Below are positions 1-64,000 of a DNA stretch of 64,000 bases, in pieces; the first letter of the stretch is position 1; each line of letters begins with the position of its first letter. This DNA comes from an uncultured Clostridia bacterium (GTDB lineage Bacteria > Bacillota > Clostridia > Christensenellales > UBA1242). The translations under genes and the position numbers were made by a program. Location of the stretch: assembly GCA_944377305.1 (NCBI GenBank), contig CALWEL010000003.1, positions 26,902 to 90,901 of the forward strand, written 5' to 3'. Below the pieces are notes generated by a model, which saw only the letters and a program-made list of their open reading frames with translations, searched no databases and was not told the DNA's origin.

Positions 1-35
1 TCTAAAAAAGATGTTGAAAAAGTAGGTACAAATAT

Positions 36-353
36 ATGGAAAAGGAACTAAAACAAAGTTATCATTATATGGATTTAAGATACGATTCTACTATTGATGA
101 GATCAAATCAAGACAAAAGATTATGATCAAGATTTTCCGAGCAAAAAGCATCAAGGGTGGAAAATCTTATAAAAATGAAATAGCAAAAGTAAATAATTCC
201 ACCAATAAAATTTTGGCTAATATTAAACAAAATGGAATACCAAAGGCGAGCATTTTCAATTTCTCTTCGACAGTCAATGAAGTGGCAACACTTACTTTTG
301 TCTTGATAATTATGATCATCATTTGCACTGTCACATTTTTGACTTTGTTATAA
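36..353 (+). CDS. hypothetical tail-anchored membrane protein with degenerate J-domain-like N-terminus
   Basis: 105-aa ORF. YHYMDLRYDSTIDEIKSRQKIMIKIF resembles J-domain helices I-II, but no HPD tripeptide is present. C-terminal hydrophobic helix LTFVLIIMIIICTVTFLTLL. Confidence 0.4.
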   Translation: MEKELKQSYHYMDLRYDSTIDEIKSRQKIMIKIFRAKSIKGGKSYKNEIAKVNNSTNKILANIKQNGIPKASIFNFSSTVNEVATLTFVLIIMIIICTVTFLTLL

Positions 354-463
354 TATAGATGAATAAAAAAGTGAACACTGGAATTGAGAAGTATCTAATG
401 TTCAATTTAAAATCAATATTAAATCTTTTGATTGTTTATTGTTGAAACTTTAAAATTATATTT

Positions 464-850
464 TTATATTAAATTCAAAATATTGATTCCTGTCGTTTGA
501 TTCATCCCTACAATATTATAGTTCAATAGACGAGAATACGTCACAGCATCCTCTTGATTTTCATTTATTATTGAGGAGCATAAAAATTGCAGATAATCGG
601 ATATAGGTTGCAGATCCTTTCTTGAAATGGAAATGCACAGTATATCCATTTTTTCTGTCCAATATTTATTCAAATTCAAGATATCATTTTGAATTTTCGG
701 ATCAGTTATTTCGGTAGTCAATAGCGTTTCGTATATCTTTTCGCTATCATTTTCTAGTTTTTCAAAAACTTTTTGTGTATAAATTCCATCCCAAATGCAT
801 AAACCAGTAACAGCAAGAAACAAAATTAAAATAGGTATCCAAACTTTCAT
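464..850 (-). CDS. DUF4363-like small membrane-anchored protein
   Basis: 128-aa ORF with an N-terminal TM helix (IPILILFLAVTGLCIW). 4-nt overlap with the upstream DUF421 gene, a pairing I recall as typical for DUF4363/DUF421. Family call is from memory. Confidence 0.45.
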   Translation of the reverse strand: MKVWIPILILFLAVTGLCIWDGIYTQKVFEKLENDSEKIYETLLTTEITDPKIQNDILNLNKYWTEKMDILCISISRKDLQPISDYLQFLCSSIINENQEDAVTYSRLLNYNIVGMNQTTGINILNLI

Positions 851-1563
851 AATTTCACTTCCTTATTTATGTTTTCAATCAATTTAAAATTTTCACCCTT
901 TTTTTGATAATAAGTTTTTCCTGCGCTATCGAGTGAAAGGATGATTAAATCTTTTATTGTTTTTATTTTTAAATATTCCAAAATTTTGTATAAATCGTTT
1001 TCATTTATACTCAGTTGTTCCATCTCCTCCTTTATAATTTTTCCGTCAGAAATAATGACGTGAGGAAGGTGTGCTGGAGGATTTGATACGTTTACATCTT
1101 TTGCTGTAGCGGGAGAATTGTCGCTTGTAGGTATTACGCTCATTTTCCCATTGGTTTCTATGATAGCATACAATATTTGATCAAAACTATAGAAACCTGC
1201 CTGTCTAATAGATTCAAGCAAATCGTCAATATTCATATTTAGATCTTTAAGCGCCTGATATTCAATTCCTTTCGGACTTATCACGACTACGGGTCGTCCG
1301 CTCATAAATCTTCGAATTTTAATATTTTTTCGTGTTAATATAGTGATAAAAAAGTGTATTAGAACCAAGATTGCAAGAGGTAAAATTCCATTGATCAAAG
1401 GAATATTTGTATCACTCATTGGTAAAGTGGCTAAATCAGCAATGATCAATGTTATAACTACTTCATAGGGTTGCATCTCACCAATCTGACGCTTGCCCAT
1501 TAATCTTAAAAATACTAGAACAGTAATATAAATTATTAATACTCTTATAAAAACTATAAACAT
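847..1563 (-). CDS. YetF/YdfS-type DUF421 membrane protein
   Basis: 238 aa. N-terminal TM segments and the string LRLMGKRQIGEMQPYEVVITLIIADLA are characteristic of DUF421 proteins of spore formers. Confidence 0.7.
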   Translation of the reverse strand: MFIVFIRVLIIYITVLVFLRLMGKRQIGEMQPYEVVITLIIADLATLPMSDTNIPLINGILPLAILVLIHFFITILTRKNIKIRRFMSGRPVVVISPKGIEYQALKDLNMNIDDLLESIRQAGFYSFDQILYAIIETNGKMSVIPTSDNSPATAKDVNVSNPPAHLPHVIISDGKIIKEEMEQLSINENDLYKILEYLKIKTIKDLIILSLDSAGKTYYQKKGENFKLIENINKEVKL

Positions 1564-1668
1564 ACAATAAGTATGTTCAGAGAAAATAAATTTATTCCTT
1601 ATAATTTAATATCGTATTAATAATATCATAGAATATAAAAAATTTAAAATTTTAAAGAAATTGCAATT

Positions 1669-3180
1669 TTAAATAGTATTTTTGCGTTTTTTCTTGATTA
1701 AAGTGATCAATTTTGAAATATCATAGAGATTAAATATCTTGCACAACAATAATGTAAATAGAATGCTTATTCCGCCACCAATACAAGCGGAAATAAAATT
1801 GTTAAATACATTCAAACAAATATTTGATACAAAATGACCTAATAGACTTGTGGGGATAATAATCAAAGCGTATTTCAAGGACAAATTAAACAAATTGAAT
1901 TTGATGTTCGGGATAGATCTTTTTATCATCCTAATGTTTAATGTTGTGATTGTTAGCATTGATAAGAAGAAAGATATAATTATTGAATTTATACCAACCA
2001 ATGGAGTGAAGGCAATTAGACTAATAAATAAAATAACTGATCCAACTATATAATTTAGAAATGATTTCACTTCTTTATTTAGGGCATTAAGAATGCTACC
2101 AGTAAGATTACACAATGTGATTGGGAGAACACATATTGCAGAAAGTTGAAGCAATACGCCAGATAAAGTATTATCATATAGGACGATTCCTATCAAATCT
2201 CCAACAGATAAATAGAGTGGAATAAATATCATACTTATAAAAATTGATACATCAAGTGATTTTGTGATATTTTCTTGAATTGAATCATATTGATTTTTTG
2301 ACATCATTGAACTAATTGAAGGGATAAGCACCATACTGATACTACCAATTATTGCCATAGGCACGAATAGCATAGGGAAGGTCATTCCCATTATGACGCC
2401 AAAGCTAGAGACTGCTTCGCTTGTAGAATAGCCAGATAAAATCAACATATTAGGTATTATAAGAGTTGTCAAAGGTTGGACAAGAGAATTTGCAAGTCTC
2501 ACACCAGTAATAGGTACAGCACTTTTTATTATATTGCGATATTCTCCTTTTTTGAAATTCAATTTTCCTTTTTTAAAATAAATGAAGGCTGTGATTAGGG
2601 CAGATAGCAAACAAGTCAAATTAAATGCAATGGCAGAATATTTTGTTGCTACGAAATAATCTGTAATAGTAAAAAGCATAATGAAAGTAAGAGCAAAGCG
2701 AATTATTTGTTCAATCAATTCAGTCAATCCACAATTGAAATAGTCGTTTTGACCCCACATCGCGCCACGAAATACGGCATATATGGCACTACAAATAATA
2801 GACGGTAGCAGTATGATCAATAATTCCACAGCTCTACTATCTGTTAGAATAATACACCATATAGACTTTAATAGATAAATTACCAAAGATGAGATGGTTG
2901 CTATCACAAGAGCAATAATAAGAGCAGAACTAACGACTTTGTTTCTCTTTTTTAGTTCGGAATTAGCTTCGTATTTTGACACCAATTTTGCAGTGGTTAA
3001 AGGTAGTCCACTTGATATTAGTGTCGTAAATATTCCTAGCACAGATGTTGCCATTTGAAAAAGACCAATACCTTCTGCTCCTAATTTTCTAGTGAGATAG
3101 ATCCTAAAAAAGAAACCCAACAAACGCGTGAACACTGAAAATATTGTAACTACAGCTACTGCTTTAAAAATTGATTTCAT
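1669..3180 (-). CDS. spoVB: SpoVB-type MOP-superfamily flippase (stage V sporulation protein B-like)
   Basis: 503-aa polytopic membrane ORF. N-terminus FTRLLGFFFRIYLTRKLGAEGIGLFQMA matches the signature start of SpoVB/MurJ-like polysaccharide-biosynthesis flippases. Confidence 0.6.
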   Translation of the reverse strand: MKSIFKAVAVVTIFSVFTRLLGFFFRIYLTRKLGAEGIGLFQMATSVLGIFTTLISSGLPLTTAKLVSKYEANSELKKRNKVVSSALIIALVIATISSLVIYLLKSIWCIILTDSRAVELLIILLPSIICSAIYAVFRGAMWGQNDYFNCGLTELIEQIIRFALTFIMLFTITDYFVATKYSAIAFNLTCLLSALITAFIYFKKGKLNFKKGEYRNIIKSAVPITGVRLANSLVQPLTTLIIPNMLILSGYSTSEAVSSFGVIMGMTFPMLFVPMAIIGSISMVLIPSISSMMSKNQYDSIQENITKSLDVSIFISMIFIPLYLSVGDLIGIVLYDNTLSGVLLQLSAICVLPITLCNLTGSILNALNKEVKSFLNYIVGSVILFISLIAFTPLVGINSIIISFFLSMLTITTLNIRMIKRSIPNIKFNLFNLSLKYALIIIPTSLLGHFVSNICLNVFNNFISACIGGGISILFTLLLCKIFNLYDISKLITLIKKKRKNTI

Positions 3181-3426
3181 ATAAAGTATCCTATATAAAT
3201 ATATAAAATTGAGAAAAAATATATACCAAGATTAAATTTTAAATTATTTTCAATTTTTATATTTATTTAAAATTGATTGAATAAAAGTATATTAACAATT
3301 TTAAATTTCTATTAAGGATGTATGATTATTATTTTTACGTCACCAATTTATGTTGACATTCAACTTTCACATACAAATTATGAATTTAAATGTTCACAAA
3401 AATTATGTTTCTGAATATAAATAATT

Positions 3427-3741
3427 ATGGAAATCGTTTTAGCCAAAGAATTTTTATATAGAGTAAAAGAAAATGATACGATACAAAGCCTTTGTTCAAA
3501 ATTTAATACTAGCAAAGCAAAAATAATTAGAAATAATAATAAAATTGATCTATACGCTGGCGAATGGATAAAAATCAAGGTCAATGAATATTTGTCTCAT
3601 TTTGTAAAACCTATGGAGACACTATCAAAAATAGCAAAACAGTATAATGTCTCAATTGAAAAACTAAAAACTGATAATGAATTAAATGAAGAGCGATTAT
3701 ATATAGGGCAGTTGATAAAGATATATAAGGCAAAAGACTAA
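3427..3741 (+). CDS. tandem LysM-domain protein
   Basis: Two LysM-like units: YRVKENDTIQSLCSKFNTSKAKIIRNNN and HFVKPMETLSKIAKQYNVSIEKLKTDNEL...LYIGQLIKI. Confidence 0.7.
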   Translation: MEIVLAKEFLYRVKENDTIQSLCSKFNTSKAKIIRNNNKIDLYAGEWIKIKVNEYLSHFVKPMETLSKIAKQYNVSIEKLKTDNELNEERLYIGQLIKIYKAKD

Positions 3742-3923
3742 AAATTTATAAGGAAACTAAATGATAAAATCTTAGTTAGCAATGAATTTATTGAAGTATT
3801 CAATTTTTGTTTTGCGTTAAAATTCCTAAATTGTTTCATCCTCGTCATCCTAGCAAACGATATGAGGATAAAAATCTTGCAAAATCAATAAAAATGATAT
3901 ATAATTTATTTAATGGAGTACAA

Positions 3924-4670
3924 ATGAACGCAAAAAAAATTTTGAATGATATCAAACAATATAAAAAATTCAAGACTTTGCCGATAAATGATTTTAATTA
4001 TTATTATTTTTCAGAGCAAAGACAAGAATTGAAAGATCTAAAAATTAATCCTACAAAACTAGGCAAATTTGTGAATACAATTCTGAATTCGGACAATTTA
4101 GATATTTTAATAGATACATTTATGAATATTGAACATAAATTTATCTATAGAAGTGAAAGACACGGCATTAAGCATAATCTGAGAGTAGCATTATATGCAT
4201 TTTATTTGTCTAGTAGATTAAAGTTGGATAGATCTGACGTAAAGATTTTGTTATATGCTTGTATGTATCACGATATTGGTAGAGTCAACGATGATGAGGA
4301 TTCAGCTCACGGGGCTAGAAGTGCTCAATTGATTGATAGACTTGATTTAAAAATATCCGAAGAAGAACGAAGAATTTTAAAAACTATAATTACCTGTCAT
4401 TCTTTACCCGACTATCGTTTTCCTGTAATGGCAAAAAAATATTGTTCGAACTGTTATGAAAAATGTGAAAAATTGTATAAGTTATTGAAAGATTCAGACG
4501 CTTTGGATAGAACAAGATTAGAATATCCATATATAAATTTATCTTATCTAAGATTCTCAGAATCAAAATCTTTGGTTCCTCTGAGTTATTTATTAGAATT
4601 CAATTTGAGAAGGAAACTGAAAAGTTTAGATTTGCCAAATAATACTATCGAGCCAGATTTAAAATCATAA
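3924..4670 (+). CDS. HD-domain phosphohydrolase
   Basis: HNLRVALYAFYLS ... LLYACMYHDIGRVNDDEDSAHGARSA gives the H..HD..D pattern. Start moved from the track TTG at 3807 to ATG 3924, which is preceded by GGAG (3915-3918). Confidence 0.6.
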   Translation: MNAKKILNDIKQYKKFKTLPINDFNYYYFSEQRQELKDLKINPTKLGKFVNTILNSDNLDILIDTFMNIEHKFIYRSERHGIKHNLRVALYAFYLSSRLKLDRSDVKILLYACMYHDIGRVNDDEDSAHGARSAQLIDRLDLKISEEERRILKTIITCHSLPDYRFPVMAKKYCSNCYEKCEKLYKLLKDSDALDRTRLEYPYINLSYLRFSESKSLVPLSYLLEFNLRRKLKSLDLPNNTIEPDLKS

Positions 4671-4750
4671 CTAGCACAATGAATCAACGGATGAGACTAT
4701 GGGTATAACATTGGATTTCAAGATTAATATGTTTTGAAATTATTGAAATA

Positions 4751-4787
4751 AAAAAGGAATTATCATTTTTAAATTTAATTCCTTTTT
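4751..4787 (+). terminator. intrinsic terminator after the HD gene
   Basis: aaaaaggaatta / taattccttttt stem followed by a T-run. Confidence 0.6.
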
Positions 4788-5034
4788 AAATTAGTTTCAA
4801 AAATAACAGACAAAGGTTAAATCATTTTGAGACTAGCAGAATAAATAAGAAAAGAGTTCTACTTTTTAGCAGTAAAACTCTTTTTTAATACTTTGAAAAG
4901 TTATAGATAAAGTACCATATTTTTTTAATTTACAGTATTAAACATTAGTGTATGCAATGAAAAATGAAATTTGGCCAACTGATAATTGATAAAAAGTGTT
5001 AAAATATTATAAATATGTGAATAAAAAATAGATC

Positions 5035-5061
5035 GAAAAAAGCACGGAGATTATCCGCGCT
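5035..5061 (-). terminator. intrinsic terminator after the 1,093-aa gene
   Basis: On the minus strand: agcgcgga-taatc-tccgtgct (8 bp including one G-U) followed by a T-run. Lies 30 nt downstream of the stop. Confidence 0.6.
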
Positions 5062-5090
5062 CTTTTGGATTAAAATCAAACATATAATTT

Positions 5091-8000
5091 TTATTTTTTA
5101 TCCGTATTTTTTTGTTGAGTTTCAGATGAAGTGTAGTTTTTGTTTTTTGCATTTGATTGTTTTGTATCCTTGTTTTCAATTTCTTCATTTTCTTTACTGG
5201 AGATCTCAGCATTTCTCATAGTTTCTTGTTGCTCGCGTTCCAATTTTTTCATCAGATTATTTAGATATTGGTCTGATTTTGTAAATTCAATTTCAGACTC
5301 CAATCTGCTAATTGATAGACCAATATTTGCAGATAATTTCTGTTTCTTTTTCATTTCTTTTTGAAGTTTGTTTATTTCTGATTGATCTGCTCGCTTAATC
5401 TTCATTTCTCTTAGTTTTGACAAATCGGATTTATATTCGTCCTCATATTGAGCGCGCTCGATGTGCATAGATTCCAGTTCTTTATGCAATTCTCTTAATT
5501 TTGATTCTCTTAGTGAAATAGCTTTTCTTTGATACAATTGTTTTGAAACTGTACGATTTCTATCATATTCAGTCTTTGACTTTTTGACTGGTTTTTTCCA
5601 TTTAATTTTCCTAACCAACACGCCGACTATTGCAATTATTATAGCTAAAGCAAATAGTATGCTAGATATATAATATAAAATAGTATTATAATCTAAGTCA
5701 TTGCCATCGTCATTATCGTCAGACTCTTCATCATCTGTATTTTCTTCAGTGGTAGTTTGAGTTAGGATTTTAGTATTTGAATTTTCACTTGCATTATCAA
5801 ATTCTGTACTGTCATCCTCGTAGTCAATGAATTCGATTCCTCCGAAAAACACATCTCCTGCAACATTTGCCGAACTACTACCGAGAGATAGTTCGAGATA
5901 TGTTGTTGTATCACTATTTGGCTGAATATAGAACGTATAGATTGACCAATGCCCATCTGACACAATTTGAGTAAAGGTCTCATCAAAACTTGATAATTTA
6001 ATGCTAGCACCCGCTAGGTCATCATCTATAGTTTCGTCCAAGATTTGAAGATTTTGAGTATAAACATAAATGCTTATTTTATAATAATTTCCGCCAGTTA
6101 AATCAAATCCTAATTTAGATGTAAGTGTATAGTATACGTCATCTTGTGCTCTTATTGCCAAGACATTTTTATTATTTGATTGTAAATTTGCAAAGCTAGC
6201 ATAATTGTCACTATTCGCTATTACAGAATTGAAGGATTCGCGATTCGTGAGGTCTACGACTCCATAAGTCACATTCTCATTACTAGAACCTTCAAAATAA
6301 TTTGGAGTAGAGAATGCTGAGTCACTGACTGAACTTATTATATTTTCCAAATCAGTTTTAATTTGATATGTTGAATTGGTAGCTTGTTCAAATTCTGTTG
6401 AAGTAGGCTGAATAGGGTTGTTGAATGTTATATTATCCACATAAACATATCCATATTCAGAATTCGTTGTATCTAGTACAATTTTAACTGACACATCTAT
6501 TGCTTGATAGCCAGTGTATAGATACATTGTGACCGTATGCCAATTCATATCTAAGGTGTTTACAGTGATAGAAGATAATACGACTTCACGCTCATCAATG
6601 GTGCTAACCAATTGTATTTGGGCTGGAGCATTCTGAGTTTGAACTTGAAGTGTGAATTTATAATAGGACCTTGCAGTTAAGCTTTTCGTTTCGCTTCTAT
6701 AACTTTGAATGTCTGCGGTGGAATTGTACATCATCAATACGTTATTGCTTCCATTCACTCCGTAAGGATCACCAGGATTATATAGATTTGAATATTTTGA
6801 TGTGTCTAATTTGCTAAATTCAGTATCTAAAGTGTTGATTACGCCATAGATTTGATTGTGATTTCCTGTATCAACCCTTGTCCAATCAGTAGGTGTAGCA
6901 GGGTATGGAGAAGAGTAGTCAGTAATTTGTACGTCGTTGAAATTGCCGTTGTCTACATATATATCATTGTCAGACCAAATGTAATCTTCAGCCAAATCAA
7001 TAGTTTGAGCGTAAGTTCCAGTTGATACATTATTAAATGTGGAATAATCAACTTTTGTAGTAATAATTGAAGCTATATACATTTTTCCACTAGTAAGGTT
7101 GTCTGCATCTCCTAAACTTACAACCAATTTAAATGTAGTAGATTTGATAGGGCTTGAGCGGACATAGAATGAATACTCTTGATAATCGTTTGAGATATTT
7201 TCACTTTCTCCAGTATTTGAACTGATGGTAATGACTGGTTCGCTTTCTTCAGAGTCAGAATCATCATCACTTGTGTCCAAATTCGTTTGAATCAATTGTA
7301 AAGATGCATTACCATTTAAATCTTTAGTTTTGACGAAGATGCTAACTTTATAAACAGAATTGTGATCAAATTCAAAGAAATTATCGCTAGTTTCGTATTC
7401 AACATAAGTTGCTTTATTGTTTGTAATTCTGAATGCAGAATCAATATTCCCATCGTTTGCTTCTGCGTCTATAGTATTTTCAACCAATTCAGCAGTGGTA
7501 TAATCTGGAGAGTTTTTACTTGATTCGAAATTTGATATTGTAAAAGGATTTGTACTCATATCAAATTCTTCAACCAAATTGTCACGTTCGTCAATATAAA
7601 CATAGGTATTGGATAGTGAAGAGGAATTAAGATTTTCAATATTTCTTTCTAAAGTCTTAGAATTCAATTCAAATGCGGAGATATTGTCAAATAATACTAC
7701 TCCGGATCCGCGTAGATACATTGCCAGTTTCACTTCAATATTTTCAATGTTATTGGTAGTTACAAAGAAAGTGTATGTGGTGTAGTGATTGAGAGAACTT
7801 ATGTTCGTTATGCTGGCATAAATTGAATTGTCTTCTGAGTTCAATAGATAAAGTGCGCCAATACCATTAGTATTAGAGGTATAAACATCTACAGATATTG
7901 AATAATTTTTATTAGCTTCAAGAGAAATTGAATCATTTGTGCTGAAACCGAAATTGGTGTTGTGAGCGATTTCATCATCGGCTGTGTCCCCATCCATTGT

Positions 8001-8372
8001 CTCATCATTTTCTTCATCATCTATAGATAACGTGCTGTCAATCATCAATACATAATTATCACGAAAAGCTTCATCTGTTTTATATTTTGAATATTCATCT
8101 TCAGTAACATTGATGACGCCAGCATTTACACCTGCTGTCTCAGTATCTGAGCTTGAGGTGAACCCTGTAGGATCAAAGGGATACTCACTATCAGGACTGG
8201 AGTCAAAATTTTGATTGGTGATAGTGATTTCGTTTTGACTCTTGTTGTTCACTGCAAAAGCGATGCTATCATAATCTATTAAATTCAGTAAACCGATATT
8301 TGCAAACAAAATTAGAGTTAATGCAGTAATACCACAAATAAAGTTTTTAAATAATTTTCTTCTAGTTTTCAT
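5091..8372 (-). CDS. large type-I membrane surface protein with four CBM-like beta-sandwich repeats and a cytoplasmic coiled-coil tail
   Basis: 1,093-aa ORF with RBS AGAGGT. Signal peptide MKTRRKLFKNFICGITALTLILFANIGLL. Four modules share the pattern Y(K/S)(I/V/F)S(I/V)xVxT ... (W/Y)xxY(T/S)F(F/Y)(V/I) ... hydrophobic-DN(I)xF. Then an acidic stalk, TM ILYYISSILFALAIIIAIVGVLV and a K/E-rich tail of about 190 aa. Confidence 0.8.
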   Translation of the reverse strand: MKTRRKLFKNFICGITALTLILFANIGLLNLIDYDSIAFAVNNKSQNEITITNQNFDSSPDSEYPFDPTGFTSSSDTETAGVNAGVINVTEDEYSKYKTDEAFRDNYVLMIDSTLSIDDEENDETMDGDTADDEIAHNTNFGFSTNDSISLEANKNYSISVDVYTSNTNGIGALYLLNSEDNSIYASITNISSLNHYTTYTFFVTTNNIENIEVKLAMYLRGSGVVLFDNISAFELNSKTLERNIENLNSSSLSNTYVYIDERDNLVEEFDMSTNPFTISNFESSKNSPDYTTAELVENTIDAEANDGNIDSAFRITNNKATYVEYETSDNFFEFDHNSVYKVSIFVKTKDLNGNASLQLIQTNLDTSDDDSDSEESEPVITISSNTGESENISNDYQEYSFYVRSSPIKSTTFKLVVSLGDADNLTSGKMYIASIITTKVDYSTFNNVSTGTYAQTIDLAEDYIWSDNDIYVDNGNFNDVQITDYSSPYPATPTDWTRVDTGNHNQIYGVINTLDTEFSKLDTSKYSNLYNPGDPYGVNGSNNVLMMYNSTADIQSYRSETKSLTARSYYKFTLQVQTQNAPAQIQLVSTIDEREVVLSSITVNTLDMNWHTVTMYLYTGYQAIDVSVKIVLDTTNSEYGYVYVDNITFNNPIQPTSTEFEQATNSTYQIKTDLENIISSVSDSAFSTPNYFEGSSNENVTYGVVDLTNRESFNSVIANSDNYASFANLQSNNKNVLAIRAQDDVYYTLTSKLGFDLTGGNYYKISIYVYTQNLQILDETIDDDLAGASIKLSSFDETFTQIVSDGHWSIYTFYIQPNSDTTTYLELSLGSSSANVAGDVFFGGIEFIDYEDDSTEFDNASENSNTKILTQTTTEENTDDEESDDNDDGNDLDYNTILYYISSILFALAIIIAIVGVLVRKIKWKKPVKKSKTEYDRNRTVSKQLYQRKAISLRESKLRELHKELESMHIERAQYEDEYKSDLSKLREMKIKRADQSEINKLQKEMKKKQKLSANIGLSISRLESEIEFTKSDQYLNNLMKKLEREQQETMRNAEISSKENEEIENKDTKQSNAKNKNYTSSETQQKNTDKK

Positions 8373-8409
8373 TCTAACCTCTTTAATAATTATTGCTATA
8401 AACTAATTT

Positions 8410-8438
8410 ATTATAATATAAATTTAAAAAATTGGCAA
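8410..8438 (-). promoter_or_regulatory. sigmaA-type promoter of the 1,093-aa gene
   Basis: Minus strand reads TTGCCA-17 nt-TATAAT, about 35 nt upstream of the RBS. Confidence 0.5.
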
Positions 8439-8470
8439 ATAAATTTAAGCAAAAAGAGCAATATAACTGT

Positions 8471-8833
8471 ATGAAAAAAGTAAAGAAAGTCTACATAGTT
8501 GTTTTTGGTGCATTAATAGGTATAATCAATGGGTTTTTTGGTGGCGGTGGAGGAATGGTAGTTGTGCCACTGTTGAACAAAATGTTTGGCTTGGAGCAAA
8601 AAAAAGCGCAGGCAACTGCACTTTTTGTCATCTTGCCGATCAGTTTAGTTAGCACAATTGTTTATATGTGTTATCACTCAATAGATTTTATAGAAGGGTG
8701 GCCAGTAATTGTTGGAATAATATTGGGTGGAGTGATAGGGGCACTTCTTTTAAATAAGATAAAAAACAATGTAATAAAAGGGATTTTTATATTTTTTATG
8801 TTGCTCGGTGGTATAGGAATGTTGTTGTGGTGA
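8471..8833 (+). CDS. TauE/SafE (DUF81) half-size membrane transporter subunit
   Basis: Gly-rich TM1 signature GFFGGGGGMVVVPLL and about 4 hydrophobic segments. Start moved to ATG 8471 (MKKVKKVY...). Confidence 0.6.
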   Translation: MKKVKKVYIVVFGALIGIINGFFGGGGGMVVVPLLNKMFGLEQKKAQATALFVILPISLVSTIVYMCYHSIDFIEGWPVIVGIILGGVIGALLLNKIKNNVIKGIFIFFMLLGGIGMLLW

Positions 8834-8837
8834 AAGT

Positions 8838-9254
8838 ATGATTATTTGGGAAATAGTTGCAGGAATTTTAGGAGGAATCATTGGAGGAATGGGAATGGGT
8901 GGCGGAACGCTTACTATCCCTATTCTTACAATTTTTTTATCCTATGCTCAACTTAGTGCACAGGGCATAAATTTAATTGCTTTTTTACCAATGTCGTTAA
9001 TCGCTCTCATCATTCATATAAAAAATCATTTGGTGGCGTTTAAGCAGACTTGGTTACTTGCTCTAGTAGGCTGTATATTTTCGCTGGGCGGAGCAATGCT
9101 TGCCAACCATATTTCAAATTCTGTATTGAAAAAACTGTTTGCGGTGTTTTTAATTGGCCTTGCGGTTTGGCAAATCGTAGAGTTGATAAAATCGAAAAAG
9201 AAAAAATCAGAAGAAGAAAACGAGAGTGAAAGAATCGGTGACACAAGAGGATAA
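8838..9254 (+). CDS. TauE/SafE (DUF81) half-size membrane transporter subunit
   Basis: GGMGMGGGTLTIPIL signature and about 4 hydrophobic segments. Starts 4 nt after the stop of the previous half. Confidence 0.6.
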   Translation: MIIWEIVAGILGGIIGGMGMGGGTLTIPILTIFLSYAQLSAQGINLIAFLPMSLIALIIHIKNHLVAFKQTWLLALVGCIFSLGGAMLANHISNSVLKKLFAVFLIGLAVWQIVELIKSKKKKSEEENESERIGDTRG

Positions 9255-9394
9255 AACGCAAAACTAATATGATGAATAATAGAGCAAATTTATAGAAAGT
9301 ATATTTCTTGTAAAATTTGAAAAAACAGAAAAAATCAATTTTTCAATAAATTTTTTTATTATATAAAAAAATTGAAAGTCTTATTTGATTCTAA

Positions 9395-10159
9395 TTAAAA
9401 TATTTGTATCAAATGTCGAAAAGAATTTAATATACAGCAATGATTGATCACTATATCAATTAGCTTGTATTTTAATTTTTGAGAAATGCTTTGTTCGTTC
9501 GTCTCTTCTTTCAGTTTGTCAAAATAATCAGTTATATCGATGATTTTAGCTACATATTTTTTTGCTTTGTTATATTTTGAATTAATCTTGAAATGATCAA
9601 AAAAGTCTTCGCTATATTTTTGATAATCAGATTTTATATTTTCTAAATTTAAAAATAATTGATTTATATTTATTTCATTCGTATCAAGGTTTATTATGCA
9701 TTTATAAACTGAGTTTATCAAATCCCAATTGGCAGACAATAGATTTTCTATGCTTTTGTTTTGATTGTTCGATAGACTTCTCAATCTGTAAAATTTGTCA
9801 CATTCTAGTGTATAAACTGAGGCTAAAGGATAGTCGGATTTTAAATTTTCGCACACGGTTTCTGCGTCTTTTTTGCTCGGATAGAAAGATACGAATACGT
9901 GATATTTCCCATCGTAATAAACATACCCTGCTCCGTTGAGCATACTGACTGTATTTGCTAGATTGTTTGCTTCGCTATATGACAAAAAAGAACTTATCTC
10001 TACAAAATAAAATTCATCTTTTTTAATCAAATTCGGATATAACATCATTGCGAGCCCTAAGGCAATTAAAATCAAAAAAAACAATAGAAATAGTCTAGAT
10101 TTTTTAGGCGAGTTTATCTTTTTTCTATATTGGCAATAATCAAATTCATACGATTGCAT
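9395..10159 (-). CDS. membrane-anchored protein with SPOR-like domain
   Basis: N-terminal TM (LFLLFFLILIALGLAMMLY). FVEISSFLSYSEANNLANTVSMLNGAGYVYYDGKYHVFVSFYPSKKDAETVCENLKSDY resembles a SPOR-type repeat. Weak call. Confidence 0.4.
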   Translation of the reverse strand: MQSYEFDYCQYRKKINSPKKSRLFLLFFLILIALGLAMMLYPNLIKKDEFYFVEISSFLSYSEANNLANTVSMLNGAGYVYYDGKYHVFVSFYPSKKDAETVCENLKSDYPLASVYTLECDKFYRLRSLSNNQNKSIENLLSANWDLINSVYKCIINLDTNEININQLFLNLENIKSDYQKYSEDFFDHFKINSKYNKAKKYVAKIIDITDYFDKLKEETNEQSISQKLKYKLIDIVINHCCILNSFRHLIQIF

Positions 10160-10253
10160 ACTTATTTTATTATAAAGAAAGAAATTTTATGAAAACTGTC
10201 AGTTATGTGAAAAAATATTGACATAGATACGTATAATTGAACAAGGAGGTAAA

Positions 10254-12148
<1,895 letters not shown>

Positions 12149-12377
12149 TTAAATATTAGAAAATAATAAACAAAATATTATTTTATTTTGAGAATAATAA
12201 ATAATGTAAATATATAAATAATTGCTAATTTTTAAATATGCGTGAAATTAAAATATCTAGCAAATTGAAAAAATTTTAAAAAATTATAAAAAAATTTCAA
12301 AAAATCAACAAAATAATTGTATTTTTATCACTTTTTAAAAAAAAATCAATAAAAATAAAATATAATAAAAAATTAAA

Positions 12378-12435
12378 AAAGAGCATATTTCGAAGTAACC
12401 ATTTTAAGATTTACTTCAAAATTTAATGCTCTTTT
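12378..12435. terminator. bidirectional terminator between convergent groEL and valS
   Basis: aaagagcat...atgctcttt outer stem enclosing gaagtaa/ttacttc. A-run upstream and T-run downstream. Confidence 0.55.
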
Positions 12436-14849
12436 TATTTATTATCAGAAATAATTTCGCCAATTTTTATATCAAAATTACCTTGATTTAATTTAATGTT
12501 TTGAGTTGATGTGACAGCCTTAATATCGTCTATACAAGAAGAAATAAATTCAACATCTTCGTTAGTAATTTCGATTGATTTTATTTCTGTTTTTAAACTT
12601 AATTTGTTTTCACTTTTAAATTGGCGGACAGAAGAAATTATATTGACAACAGCGTCACCTTTTTCAATAATTTTTTCATCAAAATCGACATCAATTTTTC
12701 CTATATTAAATTTGTGAATTGAGATTTCATTTTGTGTGTTTTTAAATGTGTTTTGATAGATTTCTTCTGTGATATGAGGAAGATAGATTGCGAATAATTG
12801 TAGCATTTTTAAAAACACAGTATAGCACGTATATTGAGCGCTTAATTTTCCGTTTTCGCCGTAAATTTCTGGTTTATATAATCTATTTTTAGAAATTTCA
12901 ATGTAGTTGTCGCAGAAGTTCCAAAAAAAGCTTTCCAATTCATTCATTGCAAGACCAATTTCGTATTTTTCAAAATATTTTTTGAAACTATTAAACATCT
13001 TATTATATTTCAAAATGATCCATTTGTCCATTGGGAATAGGTTTGTTTTTTTAGGGATATAATTGTCTAAGAACTGCCAGATAAATTTACCAGCATTATA
13101 CAATTTATTTACCAATTTTGCGCCATTTTTCAATACATCTTCGCTGATTAAAATGTCTCTGCCTAAACTGCCAGTTGCCGTCCAATATCGTACTACATCA
13201 GCGGAATATTGTTTTATAAATTCAAAGGTGCTTTGTTTAGCGTTTGATTTACTTTTGCTGATTTTTTCACCTTTGTCTGCCATTACAAAACCAGAAATCA
13301 TAATATTATTCCAAGGGCGTGAATCATTGTGATAAAAACCTTTGACGATAGTATAAAAATCCCAAGTCCTAATAATATCGTGTGCGTTTGGTCTTAATGA
13401 CATCGGGAATAATTTATTAAACATTTTATCGTCCACATTCCATTTGCAATTAATTTGAGGAGTGATTGAACTAGTTGCCCAAGTGTCTAATATATCTATT
13501 TCAGGTTCGTAATGAATGCTACCACATTTAGGGCAGGCGTGCTTTGGCTTATCTATTAAAGGATTTACAGGTAATTCTTTTGCGTCGGCTATGATAGGAG
13601 TGCCACAATCTTTACAATACCAAACGGGGATGGGTACACCAAAATATTTTTGTCTGCTGATACACCAGTCCATTATAAGATTATCTACCCAATCGGTATA
13701 ACGCGATTTCATAAAACTAGGATACCAATTAATCTCATCACCAATTTTTTTCCAGACGTCTTTATTTTCCAAAGTTTTGATGAACCATTGACGTTTCAAA
13801 TTGATTTCCATTTCTGTACCGCAACGTTCGTGGACAGAAACTTGGTGAGTGATGTTCTCTTGTTTGATCATATATCCATTTGCTTTGAGGTCTTCAATTA
13901 TCTGTGCACGAGCCTCTCGAACTTTCATTCCAGAATATTTCCCAGCAATTTCAGTCATCTTTCCGCTATCATCAATGGCTTTTTTGTATTCAAGTTTATA
14001 TTTTTTAAACCATTGAGCATCTGTTTGATCTCCAAAAGTACAGCACATTACCACTCCTGAACCCTTTTCCATATCTACTTTATCGTCAGTAAGAACAGGA
14101 ACAGTAAAATTGTATAAAGGAATACGGATTTTTTTATTCAGTAAATATTTATTTTTCTCATCTTTAGGATTTATGAAAATACAATCGCACGCACATAAAA
14201 GTTCAGGTCTTGTAGTGGCTATTTCTACATAGTCATTGGTTCCCTCAATAAAAAATTTTAAATAGTTGAAAATTGAATCACGTTCCACACTTTCTAATTC
14301 ACTTTGAGCAATTGAAGTCCTGCATTTTGTACACCAAAGCGCAGGGGCAGAAGCACAATAAGATTTGCCTTTGTTATATAGATCAATAAAGCTCATTTGA
14401 CTCGTGCGTTGCGATTCTTTGCTGACAGTATGGTACATCAGATCCCAATCTGCACTATTGCCGACCGTAATAAATAGGTTTTTAAATTCTTCTTCAAGCG
14501 ATTGCACCGTTTCATAACAAAGTTGACGAAACTTTTCTCTACCAATTTCGTGCGCTTTAACTTTGTGTTTCTTTTCAACATACAATTCCGTAGGAAGTCC
14601 ATTATCATCAAAACCAAATGGGTAGAAAACATTATATCCAGTCATTCGTTTGAACCGTGCTATAAATTCCGCCTGACTGTAACTAAAAATGTGACCTATA
14701 TGAATATGCCCATTAACTGTTGGTGGAGGTGTGTCAATTGAATAAATTGGTTTATTTGAATTTTTATCGAATTTGTAAATATTGTTGTCTTGCCAGAATT
14801 TTTGCCATTTTGGTTCACTAACACTTGCATTATATTTGTTATCTAACAT
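12435..14849 (-). CDS. valS: valine--tRNA ligase, short type-2-like form
   Basis: PPPTVNGHIHIGH (HIGH), FGFDDNGLPTE, ATTRPELL, GSGVVMCCTFGD, KISKSKS (KMSKS). Start moved to ATG 14849 (MLDNKYN), preceded by AAAGGAG. The track start at 14912 lies inside the T-box terminator. Confidence 0.85.
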   Translation of the reverse strand: MLDNKYNASVSEPKWQKFWQDNNIYKFDKNSNKPIYSIDTPPPTVNGHIHIGHIFSYSQAEFIARFKRMTGYNVFYPFGFDDNGLPTELYVEKKHKVKAHEIGREKFRQLCYETVQSLEEEFKNLFITVGNSADWDLMYHTVSKESQRTSQMSFIDLYNKGKSYCASAPALWCTKCRTSIAQSELESVERDSIFNYLKFFIEGTNDYVEIATTRPELLCACDCIFINPKDEKNKYLLNKKIRIPLYNFTVPVLTDDKVDMEKGSGVVMCCTFGDQTDAQWFKKYKLEYKKAIDDSGKMTEIAGKYSGMKVREARAQIIEDLKANGYMIKQENITHQVSVHERCGTEMEINLKRQWFIKTLENKDVWKKIGDEINWYPSFMKSRYTDWVDNLIMDWCISRQKYFGVPIPVWYCKDCGTPIIADAKELPVNPLIDKPKHACPKCGSIHYEPEIDILDTWATSSITPQINCKWNVDDKMFNKLFPMSLRPNAHDIIRTWDFYTIVKGFYHNDSRPWNNIMISGFVMADKGEKISKSKSNAKQSTFEFIKQYSADVVRYWTATGSLGRDILISEDVLKNGAKLVNKLYNAGKFIWQFLDNYIPKKTNLFPMDKWIILKYNKMFNSFKKYFEKYEIGLAMNELESFFWNFCDNYIEISKNRLYKPEIYGENGKLSAQYTCYTVFLKMLQLFAIYLPHITEEIYQNTFKNTQNEISIHKFNIGKIDVDFDEKIIEKGDAVVNIISSVRQFKSENKLSLKTEIKSIEITNEDVEFISSCIDDIKAVTSTQNIKLNQGNFDIKIGEIISDNK

Positions 14850-14863
14850 AAAAGCTCCTTTAA

Positions 14864-15234
14864 AATAAAAAAATCTTGCAAAATGCAAGGACGAATTATA
14901 TCGTGGTACCACCTTACTTCAAGCACAAATTCATTTGATCTAACTTCTATAAGATTGTGCTAATAGATCTATTTTATTGAAATATATGCTTATTAGCATT
15001 GGAATATCACAATAGATTTATTAATAAACAAAAAGATTATAGAAGAGATAATGATTTTTGGGCTCCTTATTTCGAACTGACGTATCTTCTCAACTACGCA
15101 GACGGTCTACTATTCTTCTTCGTCTGAACTCGTTTGCTACCTTCGCTAACAACTTTCCTAAATTGCTCTCAGCAAATGCAATTCTCTCTAAAAGGTGTTG
15201 GTTGGCTACTCCTCAAACTTTTATAGCGTTTCTC
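14864..15234 (-). promoter_or_regulatory. T-box leader riboswitch controlling valS
   Basis: Read on the minus strand: AGUA, an AGAGAGA bulge, and a GCUGAGA distal loop on an aattgc/gcaatt stem. Specifier loop is GAAGGUAG. T-box sequence is AAGGUGGUACCACG (14902-14913). Terminator is ucuugca-aaa-ugcaagga plus U7 (14864-14891). Confidence 0.8.
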
Positions 15235-15240
15235 AGTTGT

Positions 15241-15269
15241 ATGCTATCATATTTTAATCTCATTGTCAA
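15241..15269 (-). promoter_or_regulatory. promoter of the valS T-box leader
   Basis: Minus strand TTGACA-17 nt-TAGCAT with an upstream TGn (extended -10). Confidence 0.5.
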
Positions 15270-15298
15270 CTATTTATAATGATTAGACGTTATGCAAA

Positions 15299-15327
15299 TT
15301 TGACATTGTCTATTTATTATGTTAAAA
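15299..15327 (+). promoter_or_regulatory. candidate sigmaA promoter upstream of rsmA
   Basis: TTGACA-17 nt-TAAAAT, back-to-back with the T-box promoter. Leaves a leader of about 210 nt before rsmA. Confidence 0.5.
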
Positions 15328-15542
15328 TATGAATGATGAATAGAATGCTATTGTGTTTGAATTAGTTTTTGTTGTTTTTGTAATTTATTATTTTCAGACG
15401 ATGAGGATATAATGCTTTGGTGTATCAGTTAGAAAAAAACTGGCATTCGCCAGCTTCATCATTAGAACTTCTTTTGTATATTATTAGACTAGCATTATAA
15501 GGAAGAAAAGTCAATAAAAAAAATAAAATATAGGGAGAAAAA

Positions 15543-16394
15543 GTGAAAAATATCGAAAAATTGGAGAAAAAATCAAAAAAAACTCAAAAAATTAATGATC
15601 TAAACTTTAATTTTAAAAAAAATTTAGGGCAAAATTTTATTTTTGATACGAATTTATTGAAGGCTATAGTGTCGGACGGAGAGGTTGGGAAGGATGATCT
15701 AGTTATAGAGATTGGAGCAGGAGCAGGGAGTTTGACAAAAGAGTTGGCACAGGTGTCTAAAAAAGTTATCTCATTTGAAATAGACAAAACATTGATTCCA
15801 ACCTTAAAGAATCTAGCCAAAGAATATAACAACATTGAATTTCATTTTTCTGATTTTATGGACTGCGATATCGACAATCTATTTGTAGGCAAAGCAAAGG
15901 TCGTAGCAAATATTCCATATTATATTACAACACCTATTGTTTTCAAACTTGTAGATCATATTAAAAAATTTGATAGCATTCTTTTGCTTGTTCAAAAAGA
16001 GGTCGCTATCAGATTTGCTAGTGAATGCAGTAGGAAAGATTATGGAATCACGAGCGTAATTTTGCAATCAATTTTTGATATATCAATTCCTCGAATAGTG
16101 AAAAAAGAATGTTTTATTCCAGCGCCAAAAGTGGATAGCGCGCTTTGCAAACTAATTCCGCATAAAAAATATAATATTGAAAATTTTTATGAATTCAAAA
16201 AATTTGTTCATCTAGCTTTCTCTATGCGTAGGAAAACGCTGATAAACAATTTAAAATCTGAATACTCAAAAGAGTCGGTGTCATTAGCCTTAAATAAATT
16301 GGGCTATTTAGATACGATAAGACCGGAGCAAATTAGTGTGGAGAATTTTATAAAAATTTTCGAATTTTTAAATAAAACATATAAAAATGCATAA
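15543..16394 (+). CDS. rsmA: 16S rRNA (adenine1518/1519-N6) dimethyltransferase RsmA/KsgA
   Basis: LGQNFIFDTNLLKAIV, VIEIGAGAGSLTKELA (SAM motif), NIPYYITTPI. GTG start preceded by GGGAG. Confidence 0.9.
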   Translation: MKNIEKLEKKSKKTQKINDLNFNFKKNLGQNFIFDTNLLKAIVSDGEVGKDDLVIEIGAGAGSLTKELAQVSKKVISFEIDKTLIPTLKNLAKEYNNIEFHFSDFMDCDIDNLFVGKAKVVANIPYYITTPIVFKLVDHIKKFDSILLLVQKEVAIRFASECSRKDYGITSVILQSIFDISIPRIVKKECFIPAPKVDSALCKLIPHKKYNIENFYEFKKFVHLAFSMRRKTLINNLKSEYSKESVSLALNKLGYLDTIRPEQISVENFIKIFEFLNKTYKNA

Positions 16395-16419
16395 GAATTG
16401 CTGTTTTAATGCATTTTTT
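16383..16419 (+). terminator. intrinsic terminator after rsmA
   Basis: aaaaatgcat...atgcatttttt stem overlapping the stop codon, followed by a T-run. Confidence 0.55.
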
Positions 16420-16776
16420 ATTTAATTTTATTGATATTTATGATTGAAAAGATTTGTTAAATATTAATAGCTGTTTATATTTTTTTACACTACAAAACGG
16501 ATAAAATATAGAGATGTTGAGTTGATGATGGTTTCTTTGCTTTTGTAAACATTAAATTTTATGCTAAGAAAGATATCTTAATAAAACAAAATTCATAATT
16601 AAAAGACCTATAATATGTAATGAAACGAATCTCGAAAATTAGCTACCGAAGAGGATTTGCTTTAATAATTATCAGATTTTTCATAATGTCTCTAATATTG
16701 AAACTAAATAAATATTAATCAAAATTGACTCCATTGCTAAACAAATAAATTATAATTTATTTTAGTTTTGTTTTAT

Positions 16777-16805
16777 TTGACAGCATTGATTTAAAAATAT
16801 ATAAT
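16777..16805 (+). promoter_or_regulatory. consensus sigmaA promoter of the giant gene
   Basis: Exact TTGACA-17 nt-TATAAT, about 100 nt upstream of ATG 16906. Confidence 0.6.
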
Positions 16806-16905
16806 TATTTTGTAGGAATTTGTAGATAATAAGATTGATGAGGTTGAGTTCTTATGACTAATGCATTAATTATTATCTAAAGAAAAAGTATTTAGGTAGG
16901 GGAAA

Positions 16906-19900
16906 ATGACAAAAAAAATTTTTATTGTAATTGGAATTGTTGTCGCAAGCATCGCAGTCTTTGTTGGTGCAGTTTTTGGCGTGATGGCTTTGATGGGCAA
17001 ATTCAAGACACCAGATGTCTATCCAGATAGATTGCAGTTTGTTGAAAATGAACAGACTATTATTTATCAAGAGGAAAATTCTGAAAAAATTTATTCCTTT
17101 GTTTTAAATGGTTTTTCAGATAATCAGGATTATGAAGTCAACAAAAAAGATTGTTATATTTATTTTGTGGATAATGTTGGTGCTGATTTGATAACTTTAT
17201 GTAATGAAGATGGAGAACCCCTTCTTTCAGAAAACAATTATTATAGCATTGAGTGTAATGAATACGTTTATTATAAAATCAAACCAGTGAGTGAATCTGA
17301 TTTTTCATTAGATAGTTATGGTCAAGTAATCTTGCAAGCGCGTGATTCTCGTAGCCAGATTCAATCAAACAATTTGATAATTTGGATTGATAGAGAGGTT
17401 TCAAACGTTTATTTGGATTACGCAGACTCCATAGCTTACGATGGTGAACAGGAATTGACGATCGGTGTAGATGTGGCTCTTGATTTTGTATTTGATGCAG
17501 ATCCACTTCATTCACTTGATCCTATTAATAGAGAAGAAGGCAAAATAGTGGAATTGTATTATTATGATCCAGACGAATCAGACTATATTCCTATCAATCA
17601 GGATACATATTCGACTTTACCATTTATTAAATATGATAGTGATACACAGATTTATAGTTTTTCGTCTGAAAGTTCGGGAACTTATGAATTTAAAATAGCA
17701 GTTTTTTCTACCTATCAAGAGCGAGCAGATTATTTGAGTAGCGAGTATGTAGAGACCGATTCGTATTTTGAACGTGTGTCAAGAATGGTGAATACTACAT
17801 TGGTTTTAAATGTTGTGAATTCAGATATTTCAAATGTTGGTATGAATTCGACCGGCGTAGGATTGAATCTCTATTCGGATAATAATTATATCACACTTTC
17901 TGGTCAGTCAGGAGTGGAAGGTGCCAACGATAATAATTTAGGCTTATATATGATTAAAGATGGTCAGTCTACAACCATTCGTTTCAATGAAGTAGATTTT
18001 GATTTGAATCAATCAAACAATTGGATGGATGAAGATATTGTGTTTACTTCAGATGACGAAACAAAAACAATAAGATTCAATCAAAATTCAGCATCCATAA
18101 CAGGTTTTGGAGATTATGACAATACATACAATATTAATTTTGATCTAGACAACAATAGGATTAACTTGACTGATAGGTCTACAGGTTTGATCACTTTACG
18201 TTTGATATATGCTCTAGATAATATAAAAACAGATTATAATACGACAATGATTCAGTCTATCAGTTGTCAATATGATAACAATACCATTACCTTCAATTGT
18301 TCCACAGGGGTCGCATTCTTCTATAACGATGGAGAAGGCATACATAGTATAAAAGCACTCAAGAGTGGAAGTTATTTGGAATTCTATGTGTATGATACGC
18401 AATTAGTACAATATACGAAAGCCAATGCATTAGATTACTCTGTTACTTCAATTGGTAGTGGAGAAACCAAATCTTGGAATATTATTGCTAAAAATAATCT
18501 AGTTATTGCAGATACTGAAAGTTTGGTTTTGGGAATACTAGTTGTCAACAACAATGGAGGAGCACATTTTGCATCCACAGGTGTGACAATTAATCCTGTA
18601 GAATTATCATTTGAATTTGTAAACGAAGATCAAACACATAATCTTCAAGTCGAATACGAAAGAGATGAAAATCAAAGTTATCAAGCAATATATCCAGAAT
18701 TAGATTTTGGCGAGATTGTGACCATTACAAATGGTAGTTATGACGCCTGTGTATTCGTAACTCCAAAGGTAGAAGATGGTGAAGTTTATGATGTGGATGT
18801 CATTGAAGGAATGATTTTCATAGACGGAATGGGGAATGAGTATGTGCTAGTAGGATATATAGAAGCAAATCAATTTAGAAATAAGGTAAGAGTAAGACCT
18901 GGAGCAGTCAATTCTAACACGGCTATATATATGATACAGTTGAGGAATCAATACGATCAAACTGCAGATGATTACATTCAATCTTTATTTGAAAATGAAG
19001 CAAATAACATCGTATTAAGGTATTCAATACTAATGGAAGATGCAGAAGGTATCATCAGTACAAAATTTGTCGATCTTACTATGTTCAATGGAGAATTGAA
19101 TGCAACGCTTACAGATGGCAGTGCGAATATTAGTAATGTTGCAGTGGTCAATGGAGATCTTGTTGTTACAATAAACAATCAAGAATATGTATGCACATTC
19201 GTATCAGTTTCTAGAAACGGAACTGAGGTGTGCCTTGCCAATAGGCAAAGCGCAGATGCTGATGCTGTGGCTGAAATAGTCAATAGCTATATCACAGACA
19301 CTAGAAGTGTTACAATCACTGTCAGTTATGTTTTGTTAATGAATGAAATTTCATTTAATTATAATCCTGGGTCGGTGGACGGCAATACCAATCCTGATGG
19401 TGGAGACACTTTTGTAAATATTGTTGATGGAGATGTATTTGTTGTAGAAAATACTACGGCACATACATTGACCATAACATCAAATGTACCAAATATGTTG
19501 AAAAACATATATAATGCAGGTGGTTTTAATCTTGAGAACGTGCATATTAATATGTACAATTCATCGAATGTATTAGTTTCACAAAATTCAAATGCGCTAG
19601 AAATACAAAATCTTGAATTCATAGGTGACAGCTTAGTCTTGACATATAATAGTAATAGTGCCTTGTCAAATACAGACTCATACTTGAGAATAGTATTGGA
19701 ATATAACGGTTCTCAAATTTTATCTGATAGCAAGATATACATAGAGAGTACATTTGCGACAGACATACAATTCAAATATACTGATGAAAATGATTCAAAT
19801 ATTGTCAACACTATAACCTTATCACAAACCCCTGAAGATGCATTGAATTCAAGTTTCTATATTGAGGTTGAAATCTCATATAATGTGAATGCGAATGGAG

Positions 19901-22900
19901 GAGCGGGAGGATACGAATATAGATATTTCATTGTTGATAATTCTAACGCTCCAACAAGAAAAGAAATATATGCTCCAGATTTAAGTCAAAAGCTTTTCAA
20001 TGTTTTGACCAATGGGGAGATTTCTGAAGGCTTCCAAGTTCTGCCGGCTATAACTGGCATAGATAAAAGTATTTCGTACTCTTCAACTTCTCCTAGCATA
20101 GTAGACTTTGATACAGAAAATTTTGGGTTAATTATCAACAAGATCGGTAGAGCTGTAGCACAAGTGAATAGCGATGATGTTACTAGATATTTTACAATCT
20201 CTGTAGTAGCAAAAAAATCAAATGATGAAAGCGACTTTACTCTCACAGATTTATCTGGTGGATTAGGGGAAGATTCTACTGAAGAATTGACTGTAAACTT
20301 GAACGAATTTATTTCATATTCGTACAATGATGATGGTTCAGATATTGCTTTGAAGACGAATTCTCAATTTGTTTCAATAGAAAATGTTGAGGTCGTTCAG
20401 TTCGGCGGAGATAGTGAACTAGAGGTCGTTAGAGATGAAACTACTGGCAATATATATATAATGATAGAAAGTGATGATGGCATAGGTGATGGTACTATCA
20501 ATGATGAACTTATCGTGATGCGTATAGAGAGCGATGAAAATTCTTGGAAATTTACACGTGTTAGTTACCTTTACGCTGGATTAGTCATCAGATTTGATAT
20601 CAATGTAAAAACTAATGAAACGTTGACGTATGAATTGACCTTTACCTCTAGCGTTGAGATAAATATCAATTCGGCGTGGAACAATTTCTATCAAGGTACT
20701 ACCGTGCTGTTATACGAGGAAAGCGAATCGGGAGATTCGTCAAATAATCCAGTATTTAGAATTAAAAATTCAATTTCTGAAGGCGTAAGTATAACAAGCC
20801 AAGTTTATATTAATGGTAGCGAAACTCCTATTTTGATAGAGAATGAGGAATTCACTTTTACAGATGTTGGGACATATCGATTTAGTTTCCTACATAATAA
20901 TTCAGAATTGAGTTCGTATACAATAAACGTGGTTCCTAACGTGATAGCACAAATAAATAATAGTGAATTCAGTGGAGGAGAAACATATAATTATAGTGAT
21001 TTTGTACATTTGAAGAACTTTAAAGCGGGGGTAGTATATGGTACAAGTGCGGTAGGAGTTTATCCACAGACGGATGCATATCTTGAAGATATGAGTTCAT
21101 ATACAAACCTTAGTTTGAATTTAATGCAAGGCACAATTATCAGCTTAGGGGATAATTCAACATTTACTATTGGATGGATAGAAAACATTGGGGAAGAATT
21201 AATAGAGAGCATTAGAATTAGCTATAATTATACTTTAAACAATGCAAATAGAAGTATAGATTTGTTAGAAACACAAATCATATTGAAGAATAAATACAAT
21301 ATCTCAAGAGAGACTGACGGATATCCGGATTATGAAAATCAAACATATAATATAATGTCAAATATTAATTACAATTCATTCATTGAGATAATGGATAATC
21401 CACAATTTACATTAAGTTCAATACAATCAAATGTTTCAAATGTTATATTCAGCATTGAAAGTGGCAATATATTTAAATTAATCACAAATTTATCAGATAT
21501 ACAAAATAATGTTGTTTTGACTTTTAGATTTGAAGATGCAGACGGAAATAGTTTGATTTATACGACTTCAATGGATTCTACTTTTGCTATTAGATTAATA
21601 CCATTAGTTCCAGACGAATTGGATACCAAGGCGTATTCAGGATTGGATTCATCTGACGCTTTTGATTTATTGAACGATTTATATGCTGTGAACGCATTGC
21701 TGGAAGATTTGGAAGATAAAGATATTATAGATTCAATCGTAGTGACTGGAGTTAGTGATTCTAGTATGTTTGCCGATACTGTATTTATAGGTAGCGGATA
21801 TAGAGAAAGTCATAACTATGGAGCTTTTGCAGTAATTCAAGAAATAGATGGAAACAAAATTACAATTACGATTTCATACAAAATAACTTATAGTGACGGA
21901 GTGGAATATGAATTCACTCGTGAATTAGTGATAAATAATAGGCAATATATCACTATTACTGCACCATTTGAAGATGATAGCCTTACTGATACTACCACAT
22001 CTTATGTGTTTGTAGGAGAAGACACAGCTAAAGATGCGGAAAATTTAATGGCCGTTTATCAAAGCGAAAACGTCTATCAGGTGACCATCAAAAATATAGA
22101 TAATATTGATTATTATTTTGAACCGGTGAATATTGGACAGACTATCAATTTTAAATATGATGATATTCAATCTGTAAGACGTGTAAATGTATTTAATTCG
22201 CAGGATAGTAGTGTGGCACCTGACGCGGACTTTACAATAGAATTGATCGCACGCCAGAACAATGCGAATACAAGCAATTATTACAACAATAATCAAATAA
22301 TGATAAACAATGAAAATAAAACTGTTAAATTCAATCAACATTCAAGTTTTGGAAGCAATACTTATGGATATTTTATATTCAAATTGACTTCTGAATCAGG
22401 CGCAGTCGCTTACTATTTCGTATATTTGTACAACCAAATGAATACTAGTTATAATAATGTTGATTATACTAACGTTTATACTATCAATTCAAGTGAAAGT
22501 TTTGATACACAGATAGAAAGACCATTCTTAGATACCGCGTTGGGAACTCTTTTGGGTGTAACTATAAATTCCGAATTCTTCAATACGAATTTTGGTGCTA
22601 GTATCAATTATTCAAATGTGGATTTTTATTTACTTGATGCGGAAATGTTAGATGGAAATTACTATGATATTGTAGGAAGTGAATATAAGAGATATTCAAA
22701 GATTGATGACAAAAATATACCGATTATTTCAAATTATACTTATTTGAAGATAGGAATGTTATTCAATTCTGGTACAGTAAAATTCTATATTGGAACACTT
22801 GATGTATATGTTTTGCCAATGTATGTTGAAACTAATGACGGCAACATTACTCAAATGATATCCGGGGTCGAATCTGGCGAATATATCAAAAATTTGAATA

Positions 22901-25900
22901 CTGATTCATCTAGTTATGAAATTCCATTTAATGTAGTTAACAATAGATTTACTGACGGAACTATAGGCGGAAGTTGGTCAGCAGAGATTGAAGAAAAGGA
23001 CGATAATTTTGATTATACAACCACTGCAATTAGTTCAAATGGTAGACCTATAGTTAGCCTTGAAGGAACGACTGTTAAATTAAATAGTTATGTAAATTAT
23101 GAGGATTTAGAATTTACAGTAAAATATATATACACTTTTGGTGAAAATAGATTTGTTTTGAAAGTGAACTATATCTATGAACAAATTGGTATCAACACTA
23201 GTCCGCAAAGTGTCACTGTGGGCAACTTTGTACTTAGCAATGAAGATGAAGGCAGTGTGGTAAATAGTTATTTCAACAATCGTTTAGATTTGTCTACAAT
23301 TATAGGAAATTACAAGAAAAATATTACAATTCTATATTCAGGGCAAGAGCGAGCATCAATAGATTTGTCCAATGGCTCGATTGACAGGCTGGGCGACATT
23401 GTCACATTTGGCAATGGTTGCGGTATGAGATATGTTTATGAAAACGATATACATTATTTAGAATTTGATCAAACCACCTCAGATTATGTAGAACAATTTG
23501 AAATTCGATTTGATGATGTATTGGATGAAAATAATACAATTTATACAAAGACCATTACGGCAAATGTGCTAAGCGGATTGTATTACTCTCAACCTCAGTC
23601 TGGTATAGGATATAGCGAAGACAATCCTCATCTGTCTCAGCTGAACACAAATCAGCAGTACAATAGCGCAACAGGCAGTCAGATAACGATTAATTCTAGT
23701 GCAAATGCTGATACGGGTGTGACTAGATATTACTTCGGAGGATTAAATATTTATACTAATGTTGATAGTTCGCTTGAAATATCATTCTCGGACAATAGTT
23801 ATATTGCATCCCTATTGGAAGAAAATCAAATATTGACTGTTAACAGTACGCAATATATTGACTTCACTCATACAGCTCAAGACAAAATTTTAACCTTAAA
23901 TATAAATGTTCTTTCAGAAACGGGCGAATATTATCAAAGAAGCGGAACATCACTAGTAATCAATTATTTTGTCAATGCGCAAAGGACATACGCTGGATTA
24001 GTTGCCTCCTATTATGCTGTGGGAGCGAATCACGAAAATGTTGTGAGCGGGTATAGTATAAGTGATATTTATGCAGAGTTGTTTACAGACATATCTGGGT
24101 ATGATATGATCAAAGATATTGCAAATTCTGAAAATAATATCATCAATCAAAAGCGAATTGCTATCATTGATTTGAATGGAAATCATATTCTAAATTATTC
24201 ACCGACTGCACTTGGTTTCACAGTTTCTAGAAATCCAAATTATATCAATTTCTCTGCTGGAGAGGGAGCATCTTTGCCAAGTTCTAGCAATGAGCTAACA
24301 TTCTCAACAGTGGATACCAACACTTTGGCAAATTTGTATTTGCAAAACAATGCGGGAGTTAGCAACGTAGTATATACATATCAGATAATGAGTAGTAGCG
24401 AATATAAAGATGGATTAGATTATCAATTGGAAACTAATGGTACAATCGGAAGTAGTGAATATGTCACTCTCTTAGTCGAAGATACGGCGGAAGGAACTCC
24501 GTTGATTTATGGAGATACAACTACAGAAAATGGTCAAACAGTTATGCTAGGTAATCACATAGCTACATTAATGGATGGAAATAATAGTGTGCTATATATT
24601 ACATCATTAGAAATTCAAATCGATGGAAGTCGAATTAGCGATTATGATATTGAAAAATTCAATAGAGTAGAGTCTAGTAGTTATCCAGATGATATAGTCT
24701 ATGTATTGTCAAATATAAACGGCTCAGACATAACTTTAACCATAAGATTAGGTACTGGTAGACGCCTGTATGTAGGACTACAAAGAAATAGTGGAAGTCT
24801 ATTTGATACAATGTCAGTCAAACTCACACTATTTGGAGATAGTGGAAATTTGATTTCTATATATAAAGATGGTGTATTGAACTCAAGAGAGTTAGAGATC
24901 AAATTCTACAATTATAGTCTTGAAAGTGCATACAGCACCAGTTATGATTCAATTTATGCCACTAATTATATAGATCTTTCTGAAAAAATTTCGATCAATT
25001 CGAATGCAGATAATGAAACAGTATCTTTGAGCAATGCAGAACTAGTCACAGGTAATAGTCAGGGTGCAAGTAGCTATTCGATTGGTGGAAATAGATATTA
25101 TATCAGCAGTATTAGGAACAATATTTTTGACTATGAGACAACGACTATAGGAGATGCACCTGTCAATCTAATTATGACGAAAGCGGTTGGCGTCAATATC
25201 AATGTTAGCCTGATATTCAAAGTTTCGGTAGACGGGTATTTTATAGGCAATATGCAATACAATTTCTTGTTGCGTCCAAACTTTGAGTTTAGGGTGAATG
25301 GTAGTCCGATTTCAAACGGAGATGATGAATTCTACACAAATTACATTTTGACTACAGATATAAAGAAATTAAATGCGACGCATTTCCAATACAATGAAGA
25401 TTTGACTACTTATGAAAGCACGAATACCCCAATTTTGTTCAGCGGATCAAATTACAACACTGATTTAACATTAGAATTATACACGGCAGATGGAACGAAT
25501 CAGAAAATTACAGATACAAACAATGTATCAATTACAGAATCATCAAGTTGGGGGACAGATTATTTAACAATTAATAACTTGAAATTGACCTTGAATAAAG
25601 ATATTTCAGGATTAGTGATTCTTCGATTGGATATCAATTTAAGAGAGAATGGAACATATACAATATATTGGAATATCAACATTTTAGGTTTCGTGACATT
25701 GCAATATAGATCTGTTACAGGTGAAAATGCTATATTGACTCATTCAAGTGGTGAAGCATTCTCATCAGGTGAGGATGTTCCTATCATCAATACTTCATCA
25801 GTAGATGGCACGGGAATACTTATGTCAGATACTGCACAAGTATTAAATGAAAGCCCACGAATTGAGAATGATTTTGAAATAGAATCCATTTTGGCAGATT

Positions 25901-27885
25901 ATGTCATCGTACCATTTACTGAAACTGTTAATGCGGATCAATTATTCAATTCTAATCCTCAATATAGAGCGACACTTACTTATAGCAATATTCTTGCTTC
26001 AAATAATGTAAGTTTAGTATTGCCTAGTGTAGCTCAGTCTAGTGGTCCGAACTATGAGTATTATAATGTGATCTATAGAGTGTACTACACATATTTAAAT
26101 CAAACAACGGACTATTATTATGTCACTTATAAAGTTTATAACAGTGCTACAGTAAATGTAAATAGTAATTTCACTATAGTAGATGTAGACAATGATACAT
26201 TCAGCGATCATCTTGATTTGTTCTATTATGCTGAAAATTATGTTGATACAAGCAATGTTTCAAATAGTGTGACTCTACATTTAGATAGAGATAAAAACAT
26301 TGTGGCGGATTTGACTCTGACCGGTGCATATAGTGGTTATACAGACACATATACAAGAGATCCTGATAGGACATCTGATTATATCAGTGGTGATTACACA
26401 TTGCGTATCACATCAAACAACAATATTAACACTATTAGTATATTGAATAGAGGTTCGCAAGTTGTATCGTTCACGGCAAATCGATCAACAACTACATTTA
26501 GCACATATTATGACGATGACGGTGAGTATATTGTTAATGGATCAATATTTGCTAGTGAATATTCAAATATAGACGATTTCCAGAGATTTATATCATCATT
26601 GGATAGCATTAGATTGTCTAATATGACGGGCTTCACTGGTTCAAATTCCGAAATTTATTTTGCATTAGAATATATAGATGGAATAGGATCCAATGGTGTG
26701 TTTGGTATTGATTTGTCTAAACCGAAAACAGATGCTAATTTAGGCACTGACTATAGCGTAGAGACAAATAGATTATTTGATAATGAATTGATAGCTGATC
26801 TTGATGTAATTGCCAGCGGAAATTCAATCATTCATATTGAAAAATACGATCCTGATTCAAATCTAGGGTTCAAATTGACTACTACGAATGCCATTACTCC
26901 AAAAGGGCAATTTAGAGTGCGAGATATGTTCTTGCCTACTCAGTGTAGTTCTACATTATTCTTGGATTATGTAGTGGTAGGAGTATATTCGTCTTCACTT
27001 AGAACAACAAATTGGGTAACAAATGCAGATAGTGTCAGCGTTATCGACGATGATGTGGGGAAAATTAATGTGAATGGAACGGATTACATTTTGTGTCAAT
27101 TGCGATTCAGTGGATCTTCGGATAGTCTATATAATCTAGTGACCACAAATTACTATGCGATTTGCTCACCAACTGGAAATATTGTAACAGTTGATTATGG
27201 CACTAATATTCAATCATATTTCTTCCAAGTTAATTACACCAATTCGGATTCAGTCTTGGATCTATATGGCAAATTTGCTACGTATCAAAACTCATCTGAC
27301 GGAACATTGACGAAAACTCCATATTCTAGCGATTCTGCTATTTTAAGCTCTATAACGGATACTGAGTATAGTGATATTACTTCAGATGCGGGAAGGACAA
27401 GATACATCACTGTTACAAAAGATAGATTAAGAGAATACAAGAACAATAATCCAACTGCTACAGCATTGAGTTTGAAGTATTCAGCTACTTACAATGGTAA
27501 GCCATTGGATTTCAGAGTGGACTTCCAACTTCCAGAATATCCATTTGTAGAAAATTCATTGACAGGTATAGGTGATATCTCCGTGAATTTATTAGACAAT
27601 GGTTTGATGGTATATAATACCAATGGAGAATTAGTAGAGTTGACTAGTGAAAACATAGCAATGGTATCTTCAATTGTTGAAAATAGTACGAATTATATTA
27701 GCGAGATTGTATCAAGTGAGGACAATTATACGGGAGTGATAATATTGAATCGTCAGATGATAGATCAATATTTCGCAGAAAATCCTAGTGAGAGTCAATT
27801 ATCAATTCTGCTTACTTTAACTACTGGTTCTTCACTGGAGATTCAACACGAGTTGCAATTCAACATTGTATTAGTTCGAACTTAA
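16906..27885 (+). CDS. giant (3,659 aa) N-terminally membrane-anchored surface protein of unknown function
   Basis: Uninterrupted 10,980-nt ORF in AT-rich DNA. Single N-terminal hydrophobic helix IFIVIGIVVASIAVFVGAVFGVMALMG. The remainder is N/S/T/Y/D/I-rich and beta-strand-like. No LPXTG, SLH or catalytic motif recognised. Confidence 0.9.
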   Translation: MTKKIFIVIGIVVASIAVFVGAVFGVMALMGKFKTPDVYPDRLQFVENEQTIIYQEENSEKIYSFVLNGFSDNQDYEVNKKDCYIYFVDNVGADLITLCNEDGEPLLSENNYYSIECNEYVYYKIKPVSESDFSLDSYGQVILQARDSRSQIQSNNLIIWIDREVSNVYLDYADSIAYDGEQELTIGVDVALDFVFDADPLHSLDPINREEGKIVELYYYDPDESDYIPINQDTYSTLPFIKYDSDTQIYSFSSESSGTYEFKIAVFSTYQERADYLSSEYVETDSYFERVSRMVNTTLVLNVVNSDISNVGMNSTGVGLNLYSDNNYITLSGQSGVEGANDNNLGLYMIKDGQSTTIRFNEVDFDLNQSNNWMDEDIVFTSDDETKTIRFNQNSASITGFGDYDNTYNINFDLDNNRINLTDRSTGLITLRLIYALDNIKTDYNTTMIQSISCQYDNNTITFNCSTGVAFFYNDGEGIHSIKALKSGSYLEFYVYDTQLVQYTKANALDYSVTSIGSGETKSWNIIAKNNLVIADTESLVLGILVVNNNGGAHFASTGVTINPVELSFEFVNEDQTHNLQVEYERDENQSYQAIYPELDFGEIVTITNGSYDACVFVTPKVEDGEVYDVDVIEGMIFIDGMGNEYVLVGYIEANQFRNKVRVRPGAVNSNTAIYMIQLRNQYDQTADDYIQSLFENEANNIVLRYSILMEDAEGIISTKFVDLTMFNGELNATLTDGSANISNVAVVNGDLVVTINNQEYVCTFVSVSRNGTEVCLANRQSADADAVAEIVNSYITDTRSVTITVSYVLLMNEISFNYNPGSVDGNTNPDGGDTFVNIVDGDVFVVENTTAHTLTITSNVPNMLKNIYNAGGFNLENVHINMYNSSNVLVSQNSNALEIQNLEFIGDSLVLTYNSNSALSNTDSYLRIVLEYNGSQILSDSKIYIESTFATDIQFKYTDENDSNIVNTITLSQTPEDALNSSFYIEVEISYNVNANGGAGGYEYRYFIVDNSNAPTRKEIYAPDLSQKLFNVLTNGEISEGFQVLPAITGIDKSISYSSTSPSIVDFDTENFGLIINKIGRAVAQVNSDDVTRYFTISVVAKKSNDESDFTLTDLSGGLGEDSTEELTVNLNEFISYSYNDDGSDIALKTNSQFVSIENVEVVQFGGDSELEVVRDETTGNIYIMIESDDGIGDGTINDELIVMRIESDENSWKFTRVSYLYAGLVIRFDINVKTNETLTYELTFTSSVEININSAWNNFYQGTTVLLYEESESGDSSNNPVFRIKNSISEGVSITSQVYINGSETPILIENEEFTFTDVGTYRFSFLHNNSELSSYTINVVPNVIAQINNSEFSGGETYNYSDFVHLKNFKAGVVYGTSAVGVYPQTDAYLEDMSSYTNLSLNLMQGTIISLGDNSTFTIGWIENIGEELIESIRISYNYTLNNANRSIDLLETQIILKNKYNISRETDGYPDYENQTYNIMSNINYNSFIEIMDNPQFTLSSIQSNVSNVIFSIESGNIFKLITNLSDIQNNVVLTFRFEDADGNSLIYTTSMDSTFAIRLIPLVPDELDTKAYSGLDSSDAFDLLNDLYAVNALLEDLEDKDIIDSIVVTGVSDSSMFADTVFIGSGYRESHNYGAFAVIQEIDGNKITITISYKITYSDGVEYEFTRELVINNRQYITITAPFEDDSLTDTTTSYVFVGEDTAKDAENLMAVYQSENVYQVTIKNIDNIDYYFEPVNIGQTINFKYDDIQSVRRVNVFNSQDSSVAPDADFTIELIARQNNANTSNYYNNNQIMINNENKTVKFNQHSSFGSNTYGYFIFKLTSESGAVAYYFVYLYNQMNTSYNNVDYTNVYTINSSESFDTQIERPFLDTALGTLLGVTINSEFFNTNFGASINYSNVDFYLLDAEMLDGNYYDIVGSEYKRYSKIDDKNIPIISNYTYLKIGMLFNSGTVKFYIGTLDVYVLPMYVETNDGNITQMISGVESGEYIKNLNTDSSSYEIPFNVVNNRFTDGTIGGSWSAEIEEKDDNFDYTTTAISSNGRPIVSLEGTTVKLNSYVNYEDLEFTVKYIYTFGENRFVLKVNYIYEQIGINTSPQSVTVGNFVLSNEDEGSVVNSYFNNRLDLSTIIGNYKKNITILYSGQERASIDLSNGSIDRLGDIVTFGNGCGMRYVYENDIHYLEFDQTTSDYVEQFEIRFDDVLDENNTIYTKTITANVLSGLYYSQPQSGIGYSEDNPHLSQLNTNQQYNSATGSQITINSSANADTGVTRYYFGGLNIYTNVDSSLEISFSDNSYIASLLEENQILTVNSTQYIDFTHTAQDKILTLNINVLSETGEYYQRSGTSLVINYFVNAQRTYAGLVASYYAVGANHENVVSGYSISDIYAELFTDISGYDMIKDIANSENNIINQKRIAIIDLNGNHILNYSPTALGFTVSRNPNYINFSAGEGASLPSSSNELTFSTVDTNTLANLYLQNNAGVSNVVYTYQIMSSSEYKDGLDYQLETNGTIGSSEYVTLLVEDTAEGTPLIYGDTTTENGQTVMLGNHIATLMDGNNSVLYITSLEIQIDGSRISDYDIEKFNRVESSSYPDDIVYVLSNINGSDITLTIRLGTGRRLYVGLQRNSGSLFDTMSVKLTLFGDSGNLISIYKDGVLNSRELEIKFYNYSLESAYSTSYDSIYATNYIDLSEKISINSNADNETVSLSNAELVTGNSQGASSYSIGGNRYYISSIRNNIFDYETTTIGDAPVNLIMTKAVGVNINVSLIFKVSVDGYFIGNMQYNFLLRPNFEFRVNGSPISNGDDEFYTNYILTTDIKKLNATHFQYNEDLTTYESTNTPILFSGSNYNTDLTLELYTADGTNQKITDTNNVSITESSSWGTDYLTINNLKLTLNKDISGLVILRLDINLRENGTYTIYWNINILGFVTLQYRSVTGENAILTHSSGEAFSSGEDVPIINTSSVDGTGILMSDTAQVLNESPRIENDFEIESILADYVIVPFTETVNADQLFNSNPQYRATLTYSNILASNNVSLVLPSVAQSSGPNYEYYNVIYRVYYTYLNQTTDYYYVTYKVYNSATVNVNSNFTIVDVDNDTFSDHLDLFYYAENYVDTSNVSNSVTLHLDRDKNIVADLTLTGAYSGYTDTYTRDPDRTSDYISGDYTLRITSNNNINTISILNRGSQVVSFTANRSTTTFSTYYDDDGEYIVNGSIFASEYSNIDDFQRFISSLDSIRLSNMTGFTGSNSEIYFALEYIDGIGSNGVFGIDLSKPKTDANLGTDYSVETNRLFDNELIADLDVIASGNSIIHIEKYDPDSNLGFKLTTTNAITPKGQFRVRDMFLPTQCSSTLFLDYVVVGVYSSSLRTTNWVTNADSVSVIDDDVGKINVNGTDYILCQLRFSGSSDSLYNLVTTNYYAICSPTGNIVTVDYGTNIQSYFFQVNYTNSDSVLDLYGKFATYQNSSDGTLTKTPYSSDSAILSSITDTEYSDITSDAGRTRYITVTKDRLREYKNNNPTATALSLKYSATYNGKPLDFRVDFQLPEYPFVENSLTGIGDISVNLLDNGLMVYNTNGELVELTSENIAMVSSIVENSTNYISEIVSSEDNYTGVIILNRQMIDQYFAENPSESQLSILLTLTTGSSLEIQHELQFNIVLVRT

Positions 27886-27900
27886 TAAATAGAGTAAAAG

Positions 27901-27926
27901 GGATTCGCATTTTGCGAATTCTTTTT
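27901..27926 (+). terminator. intrinsic terminator after the giant gene
   Basis: ggattcgc-atttt-gcgaattc (8 bp including one G-U) followed by TTTTT. Confidence 0.7.
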
Positions 27927-28038
27927 CTTAGTATAAAAAAAATATCAAATTATATTTTAAAAGTTATCTGTCAATTTATTGTCAATAGATAAATATTTGT
28001 CATACATTGAATATTCATTATTAAAACTATTGAAATTG

Positions 28039-28067
28039 TTGACAAAATTATAACTGTTTATTAAAAT
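28039..28067 (+). promoter_or_regulatory. sigmaA-type promoter of the sepF operon
   Basis: TTGACA-17 nt-TAAAAT, 20 nt upstream of ATG 28088. Confidence 0.55.
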
Positions 28068-28087
28068 ATATACAAGTAGAGGTGAAT

Positions 28088-28333
28088 ATGGCAGGACTTA
28101 ATACGGAAGATTTTGAAAACAAATGTATGGACGTGATTGAAACTATTGTAGGAATAGATAATCGTCTGGATAGAAAAGGTGCTATCAAAGTTGCAGAAAA
28201 AATGCTAGCAAAAGCGAAGACAAAAACGAATAATAAACAAGTGATTGCTATTTATGAACGTGTTGTCAAAGAGTTCAACATTGCTACAGATGCAGAATAT
28301 GATCTTTTGAAAAAACAAATTTTCGGTTCATAG
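28088..28333 (+). CDS. small hypothetical helical protein upstream of sepF
   Basis: 81-aa ORF from ATG 28088 with RBS GAGGTG. No family recognised. Confidence 0.5.
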   Translation: MAGLNTEDFENKCMDVIETIVGIDNRLDRKGAIKVAEKMLAKAKTKTNNKQVIAIYERVVKEFNIATDAEYDLLKKQIFGS

Positions 28334-28340
28334 GAGAGAT

Positions 28341-28793
28341 ATGGGGTTTTTCGATTGGGTAATGCGCGGACTGGGATTTGATGATAAAAACAAGAAAGAC
28401 AAGAAATCGAAAGCTGTCGTTCAAGATGACAAATATTCCAATTTTAATCTTCACGAACGAATCGCGGGAGAGTCAAATTCTTTATCATCTCTTCCTACTG
28501 GAGCTAATTTCAATTCGTTTGGGCTTCAACCAGAATCTAATATAATAATGGTCGAACCTACGACTCATAAAGAAATTCAACAAGTCATTGATTATCTAAA
28601 GCAAGGACAGTCTGTCGCAGTAAATCTTGAAGGAATTGCGGATGAGGATAGAATGAGGATCCTAGATTTTTTGTCAGGAGCAATATATGGTCTCAATGGC
28701 AGTATTTTGCGTTGGCACGGTGATTTATTTTTGCTAACGCCAGAAGGGCACAAGATTTTACGACCTGAAAATTCTGATAAAAATAATTTATAG
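28341..28793 (+). CDS. sepF: cell division protein SepF
   Basis: C-terminal SepF domain: IIMVEPTTHKEIQQVIDYLKQGQSVAVNLEGIADEDRMRILDFLSGAIYGLNGSI...LFLLTP. Confidence 0.85.
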   Translation: MGFFDWVMRGLGFDDKNKKDKKSKAVVQDDKYSNFNLHERIAGESNSLSSLPTGANFNSFGLQPESNIIMVEPTTHKEIQQVIDYLKQGQSVAVNLEGIADEDRMRILDFLSGAIYGLNGSILRWHGDLFLLTPEGHKILRPENSDKNNL

Positions 28794-28918
28794 CATTTAA
28801 GCATATAATATGATTATTTGATTGAATAAAATCAATATAGTTGATCATATAATTTTAATGTTCATATTATAATTAAAAATTTAAAAATATGTAATGTAAG
28901 GAAATGAATTGATTTAGA

Positions 28919-29401
28919 ATGAAAAAATGGATAACTATCATTTGTTCAATAATTGGTGTTTTGGTAATAGATCTTGTTACCAAACATTTTTTATTTGAGG
29001 TCGAATATTTCAATTTGATACCAAATGTAATCTCCATTGCCACAAACAACGGCAATACAGGTGCTGCCTTTGGACTATTTAGCGACAATACAATCGCCCT
29101 TATAATCGTCAGCATAATTATGATAATCGCGCTATTTATATTCAATTATTTTGTGAAGACAAATTCAATTTTCTATTCCATTTCATTCGGATTCATTTTG
29201 GGCGGAGCAATAGGCAATTTGGTGGATAGATTATTTTTAGGATATGTCAGAGATTTTATATTCCTAGATTTTTGGCAAGCGTTCCCTGTATTTAATTTTG
29301 CGGATAGTTTTTTGTGTGTAGGAGCGGTGATGATGGCAATATTCATACTATTTTTTATGGGGAAGAAAAATTTGAGGCAGGAAAATGAAAACAATTCTTA
29401 A
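28919..29401 (+). CDS. lspA: lipoprotein signal peptidase II
   Basis: [29 protein letters not shown] motifs and 4 TM segments. Confidence 0.85.
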
Positions 29402-30290
29402 AGTAAACGAAGATGGTGTAGATATTAGATTGGACATTTTTTTGGTGCAGCACACGAGTTTTTCACGCAGTTATTTGAAAACATTGAATGATGAAGGAAG
29501 AATTTTGGTGAACAATGAAAAGAAAAAATCGGGTTATAAATTGAAACTATCCGATCAGATAGAGATAGATGAAAAACCAATCAGCACCATTGACGCATCG
29601 CCTGAAAATATTCCGCTTGATATAGTGTATGAAGATGACGATTTGCTGGTAATAAACAAGCAGGCAGGGCTAGTGGTTCACCCGTGCGCTAGCACAAAAT
29701 CGCACACTCTTGTCAACGCATTGATGTATCATATCAAAAATTTATCTACGATTAATGGCGTGTTGCGCCCAGGTATTGTGCATAGATTAGACAAAGACAC
29801 AGGGGGATTGATAATAGTTGCGAAAAACGACAATTCGCACAAGATTTTGAGCGAACAACTAAAGGATAAAACGCTAAATAGGGAATACAAAGCATTGATA
29901 AAAGGAAGGATAAAAGAAGATTTTGTTATAGAGGGATATTTGATTCGAAATCCGAAGAATAGAGAGCAAATGATGCTCACCAAATCTGAAAAAGGCAAGT
30001 ATAGCAAAACAATTTTTAGTATAGATGCAGTGTATGATCATTATACATTATTGAATTGCAAGTTGACGACAGGTAGGACGCATCAAATACGCGCCCATCT
30101 AAAATCAATCAATCATCCTATCGTGGGGGACAAATTGTATGGTGGTGAAGACAAAAACATTGCCACAAATGGTCAACTGTTATTTGCCTATAAAATCAAT
30201 TTCGTTCACCCGACCAGCAAAGAAAAGCTCCAATTTGAAATTGGTTTGCCCGATTATTTTTTAGATGTCATCAAAAAAATATCCGATTGA
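29385..30290 (+). CDS. rluD: RluA-family 23S rRNA pseudouridine synthase (RluD-like)
   Basis: N-terminal S4-like region (RLDIFL...SRSYLKTL), catalytic [26 protein letters not shown]. Overlaps the lspA end. Confidence 0.85.
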
Positions 30291-30451
30291 TTCAAACGAT
30301 TTATTTAAAATTGATTCAACTTCATACAAATATAGAAAAAATCATATAGAAAAGTGTAATTTTGACAAATTTTTTTGATATTTTTGACAAATTTTGTAAT
30401 TTATTTGTAAAAACTGAATAGTTATGTTATAATACGACTATTGGAGGATGT

Positions 30452-30718
30452 ATGAAAGGTAAGGGTTTTGTAAACTTTTTAGCATATCTTGCTATTATGC
30501 TCGTTGCCATTGCTTTGATCGTGCAATACATTTTGGGTGCGGTAGGGGTTAGTTCGACCGTTGTATCCGCTATGAGCACAATTGCACAATTTATTGCGTA
30601 TGCTATCACGGCAGTATTTGCATTTTATTTTGCCAAGTCTAGAAGAAGTATTGCCTTTATGATTGCTTATGTTATAGCAGTTATTTTGATAATTGTATTC
30701 TTGTTCTTGACATTTTAA
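30452..30718 (+). CDS. small membrane protein
   Basis: 88 aa with 3 hydrophobic segments. RBS GGAGGA 5 nt upstream. Confidence 0.5.
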   Translation: MKGKGFVNFLAYLAIMLVAIALIVQYILGAVGVSSTVVSAMSTIAQFIAYAITAVFAFYFAKSRRSIAFMIAYVIAVILIIVFLFLTF

Positions 30719-30724
30719 TTGATT

Positions 30725-31069
30725 ATGAAATTTAAGTTTAACTTAAAACTCACCATTTGTTTGGTGAGTTTGTTTGTAGGATTTATACTCTTGATTGTGG
30801 GCAATCAAAATAAGTATTGCCAGTCTTTTGGTTTTTTCTTTTTGTCAGTTGGCATAGTCTTTTTTGCCATAGATAGAACGGACAAAATCGTCAAAAGGCA
30901 AATGGAAATCGACAAAATTTTGGATAAAGAAAATGAATTGAATGATGAACAATCTATAGAGATAAATGCTGAATTTTCCACATTATACAAGCAAAAAAAG
31001 CGTATAAATATTGTGTCCTACATATGCGCGATACTTTTCATAATCGTAGGAATTTTTGTGCTAATTTGA
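30725..31069 (+). CDS. small membrane protein
   Basis: 114 aa from ATG 30725. Two N-terminal TM helices and one C-terminal TM helix flank a charged helix. Confidence 0.45.
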   Translation: MKFKFNLKLTICLVSLFVGFILLIVGNQNKYCQSFGFFFLSVGIVFFAIDRTDKIVKRQMEIDKILDKENELNDEQSIEINAEFSTLYKQKKRINIVSYICAILFIIVGIFVLI

Positions 31070-31128
31070 TTGATTTAATTTTAATTGTATGATAAAATAC
31101 ACAAGTCTATATTTATAAGGAGATTAGT

Positions 31129-32412
31129 ATGGTACTGAAAGTAGAGAAGAAAGAAAATGGAATTTATGAGGCAAAAGTGAGCCTTGATGAAAAAGATTGG
31201 CAGGATAGCCTTAATTCCGCGTATGAAAAAAATAAGGGGAAATTCAATATTCCAGGGTTCAGGAAAGGTCACGCACCTAGGAATATTATTGAAAAAAGTT
31301 ATGGTGAAGGCGCATTTGTAAACGAAGCGCTAGATGAAGTGTATTACAAAGCGTATACGCAAGTTTTGCGCGAAAATGAAGATATCAAGCCGGTTGACGC
31401 GCCAAAACTTGATATTAAAAAATTGGACAAATCTGGAGTCGAACTATTGTTGACTATTGTATGTGTGCCAGATTTCACACTCGCTCCATACAAGGGATTG
31501 AAGTTTGAAAAGAAAAAGACAGAGATAACAGACAAAGATGTTGAAGAAGAAATCAATAAGGAGTTGTTGCGCGCCTCTCGATTGGTCGAAACGAAAAAGC
31601 CGGTGAAAGAAGGCGATTTTGTTACGCTAGACTTTGATGGATATATTGACGGCAAGCAGTTTGAAGGTGGCAAGGCGGACAATTATCAATTAAAGATTGG
31701 TAGCAAATCTTTTATCGACAATTTTGAAGATCAATTGGTTGGGCTCAATATTGGGGACAAAAAAGATGTGGTCGTCACTTTCCCAAAAGATTATCACGCA
31801 AAAGATTTAGCAGGCAAACCTGCCACATTTAAAGTCGAAATTAAAAATATACGCGAGCGCGTAATGCCAATACTTAATGAAGAATTTGTTTCCAATTCTA
31901 CGGAATTTGACTCGGTAGACAAATACAAAGAGAGTATTCGTACACGCCTTGAAAAAGAAGCGGACGAGCGAAATGAATTGGAGTTGGACAACGACATTTT
32001 AGACAAAGTCATTGACGATACCGAGCTGAATGTGCCTGAAGTGATGGTGGATGAAGAGTTTGATCGTCAAATGAATGGGCTGAACGCTCAAATGCAATAT
32101 CAAGGCTTGAAACTTGAAGACTATGTGAAATATATTGGCAAGACAATGGATCAATTCAAAGAAGAAGTGAAAGCAAATTCGCGTAGACAAGTGAAAGGGC
32201 GTTTGGTATTGGAAAAACTTATTCGAGATGAGCATCTAGACTTGATAGAAAAAGATATCGACGAAAAAATCGAAGAAATGGCAAAAAATACCGGAAAGAC
32301 GGTGGAAGAATTCAAGAAGCAAGTTAATAATGATATGATAAATCATATTGCAAATGAAATTCTTATGAAGAAATTGGTAGAATTTTTGAGAAACAACAAT
32401 GAAATTATCTAA
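31129..32412 (+). CDS. tig: trigger factor
   Basis: 427 aa. Ribosome-binding signature PGFRKGHAP. FKBP-like middle region (GDFVTLDFDGYIDGKQFEGG). Confidence 0.92.
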   Translation: MVLKVEKKENGIYEAKVSLDEKDWQDSLNSAYEKNKGKFNIPGFRKGHAPRNIIEKSYGEGAFVNEALDEVYYKAYTQVLRENEDIKPVDAPKLDIKKLDKSGVELLLTIVCVPDFTLAPYKGLKFEKKKTEITDKDVEEEINKELLRASRLVETKKPVKEGDFVTLDFDGYIDGKQFEGGKADNYQLKIGSKSFIDNFEDQLVGLNIGDKKDVVVTFPKDYHAKDLAGKPATFKVEIKNIRERVMPILNEEFVSNSTEFDSVDKYKESIRTRLEKEADERNELELDNDILDKVIDDTELNVPEVMVDEEFDRQMNGLNAQMQYQGLKLEDYVKYIGKTMDQFKEEVKANSRRQVKGRLVLEKLIRDEHLDLIEKDIDEKIEEMAKNTGKTVEEFKKQVNNDMINHIANEILMKKLVEFLRNNNEII

Positions 32413-32490
32413 TATTAAGAATTTTTGATAAAAATTGATTTTCTGTAATAAATTTACAAACAATTCAAATAAATATAAGGAGAGAAGATT

Positions 32491-33072
32491 ATGATACCTA
32501 TGGTTATTGATCAGGTTGGCAATGTTGAGCGCAGTTATGATATCTATTCGCGACTTTTGGAAGACAGAATCGTTTTCCTATCTGGCGAGATTGATGACCA
32601 AACTGCTAATACAGTTGTCGCTCAATTGCTTTATTTGGAAGGCAAAAATCCGGACAAAGACATCTTTATGTACATCAATAGTCCGGGTGGCAGTGTGACA
32701 GCTGGGCTTGCAATCTATGACACTATGCAATATATAAAATGCGATATATCTACCATTTGCATTGGTATGGCAGCAAGTATGGCAGCGGTGATTTTGTCTA
32801 GCGGTACGAAGGGTAAACGAATTTGTCTTCCTCATAGCGAAGTGATGATTCATCAACCACTTGGCGGAGCGCAAGGTCAAGCATCAGACATTGAGATTCA
32901 CGCCCGTCACATTCAAAAGACACGAGAGAGTTTGAACAAAATTTTAGCAGACAACACGGGCAAAAGCCTTGAAACGATTACAAAAGATACGGATAGAGAC
33001 AATTTCTTGGACGCTAAACAAGCATTGAAATATGGCTTGGTGGACAAGATATACGATAAACGAAAAAATTAA
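32491..33072 (+). CDS. clpP: ATP-dependent Clp protease proteolytic subunit
   Basis: [31 protein letters not shown] (catalytic Ser), MIHQPLGG (catalytic His). Confidence 0.97.
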
Positions 33073-33125
33073 AAATAAAGATACAGACTGATGTTTTCGT
33101 CTGTATTTTGCAAATAAAGGAGAGT

Positions 33126-34400
33126 ATGAAAGAGATAGAAACTATTTGCTCATTCTGTGGGCGTCCTGCACGCGAATTGACGGATATCATTAGCAATCCG
33201 GAAGGTGATTGTTTCATTTGCAAAGATTGTTTGAACATTTGCAAAGATCTTATGGATTTTAATCACCGCACACGACAGAGCGAAAAAAATGAATTTATAG
33301 ATCTGATTAAACCGCAAGAAATCAAGCAAAAGTTAGACGAATTCATTATTGGGCAGGACGAAGTGAAGAAGATCCTTGCCGTGTCTGTATATAATCATTA
33401 TAAGCGCATAAATTACAACACTATCAAACGCGACAATTCGCAAGATGAAGTGGAATTGGAAAAATCTAATGTGTTGTTGGTTGGTCCTACAGGAAGCGGG
33501 AAAACTTTGCTTGCAAAAACGCTTGCCAAGACGCTGAAAGTGCCGTTTGCTTCAAGCGATGCCACGGCGCTGACAGAAGCGGGTTATGTTGGTGACGATG
33601 TTGAAAATATTTTGTTGAAACTTATTCAAAATGCTGATTACGACATTGAAAAGGCACAGCGTGGCATAATCTATATTGATGAGATAGATAAAATTGCAAG
33701 AAAGACTCAAAATGTATCCATCACACGCGATGTGAGCGGGGAAGGAGTGCAACAGGCTTTATTGAAAATTTTGGAAGGAACGATTGCTTCCGTTCCACCA
33801 CAGGGCGGAAGAAAACATCCGCAACAAGAAAATATTAAAATTGATACGACCAATATTTTGTTTATTTGTGGCGGTGCGTTTGTTGGACTTGATAAAATAA
33901 TCAGTGAACGAAATGGTGCATCTTCTTTAGGCTTTGGAGCTAGTGTCAAGAAAAAAGAGATGGAAGAATCTTTAAACAAATTCGAAAATATTCAACCACA
34001 AGATTTGATAAAATATGGTATGATTCCAGAATTTGTTGGTAGGCTTCCTATCGTTGCTTGTCTTGACAGTCTAGATGAAAAAGCGTTGGAGCGAATTTTG
34101 GTAGAACCAAAGAATGCCATCACGAAACAATATATTCAAATGTTCAAAATGGACGGAATTGATTTGTCTTTCGAGCCTGAGGCAATTACTGCTGTAGCCA
34201 AGAAAGCTATAGAACTGAAGACCGGTGCTAGAGGATTGAGGACTATTCTTGAAGAGCGTATGCTTGATGTTATGTATAGTTATCATTTTGAAGACAATAT
34301 TGAACGAATTGTCATAACTGCTGATTTTATTAACAAGAACGCAAAAGCAAAAATCATCAAAGCCAAACCGAAACTCAAAGAGAAAAAGCAAACAGCATAA
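33126..34400 (+). CDS. clpX: ATP-dependent Clp protease ATP-binding subunit ClpX
   Basis: C4 zinc finger CSFCG...CFICKDC, Walker A GPTGSGKT, Walker [16 protein letters not shown] sensor. Start at ATG 33126 after AAAGGAG. Confidence 0.97.
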
Positions 34401-34427
34401 AGTTAATAAGTTTTGAGGAAAAAAAGT

Positions 34428-34461
34428 AAAGGGACTTTGCTAAATGATGAAGTTCCTTTTT
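34428..34461 (+). terminator. intrinsic terminator after clpX
   Basis: aaagggactt ... aagttccttt stem (one G-U) with a 12-nt loop, followed by a T-run. Confidence 0.5.
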
Positions 34462-34719
34462 ATTATTTTAGAAAATAAAAAAATAATATTTTTTCAAATT
34501 ATTTGATGATACTTACATCTAAATTAGGAACATTGCCGATGAAATGAGATATATCATTTCATTATCAATAGAGAATAACACAATATTGAGTTTTGGTATT
34601 TTATCTTAGAAGTACAACAAGAGAAATTGATGATATGAACTTCAAGTTATCTATTTTTTATTTGAATTTTATTTAAAATATTGATATAAATTTGTAATTT
34701 TGTGTTATAATCAAATTAT

Positions 34720-35289
34720 ATGAAAAAGATGAAGTTATATCACACATCAACTATTCCAAATCTGAAAATCATAGAACCTCGTATTTCAACGCACGGAAAA
34801 TCTTATGTATATGCTACACCAAGTTTGGAATTTTCTTTATTTTTTGGCGGAAAGGAAATGGCGGGCGGTTTCGATGGGATTTATGGCATAAAAGATAATA
34901 TACCATTCTTCTACGAGGCTTACAAAGGTGCCCTCAAAAGAATATTTGATAATGCCGTATGCTATATTTACGAAGTAGATCCCTCAACATTCGTAGCAGG
35001 CAAGACTACATTCAGTGGTGAACTTGTAAGCGAGAGTCCTGTCAAAATCTTGAATTGCAAAAAGGTTAATAATGTATATAATTACATACAAGAACTAAAT
35101 AGCCAATCGAAAATCAAACTACATTATTTTTGCGACACAGAAGAATATAATAAAATGATTGACGAATATATCTCTAATATGATTATCGAATTAGGCATTT
35201 TGGACAAAAAAGAAACAGGTATTTATGGGTTTTGCGAAAGACATTTTCCACATATTATGGAAAGATTGCAAGCTGAGATTTTGAAGTAA
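34720..35289 (+). CDS. hypothetical protein, possible ADP-ribosyltransferase-fold (H-Y-E-like) protein
   Basis: 189 aa. LYHTS near the N-terminus, then SYVYATPSLEFSLFFG, then GELVSESPV. The order resembles the H / Y-x-aromatic / E elements of PARP/DUF3990-type folds. Speculative. Confidence 0.4.
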   Translation: MKKMKLYHTSTIPNLKIIEPRISTHGKSYVYATPSLEFSLFFGGKEMAGGFDGIYGIKDNIPFFYEAYKGALKRIFDNAVCYIYEVDPSTFVAGKTTFSGELVSESPVKILNCKKVNNVYNYIQELNSQSKIKLHYFCDTEEYNKMIDEYISNMIIELGILDKKETGIYGFCERHFPHIMERLQAEILK

Positions 35290-35515
35290 TAATATACCAC
35301 ATTATTAGTTTGGAGATAAAATTTTGCCCAAATAGAACTGAGTTGTAAAATTTATGCCAATCAAAACTTGCCCGCTAACGATTCACTCAATTATTCAGGA
35401 AGGGAATAGCTTTTAAATTAAGAAGATTATATTAATTTAAAATCTTACATTTTGTATTCAATTAAGTCCTAATTGATTTGCAATATTTGTGAATTTCATA
35501 TATAATAATTACAAT

Positions 35516-35857
35516 ATGGAACTAATTACTATTGATATCAAATCTGATAGGCAGACAGTTAGTGAGGCAATCGCTCAATTTTTGTTAGAAGTAGAGAGTT
35601 ATAAAAGAGGCGGATACAAGGTAATGAAAGTCATTCACGGATATGGCAGTCACGGAGTTGGCGGAGCGATCAAAGTAAATTTCCTAAAAAAATGTGAAGA
35701 ATTGAAGCGTAGAGGAAAAATTGAGGATTACACTTGTTGCGATAGATGGACACCAAACAATGTGGTTAGAAAAATCGCTATAAATTATTGCCCAGATTTA
35801 CTTGCGGATAGAGATTTGTATTTGTTAAATTCCGGTTGCACGATTGTAATTTTATGA
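35516..35857 (+). CDS. Smr-like domain protein
   Basis: IDIKSDRQTVSEAIAQFLLEVESYKRGGYKVMKVIHGYGSHGVGGAIK follows the Smr pattern (LDLHG..A...L..FL......V.IIHGKG) but lacks the His. Start is uncertain (GTG 35489 or ATG 35516) and no clear RBS is present. Confidence 0.45.
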   Translation: MELITIDIKSDRQTVSEAIAQFLLEVESYKRGGYKVMKVIHGYGSHGVGGAIKVNFLKKCEELKRRGKIEDYTCCDRWTPNNVVRKIAINYCPDLLADRDLYLLNSGCTIVIL

Positions 35858-35942
35858 AAATATTAGTTTAATTGAATTTAGTTTCAAATTCTACAAATTT
35901 AACGTTTAAGACATTAAAATTATTAGGAGATATAATAACAAT

Positions 35943-36932
35943 ATGAAAATCAAATATACTTTAGACAAACGTACCGAGATTATGGAGATAATGCTCACAT
36001 TGACAGATTATTTTGACCGCATTCCGAAATTAAGGGTGCCAACCGAGTTTGATTATGCTGTGGATGTGAAGAATTATTTTTCACAGTACAAAAATCATAG
36101 GGCTGTGAAACTATTAACTGAAATTATCCACGAATTGAGTTTTAATTATGATGCACCTATTGCGTTAATGTGGCAATTAAACTCTGATTTTAGTATCAAT
36201 GAGTTGTTGAAATATCCTTTTGAAACTCGTTTAGGTAGGAGTCCTAAAGTCCTTGAATTCATAAAAGAAATTAGAAATTTTACAATCGACTCCAAGTATG
36301 ATGAATTTTATAAAAAACATACACGGGTGTATCAAAAATGGATTGAAGACACGAAGAGCAAAGTAGATGAAAATTTGCTTGATTATATGGATAATTTTTA
36401 CAAAGAAAAATTGGAACGTGATTATATTATAAACCTTATGCCTCTTCAAACACACTGCAATTATGCAGTGGAAAATGGCGATCAGAGTATTTGCAATTTG
36501 GGTGCAAAATTTTCTGAAAACAAACTGGAGCCATACTTTCTGTCACAAAAAAATTTAGACCTTATTCAACACGAATTTTCTCATCCATTGATCAATCCGC
36601 TCACTGACAAGTATTTCGATGCTAGGCGTATGCCTCCACTCCCCGATGAAGTGAAAGAAAAAATGCGAAATTTAGCCTATGGATCCATATCAACTTATGT
36701 CAATGAACAAATTATTCGTTGTACGACAATTTTATATTCAAATAATCTCTATGGTGAGGAATATGAAGAGACTCTAATAAAGCAAGAGGAGGATATAGGA
36801 TTTATCCACACACGCGCAGTTTTACAGGCATTGAAAGAATATGAAAAACAGGATGTGCCTTTAAGAAAATATTTTCCGAAGATATTAGAGGAGTTTTATA
36901 AGCCTCTTAATAATTCACTTTTGCTGAATTAA
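35943..36932 (+). CDS. putative zinc metallopeptidase-like protein (HExxH; DUF4932-like)
   Basis: 329 aa with RBS AGGAGA. Single HEFSH motif in LDLIQHEFSHPLINP. Family name is from memory only. Confidence 0.5.
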   Translation: MKIKYTLDKRTEIMEIMLTLTDYFDRIPKLRVPTEFDYAVDVKNYFSQYKNHRAVKLLTEIIHELSFNYDAPIALMWQLNSDFSINELLKYPFETRLGRSPKVLEFIKEIRNFTIDSKYDEFYKKHTRVYQKWIEDTKSKVDENLLDYMDNFYKEKLERDYIINLMPLQTHCNYAVENGDQSICNLGAKFSENKLEPYFLSQKNLDLIQHEFSHPLINPLTDKYFDARRMPPLPDEVKEKMRNLAYGSISTYVNEQIIRCTTILYSNNLYGEEYEETLIKQEEDIGFIHTRAVLQALKEYEKQDVPLRKYFPKILEEFYKPLNNSLLLN

Positions 36933-36993
36933 TATTGTTCATTGTTTGCTTGGCAATAATTTATTTTTTTGTTTAAATTGACAGGGAAGGGGT

Positions 36994-37070
36994 GGCGGAA
37001 ATAAACACTCGGCAGAGTGTTTGAACCGCCCGAATGGGCGGTTGGCGTTGAAAACGCACTTCCGCCTTTT
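36994..37070 (+). ncRNA. GC-rich four-way-junction RNA-like element (unknown class) ending in a short U-run
   Basis: Closing stem ggcggaa/ttccgcc (36994-37000 / 37060-37066). It encloses three perfect hairpins: aaacactc-ggca-gagtgttt, aaccgccc-gaat-gggcggtt and gcgtt-gaa-aacgc. TTTT follows. Confidence 0.35.
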
Positions 37071-37239
37071 ATATTAAAAAATAGACTTCACAGCAAAATA
37101 ATCATATAATCAATCACAACAATTTTTGAGTGTCAATTGATACTTAAAACAACAAAATTCATCAATATTTTTAAAAATTCATAAGAAATCGTTTTATTTT
37201 TAATGTAATTTATGCCATAATACTATAAACGGGGTAAAT

Positions 37240-38517
37240 ATGAGTAGACAAATAGGGAAAATTGAAAGAAAGTCCAGAAATGGATCAATTGGTTCGTTTT
37301 TCTTTGGTGCGCTGATAGGCTTGCTATTTGGCATAGCGGCGATAGCGGGAATCGTGGCATTATTTTATTATAAAGCGTCACCAAACTGGATAAATGACAA
37401 ATTTCACACCGAGTTAGATTTAGGCAATGATGATTTGAACAATCTGACATTGAATAAATTTGTCACGCACGCAATCAATTTGTCACAAAATATTGATAGT
37501 TATACTCTGAATGATTTGCAATCAGATTTTGATATAGAGATCAAAGACGAGATAGTGGGCATAAATATAACTGATTTGAAAGATGTTCCTTTACCAAAAC
37601 TTGTGGACGCACTTCAAAATAAACTATCAAATATCAGTGCAGAAGAATTAAAAAACGTGTTGGATTTATCTGAAATAGAAAGTATATTAAATGAGACCAA
37701 TACTTACTATTTCAATTTGGCAGATGGAAAACTATATGAGGATATAGATTATAATGAAGAAGTAAAGTTTGAATACACGATTGATTTAGCAATTTCTAAG
37801 GTTATCATTAAAGGTCAAGAATTTTCGCTTTCGTCAAATCAAGTAGAGGTAGCAATACGTTATATTCCATTGAGTGATGCGATAGGCTCAATCAGTTCAA
37901 ATATGAATTCCAACATCACAGTTGGAGAATTGAGAGACGAATATCATATCAAGTTGCCAACTTTCTTTGCATATATTCCAGATGAAACTCCAATTGGCGA
38001 ATTGGAGCAGGCAATTGATGAATTGACGGTAGCACAACTTTTAAGTTTTACAGATCAAGATAGCAATGGACTCTATGAAGATAAAGATGGCAATGAAGTT
38101 GGCAAATTAATGGACACAATTGCGGACTTCAGAATTAATGAATTGGCTGAAAGCATAAAATATTTGAAGTTATCTGACGTATTCGCTAGTGAAGAATTGG
38201 AATTGGGAGCATTGTCTTTAATTGATCCTGACGAGATGATTACAAATTTGCCAAACGCTTTGTCATTGGCTCTTGAAGAGGCAACAATGGATGAACTTAT
38301 AAATGCAGAGTTGATTGAACCATCGGATAGATATTACTCAGCTACAGGAGGAATTTTGGATGATGGTACTGGTATTAAAGATAAATATATTAATGTGGGA
38401 GATATAGAAACACCTGAATATAAACAAGTGAAAAATTTAAAATTAGCAGATTTTAGTAGTCTATTAGAAATATTGGAAAACAATGGAATATTATTAGATC
38501 AGATTCCGACCACATAG
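37240..38517 (+). CDS. membrane-anchored acidic protein of unknown function
   Basis: 425 aa. N-terminal TM FFFGALIGLLFGIAAIAGIVALFYY. Acidic helical ectodomain with recurring (S/T)-x-x-(D/E)-L helix starts. Confidence 0.6.
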   Translation: MSRQIGKIERKSRNGSIGSFFFGALIGLLFGIAAIAGIVALFYYKASPNWINDKFHTELDLGNDDLNNLTLNKFVTHAINLSQNIDSYTLNDLQSDFDIEIKDEIVGINITDLKDVPLPKLVDALQNKLSNISAEELKNVLDLSEIESILNETNTYYFNLADGKLYEDIDYNEEVKFEYTIDLAISKVIIKGQEFSLSSNQVEVAIRYIPLSDAIGSISSNMNSNITVGELRDEYHIKLPTFFAYIPDETPIGELEQAIDELTVAQLLSFTDQDSNGLYEDKDGNEVGKLMDTIADFRINELAESIKYLKLSDVFASEELELGALSLIDPDEMITNLPNALSLALEEATMDELINAELIEPSDRYYSATGGILDDGTGIKDKYINVGDIETPEYKQVKNLKLADFSSLLEILENNGILLDQIPTT

Positions 38518-38540
38518 ATTATGAATAATAATATAATATG

Positions 38541-38562
38541 AAAATGCCAATAGGCATTTTTT
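38541..38562 (+). terminator. intrinsic terminator
   Basis: aaaatgcc-aata-ggcatttt plus extra T residues. Confidence 0.7.
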
Positions 38563-38826
38563 ACTTTGAAATTACCATTTCTTATAGATTTGTATTTGAT
38601 AAAGTCGGTATAAAACGAGTTCATTTTGATTAGTTTTTTTCAAACTATCAAAAATTATCAAGAAAAAATCTGGAAAATTTATGATATTTTGCTAAATAAT
38701 GCGCTCATTTGAGTTCAAAAAGGCATATTTTATGGTCAAATTACACCAAAAAGGCTAAATTTTCGTAAAATATATAAGAAAAATAAAAAAAGTTTTAAAT
38801 TTTTTAAATTTTTTTTGAAAAAACTG

Positions 38827-38855
38827 TTGACAAAGTTTTTGATATATGTTATCTT
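38827..38855 (+). promoter_or_regulatory. candidate 16S rRNA promoter
   Basis: TTGACA-17 nt-TGtTATCTT (extended -10), preceded by a long A/T (UP-like) tract. About 330 nt upstream of the mature 16S. Confidence 0.45.
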
Positions 38856-39189
38856 TATATTGCATTCAGCATAAGCAGGGTGCCGAACCAATAGGTTCGT
38901 TAGGACAATTTATATCTTAATAGGTACAATGGTAAGAAATAAGTAAGCAATTACTTATAGGCAATGTTCAATGAACAAAATTCTTATCAATTCCAAGTTT
39001 TTTAGACAACGAAATTAGCCAAGCGAATGAGCAAGGTAATTCATAAAAAAACTTGTTTCTAATACTCGATATGTTAATTGATAACATGGGGTCCCCGCGA
39101 AACGAATGTTTCGAAGGGGAAACAAAAATTTCGAGTGTTAGGCGCAGTTTAAAATTTTCAATTTTAAACAAGGAAAAACGAGTAAATTT

Positions 39190-40742
<1,553 letters not shown>

Positions 40743-40868
40743 AAAGAGCAATTCTTTAAAGTCGACTTTGATAATCAATAGATTATCATTGAGTGTAGAG
40801 TGAATGAACACTCTTAAATAAAATAAAGATAAAAAACGAGTGCCTTATTAGATATAAATATTGAAAGA

Positions 40869-40896
40869 AGTCAGTCTAACCCACTGGCTTTTTTTG
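40869..40896 (+). terminator. strong intrinsic terminator about 130 nt after the 16S 3' end
   Basis: agtcagt-ctaaccc-actggct (7 bp including one G-U) followed by T7. Confidence 0.75.
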
Positions 40897-41339
40897 TATT
40901 CATAAAATCGGAAAGCAATGAGCAATTTAGGCGAGCTATATAAAAGAAATTAGATATGATCAAAGAAATATTCATAAATCTAAAGATCTTGTATTGCATT
41001 TTGAAAAGGAAAATATGACGAAAAACTCAAAGGTTATGACGAGTTCAAAGATCAATAAAATCTCTCAATTGCTATACCAAATTAGATGAAAAAAATTTTG
41101 TTGATAGATATGATAGCTCAGTCTAGTACAAAGTGAATAATGATAAAGTTGTACCAATTTATTATGATATCTCTTATATGATGAAAAGAAAATTAATATA
41201 TTTGTTAGTTTCTATAGCAAATAACGAATTAGCATTTGTTTTAGTATCCAATGATTGAAAATTTATCAAATTGAGAGACATAATTTTATTTTTTAAACTT
41301 GTTGAGAGTATATAAATTTCTTTTAAATTGTTCTTTGTA

Positions 41340-41367
41340 TTGACATATTTTTATATTATGGTATAAT
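41340..41367 (+). promoter_or_regulatory. consensus extended -10 sigmaA promoter
   Basis: TTGACA-16 nt-TATAAT with TGg immediately upstream of the -10. 30 nt upstream of ATG 41397. Confidence 0.6.
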
Positions 41368-41396
41368 TATATTTATAATATTTATAGGAGTAGATT

Positions 41397-41948
41397 ATGT
41401 CACCTTATGAAGTCCTGAAGCAAATTAATATAGCGGAAGATAGCAATCTAATACCTAAAGATCGAGCAAAAAAGATTATAAGCATTATTAAAAATACTTT
41501 GCAACGTTATGAAGATATTTCGCAAGATTTACAATATTCAGGATATCAAATGTCAAATTTGTATTTTGAGGATATTCTTAACCTTTATGTTCGTTCATTG
41601 ATAAAATCATATAAGGAAACTTACAATAATGATAAGAGCAAAATTTTAGGAATTTTAGATTATTTAAAAGTTATGAGTTGGTCAGACGCTAATAGTGAAA
41701 TTTATAGATTGGCAGATATTGTAGGCGAAGATATAGCATTTGATTTTTATATAAATATTGAAAATTTAAATAAAGAATTTGATAATTTGCATTTATCTAA
41801 ATCAGATATTGATTTAATGATAAATTATTTTAGAAAAGCAAAGAATCAAAAATGTCTTGTCGAATATCTTGAAAATAGATTGGAGGAAGTTGAAAACTCA
41901 AATACTAGTTTAAGTGGTGTTGAACGAGGAGAGTATTATGAAAGATAG
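41397..41948 (+). CDS. hypothetical all-helical protein
   Basis: 183 aa with RBS AGGAG. No family recognised. Confidence 0.55.
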   Translation: MSPYEVLKQINIAEDSNLIPKDRAKKIISIIKNTLQRYEDISQDLQYSGYQMSNLYFEDILNLYVRSLIKSYKETYNNDKSKILGILDYLKVMSWSDANSEIYRLADIVGEDIAFDFYINIENLNKEFDNLHLSKSDIDLMINYFRKAKNQKCLVEYLENRLEEVENSNTSLSGVERGEYYER

Positions 41949-42390
41949 ATTAATAAAACGTATTATTACGCGTGGAGTGGCTGGTGATTTTGACAATAGT
42001 GAAGAACTTGAACATATATTTGAATTTGACGATGGATCAAAAATGAACATATCAAAGATGAATACTATTGAAATTGCGCGCTATGCGTTTCAAAACAATA
42101 ATGAAGATGGAAATAAAATCTTTAATTTCATAAATTCTTCGCAAAAAATTTCAAAATATGCAACACTTTTATCCGTTTATTTAATGTTGGAAATGATGTC
42201 AGAGAAAGATAATAAGAATTCTGTAAACGAATCGAATAAGCGAAGAATATTTAAAATTATTGAAAAATTGGGCGGAAATGAAATGTTGGCAGAAATCTTT
42301 TCAGTAATGAATAAAATGGGATCATCTTTTATGGATGTATTATTGGAAAAAGTTGAAATTGAATTGAATCGAGCAATTAAAACATTTTAA
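41938..42390 (+). CDS. hypothetical all-helical protein
   Basis: 150 aa from ATG 41938 with RBS GGAGAG. 11-nt overlap with the upstream ORF suggests translational coupling. Confidence 0.5.
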   Translation: MKDRLIKRIITRGVAGDFDNSEELEHIFEFDDGSKMNISKMNTIEIARYAFQNNNEDGNKIFNFINSSQKISKYATLLSVYLMLEMMSEKDNKNSVNESNKRRIFKIIEKLGGNEMLAEIFSVMNKMGSSFMDVLLEKVEIELNRAIKTF

Positions 42391-42589
42391 AGTTGATAAA
42401 TATATGAGAGTTAATAGCAAGATTGGTAATGAGTAATGAAATTAATAACTAATGCAAAACAATTTGTATTAGATTATCTAGATATATTTTCACCTTATTC
42501 GTTTGAATTTATTTGATAAACGATAGAGATTTTATTTAAAATTGAATTAAAATATGTGATTAATGAAATACAAGAGATTTTGTTGAATG

Positions 42590-43309
42590 TCACATATTTT
42601 TTTGCATTTCGCGTTTTAATTTATGTAGGATTTTTTTTTCTAGTCTGGAGATATAACTCTGCGAGATGTTCATATAATCGGCGACTTCTTTTTGCGTCAG
42701 TTCCTTGTGACCATTCAGTCCGTAACGCATACTCATTATTAATTTTTCTCTATCATTGAGTTTGCTGATTGATTGAATTAAATAAGATTTTTGATCTTTC
42801 AATTCAATTTCGTCGTAGGCAATCTTGCTATCAGGGATAATCTCTCCTAAAGTTAAATTATTCCCCTCATCGTCACTGGAAAGAGTATCATCTAGGCTTA
42901 GGTCATTGATACTTTTATTTGCTTTCCTTAGATACATCAAAATTTCGTTTTCAATACAACGACTCGCATAAGTGGCGAGTTTAATATTTTTGTCCGGCTT
43001 ATAACTATCCACTGCTTTGATCAGTCCTATGGAACCTACAGAAACCAAATCTTGCATATCCAATTTTTTGTTTTCAAATCTCTTTGCAATATACATCACG
43101 AGACGAAGGTTATGCTCAATCAATTCAGATTTTGCACTAATGTCATTATGCTCTTGAAATGCCATCACGAGTTCGGATTCGCGTTCGCTATCTAGAGGCT
43201 CGGGCAAACTCTCAGAACTGAAGATATAGTTCACAATGCTTTCGACATTTAAAAAATCGTGTCTAAATAAACGAGTGAAGAAATTTTTGATAATTCTAAA
43301 TAATTTCAT
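42590..43309 (-). CDS. sigE: sporulation sigma factor SigE (pro-sigma-E)
   Basis: 239 aa. Pro-sequence followed by YIFSSESLPEPL, LIEHNLRLVMYIAKRFEN, IGLIKAVDSY, KLATYASRCIENEILMYLRK. Lies directly downstream of spoIIGA. Confidence 0.9.
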   Translation of the reverse strand: MKLFRIIKNFFTRLFRHDFLNVESIVNYIFSSESLPEPLDSERESELVMAFQEHNDISAKSELIEHNLRLVMYIAKRFENKKLDMQDLVSVGSIGLIKAVDSYKPDKNIKLATYASRCIENEILMYLRKANKSINDLSLDDTLSSDDEGNNLTLGEIIPDSKIAYDEIELKDQKSYLIQSISKLNDREKLIMSMRYGLNGHKELTQKEVADYMNISQSYISRLEKKILHKLKREMQKNM

Positions 43310-43319
43310 ATATTCTCCT

Positions 43320-44141
43320 TTATAAATTGAGTGGGGATAATAAGGCTTGATAGTTCAAATCCTTAAATTTATTTGGGCTGACCGCTATGTATTGGTTGAA
43401 ATAAGTTTTTCTTTCCTTATTGATCTTGATTTCAATTTTGTCAATCTTGAATAGTTTCAAATTGTTGCTACCGTTGACTGTATTTGCGACTATCTCGTCA
43501 TTTTTTGATAGATAGAAGTCAATCAAATTTTTATTAGAGAGTTTCAAATATGATTTCAAATCGACAATTATCACGGGTTCGCCATTGATATTCAAAAAAT
43601 TTCCCGTGTCAAGATATGCTTGGAGATCGATTTTTTTCTCTTTTGAATATAGAGTGATTGGGTAAATTAAATTATTCGTTTTGAGTTTAAATTTTATATA
43701 TTTTGCAATAAATTCATAGATATAAGTGACAACTATTGCAAGTGTTGTAATTAGTTCCAATGAAAATTTGCTCGCGCTAATGATTCCGAACGAAGTATAA
43801 TAATTTGTGCTAGTCAGATTCATTATCGCTCCACCCAAAGCGTAAGTATATAAGAACAATAGAATGATACTGAATATAAATTGTTTTTTGCTCTGTTTGA
43901 GCGCTATGACTAGTGTGATAATGGCACAGGCAAATTTTAGAAAATTTAATATAATTTGATTGGACAAAAAGATAGCAGAGATCACACTAAAACCTGCACC
44001 CACAATTGAGGCGCTGATCAGTCTAAAAAAATTTGTTTTTGATTTCAAAGTAATTACGACTAACCGTAATAAGCAAAAATTGATCAAAACATTTTGTAGT
44101 AAAAAACTTTCTATATAAATTGTCATACTTGAAGTATACAT
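43320..44141 (-). CDS. spoIIGA: sigma-E processing aspartic peptidase SpoIIGA
   Basis: 273 aa. Five or so N-terminal TM segments. C-terminal domain carries AYLDTGNFL (DTGN active-site motif). Confidence 0.85.
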   Translation of the reverse strand: MYTSSMTIYIESFLLQNVLINFCLLRLVVITLKSKTNFFRLISASIVGAGFSVISAIFLSNQIILNFLKFACAIITLVIALKQSKKQFIFSIILLFLYTYALGGAIMNLTSTNYYTSFGIISASKFSLELITTLAIVVTYIYEFIAKYIKFKLKTNNLIYPITLYSKEKKIDLQAYLDTGNFLNINGEPVIIVDLKSYLKLSNKNLIDFYLSKNDEIVANTVNGSNNLKLFKIDKIEIKINKERKTYFNQYIAVSPNKFKDLNYQALLSPLNL

Positions 44142-44274
44142 TAAAAATATTTTTCTTCTATGAAAAAAAATTTGTAATGTTTCAATATTTGTGTCGATTA
44201 ATAAGATTTTTTAGCAAATTTCTTAGTTTTGGGATAAAAATATTTGAATAAGACACAATATAATCGAGGTGAAT

Positions 44275-45045
44275 ATGGCAAGACGAGTTTATATTTGTGG
44301 AATAGATACTAGCACTTTGCCCAAAATTACGCGTGAAGAGAGCGAACAAATATTGAAAAAAATTAAGGCGGGAGACGAACAGGCAAAAGATTATTACATC
44401 TATTGCAATATGCGTCTTGTTTTGTCTGTGGCGCAGAGATTTGTATCCTGCAAGGAAAATATGGATGATATTTTTCAAGTTGGATGTGTGGGATTGTTGA
44501 AGGCAATTGATAATTTTGATATCTCATTAAATGTTCAGTTTTCCACCTATGCCGTACCTATGATTATAGGCGAGATCAAGCGATTTTTGCGTGATTCAAG
44601 CGTAATGAGGGTGAGCAGAAGCATTAGAGATACCGCATATATGGTACTTAAGAGCAAGGAAAAATTGCAAACGGGTAGATCGGATGAAGTGGGTCTAGAG
44701 GAAGTCGCAAATGATCTAAATATAACGATAAGAGAAGTCTACGATGCGATAGACGCAATATCAACTCCGCTCTCACTAGATGAATCTTTCTTCAACGAAG
44801 GGGATGAAGAAATGCGCTTGGATGAACATATTGCCGACACTGAGCATTCAGTCGAAAAGTGGATAGATCACACTGATTTGCTTGATGCAATCAAACAATT
44901 GGATGATCGTGAACGCGAAATTTTAAATTTGAGGTATTTTATTGGCAAAACACAAATGGAAGTGAGTGATAGTGTAGGAATATCACAAGCACAAGTAAGT
45001 AGATTAGAAAAAAACGCACTTGCGCATATCAAAAAAAGCTTATAG
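44275..45045 (+). CDS. sigG: sporulation sigma factor SigG
   Basis: VYICGIDTSTLPKITREE, NMRLVLSVAQRF, DDIFQVGCVGLLKAIDNFD, VQFSTYAVPMIIGEIKRFLRD, MRVSRSIRD. Close to B. subtilis SigG as I recall it. ATG 44275 after GAGGTG. Confidence 0.9.
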   Translation: MARRVYICGIDTSTLPKITREESEQILKKIKAGDEQAKDYYIYCNMRLVLSVAQRFVSCKENMDDIFQVGCVGLLKAIDNFDISLNVQFSTYAVPMIIGEIKRFLRDSSVMRVSRSIRDTAYMVLKSKEKLQTGRSDEVGLEEVANDLNITIREVYDAIDAISTPLSLDESFFNEGDEEMRLDEHIADTEHSVEKWIDHTDLLDAIKQLDDREREILNLRYFIGKTQMEVSDSVGISQAQVSRLEKNALAHIKKSL

Positions 45046-45131
45046 CATACTTAATGAAATAGACATTTATTTATCTTAAATAATCAAAATAATCTAAAAT
45101 ATTTGACAATATGACAATTTTTACGTAATAT

Positions 45132-45479
45132 ATGTTTAGAGTATATATGATTAGATTGTTAGGTATTTTAAGTTTATTTTTAGATTTTGATTATGATATG
45201 GATGATGTATTTGATGACGGAATTGAATTTCCTGACACTATGTTCTCCATAATTTTTGCTTTGGCGGTGATAGTAATTATAGCAAGCACAATAGTGATTG
45301 TGGTGCGTAAACACAAAAATTCTAATAAGAATATATTCAGTACAAACACTGCTAAAGACTTTTCACCAAAAAACGAGAAAATAAAAGAAGAAGAAACGTT
45401 TTGCGAATATTGCGGAGGAATGATCCCAAGCGATAAAAGTGCTTGTCCATATTGCGGTGCTAAGAGGAAGAAGAAATAA
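45132..45479 (+). CDS. membrane protein with C-terminal zinc ribbon
   Basis: TM helix IIFALAVIVIIASTIVIVV. C-terminal CEYCG...CPYCG. Start uncertain (45132 or 45147). Confidence 0.5.
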   Translation: MFRVYMIRLLGILSLFLDFDYDMDDVFDDGIEFPDTMFSIIFALAVIVIIASTIVIVVRKHKNSNKNIFSTNTAKDFSPKNEKIKEEETFCEYCGGMIPSDKSACPYCGAKRKKK

Positions 45480-45595
45480 GGTTTTCGACATTATATCACC
45501 TTATTTCTTTTTTTTAAACAAAATAATATCTATTAAACTATCATATTAACTTTGTTTATCTCATTAATAGTGTTAGGATAGGACGGTAGATATCT

Positions 45596-46357
45596 ATGAA
45601 AGTAATCTTTATGAAAAAAACGACTTTATTAATAGTTGTAGGTATTCTAGTATTTCTTTCCGCTTTTTCGCTTAATTATGTTGGAATAGAAGTAGGAGCT
45701 ACCTATTTTGGAGGGGAAAGGAAATTGCCCATTTATTCAGTACAAACGGATGAAAATAAAGTCGCCATATCTTTTGACGCGGCTTGGGGCGCGGACAAGA
45801 CTAGAGAGATCATTTCAATATGCGATTCGTATGGAATCAAAGCGACTTTTTTTCTAGTGGGCTTTTGGGTAGAAAAATATCCTGAAATGGTGAAGGAAAT
45901 CTACAATAATGGGTTTGAGATAGGACTTCACTCTAACACTCATCCAGATATGACAAAACTAACGAAGTCAGAAATCAGAGAGGAATTGGAAACCAATATT
46001 CAGCTTATACAAGATTTGACCGGATATAGACCCAAATTGTTTAGACCACCTTATGGATACTATAGCAATGAATTGATTGAAGTATGTAATAGTCTTGATA
46101 TTAGTTGTATTGAATGGAGTGTAGACAGCTTGGATTGGAAAGGGCTTAGTGCGAGTGAGATAGCTAGTAGAGTGATATCACAGTCAGAAAACGGAAGTAT
46201 TGTCCTATTCCATAACAACTCAGACAACATAATCGAAGGCTTGAAAATGGTTTTAGAATATTATAAAATTAAGGATACACAAGTCGTACCTGTAGGAGAA
46301 TTGATATATTATGATAATTTTTTTATCAATATCCAAGGTGTACAAATTAAAAATTAA
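45596..46357 (+). CDS. NodB-type polysaccharide deacetylase (PdaB-like)
   Basis: Signal/TM, then ISFDAAWG, ATFFLVG, GLHSNTHPDM, FRPPYG, VLFHNN motifs of the NodB homology domain. Confidence 0.85.
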   Translation: MKVIFMKKTTLLIVVGILVFLSAFSLNYVGIEVGATYFGGERKLPIYSVQTDENKVAISFDAAWGADKTREIISICDSYGIKATFFLVGFWVEKYPEMVKEIYNNGFEIGLHSNTHPDMTKLTKSEIREELETNIQLIQDLTGYRPKLFRPPYGYYSNELIEVCNSLDISCIEWSVDSLDWKGLSASEIASRVISQSENGSIVLFHNNSDNIIEGLKMVLEYYKIKDTQVVPVGELIYYDNFFINIQGVQIKN

Positions 46358-46369
46358 AGGAGAAAACAA

Positions 46370-47005
46370 ATGAGTTATGAAATGTTGAACAACAACAAAG
46401 TTTACTTGCAAGGTGAGGTGGCGGATATACCGAAATATAATCATACAGTTTTGGATGAAGATTTTTATTCATTCAATCTGATTGTGCCGAGATTAAGTGG
46501 ACAAAATGACATACTTCCGATTACCATTTCATCCAAATTAATTGCTGAAAATCAATTAGAAATAGGAGATAAAATAGCCTTGCGAGGACAATTTAGAAGC
46601 TATAACAAGCTAGATCAGGGCAAAAGTAAATTGATATTATCGGTATTCTGTAGAGAACTGTGCGAATGGGATAACGACGCAAATTCAAATGTTATAGAAT
46701 TGAGCGGATATATATGCAAATCACCTATCTATAGGACGACACCATTTTCGCGTGAGATATGCGATATTCTTCTTGCGGTGAATAGAAATTATGACAAATC
46801 TGATTATATTCCGTGTATTGCGTGGGGAAGAAATGCTCAATTTACAAATAAATTACCTGTAGGTACAAAATTAGAGCTTGAAGGACGTATTCAGAGCAGA
46901 GAATACAACAAACATTATGATGGAGAGGATATTCCAGTAGTAAAAATAGCTTATGAAGTATCTATAATAAAATTAGCCATAGCCGAAGATAAGACCGCCT
47001 TATAG
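46370..47005 (+). CDS. tandem OB-fold SSB-like protein
   Basis: 211 aa with RBS AAGGAG. Two OB-like halves: VYLQGEV...IALRGQFRSYN and IELSGYI...IAWGRNAQFTNKLPVGTKLELEGRIQSREY. No acidic C-terminal SSB tail. Confidence 0.55.
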   Translation: MSYEMLNNNKVYLQGEVADIPKYNHTVLDEDFYSFNLIVPRLSGQNDILPITISSKLIAENQLEIGDKIALRGQFRSYNKLDQGKSKLILSVFCRELCEWDNDANSNVIELSGYICKSPIYRTTPFSREICDILLAVNRNYDKSDYIPCIAWGRNAQFTNKLPVGTKLELEGRIQSREYNKHYDGEDIPVVKIAYEVSIIKLAIAEDKTAL

Positions 47006-47187
47006 CGAGTCTTTTTTTATTATTAAGAGCAGTATTTATTTACAAAATAAAACATACGTTCGATTAATTTGACTTATTTTATCGAAAATTCCGTCAATTT
47101 AATGCTGTTTTTTGTAAAAAAGTGGCGTATATGCTTGACTTTTCGACAAATTGTAGGATATACTTCTTTTTGTTAGGGGTGGATATA

Positions 47188-47676
47188 ATGATTGATATTT
47201 ATGATAGTGAAGCGATTGTTAAAATCTATCGAATGTTGGCTAAAAGATGCAATGCAATAGATAGATATATCAACAATTACGCATTTTATTTTGGACCAAG
47301 TACATCAGATTATGGTTCTTTGGATGTATGTAATAATATTATAGACTTGATTGAACGAAAAAATCAACTGATTAACTTAAAAGTTATAGTAGACAATGCA
47401 ATAAAATCTTTAAAAGTTGAAGATAAAAAAATACTTTATGTAAAAATGAATTATTCAATATCAATGTCTGAACTTTGTGGCATTTTAGATTTGAAGGAGC
47501 GTACAGCATTCAGACATATTGAGCGTGCTTTTTATAATATGACAGAAGCGTTGAATAAATCAAAATATATTGAAAAGTTAGTACGCATTTTAGACTCTGA
47601 AGTTTGGATAGCTGATATTAGACAGGAGGTTAAGGAAAGACGTTTGTCATTTAAAATGAAGGCTTTGAGTTTATAA
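47188..47676 (+). CDS. sigma-70 region-4-like HTH regulator (phage late-activator-like)
   Basis: 162 aa from ATG 47188 with RBS AGGGGTGGA. ILYVKMNYSISMSELCGILDLKERTAFRHIERAFYNM resembles region 4 / RinA-ArpU-type regulators. Sits just before the packaging genes. Confidence 0.4.
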   Translation: MIDIYDSEAIVKIYRMLAKRCNAIDRYINNYAFYFGPSTSDYGSLDVCNNIIDLIERKNQLINLKVIVDNAIKSLKVEDKKILYVKMNYSISMSELCGILDLKERTAFRHIERAFYNMTEALNKSKYIEKLVRILDSEVWIADIRQEVKERRLSFKMKALSL

Positions 47677-47789
47677 AATATTATGTAGCAAATTTATTTG
47701 AGTTTTTAAGTTATAATTCTTTTATCATTTTATAGTTAAATTTTTATTACTGAATCTTTATCTACTTGATTTTCTAATTTAAACATAAA

Positions 47790-48557
47790 TTAATAATCTT
47801 GAATCTCTTTGGTTTGCTTTTTGATTTCTTTATTAAATAATTTTCCGCCTTTTAATATCATAAATACGAAAATGATCGCAGGGATAGTAAGAATAGCAAT
47901 CACTATCGCTGTTGTTTTGTTTTCTACAGGAAGTGAAGTGATCTCTTCTGTGATATCAAAATTAGGTTCGGAAGTATAACTCACTTCTTCGTGATTGAGC
48001 GGTATAGCATTCGGATCAAATTCGTCACAGAAATCACTATATACATAGCCATAATAATCTTGATCGGCAGAATATTTGCAATAATACCAAAGATTTGTAC
48101 GTCCGTCTACGAGTTCTTCACCTTGAATCGTGCCGTAATATGTAAGATTTCTCGAATACAGAGGAATGTATACCACTTGAGTTGAAGTTCCGCTAGTAGT
48201 AGTGGGTTCGCTTCTCATATCTCTGCTTTGCTCAGAATATACACGAAAATTTTGATTTTCCAAATATGGTGTCATAGGTTTACCTACAATTGTTTGAACG
48301 GCATCTTTCTTCACATATCCAGTAAAGGACAAATAATTTACTTTATAAAATGTACTATTGCTACTTTCAATAAGCTCTACAAAATATGTACGGGGCAGAG
48401 AAAAATATATGTTAGCATATTCGTTGACTTCGATTGGTGACTTATAAAGATAGACATCATCATACATTATGCGTGCATAATATGTGTCAAATGTGCTTGC
48501 TGAGACATACAAAAGAGAATTTTCCAATGAAAATAATATAATCAATAATAAAATCAT
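47790..48557 (-). CDS. secreted, C-terminally anchored protein with two SH3b-like domains
   Basis: Signal peptide. Two SH3b-like segments (YARIMYDDVYLYKSP...FTGYVKKDAV and FRVYSEQSRDMRSEP...YYGYVYSDF). C-terminal TM AIVIAILTIPAIIFVFMIL. Confidence 0.55.
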   Translation of the reverse strand: MILLLIILFSLENSLLYVSASTFDTYYARIMYDDVYLYKSPIEVNEYANIYFSLPRTYFVELIESSNSTFYKVNYLSFTGYVKKDAVQTIVGKPMTPYLENQNFRVYSEQSRDMRSEPTTTSGTSTQVVYIPLYSRNLTYYGTIQGEELVDGRTNLWYYCKYSADQDYYGYVYSDFCDEFDPNAIPLNHEEVSYTSEPNFDITEEITSLPVENKTTAIVIAILTIPAIIFVFMILKGGKLFNKEIKKQTKEIQDY

Positions 48558-48635
48558 ATTTTGATTTTATCATAAAAATTAAGAAATATTTTGACAACTT
48601 TAGGCTAATATGAGCGAGTTTTAGTGTAAATTATC

Positions 48636-50063
48636 GTGAAAATGGAATTGATTGAAAAAATTTTAAAAATAGAAAGTATTCAAAGAAAAAGGAAAGAAAA
48701 AAACAAACTTAATCAATATAACACAGGTGAAAAAATTCATAAAAAACAACTTCTATTTCACCAATCAGAGAAGAAAAATAGATGGGTGTTTGGTGGCAAT
48801 AGGTCTGGGAAAACTGAGTGCGGAGCAGTGGAAGTTTTGTATTTTGCAAGAGGATGTCATCCATTCAGGGAAATTAAAGGCGCAACATCGGGCTGGGTGG
48901 TCAGCTTATCAACTCAAGTACAACGTGATGTAGCTCAAAACAAAATTTTACATTACCTTAACCCAGATTGGATAGAAGACATAGTAATGTTGAGCGGTAG
49001 GAAAGATAATTATGCAAATGGAATCGTAGACTATATATTGATAAAGAATGTGTTTGGTACTCTTAGCAAAATTGGATTCAAGAGTTGTGATCAGGGAAGA
49101 GAGAAGTTTCAAGGGACGAGTCTAGATTACGTATGGTTTGACGAAGAGCCTCCTTATGACATTTATTCTGAATGTAGGATGCGTGTACTAGATAAAGATG
49201 GAGATATATTCGCTACGATGACTCCATTGAAAGGAATGACCTTTGTCTACGATGAAATTTATCTTAATAAATATAATGATCCAAATATTTGGTACGAATT
49301 TATGCAGTGGGATGACAACCCATTTATTAGTGAAAGTGCAAAAAATGCAATGAAACAAAGTTTGTCCGAACAGGAATTGAAATCTAGACAATTTGGTGAA
49401 TTTCTAGATGTGGGCGGAAGAGTATATCCAGAATTTGATGAAAACGTCAATGTGATTGAGCCTTTCCAAATTCCATACGAATGGCAAGACAAATTATCAA
49501 TAGATCCAGGATTGAAAAATCCGTTGTCGTGTCATTGGTATGCAGTAGATTATGATGGAAATGTTTATGTGGTGGCTGAACACTATGAAAGCGGACGAGA
49601 TATAGGATATCATAGCGAAGTAATACATAGGATCAGTGATGAAATGCATTGGCACAGAAACTCAAATGGGATGATTGAAGCATTGATTGACAGTGCAGCG
49701 AATCAGACTACACTTGCTTCAATTAGAAGCGTAGCGGACCTATTTTATGATTACAATATACTTGTCAATACGAATGTGAATAAAGATGTATTTTCTGGTA
49801 TACAGAGAGTGAAATCCTATTTGAAGAATAGTTTAGGTGAGAGCAAATTATTCATATTCAATACTTGCAAGAATATGATTCGAGAGATGAAAGCATATCG
49901 ATGGGGGAATGGTGACAACCCTGTCAAAGTAGATGATCATAGTTTGGATGAATTGCGCTACTATATAATGTCGCGCCCAGAGAACAAACGTCCAAAAGAG
50001 GAGTTGAGTTTAATACAAAAAGAAAAAGAGAGATTGATACGCTCGTTGAAGCGAAGAAGATAG
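48636..50063 (+). CDS. terL: phage terminase large subunit
   Basis: Walker A-like WVFGGNRSGKTECG, Walker B YVWFDEEP. C-terminal nuclease-like acidic motifs (KLSIDPG, LIDSAANQ, VDDHSLDELRY). No obvious RBS. Confidence 0.85.
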   Translation: MKMELIEKILKIESIQRKRKEKNKLNQYNTGEKIHKKQLLFHQSEKKNRWVFGGNRSGKTECGAVEVLYFARGCHPFREIKGATSGWVVSLSTQVQRDVAQNKILHYLNPDWIEDIVMLSGRKDNYANGIVDYILIKNVFGTLSKIGFKSCDQGREKFQGTSLDYVWFDEEPPYDIYSECRMRVLDKDGDIFATMTPLKGMTFVYDEIYLNKYNDPNIWYEFMQWDDNPFISESAKNAMKQSLSEQELKSRQFGEFLDVGGRVYPEFDENVNVIEPFQIPYEWQDKLSIDPGLKNPLSCHWYAVDYDGNVYVVAEHYESGRDIGYHSEVIHRISDEMHWHRNSNGMIEALIDSAANQTTLASIRSVADLFYDYNILVNTNVNKDVFSGIQRVKSYLKNSLGESKLFIFNTCKNMIREMKAYRWGNGDNPVKVDDHSLDELRYYIMSRPENKRPKEELSLIQKEKERLIRSLKRRR

Positions 50064-50170
50064 GAGGTCGATGTGATATAAAAACAAATTATATTGACGA
50101 AACAACACTGAAAGCACTCAAATCTTGTATTATAGGAAGTGCGACAACTGAAACTACTTGTGAATATGTT

Positions 50171-50410
50171 TTGGATAGCGAAACAAATGAGATGAAATTG
50201 GTCAAGAAAAAGGTCAATGAAAAATCACTTCCGCCAAATGCGGATTTAATAAAAATAATTTTTCAGCAAATAAGAGATGAGCAAAACAAAGAACTTGATT
50301 ATGATAGATTGACAGATGAAGAATTGGAAAATGAAAGGCAACGTTTGTTAAAGGAATTGAAGGAGATGGAAAATGAAAGTAGAAAAAGCAAAAGTTCGAA
50401 TAAAGTGTGA
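50171..50410 (+). CDS. small charged protein; possible C-terminal remnant of a small-terminase-like gene
   Basis: First canonical start is TTG 50171 or ATG 50192, but the frame is open back to 49952. The C-terminus DEELENERQRLLKELKEMENE is coiled-coil-like. Confidence 0.3.
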   Translation: MDSETNEMKLVKKKVNEKSLPPNADLIKIIFQQIRDEQNKELDYDRLTDEELENERQRLLKELKEMENESRKSKSSNKV

Positions 50411-50585
50411 CGCGAGTGGATGCAACAATCTTAGTGATTACGCGATAGTGAATAAAAAATTTGTGTTTGATGGTAGCGTCTATCTTTGTGAAAGTTGTAT
50501 GAAGTCTTTATATAAAGAAATCGGCAAATTTACCATACCAAAAAATTTAAAACCGCTTTATAAAAAGGGAGGAAACAATGAGTAA
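50373..50585 (+). CDS. small zinc-ribbon protein
   Basis: 70 aa with RBS AAGGAG. CDASGC...CESC. 8-nt overlap with the portal start. Confidence 0.45.
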   Translation: MKVEKAKVRIKCDASGCNNLSDYAIVNKKFVFDGSVYLCESCMKSLYKEIGKFTIPKNLKPLYKKGGNNE

Positions 50586-52461
50586 AACTAATCAAAAATT
50601 AGTCGAAGAGGTGAGAAAAGATTATATCAAAAGACGCGAAGCACGTAGGAGTTTGGAAGCACAATGGCAGTTGAATATCAATTTTATGATAGGTAATCAA
50701 TATAGTTATATAGCATCAAACAATTCGATAAGAGAGGATGAAAAAGAGTATTTTTGGCAAGAAAAAGAAGTATTTAATCATATCGCGCCTATAGTTGAAA
50801 CACGTATATCAAAAATATCTAGCAATACACCTAGCGTTACGGTAGTACCAGCTAGTACGGATGAATCGGATATTGAAAGTGCAAAACTTAGCAAAGAGAT
50901 TTTAAACTCGGTTGCCAATAGGTTAAATTTGACCGATTTAGAAAAAACTGCTACCACTTGGAGTGAAATTTGTGGAACAGCCTTTTATAAAATAGTATGG
51001 AACACGAATACGGGAAGGATGGTGGCTACTGATGAGTTGGGCAATGCAATAAGAGAGGGAGATGTGCAAGTAGAGGTGGTATCACCATTTGAAATATTTC
51101 CAGACAACCTCGCTTGTGAAAGAATGGAAGATGTGAAGAGCATCATACACGCACGTGCGGTCGAGATTGACGAGGTTCGTTCACAATGGGGTGTGGACGT
51201 AGAGAGCGAGAATGTATATGCATTCACTCTGGATAGTTTATCTAATAATCTAGGTGGACTGGGATATAATGCGCACATAAATAAAGTAGCAAATATTGAA
51301 TTGACAAATCATTGTGTAGTGATAGAGCGCTATATTAGACCAACAAAAGATTTTCCGCTCGGTAGGCTTACTATTGTAGCGGGAGACAAACTGCTGTTTG
51401 ATGGTGATCTGCCTTATATTAATGATGAACTGAACAATCGAACTTTTCCATTTGTGAAACAGATATCAAACTATATACCGGGCAGTTTCTTTGGCGTAAG
51501 CGTGGTAGATAGGTTAATTCCTTTGCAACGAGCCTACAATGCTGTACGTAATCGCAAACACGAATATTTCAATAGATCAGTAATGAATGTGCTTGCAGTG
51601 GAAGACGGCAGTATTGATACCGATGCATTGGAGATGGAAGGTCTATCTCCAGGTAAGGTACTTGTATATAGGCAGGGCAGTAAAATCCCTGAAATTATGC
51701 AAAATCCTAATATCAATCTCAACTTTGACGAAGAGGAGGAACGATTATTATCCGAATTCAAAACCGTGTCAGGAGTCAGTGATATGATGACAGATAGTTA
51801 TGCTAATTATACAAATATGTCAGGTGTGGCACTGGAATTGTTGGCAGAGCAAGATATGACGCGTCTAGCCACCGCGATCGACTCTACGAAATTGGCAGTG
51901 AAAATTTTGGCAAAATTTATATTGAGATTGTATAAGCAGTTTGCTGTAGTTCCGCGTCTATTGAAAATTACTGGTGAGACAGGTGATGTACAGATGTATT
52001 ATTGGGACCAAAATGAGATATGTAGTGACGATGTCGTATTTGATGCATCCACAGACACAATGGATAGTTTAGGTCAAAAACGTACGATGCTATTAGATCT
52101 GATTAAGGAGGGATTGATGTATGATGAAGATGGAAAATTTTCTCAAAGTACACGAAAGAGATGCCTCGACTTATTGGGTTTCGGGATGTGGGAAAATGCG
52201 GTAGATATCAATTCACTTCAGATCAATCGAGCGAAAGAAGAAAATATCACTATATCAAATAATCAGGAATTAAAAATATTTCCTATTGATGATCATAAAA
52301 TACATATTGATGAACACACCGCTTACATATTGGGTGGAGAGATAAAGAAAAAAATAAATGGTCAAAAAATAATTGAAAAATTGTTAAAACACATTGAAGA
52401 ACATAAAAAATTATTGAAAATTTCTGAAAAAGAAGAAAATTTTGAACAAAAAGGAGAATAG
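50578..52461 (+). CDS. phage portal protein
   Basis: 627-aa ORF in the canonical position after the terminase. Size and acidic C-terminus fit a portal. Call is by position and size. Confidence 0.75.
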   Translation: MSKTNQKLVEEVRKDYIKRREARRSLEAQWQLNINFMIGNQYSYIASNNSIREDEKEYFWQEKEVFNHIAPIVETRISKISSNTPSVTVVPASTDESDIESAKLSKEILNSVANRLNLTDLEKTATTWSEICGTAFYKIVWNTNTGRMVATDELGNAIREGDVQVEVVSPFEIFPDNLACERMEDVKSIIHARAVEIDEVRSQWGVDVESENVYAFTLDSLSNNLGGLGYNAHINKVANIELTNHCVVIERYIRPTKDFPLGRLTIVAGDKLLFDGDLPYINDELNNRTFPFVKQISNYIPGSFFGVSVVDRLIPLQRAYNAVRNRKHEYFNRSVMNVLAVEDGSIDTDALEMEGLSPGKVLVYRQGSKIPEIMQNPNINLNFDEEEERLLSEFKTVSGVSDMMTDSYANYTNMSGVALELLAEQDMTRLATAIDSTKLAVKILAKFILRLYKQFAVVPRLLKITGETGDVQMYYWDQNEICSDDVVFDASTDTMDSLGQKRTMLLDLIKEGLMYDEDGKFSQSTRKRCLDLLGFGMWENAVDINSLQINRAKEENITISNNQELKIFPIDDHKIHIDEHTAYILGGEIKKKINGQKIIEKLLKHIEEHKKLLKISEKEENFEQKGE

Positions 52462-52462
52462 G

Positions 52463-53023
52463 ATGGAAGATTTGGAACAACCAAAACAAGAAAATAGTTT
52501 AGGCTCCAATGAAAATTTTGGAAAATTCAAAGACGCGGAGAGTTTATTGAAGGCATACAATAGTCTCGAGGCAGAATTTACCAAAAGGAGTCAAAGGTTG
52601 GCAACTTTGGAGAGCGAAAATACTGCACGAGAGAAAGATGCCAGCAAGCGACTTGAAATTGAAAAGAGAGTGGACGAGTTTGCAACAAAATTTGATATAA
52701 TTAAACCTTTCAGTAGCGCGCTGAAAGAAAGCTTAATTCAAGATGAAAATTTAAACTTTGAAGATGAAGTTATGAAGATCATCACAAATAATTACAAACG
52801 AGCGCAAGATTATGTTTCAGATGATGAATTTTTGAACAACTATATTTATTCCAATAGTGAAATTAAGGATAAAATCATCAAAGACTATTTGAGTAAAATA
52901 CCTCAGAATTCACCAATACGCATTGATGCTGGCTCGAATTCGATTCCGCTTTCTCCACCCAATCGGCCAAGCACGATTCAAGAGGCTGGACGATTGGCAA
53001 AATCGATTATAAAACAAAAATAA
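52463..53023 (+). CDS. scaffolding-like protein
   Basis: 186 aa from ATG 52463 (RBS AAAGGAG). Charged and helical (SLEAEFTKRSQRLATLESENTAREKDASKRLEIEKR). Lies between the portal and the capsid gene. Confidence 0.5.
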   Translation: MEDLEQPKQENSLGSNENFGKFKDAESLLKAYNSLEAEFTKRSQRLATLESENTAREKDASKRLEIEKRVDEFATKFDIIKPFSSALKESLIQDENLNFEDEVMKIITNNYKRAQDYVSDDEFLNNYIYSNSEIKDKIIKDYLSKIPQNSPIRIDAGSNSIPLSPPNRPSTIQEAGRLAKSIIKQK

Positions 53024-53035
53024 ATAGGAGAAAAA

Positions 53036-54247
53036 ATGATAGATTTAACTACAGCGCAAAGCGCTTTGAAAGATGCGTATTTGGTTGCTGCTTGCAATCA
53101 ATTGAATACGAAAACAAATCCTCTGTTTGCAAAGATCAAACAATCTTCATCAGATGTCTATGGCAGACAAATTATCAAAGTAGCACCAGTTGGACTGAAT
53201 GGTGGAGTTGGAGCAGGTAGTGAAACTGGCAAACTACCTACGGCCAATGAAAACAATTATGTTCAGTTCAAGACTACATTAAAAAATCTCTATGGAACAA
53301 TTGAAATTAGCGACAAAGCAATTAGGGCAAGTAGCAACAATAGCGGAGCGTTCATAGATTTATTGAATGCAGAGATGGAAGGATTGTTGACCGCATCCAA
53401 ATTTAATCTTAGTCGTATGTTGTATGGCGATGGAACGGGGGCTGTCGGAACAGTCATTTCGTACGCTTCTGGTGTGGCAACAATGGATAGTGTGAAAAAT
53501 CTAATAGAGGGTATGGTAATTGATGTTTATTCGTCCACAGGTACGATCACATCAAATGTCGGACTAAGAATCGCGTATGTAGACAGAGTGAACAAGAAAG
53601 TAAGTTTCACCACCACCCCTGCAACTATGAATGCAAATGATGTGTTCTATGTACAAGGCAGTAAAGGGAATGAAATCACCGGGCTTGGCGCGATATTCAA
53701 CACGGCTGGCACTTTATATGGGCTAGATAGGACAAACAATCAATGGTTAAATCCATATATTAGTACTACTAGTCAAGAGGTTAGTGATTCAATACTCCAA
53801 AGTGCAGTAGATTTCTTGGAAGAAAATAGTGGATCTACAATTGATTTTATTACTTGCGGAGCGGGCGCAAAACGAGCATATCAGCAGTATCTTGCTTGTT
53901 ATAGGCGCAATATTGACGTCACAGTACTAGCTGGCGGATACAAGGCAATGACCTTCAATGGAATTCCTATTGTATCTGATAGATTTATTCCAGACGATAC
54001 AATATATCTTTTGGACACTAGCAAATTCACATTGCATCAGTTGTGTGATTGGGAATGGATTGAAGGAGAAGGAGGCAAGATCCTACGTCAAAAAGCTGGA
54101 TATCCTGCTTATACAGCAACTTTAGTAAAATACGCGGATTTGATCTGCGATTTACCAAGTGGGCAAGCCAAATTCACAAATATCAAATCTACTGTCACCA
54201 ATCCGTTTGCTAGCATCGTGGAGATGAACAGCAATAGCGAAACTTAA
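53036..54247 (+). CDS. major capsid protein (by position and size)
   Basis: 403 aa with RBS AGGAGA. Immediately follows the scaffold-like gene. Gly/Thr/Ala-rich composition differs from neighbouring genes. Confidence 0.65.
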   Translation: MIDLTTAQSALKDAYLVAACNQLNTKTNPLFAKIKQSSSDVYGRQIIKVAPVGLNGGVGAGSETGKLPTANENNYVQFKTTLKNLYGTIEISDKAIRASSNNSGAFIDLLNAEMEGLLTASKFNLSRMLYGDGTGAVGTVISYASGVATMDSVKNLIEGMVIDVYSSTGTITSNVGLRIAYVDRVNKKVSFTTTPATMNANDVFYVQGSKGNEITGLGAIFNTAGTLYGLDRTNNQWLNPYISTTSQEVSDSILQSAVDFLEENSGSTIDFITCGAGAKRAYQQYLACYRRNIDVTVLAGGYKAMTFNGIPIVSDRFIPDDTIYLLDTSKFTLHQLCDWEWIEGEGGKILRQKAGYPAYTATLVKYADLICDLPSGQAKFTNIKSTVTNPFASIVEMNSNSET

Positions 54248-54264
54248 AATATCAAAGGAGTGTT

Positions 54265-54591
54265 ATGAAAATCAAAATCAATAGTGATGTATATGGAATT
54301 GCAAAACGGATTAAATATATAGATAAGGATTATTATATTCTTTATAATACATCTACACGCGTTTTTGAACTTCATAATTCTTCACAAAGAGACAGTACAT
54401 ATTGTTTAACATTACCATACGATACACTAGATTTTCGTGTATTGGTATATACTTTTGAGAGTAGAAGTACAAATATTGATAAGATAGTAGAAAAAATTGA
54501 AAACGACAACAAATTAAGGGAGAACGCCGACACGAGAAGCGTTCTCTCTCAATTTAATGATACACTTGAAACAGAAATGAAAAGGAGTTAG
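54265..54591 (+). CDS. hypothetical phage protein
   Basis: 108 aa with RBS AAAGGAG. Confidence 0.45.
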   Translation: MKIKINSDVYGIAKRIKYIDKDYYILYNTSTRVFELHNSSQRDSTYCLTLPYDTLDFRVLVYTFESRSTNIDKIVEKIENDNKLRENADTRSVLSQFNDTLETEMKRS

Positions 54592-54592
54592 T

Positions 54593-55153
54593 ATGAAGAT
54601 ACTAGATATAATAAAAAATAGTGCAGAACTTTTAGGTTTAAATAATGAACGTGATCTATTGGATAATGCTACGACTTCAGCCGAAGAAAATTTACTTGAA
54701 AATTTGGAAATCAAAAAATTGTTTAATTTAATTAAATTTTCAATTCAAGAGTTGTGTACGCATTATATACCATTATTTACGAGTCAAGAAATCAGTACAA
54801 CGAATAAAAAATTTGCTTTGAGCAATTTGAATAATTTTATTCGTGTAAATAATGTGTATAAAGATGACAAGCCTATAAAATTTAAAATTATCAATAGAAA
54901 TCTAGAATTTTCTGAAAATGGTATTTATACTGTCAAGTACACCACATATCCCGCGGTCAATTCAATATTTGATGACATAGATTTTCTGGCTAATTTTGGC
55001 TTGGATGTTATCTGTTTTGGACTATGCGCTTATTATTGCCTAGCGAACGGAATGTTTCAAGATTTTGAATCATTTCATAATAGTTATATTTCAAAAGCTG
55101 AGAGTATAAAAGACTTAAGAATTTTTGAACTCCCCGCAAGGAGATGGGAATGA
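54593..55153 (+). CDS. hypothetical phage protein (head-completion/adaptor position)
   Basis: 186 aa with RBS AAAGGAG. Starts 1 nt after the preceding stop. Confidence 0.45.
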   Translation: MKILDIIKNSAELLGLNNERDLLDNATTSAEENLLENLEIKKLFNLIKFSIQELCTHYIPLFTSQEISTTNKKFALSNLNNFIRVNNVYKDDKPIKFKIINRNLEFSENGIYTVKYTTYPAVNSIFDDIDFLANFGLDVICFGLCAYYCLANGMFQDFESFHNSYISKAESIKDLRIFELPARRWE

Positions 55154-56574
55154 AAGAAAAAAAGCGCATAGAAATCGACACTTTCAATAATTTTAATTCA
55201 TCAAACAACATTTATACAGAGAAATTTTATAATTTTTTTCCATCAAATAAATTGTCTTCTTCTCAAGGTGTGGCAGTTGCGAAATTTCCAAAGATGTATA
55301 CCGATATGACAGAAGAAGAATTGGATATTGAAGATTTGGATATAAATTCGGTGTGCGGTGTCAGTTATTTCAAGATGTATTTCCCAGATAGTCAGAATAC
55401 TCAACATAGAATTTTGATCTATGGGGATGACAACAAAGTTTACATTAATCAACTTTTTAGTGGCTCATCTATGCTGTTATGGTTATTTAACCTGCAATTC
55501 AATAGTCCGCCAGTTAGTCTTTCGTATAAAACGGACGACACAGATTCAATTATTTTGACAAGCTCGGACAAAATGGTAGTTTGGCATACAAATTATTCAC
55601 CTTATGAAATTGAAAATGTGCCTATCATTACTAGTATGTGTATGAATGATGAAGTATTGTTTTGTACAATTAAAGATCCCGCATTCAAAATATGGTATGC
55701 AACGAATTTAGATGCTGAGAATGTTGGTCAAGTCAGTGCGGAGTCTGGATATATTTCACTCGAAGATGATTTGGGATATTCAAGAAAAATTTTGACATTC
55801 AATGAGGACATTTATGTATTTAGAGATTATGGTATATCAAAAATAAATTATATCAAAAATGATATATCTGTCAGCCAGATATATCTGTCAAATACAAAGA
55901 TTTATGCTGACACGGTTTCTATTTGTGGTAACGTAATTATGTTTATGACAAAGGATGGGATATATTCTTTCAATGGAGTGAAGGTCACAAAAACAGATGT
56001 AAATATTAAAACCCTCCTTCCATCTACAAATGAGCATACTACTGCGTCTTCATTGGGACAAAAATATTATTTAGCACTGCGCTTAAATTTTAATGATAAC
56101 AAAGAAATACTATGTGAAACTGGAGATTATGTAAATAACGCATTGGTAATAATTGACATTATAGATTATTCGTATGAAATCATACGTGGAGTAGATATAA
56201 AAAGTTTACTGCCTGTGAAAACGGAATTGTTTGAAAAAATGCTTGTCACTTTCAATACAATAAATAACTCACAATTGGGACAAATTGTAGAAACATCATC
56301 TTGCTTTGATACTAGTTTACCGAAATATTGGCAAAGTAGCAATTTGACAAACAATTTTAATACCAAATTGTTCACCAAACTGTCAATTCAAGCGAGTGAA
56401 AATGTCACGTTCAACCTGATATATGATGACAAAAACATTTCATTTTCTACTTATAAAGATGGATTGAACGAATTTTGTTTCAAAATATTGTGCAAACAAG
56501 TTAAATTGGAAATATCTTCCAATGAAACTAATGCAAGTGTAGATAAAGTCGTGCTAGATTATTATGAATATTGA
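55144..56574 (+). CDS. hypothetical 476-aa phage structural-position protein
   Basis: 10-nt overlap with the upstream ORF. Beta-rich sequence. No family recognised. Confidence 0.5.
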   Translation: MGMKEKKRIEIDTFNNFNSSNNIYTEKFYNFFPSNKLSSSQGVAVAKFPKMYTDMTEEELDIEDLDINSVCGVSYFKMYFPDSQNTQHRILIYGDDNKVYINQLFSGSSMLLWLFNLQFNSPPVSLSYKTDDTDSIILTSSDKMVVWHTNYSPYEIENVPIITSMCMNDEVLFCTIKDPAFKIWYATNLDAENVGQVSAESGYISLEDDLGYSRKILTFNEDIYVFRDYGISKINYIKNDISVSQIYLSNTKIYADTVSICGNVIMFMTKDGIYSFNGVKVTKTDVNIKTLLPSTNEHTTASSLGQKYYLALRLNFNDNKEILCETGDYVNNALVIIDIIDYSYEIIRGVDIKSLLPVKTELFEKMLVTFNTINNSQLGQIVETSSCFDTSLPKYWQSSNLTNNFNTKLFTKLSIQASENVTFNLIYDDKNISFSTYKDGLNEFCFKILCKQVKLEISSNETNASVDKVVLDYYEY

Positions 56575-56676
56575 TTTAAAAATATTAAGAAAATTGAATA
56601 TGTATTTTCAATATTTGTGCTCTGTAAAAAATTTTTTAGTTTTTGATGAAATATCAAAGATAGAAAAGGAGCAAAA

Positions 56677-57429
56677 ATGAATTGGAAAAAACGATTGACT
56701 AATTATAATTTTTGGATATCTATAGTCAGTGCAATTCTTCTCATTTTGCAAGCATTTGATATTAGTTTTGATATCGCTTACATAAATGAGATTGTCACTG
56801 CGGTACTAGGACTTTTGGTAGTAATAGGTATCATTAATGATCCAACGAAAACGAACAAAGATATTACATCATATTCGCAATCGGGGTCGGTAAATAAAGA
56901 GACAAAAACCGAGGAAAACACAATTGAAAATAATAAGACTCAATCAGAAACAGAAAATAGCAATGAAAAAAACATTGAACAGATCAATACAAATATAGAG
57001 ACAATTGAAAGTCCAAATATTGACATACCCACTCAAAAAGAAAATAAAAATTATATTCTTGATAGCGAAAATAATTATGAAGTTTTTGTAAATAAGATTT
57101 ATTCTGATTTGAATGAAATGAAGACAAATTTGGGAAAATTGTATGCAAATGCGGAAGGTCAAATTATTGAAAAAAATTTAAAAAACAAAGAAAATGATAA
57201 AGATATTCAAGAAAATTCAATCAAAAATGTAAAATATTTAGAAAATTCTAATAATTTGACTGAGAAAATTGAAAATTTTAGCAATAATGAAAATGATATA
57301 AAAAACAATGTGGACGAACAAATCAATGAAATAAATATTGAAAATGTAAATTCTTTTCCAGACGGCATTTTATCTGACAGTAATGAAAATTCAGATGTCC
57401 AAACTGCATTTAAAATAGTAAATGATTAA
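56677..57429 (+). CDS. holin-type (phi-LC3/Phage_holin_1-like) N-terminal domain fused to a long N/E/K-rich tail
   Basis: MNWKKRLTNYNFWISIVSAILLILQAF...VTAVLGLLVVIGIINDPT matches the start and NDPT end of that holin family as I recall it. About 185 aa of low-complexity sequence follows. RBS AAAGGAG. Confidence 0.6.
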   Translation: MNWKKRLTNYNFWISIVSAILLILQAFDISFDIAYINEIVTAVLGLLVVIGIINDPTKTNKDITSYSQSGSVNKETKTEENTIENNKTQSETENSNEKNIEQINTNIETIESPNIDIPTQKENKNYILDSENNYEVFVNKIYSDLNEMKTNLGKLYANAEGQIIEKNLKNKENDKDIQENSIKNVKYLENSNNLTEKIENFSNNENDIKNNVDEQINEINIENVNSFPDGILSDSNENSDVQTAFKIVND

Positions 57430-57544
57430 ATATATCTTAAATAAAAAGATATTAGACAAATTGTTTTATGAAAAATTTATTTTAATACCTAATCATATTT
57501 ATATTTACAATTGTAGGTAAAATTATAAGATCAATTTAATAGTT

Positions 57545-57574
57545 AAAAAAATGAGTCGTACGACTCATTTTTTA
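57545..57574. terminator. bidirectional intrinsic terminator
   Basis: aaaaaa-atgagtc-gtac-gactcat-tttttt. Serves the + strand island and the - strand tRNA. Confidence 0.75.
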
Positions 57575-57577
57575 TTT

Positions 57578-57652
57578 TGGCTGGGGTAGGTAGATTCGAA
57601 CTACCGAATGCTGGATTCAGAGACCAGAGCCTTACCGCTTGGCGATACCCCA
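57578..57652 (-). tRNA. tRNA-Gln (anticodon CUG)
   Basis: Minus strand: TGGGGTA TC GCCAAGCGGTAAGGC T CTGGT CTCTGAA TCCAG CATTC GGTAG TTCGAAT CTACC TACCCCA G CCA. Has a U1:A72 pair and an encoded CCA. The first 24 nt are identical to E. coli tRNA-Gln as I recall it. Confidence 0.9.
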
Positions 57653-57664
57653 ACGGACTTTTAT

Positions 57665-57692
57665 ATTATAGCATAAAAATATTATTTTGCAA
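57665..57692 (-). promoter_or_regulatory. promoter of tRNA-Gln
   Basis: Minus strand TTGCAA-16 nt-TGcTATAAT, ending about 12 nt upstream of the tRNA 5' end. Confidence 0.55.
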
Positions 57693-57754
57693 CAAATTTT
57701 TGAAAATTGTTAAAAATAGTATTTAATTTGATACAAATTCAATTATTTTAATAC

Positions 57755-57783
57755 TTGACAATATTAAATATTATGTTTATAAT
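57755..57783 (+). promoter_or_regulatory. consensus sigmaA promoter placed for a leaderless transcript
   Basis: TTGACA-17 nt-TATAAT. The ATG at 57790 begins 7 nt after the -10 hexamer and no SD is present. Confidence 0.5.
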
Positions 57784-57789
57784 TTATCT

Positions 57790-58341
57790 ATGAAAAGAAA
57801 TAGAGATGTGAATCTGATTATTATCAATCTTAAAAAGATGTCAGATTTTTATTCTTCATTTTCAGATGATGAGAATAGGATTATCAATGGTGAGATCATT
57901 GATTATGTGGAAGAGTGCGTGCAAGAGCTTGATAACAAAAATCCTATTGAGTTTGAGATTAAAGTTCAAAGAAAATCATCCAAAGTTGATATATCTACAG
58001 CGAAGAGGACTTATGTCAATTATTATCAAAAAGAGATTAAGCAAGACAATCACAATATGCAAAGATTAGGAATTATTGCTCTAATTTTCTTCTTGATAGG
58101 TTGCTCTCTTGCTGTATTGATTCATCAATTATCATTAATCGATACACCTTATATCGTGATGATTTTGCTTGAAATCACCATGTGGGTGTTCGTCACTGAA
58201 TTCGTGGATACTGCCTGTTTGAAAATGTCGGTAGAGATAATCCATAGGAATCGGCACACAAGATTAAGAAATGCAAAATTTATAGTATTTTTAGATGAGG
58301 AAAATGAAAATGAACACAACGAAAAAAAATATTTTAGTTAA
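57790..58341 (+). CDS. hypothetical membrane protein
   Basis: 183 aa. Two central TM helices (LGIIALIFFLIGCSLAVLI and IVMILLEITMWVFVTEFV). Confidence 0.5.
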   Translation: MKRNRDVNLIIINLKKMSDFYSSFSDDENRIINGEIIDYVEECVQELDNKNPIEFEIKVQRKSSKVDISTAKRTYVNYYQKEIKQDNHNMQRLGIIALIFFLIGCSLAVLIHQLSLIDTPYIVMILLEITMWVFVTEFVDTACLKMSVEIIHRNRHTRLRNAKFIVFLDEENENEHNEKKYFS

Positions 58342-59125
58342 TATTAACAAAGGGTACATCAGACATTTTTTAGCAATGATCAATTCGCTCGCCTTAAATA
58401 ATCAAGCTAGTCAATTTGATGTTTATATTATGCATAGTGATTTGCAGGATGAAGATAAGGGTTATATCCGCACGATGACACAAGCGAACATTAATCCTAT
58501 ATATATTTATATGGATAGTGCAATATTTAAGGGAGCACCTAAGGTGAAACGTTATCCTTATGAGATTTATTATAGAATCTTTGCGCCAATTATGTTGCCA
58601 GAAAGCGTGGATAGGATCTTGTATCTTGACTCAGATATGATCGTTCATAATAATATAGACGAGCTGTACAATATGAATTTTGAAGGCAATTATTTTATCG
58701 CGTGCACGCAGATCCGTAGTTTTATGCAGTGGTTCAATCGAATTAGACTGACTGTAGGTAAGAATCATTATTACATTAACACTGGCGTAATGGTGATGAA
58801 TATCAAAGAATTGCGCGGTGTGATAGATACCAATAAAATCTTTAAGTTTATCAAATCAAATGGATGGAGAATGTGCCTATATGATCAAGATGTGATCTTC
58901 AAATTTTTTGGGGATAAAATTCGTCTTGTAGATCCGAGATTTTATAATTTATCTGATAGATACATAATGTTTTATAATTTGCGCAAGCCTAAGCACAAAA
59001 TAGATGCCGATTGGGTGGCAAATAATAATGTCATAATTCATTATTTAGGGAAAAATAAGCCTTGGAAGGATAATTACAAAGGAATATTGAAAAACTATTA
59101 TCATACATACTCAGTGAAGAAATGA
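58304..59125 (+). CDS. family 8 glycosyltransferase
   Basis: YLDSDMIV (DxD), INTGVMVMN and HYLGKNKPW are typical of GT8. Start chosen at ATG 58304. Confidence 0.75.
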   Translation: MKMNTTKKNILVNINKGYIRHFLAMINSLALNNQASQFDVYIMHSDLQDEDKGYIRTMTQANINPIYIYMDSAIFKGAPKVKRYPYEIYYRIFAPIMLPESVDRILYLDSDMIVHNNIDELYNMNFEGNYFIACTQIRSFMQWFNRIRLTVGKNHYYINTGVMVMNIKELRGVIDTNKIFKFIKSNGWRMCLYDQDVIFKFFGDKIRLVDPRFYNLSDRYIMFYNLRKPKHKIDADWVANNNVIIHYLGKNKPWKDNYKGILKNYYHTYSVKK

Positions 59126-60672
59126 AAAAAATATTTAAGATTATTTTTAGTCGAATGACCTTGGTGATAATTGCAATTATATTGCAACTGGGTATTTCAG
59201 TTTTATTGCCATATATTATTAATCATTTTTATCCGCTTGTTTTCAACCATTATTATGTGCAAATTGACTTGATTATAAATGCGATTGGGATCATTTTGTT
59301 GATTCATATTATCAACACAGATATGCATATTGAGGGGCAACTAACTTGGGCAATTCTATTATTAATGGCACCAATTTTTGGTATTATTATATACTTTTTG
59401 TTCGTTAGACGCCGTCCGCCAAGAAGACATAAAAAATTCTATGACAAGGTGGCACAAGAGATCAAACAATATGAGGTCAAATATAAAGAAGAAGATGATC
59501 ATTTAAAACAAAAATTGGGTACATATTATGGTCAATTTCAATATATTTATAATGCTACAGGTTTAAAGACTTTTGAAAATTCGGATGTGAAATATTTACG
59601 CCTTGGTGAAGTTTTTTTTGCTGAATTATTGGACGAATTGCGTCTTGCAAAAAAATATATTTTTATGGAATACTTTGTGATAGAACAAGGCGAAATGTGG
59701 AACGCAATATTTAGCACACTAAAGAAAAAAGTGAAAGAGGGTGTTGAAGTTAGGGTAATGTATGACGATCTGGGCACTATCAACAAACTTCCAAATAATT
59801 TTGCAAAAAAATTGACAAAAATGGGAATAAAATGTGTGAAATTCAATTCATTCATACCAATAATGTCTGCAGTGCACAATAATCGGGACCATAGGAAGAT
59901 GACCATAATTGATGGAAAGGTTGGATTTATGAGCGGATTGAATATTGCTGATGAATATATCAATGTGAAAGTTCGCTTTGGACACTGGAAGGATTCTGGA
60001 CTAAAAATTACTGGCGATGCAGTAAAGAATATGTTGTTTATGTTTTTGCAATTATATGATGTCCAAAATCAAAAATTAGAGAATTTTGGAGCTTATCTTC
60101 CAAATGAAGTTACAGCGGTGAAATCTAGCGGATTTGTATGCCCGTATGGTGATGGTCCAAAATATTTTTATGACGATTATGTGGCGGAAAATGTATATTT
60201 AAATCTTATCAATCAGGCACAAAACTATTTATGGATTACCACTCCATATTTAATTATAGACAACAAATTGATGAATGCACTTTGCTCGGCAGCAAAGAGG
60301 GGAGTTGATGTGCGAATTATTACGCCACATATTCCAGACAAAAAAATTATATTTACTTTGACACGATCTAGTTATAAACCTCTTAAAAAGGCAGGTGTAA
60401 AAATATTTGAATATTCCAAAGGATTTATACATTCAAAACAAGTGATATGTGATGATGTTTTAGCTATTGTGGGTACAGTTAACTTTGATTATCGCAGTTT
60501 ACTACATCATTACGAATGTGCAACTTTGATGTATAAAACCGATTGTATAAAAGATATCAAACGAGATTTTGCCTATTTATTTACCATTTCAATAGATATG
60601 AAGGATTTTAAGCAAAATCCTTTTGTTCGCTTGATGTGTGCATTGATGAAAATATTCACACCGATGTTATAA
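59122..60672 (+). CDS. cls: cardiolipin synthase
   Basis: Two N-terminal TM helices. Two HKD motifs: HRKMTIIDGKVGFMSGLN and HSKQVICDDVLAIVGTVN. ATGA overlap with the GT8 gene. Confidence 0.9.
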   Translation: MKKIFKIIFSRMTLVIIAIILQLGISVLLPYIINHFYPLVFNHYYVQIDLIINAIGIILLIHIINTDMHIEGQLTWAILLLMAPIFGIIIYFLFVRRRPPRRHKKFYDKVAQEIKQYEVKYKEEDDHLKQKLGTYYGQFQYIYNATGLKTFENSDVKYLRLGEVFFAELLDELRLAKKYIFMEYFVIEQGEMWNAIFSTLKKKVKEGVEVRVMYDDLGTINKLPNNFAKKLTKMGIKCVKFNSFIPIMSAVHNNRDHRKMTIIDGKVGFMSGLNIADEYINVKVRFGHWKDSGLKITGDAVKNMLFMFLQLYDVQNQKLENFGAYLPNEVTAVKSSGFVCPYGDGPKYFYDDYVAENVYLNLINQAQNYLWITTPYLIIDNKLMNALCSAAKRGVDVRIITPHIPDKKIIFTLTRSSYKPLKKAGVKIFEYSKGFIHSKQVICDDVLAIVGTVNFDYRSLLHHYECATLMYKTDCIKDIKRDFAYLFTISIDMKDFKQNPFVRLMCALMKIFTPML

Positions 60673-61041
60673 TAATTTGAGATACAACAAAAATAGAAGT
60701 ATAATTTTAAAAAAAGGTGAACTATGATTACTGAAAATAATGAAAAAGATGTAGCTAATTTCTCAGATTTGAAGAAGATAATAAGATAGTAAAAACTTTC
60801 CACATAGAAAAAAATTATGACAAAAATATTAACTCAATATTATAAGAATCAAGAGAAAATCCAATTTTGGCAAAATAATTATAGTTTATCAAACATATTA
60901 ATTATTTTAATATAGATGGTGGTTAACATATTGGTAATATGAATGTAAATTCAATGTTAGAACAACCGACCAACAAGTTTTGCAGAAATTATAACGAATT
61001 GGGAAAAGAGGTGTTAGAAGAATTAAAAAGGTGATCGAATA

Positions 61042-61710
61042 ATGGAAATTAATGATTTAAATATAGAATATGATAAATTGCAACAAGAATATGGGGCTAA
61101 AGAATTAACATCCATATATAATGGCGGATGTTCAAATAGTCCAGATATATGTTTTGTATTTATGAATCCAACTGGAAAAAATATTGCATCTAACCCCCAC
61201 TGGAAAGGTAGAAAGTCGCCGTGGATAGGGACTAAAAATATATGGAAATTATTTTATAAAATTGGATTATTAAATGAAAGTATATATGATGAAATTCAAA
61301 GAAAAAAGCCACAGGAGTGGGATGAAAGATTTGCTGATATTGTATATGAAGATGTCGAAAAAAATAAATATTTTATAACTAATCTTGGGAAATGCACTCA
61401 AGTTGATGCAAGGATATTACCAAATTCAGTTTATGGTCAATATCTTGATTTGTTATGCAAAGAAATTGAAATAATTAATCCTAAAATAATTATAACTTTT
61501 GGTAACCAAGTTAGCTCCATTGTATTGAATAAAACTATATCAGTATCACAATGTAGGAAACAAAGTTTTCTAAAAAATATTGCTGGAAAAAATTATAGTA
61601 TATATCCTGTTTATTATCCTATTGGAAATGGAATGATGAATATGGATAAAGCAATAGAAGATTTAAATTATATTATAAAAATAAATTTTATAAATCAAAA
61701 AAATAAATAA
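61042..61710 (+). CDS. uracil-DNA glycosylase superfamily protein
   Basis: ICFVFMNPTGKN resembles the G-x-N-P-G type motif A of MUG/UDG-like enzymes. ITNLGKCT and FGNQVS follow. Subfamily not resolved. Confidence 0.5.
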   Translation: MEINDLNIEYDKLQQEYGAKELTSIYNGGCSNSPDICFVFMNPTGKNIASNPHWKGRKSPWIGTKNIWKLFYKIGLLNESIYDEIQRKKPQEWDERFADIVYEDVEKNKYFITNLGKCTQVDARILPNSVYGQYLDLLCKEIEIINPKIIITFGNQVSSIVLNKTISVSQCRKQSFLKNIAGKNYSIYPVYYPIGNGMMNMDKAIEDLNYIIKINFINQKNK

Positions 61711-61810
61711 ATTATTGATTTTGATAGATGATTAAAAAACTGGTCAGATAGTTAAAACAATCCTATATATTCCTATTAAATTAAGATATACAACACTTGT
61801 AGGAGGATAA

Positions 61811-62015
61811 ATGAAATACTATGATAGGGTAAGATTGATACACGATAGTAAATATTGCAAAGAACATCAACTAAAAGTAGGGGATGAAGGAGAAAGAATC
61901 TTTCTAGAAATTAGAGATAATACATTTTATGTAAGAATTGAAATAGGAGATGAAAAATTTTTATAATTTTTGTGATATAAAAATTGAAGATTTAGAATTG
62001 GTGAAGGTCGGATGA
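61811..62015 (+). pseudogene. small DUF4926-like ORF interrupted by a 1-nt frameshift in an A5T5 run
   Basis: Frame 1 MKYYDRVRLIHDSKYCKEHQLKVGDEGERIFLEIRDNTFYVRIEIGDEKFL* stops at 61966. The +1 frame continues NFCDIKIEDLELVKVG* to 62015. The shift site is gaaaaattttt (61952-61962). RBS AGGAGG. Confidence 0.4.
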
Positions 62016-62476
62016 GTAACTGACGAAGATTTAAAAGAAGAAATTTTAGATAATCGTTGATGGTGTAAAGTAGAAGATGGATATATTAAAATTAAATGGT
62101 GAAAGGAAAAATAAAGTTCCGTACGACTATGATTCTTAATTTGATATTTTATATTAGTTAAAAATAAAAATTTACCAATTAGTGCAGTGAACCTCCTTAA
62201 GTTGTCTAACTTTTGGGGTGCACCTCATAGTATGGTGAATTTTTTTATGCTTATGTTTCAACATAAAATAAAGTAAATTCAAAGATGAATTAGTGGTTTA
62301 GTTTTATATATATAAATTTGAATTATTTGTTGTTTTGAATAAAAGACGGGTTAAGCGGTCATTAAATAAAATTGAGAAAAAGATTTGTAAAATGCTTGCA
62401 AAAAATGTATTTTGTTTTATATAATATATTTATATACGAATTATTTGCATAAAATAAATTGATTGGGGGAAGATTT

Positions 62477-64000
62477 ATGAAAAGTAAGTTTGAAAAATTT
62501 AAAAAGCTAGGGAGAGGGGTAGCACTTTTACTGATTATAACTTTGTTTTTTAGTGCTTTTCTTTTTCTTAAGCAAGATAAATCAATTTATGCTTCAAACG
62601 AAACCGACTCAGAGATAAGTTTGTTAGCCGAAGGTGAGATCTCTAGCCTAGAGGTTGAAGTAGATTACACCAAGACGAACAAATACGGAGTACAAGGGAT
62701 CTACACTTCGATGGGAGTGCAGGACTTGATAGACGGCGAGTACTTGCGTGTTACCGTTAATTACACCTCTGGAGTTGACGAAGTGATTACCTCTGGATAT
62801 GAGTTAACAATGTCTTCTCAACTTTTTAGTCCAGGTAATGTCAATGAAGTGACTCTTACATACAATGGAGTATCTACCATATTTTTAGTTAATGCTACTA
62901 TGGTACAGATTCAAACCCTAGATATTAATACTGAAGTATTAGATGAAACTGATATTTATGAAAATTTTTTGGTAAATAATTTAAATGAATATATTACGGT
63001 GACTGGTGTAAACAATGATGGTTCGCCGTTCAATGAATCGTCTCCAATTCAATATGATGAAACAGGGACAAATGGATATACTCTGCAGGGTCCATCTTCA
63101 GGGGCGTTGACAGCAGGAACAAATACAATTACTGTATCATACCAGAATGCAACTGGTAGTTTTTCAGTTTCTGCAATTGCACGAGTGATTGAAAGCATAA
63201 CTGCAGTGTTTGATCAGGGCGAAAATATTATATATTCTACAGAAACAATGCTTTCACTGAAAAATTATACGACAGTGACCGCACAATATAATGACGGAAC
63301 TAGTGCTGAAGTCAATATAAGAGATTACACGATTTCGGGTGATTTATTTACAACTGCTGGGGAACTTGAAACTCCTACAGTGACGCGTGTATTGACGGTG
63401 ACATTGAACGCTAATGAAGAGATTTTTGACAATGTGAATGTGGAAGTCACTCCAGATATCCCTACCCGAGTTGAAGTGGAAAATTACAACCCATATTATT
63501 ATGCGCTAGAAGAATTTGATATTGAAGGCGCTTCTGTCAGAGTAAGTTTTGAGCACGGCTCATCTAGGACAGTTACTGACAACTATTATGTGATTTATAA
63601 TGAAGAAGATAATAGATTGCATGTTTCAGATAGATATGTGACAATCGGATATATGGAGAATGGAATAGAAGTCACCACTGAACTTGAAGTCTATGTTGAA
63701 GCACAAACGATTGAAAAAGTGTCAATATCTACCATAGAATTTACATACGCAGTGGATAAAACGCACACTGTGACAATTAATAATTATCAACAAAATTTAA
63801 TGACTATCCAAATGGACTATCCAGATTTAGATATAGATATTGATGAAACAAAGGGCACAGTGTCTGTTACAAATGCAGGAGTAGGGGAATATATTATCAA
63901 AGTGGTATTGAATTCAGACTATGTTTGGGTGGATGGATCAAGTGACCCTATTGAATTGAGATTTAACATTCTGCCAGCATCATTTTCATCTTCGGTGAGC
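62477..64000 (+). CDS. secreted surface protein with repeated Ig-like modules (5' part; runs off the window)
   Basis: Not in the ORF track because no stop is reached. ATG 62477 after GGGGGA stays open for 508 codons to the window end. Signal/TM LLLIITLFFSAFLFL. Recurrent strand patterns: VTLTYNGVSTIFLVNA, ITVSYQNATGSFSVSA, LTVTLNANEEIFDNVNVEV, VTIGYMENGIEVTTELEVYVE. Confidence 0.75.
   Translation, partial: MKSKFEKFKKLGRGVALLLIITLFFSAFLFLKQDKSIYASNETDSEISLLAEGEISSLEVEVDYTKTNKYGVQGIYTSMGVQDLIDGEYLRVTVNYTSGVDEVITSGYELTMSSQLFSPGNVNEVTLTYNGVSTIFLVNATMVQIQTLDINTEVLDETDIYENFLVNNLNEYITVTGVNNDGSPFNESSPIQYDETGTNGYTLQGPSSGALTAGTNTITVSYQNATGSFSVSAIARVIESITAVFDQGENIIYSTETMLSLKNYTTVTAQYNDGTSAEVNIRDYTISGDLFTTAGELETPTVTRVLTVTLNANEEIFDNVNVEVTPDIPTRVEVENYNPYYYALEEFDIEGASVRVSFEHGSSRTVTDNYYVIYNEEDNRLHVSDRYVTIGYMENGIEVTTELEVYVEAQTIEKVSISTIEFTYAVDKTHTVTINNYQQNLMTIQMDYPDLDIDIDETKGTVSVTNAGVGEYIIKVVLNSDYVWVDGSSDPIELRFNILPASFSSSVS

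Follow-up and report, generated by a model that had tools for sequence, protein, structure and literature searches.

A podovirus-derived packaging, head and short-tail gene block, probably a GTA-like viriform, in the chromosomes of uncultured gut Clostridia

The 64-kb stretch of Christensenellales DNA analysed here (the window) contains, at 47.1–57.6 kb, a phage-derived block of ~10 kb with packaging, head and short-tail genes, which is chromosomally fixed, vertically inherited and strongly constrained by purifying selection across dozens of species. The block is probably a podovirus-derived (P22/SU10-like), GTA-like "viriform" making small DNA-filled particles for its host, since it is vertically inherited and intact in dozens of uncultured gut Clostridia species.

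Gene content and boundaries

The genes between 50373 and 56574 are tightly packed on the + strand, neighbours overlapping by 8, 20 and 10 nt or lying 12, 17 and 1 nt apart, in agreement with the ORF coordinates and dense packing given in the initial annotation (Table 1). The TerL, the 627-aa portal, the 403-aa protein in capsid position and the holin-type gene of that annotation were all recovered by family profiles, and TerL in addition by its Walker A motif GGNRSGKT (residues 53–60). The conserved TerL start is ATG 48642 according to an alignment of intergenic regions, and the protein is at most 30% identical to that of any of 50,697 phage genomes.

Table 1. Features of the block and its borders (positions in the window).
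Feature	Position	Strand	Evidence
Sigma-A-type promoter of regulator gene, conserved	47135..47164	+	TTGACT-18 nt-TATACT; promoter scan
Small sigma-like regulator, 162 aa, sigma-70 region 4	47188..47676	+	PHROG sigma factor/regulator 2e-5
Divergent exported protein: signal peptide, SH3b-like domain(s), C-terminal membrane anchor	47790..48557	-	sequence; SH3_3
Conserved motif GAGTTTTAGTGTAAATT	48616..48632	+	10 nt 5' of TerL ATG; alignment of 53 intergenic regions
Large terminase TerL	48642..50063	+	Terminase_6N 3e-12; phrog_2 3e-32
Short TerS-like protein, about 100–110 aa	about 50078..50410	+	orthologue profile matches; sits between TerL and Zn-ribbon gene
Zn-ribbon protein, 70 aa, CxxC...CxxC	50373..50585	+	sequence
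Portal, P22/SU10 type, 627 aa	50578..52461	+	P22_portal 7e-27; SU10_portal 1e-8; phrog_156 2e-38
Scaffolding protein, short, 193 aa	52442..53023	+	position between portal and capsid; coiled-coil, charged sequence
Major capsid protein, 403 aa, podovirus HK97-fold family NF033394	53036..54247	+	phrog_14242 5e-57; NCBIfam capsid_maj_Podo 2e-80
108-aa conserved protein	54265..54591	+	orthologue conservation
Head-to-tail adaptor (predicted), 186 aa	54593..55153	+	predicted structure; Foldseek
Tail nozzle/hub (predicted), 476 aa, P22 gp10 / T7 gp12 class	55144..56574	+	predicted structure; Foldseek
Holin	56677..57429	+	Pfam Phage_holin_1 1e-8; phrog_297 2e-16; TIGR01598 1e-10
Hairpin terminator	57546..57573	.	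ends operon; A-run and T-run
tRNA-Gln(ctg)	57578..57652	-	host gene; downstream boundary marker

A small terminase gene had been reported as missing, and the short ORF downstream of TerL had been overlooked: 3 of its 28 orthologues matched phrog_309 "terminase small subunit" (best E=1e-7), and one matched phrog_23444. The ORF has no canonical start codon here, and the orthologue alignment reaches upstream of TTG 50171. A Shine-Dalgarno sequence GGAGGT overlaps the TerL stop codon, and ATA 50078, located 9 nt after it, is to judge by the sequence the probable start. The following Zn-ribbon protein was full length in 60/60 loci and is specific to Onthoplasma/CAG-917-like clades, being missing from loci L080 and L083.

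The scaffold, assigned by gene position and composition, is conserved in 74 loci and is short in comparison to the scaffolds of related true phages (320–354 aa). The capsid protein has more than 6,400 homologues, and its identity to the closest capsid protein of a phage does not exceed 29%. The 108-aa protein was full length in 68/68 orthologues with a dN/dS of 0.16–0.23, and PDB and PHROG searches returned no informative match; from its position, a role in head completion or in the neck may be guessed.

Structure searches of ORFs left unassigned in the initial annotation identified two tail components in a region previously described as devoid of tail genes. The AlphaFold2 model of the 186-aa protein (pLDDT 88.8) is predicted to have the fold of a podovirus head-to-tail adaptor, with Foldseek matches to the KHP30 tail chain (E=1e-6, TM 0.66) and to the adaptors of LME-1, Pa223, crAss001, SU10, N4 and T7 (gp11). 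The 476-aa protein, modelled as a beta-propeller plus beta-sandwich (pLDDT 92.4, pTM 0.91), is predicted to fold as a P22-gp10-type tail nozzle, with PDB matches to Pa223 (2e-18, TM 0.72), VP1 (TM 0.72), SU10, P22 gp10, GP4 and T7 gp12, and BFVD matches named "P22 Gp10". In the holin, an N-terminal Phage_holin_1 domain with two hydrophobic helices is followed by a poorly conserved low-complexity tail; other lineages carry a BhlA/UviB-type holin in the same position, and a holin is always kept though its family differs.

The hairpin at the end of the operon is bidirectional, because both an A-run and a T-run are present, and it is followed by tRNA-Gln, both as initially annotated. Related species also have tRNA-Gln 3' of the holin, on one strand or the other, and loci L042 and L047 have other tRNAs at that place. 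The possibility that tRNA-Gln marks an integration scar was rejected, as the tRNA end is not repeated upstream of the block. No att-like direct repeats flanking the block and no plasmid match for it were found. Family scans of the ORFs at 42.5–61.7 kb gave no match to integrase, recombinase, repressor, replication, AlpA or primase-replicase families, nor to prohead protease, tape measure, tube, sheath, baseplate, fibre or endolysin families, which bears out those of these absences that the initial annotation listed. The window as a whole likewise yielded no fibres or receptor-binding proteins, no plug or needle for a tail, no ejection protein and no endolysin. Housekeeping or sporulation genes of the host directly abut the block on both sides, and its neighbourhood includes the sporulation genes spoIIGA, sigE, sigG and pdaB.

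Regulator gene and conserved upstream elements

The sigma-region-4-like regulator also stood up to scrutiny, and its true start is ATG 47188 on the basis of orthologue alignment. Among 28 orthologues, Sigma70_r4_2 was matched by 23 (best 3e-10), Sigma70_ECF by four and DUF1492 by four, and a profile search against PDB matched SigW region 4. The protein is possibly a divergent ECF-type sigma factor or a late-gene activator.

Two blocks of the regulator promoter, TTGACTTT and TATA.T, reach a conservation of at least 80% in 51 species, and a perfect Spo0A-box 7-mer, TTCGACA, lies within the spacer at 47142–47148. The density of the 7-mer was 6.6 per kb in regulator upstream regions versus 0.16 per kb across the loci; a proximal box was present in 28/51 and distal boxes in 17/51 species, with turnover between both positions. 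The published 0A-box consensus is TGNCGAA, and the match to it suggests that Spo0A may bind at this promoter.

The divergent gene for the exported SH3b-like protein (SH3_3 matched in 12/30 orthologues, best 4e-5; dN/dS 0.04–0.07) travels with the module, and it adjoins TerL even where the flanks are different (L056–L060, L064, L079, L083). The conserved motif upstream of TerL has a single match in the window. It is a candidate for a late promoter or an operator, and TerL may be translated from an mRNA with almost no leader.

Fixation, vertical inheritance and selection

The capsid protein was found in 79 species-level Christensenellales MAGs ("Ca. Onthoplasma"-like), many on contigs of 100–800 kb, these and the following occurrence counts being drawn from carriers among draft MAGs. 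A collinear core was present in 59 loci and all 12 genes in 39, of which 38 were located behind the same pdaB–ssb genes. At least 85% of full length was retained by 62/63 orthologues of TerL, 70/72 of the portal, 75/75 of the capsid protein and 70/70 of the nozzle. The dN/dS values of TerL (0.02–0.03), portal (0.013–0.023), capsid protein (0.017–0.035) and nozzle (0.03–0.06), in all 0.013–0.06 versus 0.013–0.02 for the flanking sigG and 0.04–0.05 for pdaB, are rough because dS is saturated (about 0.4–2.9). The argument for selection that had been drawn from the intact ORFs is upheld by direct tests, namely the full-length orthologues, dN/dS far below 1 and the co-divergence of island and flanks.

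Distances in the island and in its flanks co-vary (Mantel r=0.889, a value reached in 0/2000 permutations), and with a slope of 0.74 divergence is slower in the island than in the flank. The same stripped module was also identified in other Christensenellales lineages and other chromosomal contexts, with TerL kept at 60–63% and with housekeeping genes as flanks, e.g. gyrB/gyrA and RNase J; in two such contexts (L080, L083) the sporulation neighbourhood is missing. The related true phages are larger: their scaffolds are long and their tail genes far more numerous. In IMG/VR, 11 related contigs are classified as viral, but the same host flanks, pdaB and ssb, lie on them, so that they are chromosome fragments.

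Known systems, alternative explanations and proposed function

In the gene transfer agent of Faecalibacterium prausnitzii (FpGTA), operon I has the order TerL, portal, small gene, capsid protein, two genes, nozzle and end-of-operon protein, operon II is at a separate locus, and the roughly 40-nm, tail-less-looking particles contain 8.4–8.9 kb of host DNA each (PMC12946183, Nat Commun 2026). GTA-like packaging, of about 4.1 and 6.3 kb, was also reported for Christensenellaceae MAGs, the genes of which were not found in that study (PMC12946183). The Onthoplasma-like cluster, which is known from genes alone, resembles FpGTA in its size (about 10 kb, about ten genes), in its gene order, in its location on a Clostridia chromosome of a gut anaerobe, in a TerS-like protein that lacks an obvious DNA-binding domain, in its podovirus-type parts, and in a main operon without fibres or endolysin. 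It differs, by comparison with the published description, in the capsid family (N4-gp56 in FpGTA, NF033394 capsid_maj_Podo here), as well as in the gene between portal and capsid (Prp-like in FpGTA, coiled-coil scaffold here), the holin within the main operon, the TerS-like gene placed after TerL, and the host order (Oscillospirales versus Christensenellales).

With RcGTA and other alphaproteobacterial GTAs the cluster shares host fixation, vertical inheritance and purifying selection, and in its proposed working it would also share accessory genes at other loci, release by lysis, and control by a host master response regulator, which is CtrA in RcGTA and is proposed to be Spo0A here. The TerS of RcGTA likewise has no DNA-binding domain, a point for which the FpGTA paper cites Sherlock et al. 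2019. RcGTA is however siphovirus-like (tape measure, tube, head spikes) with unrelated protein families, whereas the cluster combines a podovirus adaptor-nozzle tail with a Gram-positive host. PBSX-type defective prophages of Bacillus also form a phage-derived particle encoded on a Firmicute chromosome and released by lysis, and the late genes of PBSX are under a small sigma-like positive factor, Xpf, as is proposed for the cluster's regulator; PBSX differs as a killing particle of about 28 kb with a myovirus-like contractile tail and its own endolysins. The defining criterion of a GTA is a head too small for its own genes. The domesticated GTA-like system was one of three readings put forward initially, and it gives the best functional account of a fixed locus, vertical inheritance, lack of mobility genes and FpGTA-like architecture; the word "tailless" was wrong.

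A domesticated particle selected for something other than gene transfer is a possible, if rather unlikely, explanation. The particle might serve programmed lysis that sets DNA free (for biofilm or nutrients), killing or interference, defence as a decoy that competes with phages for packaging or assembly, or sporulation, by some role in the mother cell. Constraint and vertical inheritance suit any host-beneficial role, receptor-binding and ejection proteins were not found at the locus, the holin is never lost even as its family varies between lineages, and both the Spo0A-box motifs and the neighbours spoIIGA, sigE, sigG and pdaB fit a link to sporulation. However, TerL with its Walker A motif, portal, adaptor and nozzle imply packaged, retained DNA, needless for lysis alone, the L080 and L083 modules are without the sporulation neighbourhood, and GTA-like packaging has been seen in related families.

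A capsid-forming satellite (cf-PICI-like) or other self-packaging mobile element borrowing helper-phage tails, also among the initial readings, is very unlikely and largely refuted. Like a cf-PICI, the cluster is an island in the chromosome that brings capsid and packaging genes of its own and has no long-tail genes, a tRNA gene adjoins it, and the 11 contigs are classed as viral; yet those contigs carry host flanks, the integrase, AlpA, replication, primase-replicase and repressor families and att repeats went unmatched in the searches above, and the block occupies one chromosomal position in about 38 species and co-diverges with its flanks. No borrowed tail is needed because the block encodes its own adaptor and nozzle, a podovirus tail stub independent of helper siphovirus tails.

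It is still less probable that the block belongs to a complete infectious small podovirus prophage, the rest of which was moved elsewhere by rearrangement. Portal, adaptor, nozzle and capsid do form a coherent podovirus core. Against this, gene order and host flanks are identical in dozens of species, the abutting genes are housekeeping or sporulation genes, divergence follows the host, and related modules elsewhere are also housekeeping-flanked. The P22/SU10-type portal, protease-less scaffold, HK97-fold capsid and, by structure, the adaptor and gp10-like nozzle are shared with podoviruses of the P22, SU10, Pa223 and VP1 type; compared with these, the cluster has a scaffold of about half the true-phage length, at most 30% identity to known phages, and no matched needle/plug, tailspike/fibre, ejection, replication, lysogeny or endolysin families. 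Least credible is a functionless decaying prophage kept by chance, for which the missing replication, lysogeny, fibre and lysin functions would speak, and which is refuted by full-length orthologues in nearly all of the 79 species, a dN/dS of 0.01–0.06, as low as that of sigG, and conserved promoters and intergenic motifs. Of the initial proposal of a compact podovirus-like remnant, the podovirus part stands: the nozzle is the 476-aa protein and the adaptor the 186-aa one. The word "remnant" does not apply to the block, given the strong purifying selection that acts on it across dozens of species.

In the preferred reading as a GTA-like viriform, we infer a cascade from Spo0A through the regulator to the operon, in which the sigma-A promoter with its Spo0A-box motifs would drive the regulator, and the regulator would switch on the genes from TerL to holin. 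Capsid protein and scaffold would assemble on the portal, TerL with its shortened TerS-like partner, and perhaps also the Zn-ribbon protein, would fill the head, and adaptor and nozzle would close the portal as a stub tail. Particles would be released from a lysing subpopulation by the holin and a muralytic enzyme encoded elsewhere, and receptor-binding fibres, if any, would come from another locus, as in FpGTA operon II. The particles so produced would carry random host DNA and deliver it to other cells.

Genomic setting and gene content of the island

The window is bacterial chromosomal DNA of low GC content (~31%), which outside the island carries housekeeping genes (GroEL, LeuRS, trigger factor, ClpX and a lone 16S rRNA gene). 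Directly upstream of the island is a sporulation neighbourhood, in which spoIIGA and sigE occupy the minus strand and are followed on the plus strand by sigG and genes for a Zn-ribbon membrane protein, a PdaB-like deacetylase and a two-OB-fold SSB. The downstream neighbours are tRNA-Gln, a GT8 glycosyltransferase, a cardiolipin-synthase-like PLD and UDG. The SSB gene directly precedes the module, and this synteny holds in more than 40 species. In Bacillus, spoIIGA, sigE and sigG are co-directional, whereas sigG of the window is divergent from the other two. Sporulation genes are present although the lineage is generally considered non-sporulating or uncultured. Related sequences carry MAG names ("Candidatus Onthoplasma", Christensenella, Christensenellaceae, Clostridia bacterium) that correspond to Christensenellales.

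The 64-kb window contains neither a 23S nor a 5S gene, and the 16S rRNA gene, which is complete and followed by ordinary protein-coding ORFs, looks like an unlinked rRNA operon. Among the large ORFs of the window, the single 3,659-aa ORF had no Pfam match whatever, the 1,093-aa and 425-aa ORFs matched neither Pfam nor PHROG, and all three were without a match to phage-tail families.

Features of the window and of related loci, with dN/dS of island and flanking genes against the five closest species (ratios approximate because dS is saturated)
Feature	Position	Strand	Description	dN/dS
1,093-aa ORF	5091-8372	minus
3,659-aa ORF	16906-27885	plus
425-aa ORF	37240-38517
16S rRNA gene	39187-40741	plus
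spoIIGA, sigE; sigG	42590-45045	minus; plus	sporulation genes	sigG 0.013-0.02
pdaB			flanking gene	0.04-0.05
SSB gene	46370-47005	plus	211 aa; NCBIfam PRK05813, 1e-80
Sigma-A-type promoter	47135-47164		TTGACT-18-TATACT
Proximal Spo0A box	47142-47148		in promoter spacer
sig184	47188 (ATG)		sigma-like regulator
rev255	47790-48557	minus	exported protein
Conserved block	48616-48632		GAGTTTTAGTGTAAATT
TerL				0.02-0.03
TerL stop and TerS-like start region	50061-50095		in-frame ATA at 50078
Zn-ribbon ORF	50373-50585		70 aa
Portal				0.013-0.023
Scaffold			193 aa	0.06-0.10
Capsid protein				0.017-0.035
108-aa ORF	54265-54591			0.16-0.23
Adaptor	54593-55153		186 aa	0.07-0.17
Nozzle	55144-56574		476 aa	0.03-0.06
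Holin				0.16-0.35
Terminator	57546-57573		adjoins tRNA-Gln
Locus L001, BspA-type gene	14591-18208		1,205 aa
Locus L056, ORF after TerL	4623-6899		758 aa
Locus L056, ORF after nozzle	13720-14610		296 aa
Locus L062, ORF after nozzle	13570-14574		334 aa
Locus L083, ORF after nozzle	13080-13577		165 aa

Every ORF listed in the initial annotation was found in its place and the tight packing was confirmed, as were the terminator and the adjoining tRNA-Gln. Family matches agreed with the calls of TerL (Terminase_6N 3e-12, phrog_2 3e-32, Walker A motif GGNRSGKT), portal (P22_portal 7e-27), capsid protein (phrog_14242 5e-57, NCBIfam capsid_maj_Podo 2e-80) and holin (Phage_holin_1 1e-8, plus TIGR01598). 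The proposed sigma-region-4-like regulator, sig184, is the sole regulator in the island, and 23 of its 28 orthologues matched Sigma70_r4_2 (best 3e-10). The reported absence of integrase, repressor, protease, tape-measure, tube, sheath, baseplate, fibre and endolysin genes likewise stood, with no family match among the ORFs scanned at 42.5-61.7 kb.

Two other negative statements, that the island has no tail genes and no small terminase, did not hold. PDB-sequence profile searches were uninformative for the capsid protein, the 108-aa ORF (for which the PHROG scan was uninformative too) and the 186-aa ORF, and structure prediction was needed. The 476-aa ORF gave a confident AlphaFold2 model (pLDDT 92.4, pTM 0.91), which matched the podovirus nozzle/hub proteins of Pa223 (E=2e-18, TM 0.72) and VP1 (TM 0.72), with further matches to SU10, P22 gp10 (TM 0.58), GP4, T7 gp12 and BFVD entries labelled "P22 Gp10". 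The model of the 186-aa ORF (pLDDT 88.8) matched podovirus head-to-tail adaptors, i.e. those of KHP30 (E=1e-6, TM 0.66), LME-1, Pa223, crAss001, SU10, N4 and T7 gp11. The island therefore encodes a portal, an adaptor and a nozzle, which together form a minimal short tail and make up the podovirus (P22/SU10-like) tail machine of portal, adaptor and nozzle/hub. The cluster and the rest of the window yielded no plug/needle and no tailspikes or fibres, and no receptor-binding protein was identified within the window.

The small ORF following TerL is ~100 aa long in most species, aligns with the single small gene between TerL and portal of distant relatives, and is TerS-like, as 3 of 28 members match PHROG "terminase small subunit" (best 1e-7). 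Upstream of residue ~32 the frame lacks any ATG, GTG or TTG in the window and in its nearest relatives. A conserved GGAGGT, a strong Shine-Dalgarno sequence, overlaps the TerL stop codon (TAG in the window); 9 nt after this GGAGGT comes an in-frame ATA, with an out-of-frame ATG-TGA ahead of it, and from this we infer a putative non-canonical start. Conservation of the protein extends upstream of the first canonical start in the window and in seven related loci (L001-L005, L010, L011), and more distant species have an ordinary ATG start. The arrangement may reflect initiation that is non-canonical and possibly attenuated, or else some kind of translational coupling.

Inheritance of the island and its relation to phages

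The capsid protein has over 6,400 database homologues, many of them 80-97% identical and some located on contigs as long as 487 kb. In a scan with one genome per species it was present in 79 species-level genomes, all of them Christensenellales-type MAGs. TerL, portal, scaffold, capsid protein and nozzle were collinear in 59 loci, the remaining loci being short contigs, and all 12 genes were collinear in 39 loci, with pdaB-ssb upstream in 38 of these and sigG also in 32. The span from sig184 to holin is 9.3-10.7 kb. Orthologues were of full length almost universally (TerL 62/63, portal 70/72, capsid protein 75/75, nozzle 70/70).

The argument of the initial annotation for selection rather than decay was upheld across relatives by a conserved locus, intact orthologues and structural-gene dN/dS of 0.01-0.06; dN itself is of similar size in the island and its flank. 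Pairwise protein distances of TerL, portal and capsid protein followed those of sigG, pdaB and ssb (Mantel r=0.889; 0/2000 permutations), the island evolving more slowly than its flank (slope 0.74). No integrase, recombinase or replication families were matched by the ORFs scanned at 42.5-61.7 kb, and no att-like repeats flank the island. On the basis of intactness, dN/dS, co-divergence and flank results, plain decay and mobility are rejected. These data show that the island is a host-fixed module under purifying selection, and with high confidence we regard this selected module as a particle module derived from a podovirus.

The initial annotation also considered a capsid-forming, cf-PICI-like satellite that borrows helper tails, a reading that is not supported. 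Neither integrase nor att sites were found in the ORFs scanned at 42.5-61.7 kb and the island flanks, and the same ORFs had no match to a primase-replicase, or other replication module, or to an AlpA-type regulator. Of the features of a functional (inducible) prophage, the scanned ORFs showed no lysogeny control, replication or endolysin genes, and the holin is the only lysis gene. Candidate att sites and a tRNA-Gln duplication were just weak AT-rich chance repeats, and plasmid origin was rejected with no match.

No close relative was found among 50,697 phage genomes, where the capsid protein was at most 29% and TerL at most 30% identical. An exhaustive HMMER search with the capsid protein returned 2,952 representatives at E≤1e-3, and their genomic contexts were sampled. 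In these contexts, further lineages carry the same stripped module elsewhere in the chromosome, e.g. between lipoate ligase and NTP transferase/RNase J, with a BhlA-type holin (loci L080-L082), and near gyrB/gyrA in "Ca. Coproplasma" (L083). Contigs of ~16 kb with a 35%-identical capsid protein, tried as complete small phages, were rejected, being chromosome fragments with the stripped module between housekeeping genes. Two bona fide phage-like contigs (L096, L097) carry anti-defence and HNH genes, larger portals, many additional tail genes, and scaffolds of 320-354 aa versus 193 aa in the island. At the same capsid identity of 34-42%, TerL of the stripped modules is 60-63% identical to that of the window, and TerL of the phage contigs 23-26%. 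This gap suggests that the stripped modules are a single lineage, separate from the extant phages sampled.

In IMG/VR, 11 "viral" contigs match the module. The public contigs L085-L093 are 5-16 kb long, and all seven whose host flanks were examined (L085-L091) proved to be pieces of the same chromosomal region, with pdaB and ssb. As a practical warning, virus-detection pipelines already mislabel chromosomal fragments of the module as viral.

The holin is of the Phage_holin_1 family in the window and BhlA/UviB elsewhere; evidently some holin is required but no particular family. In P0224, a 754-aa database protein that stands for 89 clustered sequences, the nozzle is linked to a Phage_holin_1 domain, either as a genuine fusion or through a gene-calling or assembly artefact that recurs. 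In the closest relative (L001, capsid protein 97% identical), a gene for a BspA-type leucine-rich-repeat surface protein sits between holin and tRNA-Gln and is absent from the window; the downstream edge of the island is a variable spot. In some lineages the module contains additional genes or is directly followed by them, namely a 758-aa ORF between TerL and the small genes (L056-L060) and ORFs of 165-334 aa directly after the nozzle. None had a family match, fibre and lysin families included, and these ORFs could be candidates for plug, fibre or receptor-binding proteins.

Putative regulation of the module

Upstream of sig184, a sigma-A-type promoter is common to 51 species. The Spo0A-box consensus in the Bacillus and Clostridium literature is TGNCGAA, and perfect cores (TGTCGAA/TTCGACA) occur at 6.6 per kb in the regulator-upstream regions versus 0.16 per kb across loci. 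In 28 of the 51 species a proximal box lies within the promoter spacer, always at the same position, and distal boxes lie ~60 nt farther upstream in 17, including several species without the proximal one. This turnover suggests selection on the motif itself, beyond inherited sequence. A sigma-70 promoter scan of the island gave 87 sites against 75 expected, which is chance level in AT-rich DNA, and just the promoters backed by cross-species conservation were retained.

A second conserved block, GAGTTTTAGTGTAAATT, lies between rev255 and TerL, 10 nt before the TerL ATG, which has no Shine-Dalgarno sequence before it. The block is a candidate target of the sigma-like regulator; it is a single site, with no other copy in the window that could mark a second co-regulated locus. 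The product of rev255, the divergent gene, has a signal peptide, SH3b-like domain(s) and a membrane anchor. Because rev255 stays with the module even where flanks differ, it probably belongs to the particle system.

Comparison with gene transfer agents

GTAs were long held to be nearly confined to Alphaproteobacteria, and before FpGTA in 2026 no podovirus-like GTA is known to have been reported for a gut Firmicute. FpGTA operon I of Faecalibacterium prausnitzii is 10.5 kb long with ten ORFs, encoding TerS without a DNA-binding domain, TerL, portal, scaffold, capsid, hypothetical proteins and nozzle (PMC12946183). Its particles are ~40 nm, show no visible tails and contain 8.4-8.9 kb of host DNA, and a second operon ~125 kb away encodes fibres, receptor-binding protein, holin and endolysin (PMC12946183). 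A supplementary table of the same study reports GTA-like packaging in Christensenellaceae MAGs, with modal read sizes of ~4.1 and 6.3 kb, and the genes behind it were left unidentified (PMC12946183).

FpGTA is the closest described system to the cluster, and a literature search found no other paper describing the latter. Both have TerL, portal, capsid and podovirus nozzle within ~10 kb. However, compared by family name, the FpGTA capsid (RCH50849.1) is of the N4-gp56 family, whereas the sole NCBIfam match of the island capsid at E≤0.1 is NF033394 capsid_maj_Podo (2e-80), and the island is therefore not classed as an FpGTA homologue.

On every sequence-testable criterion the island is GTA-like. 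It is inherited vertically along the host lineage, its structural genes are under purifying selection, and its particle genes are chromosome-resident without family matches for integration, excision or replication. The compact podovirus and GTA-like readings of the initial annotation are right when taken jointly. Packaging of random host DNA is putative, with indirect support from the ~100-aa TerS-like ORF and the packaging in Christensenellaceae MAGs, and the short scaffold is at most suggestive of a head capacity below the island's own gene set. We favour, with moderate confidence, a function as a GTA-like DNA-packaging and transfer agent, and assign most of the remaining probability to other host-beneficial uses of the particle. 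A wider scenario is offered only tentatively and is on balance improbable, namely that one ancient podovirus domestication led to an FpGTA-independent Christensenellales GTA, gated by Spo0A via a dedicated sigma-like factor, which is behind the 4-6 kb Christensenellaceae packaging in faecal VLPs.

Christensenellales are a whole order of abundant, largely uncultured gut Clostridia, linked to host health and with almost no genetics. If the GTA-like function is true, the cluster would add a second GTA-like system of podovirus descent, one that uses another capsid family and is conserved across at least 79 species of this order, and it is a candidate gene set for the unexplained GTA-like packaging in Christensenellaceae. 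The parts list is minimal, with about nine genes apparently enough for a DNA-packaging particle. A path from Spo0A boxes through the sigma-like factor to the late operon would link horizontal gene transfer to cell-fate control in Clostridia. If so, Spo0A as the sporulation master regulator would gate particle production, and gene transfer by sibling lysis would be wired into the stationary-phase/sporulation decision.
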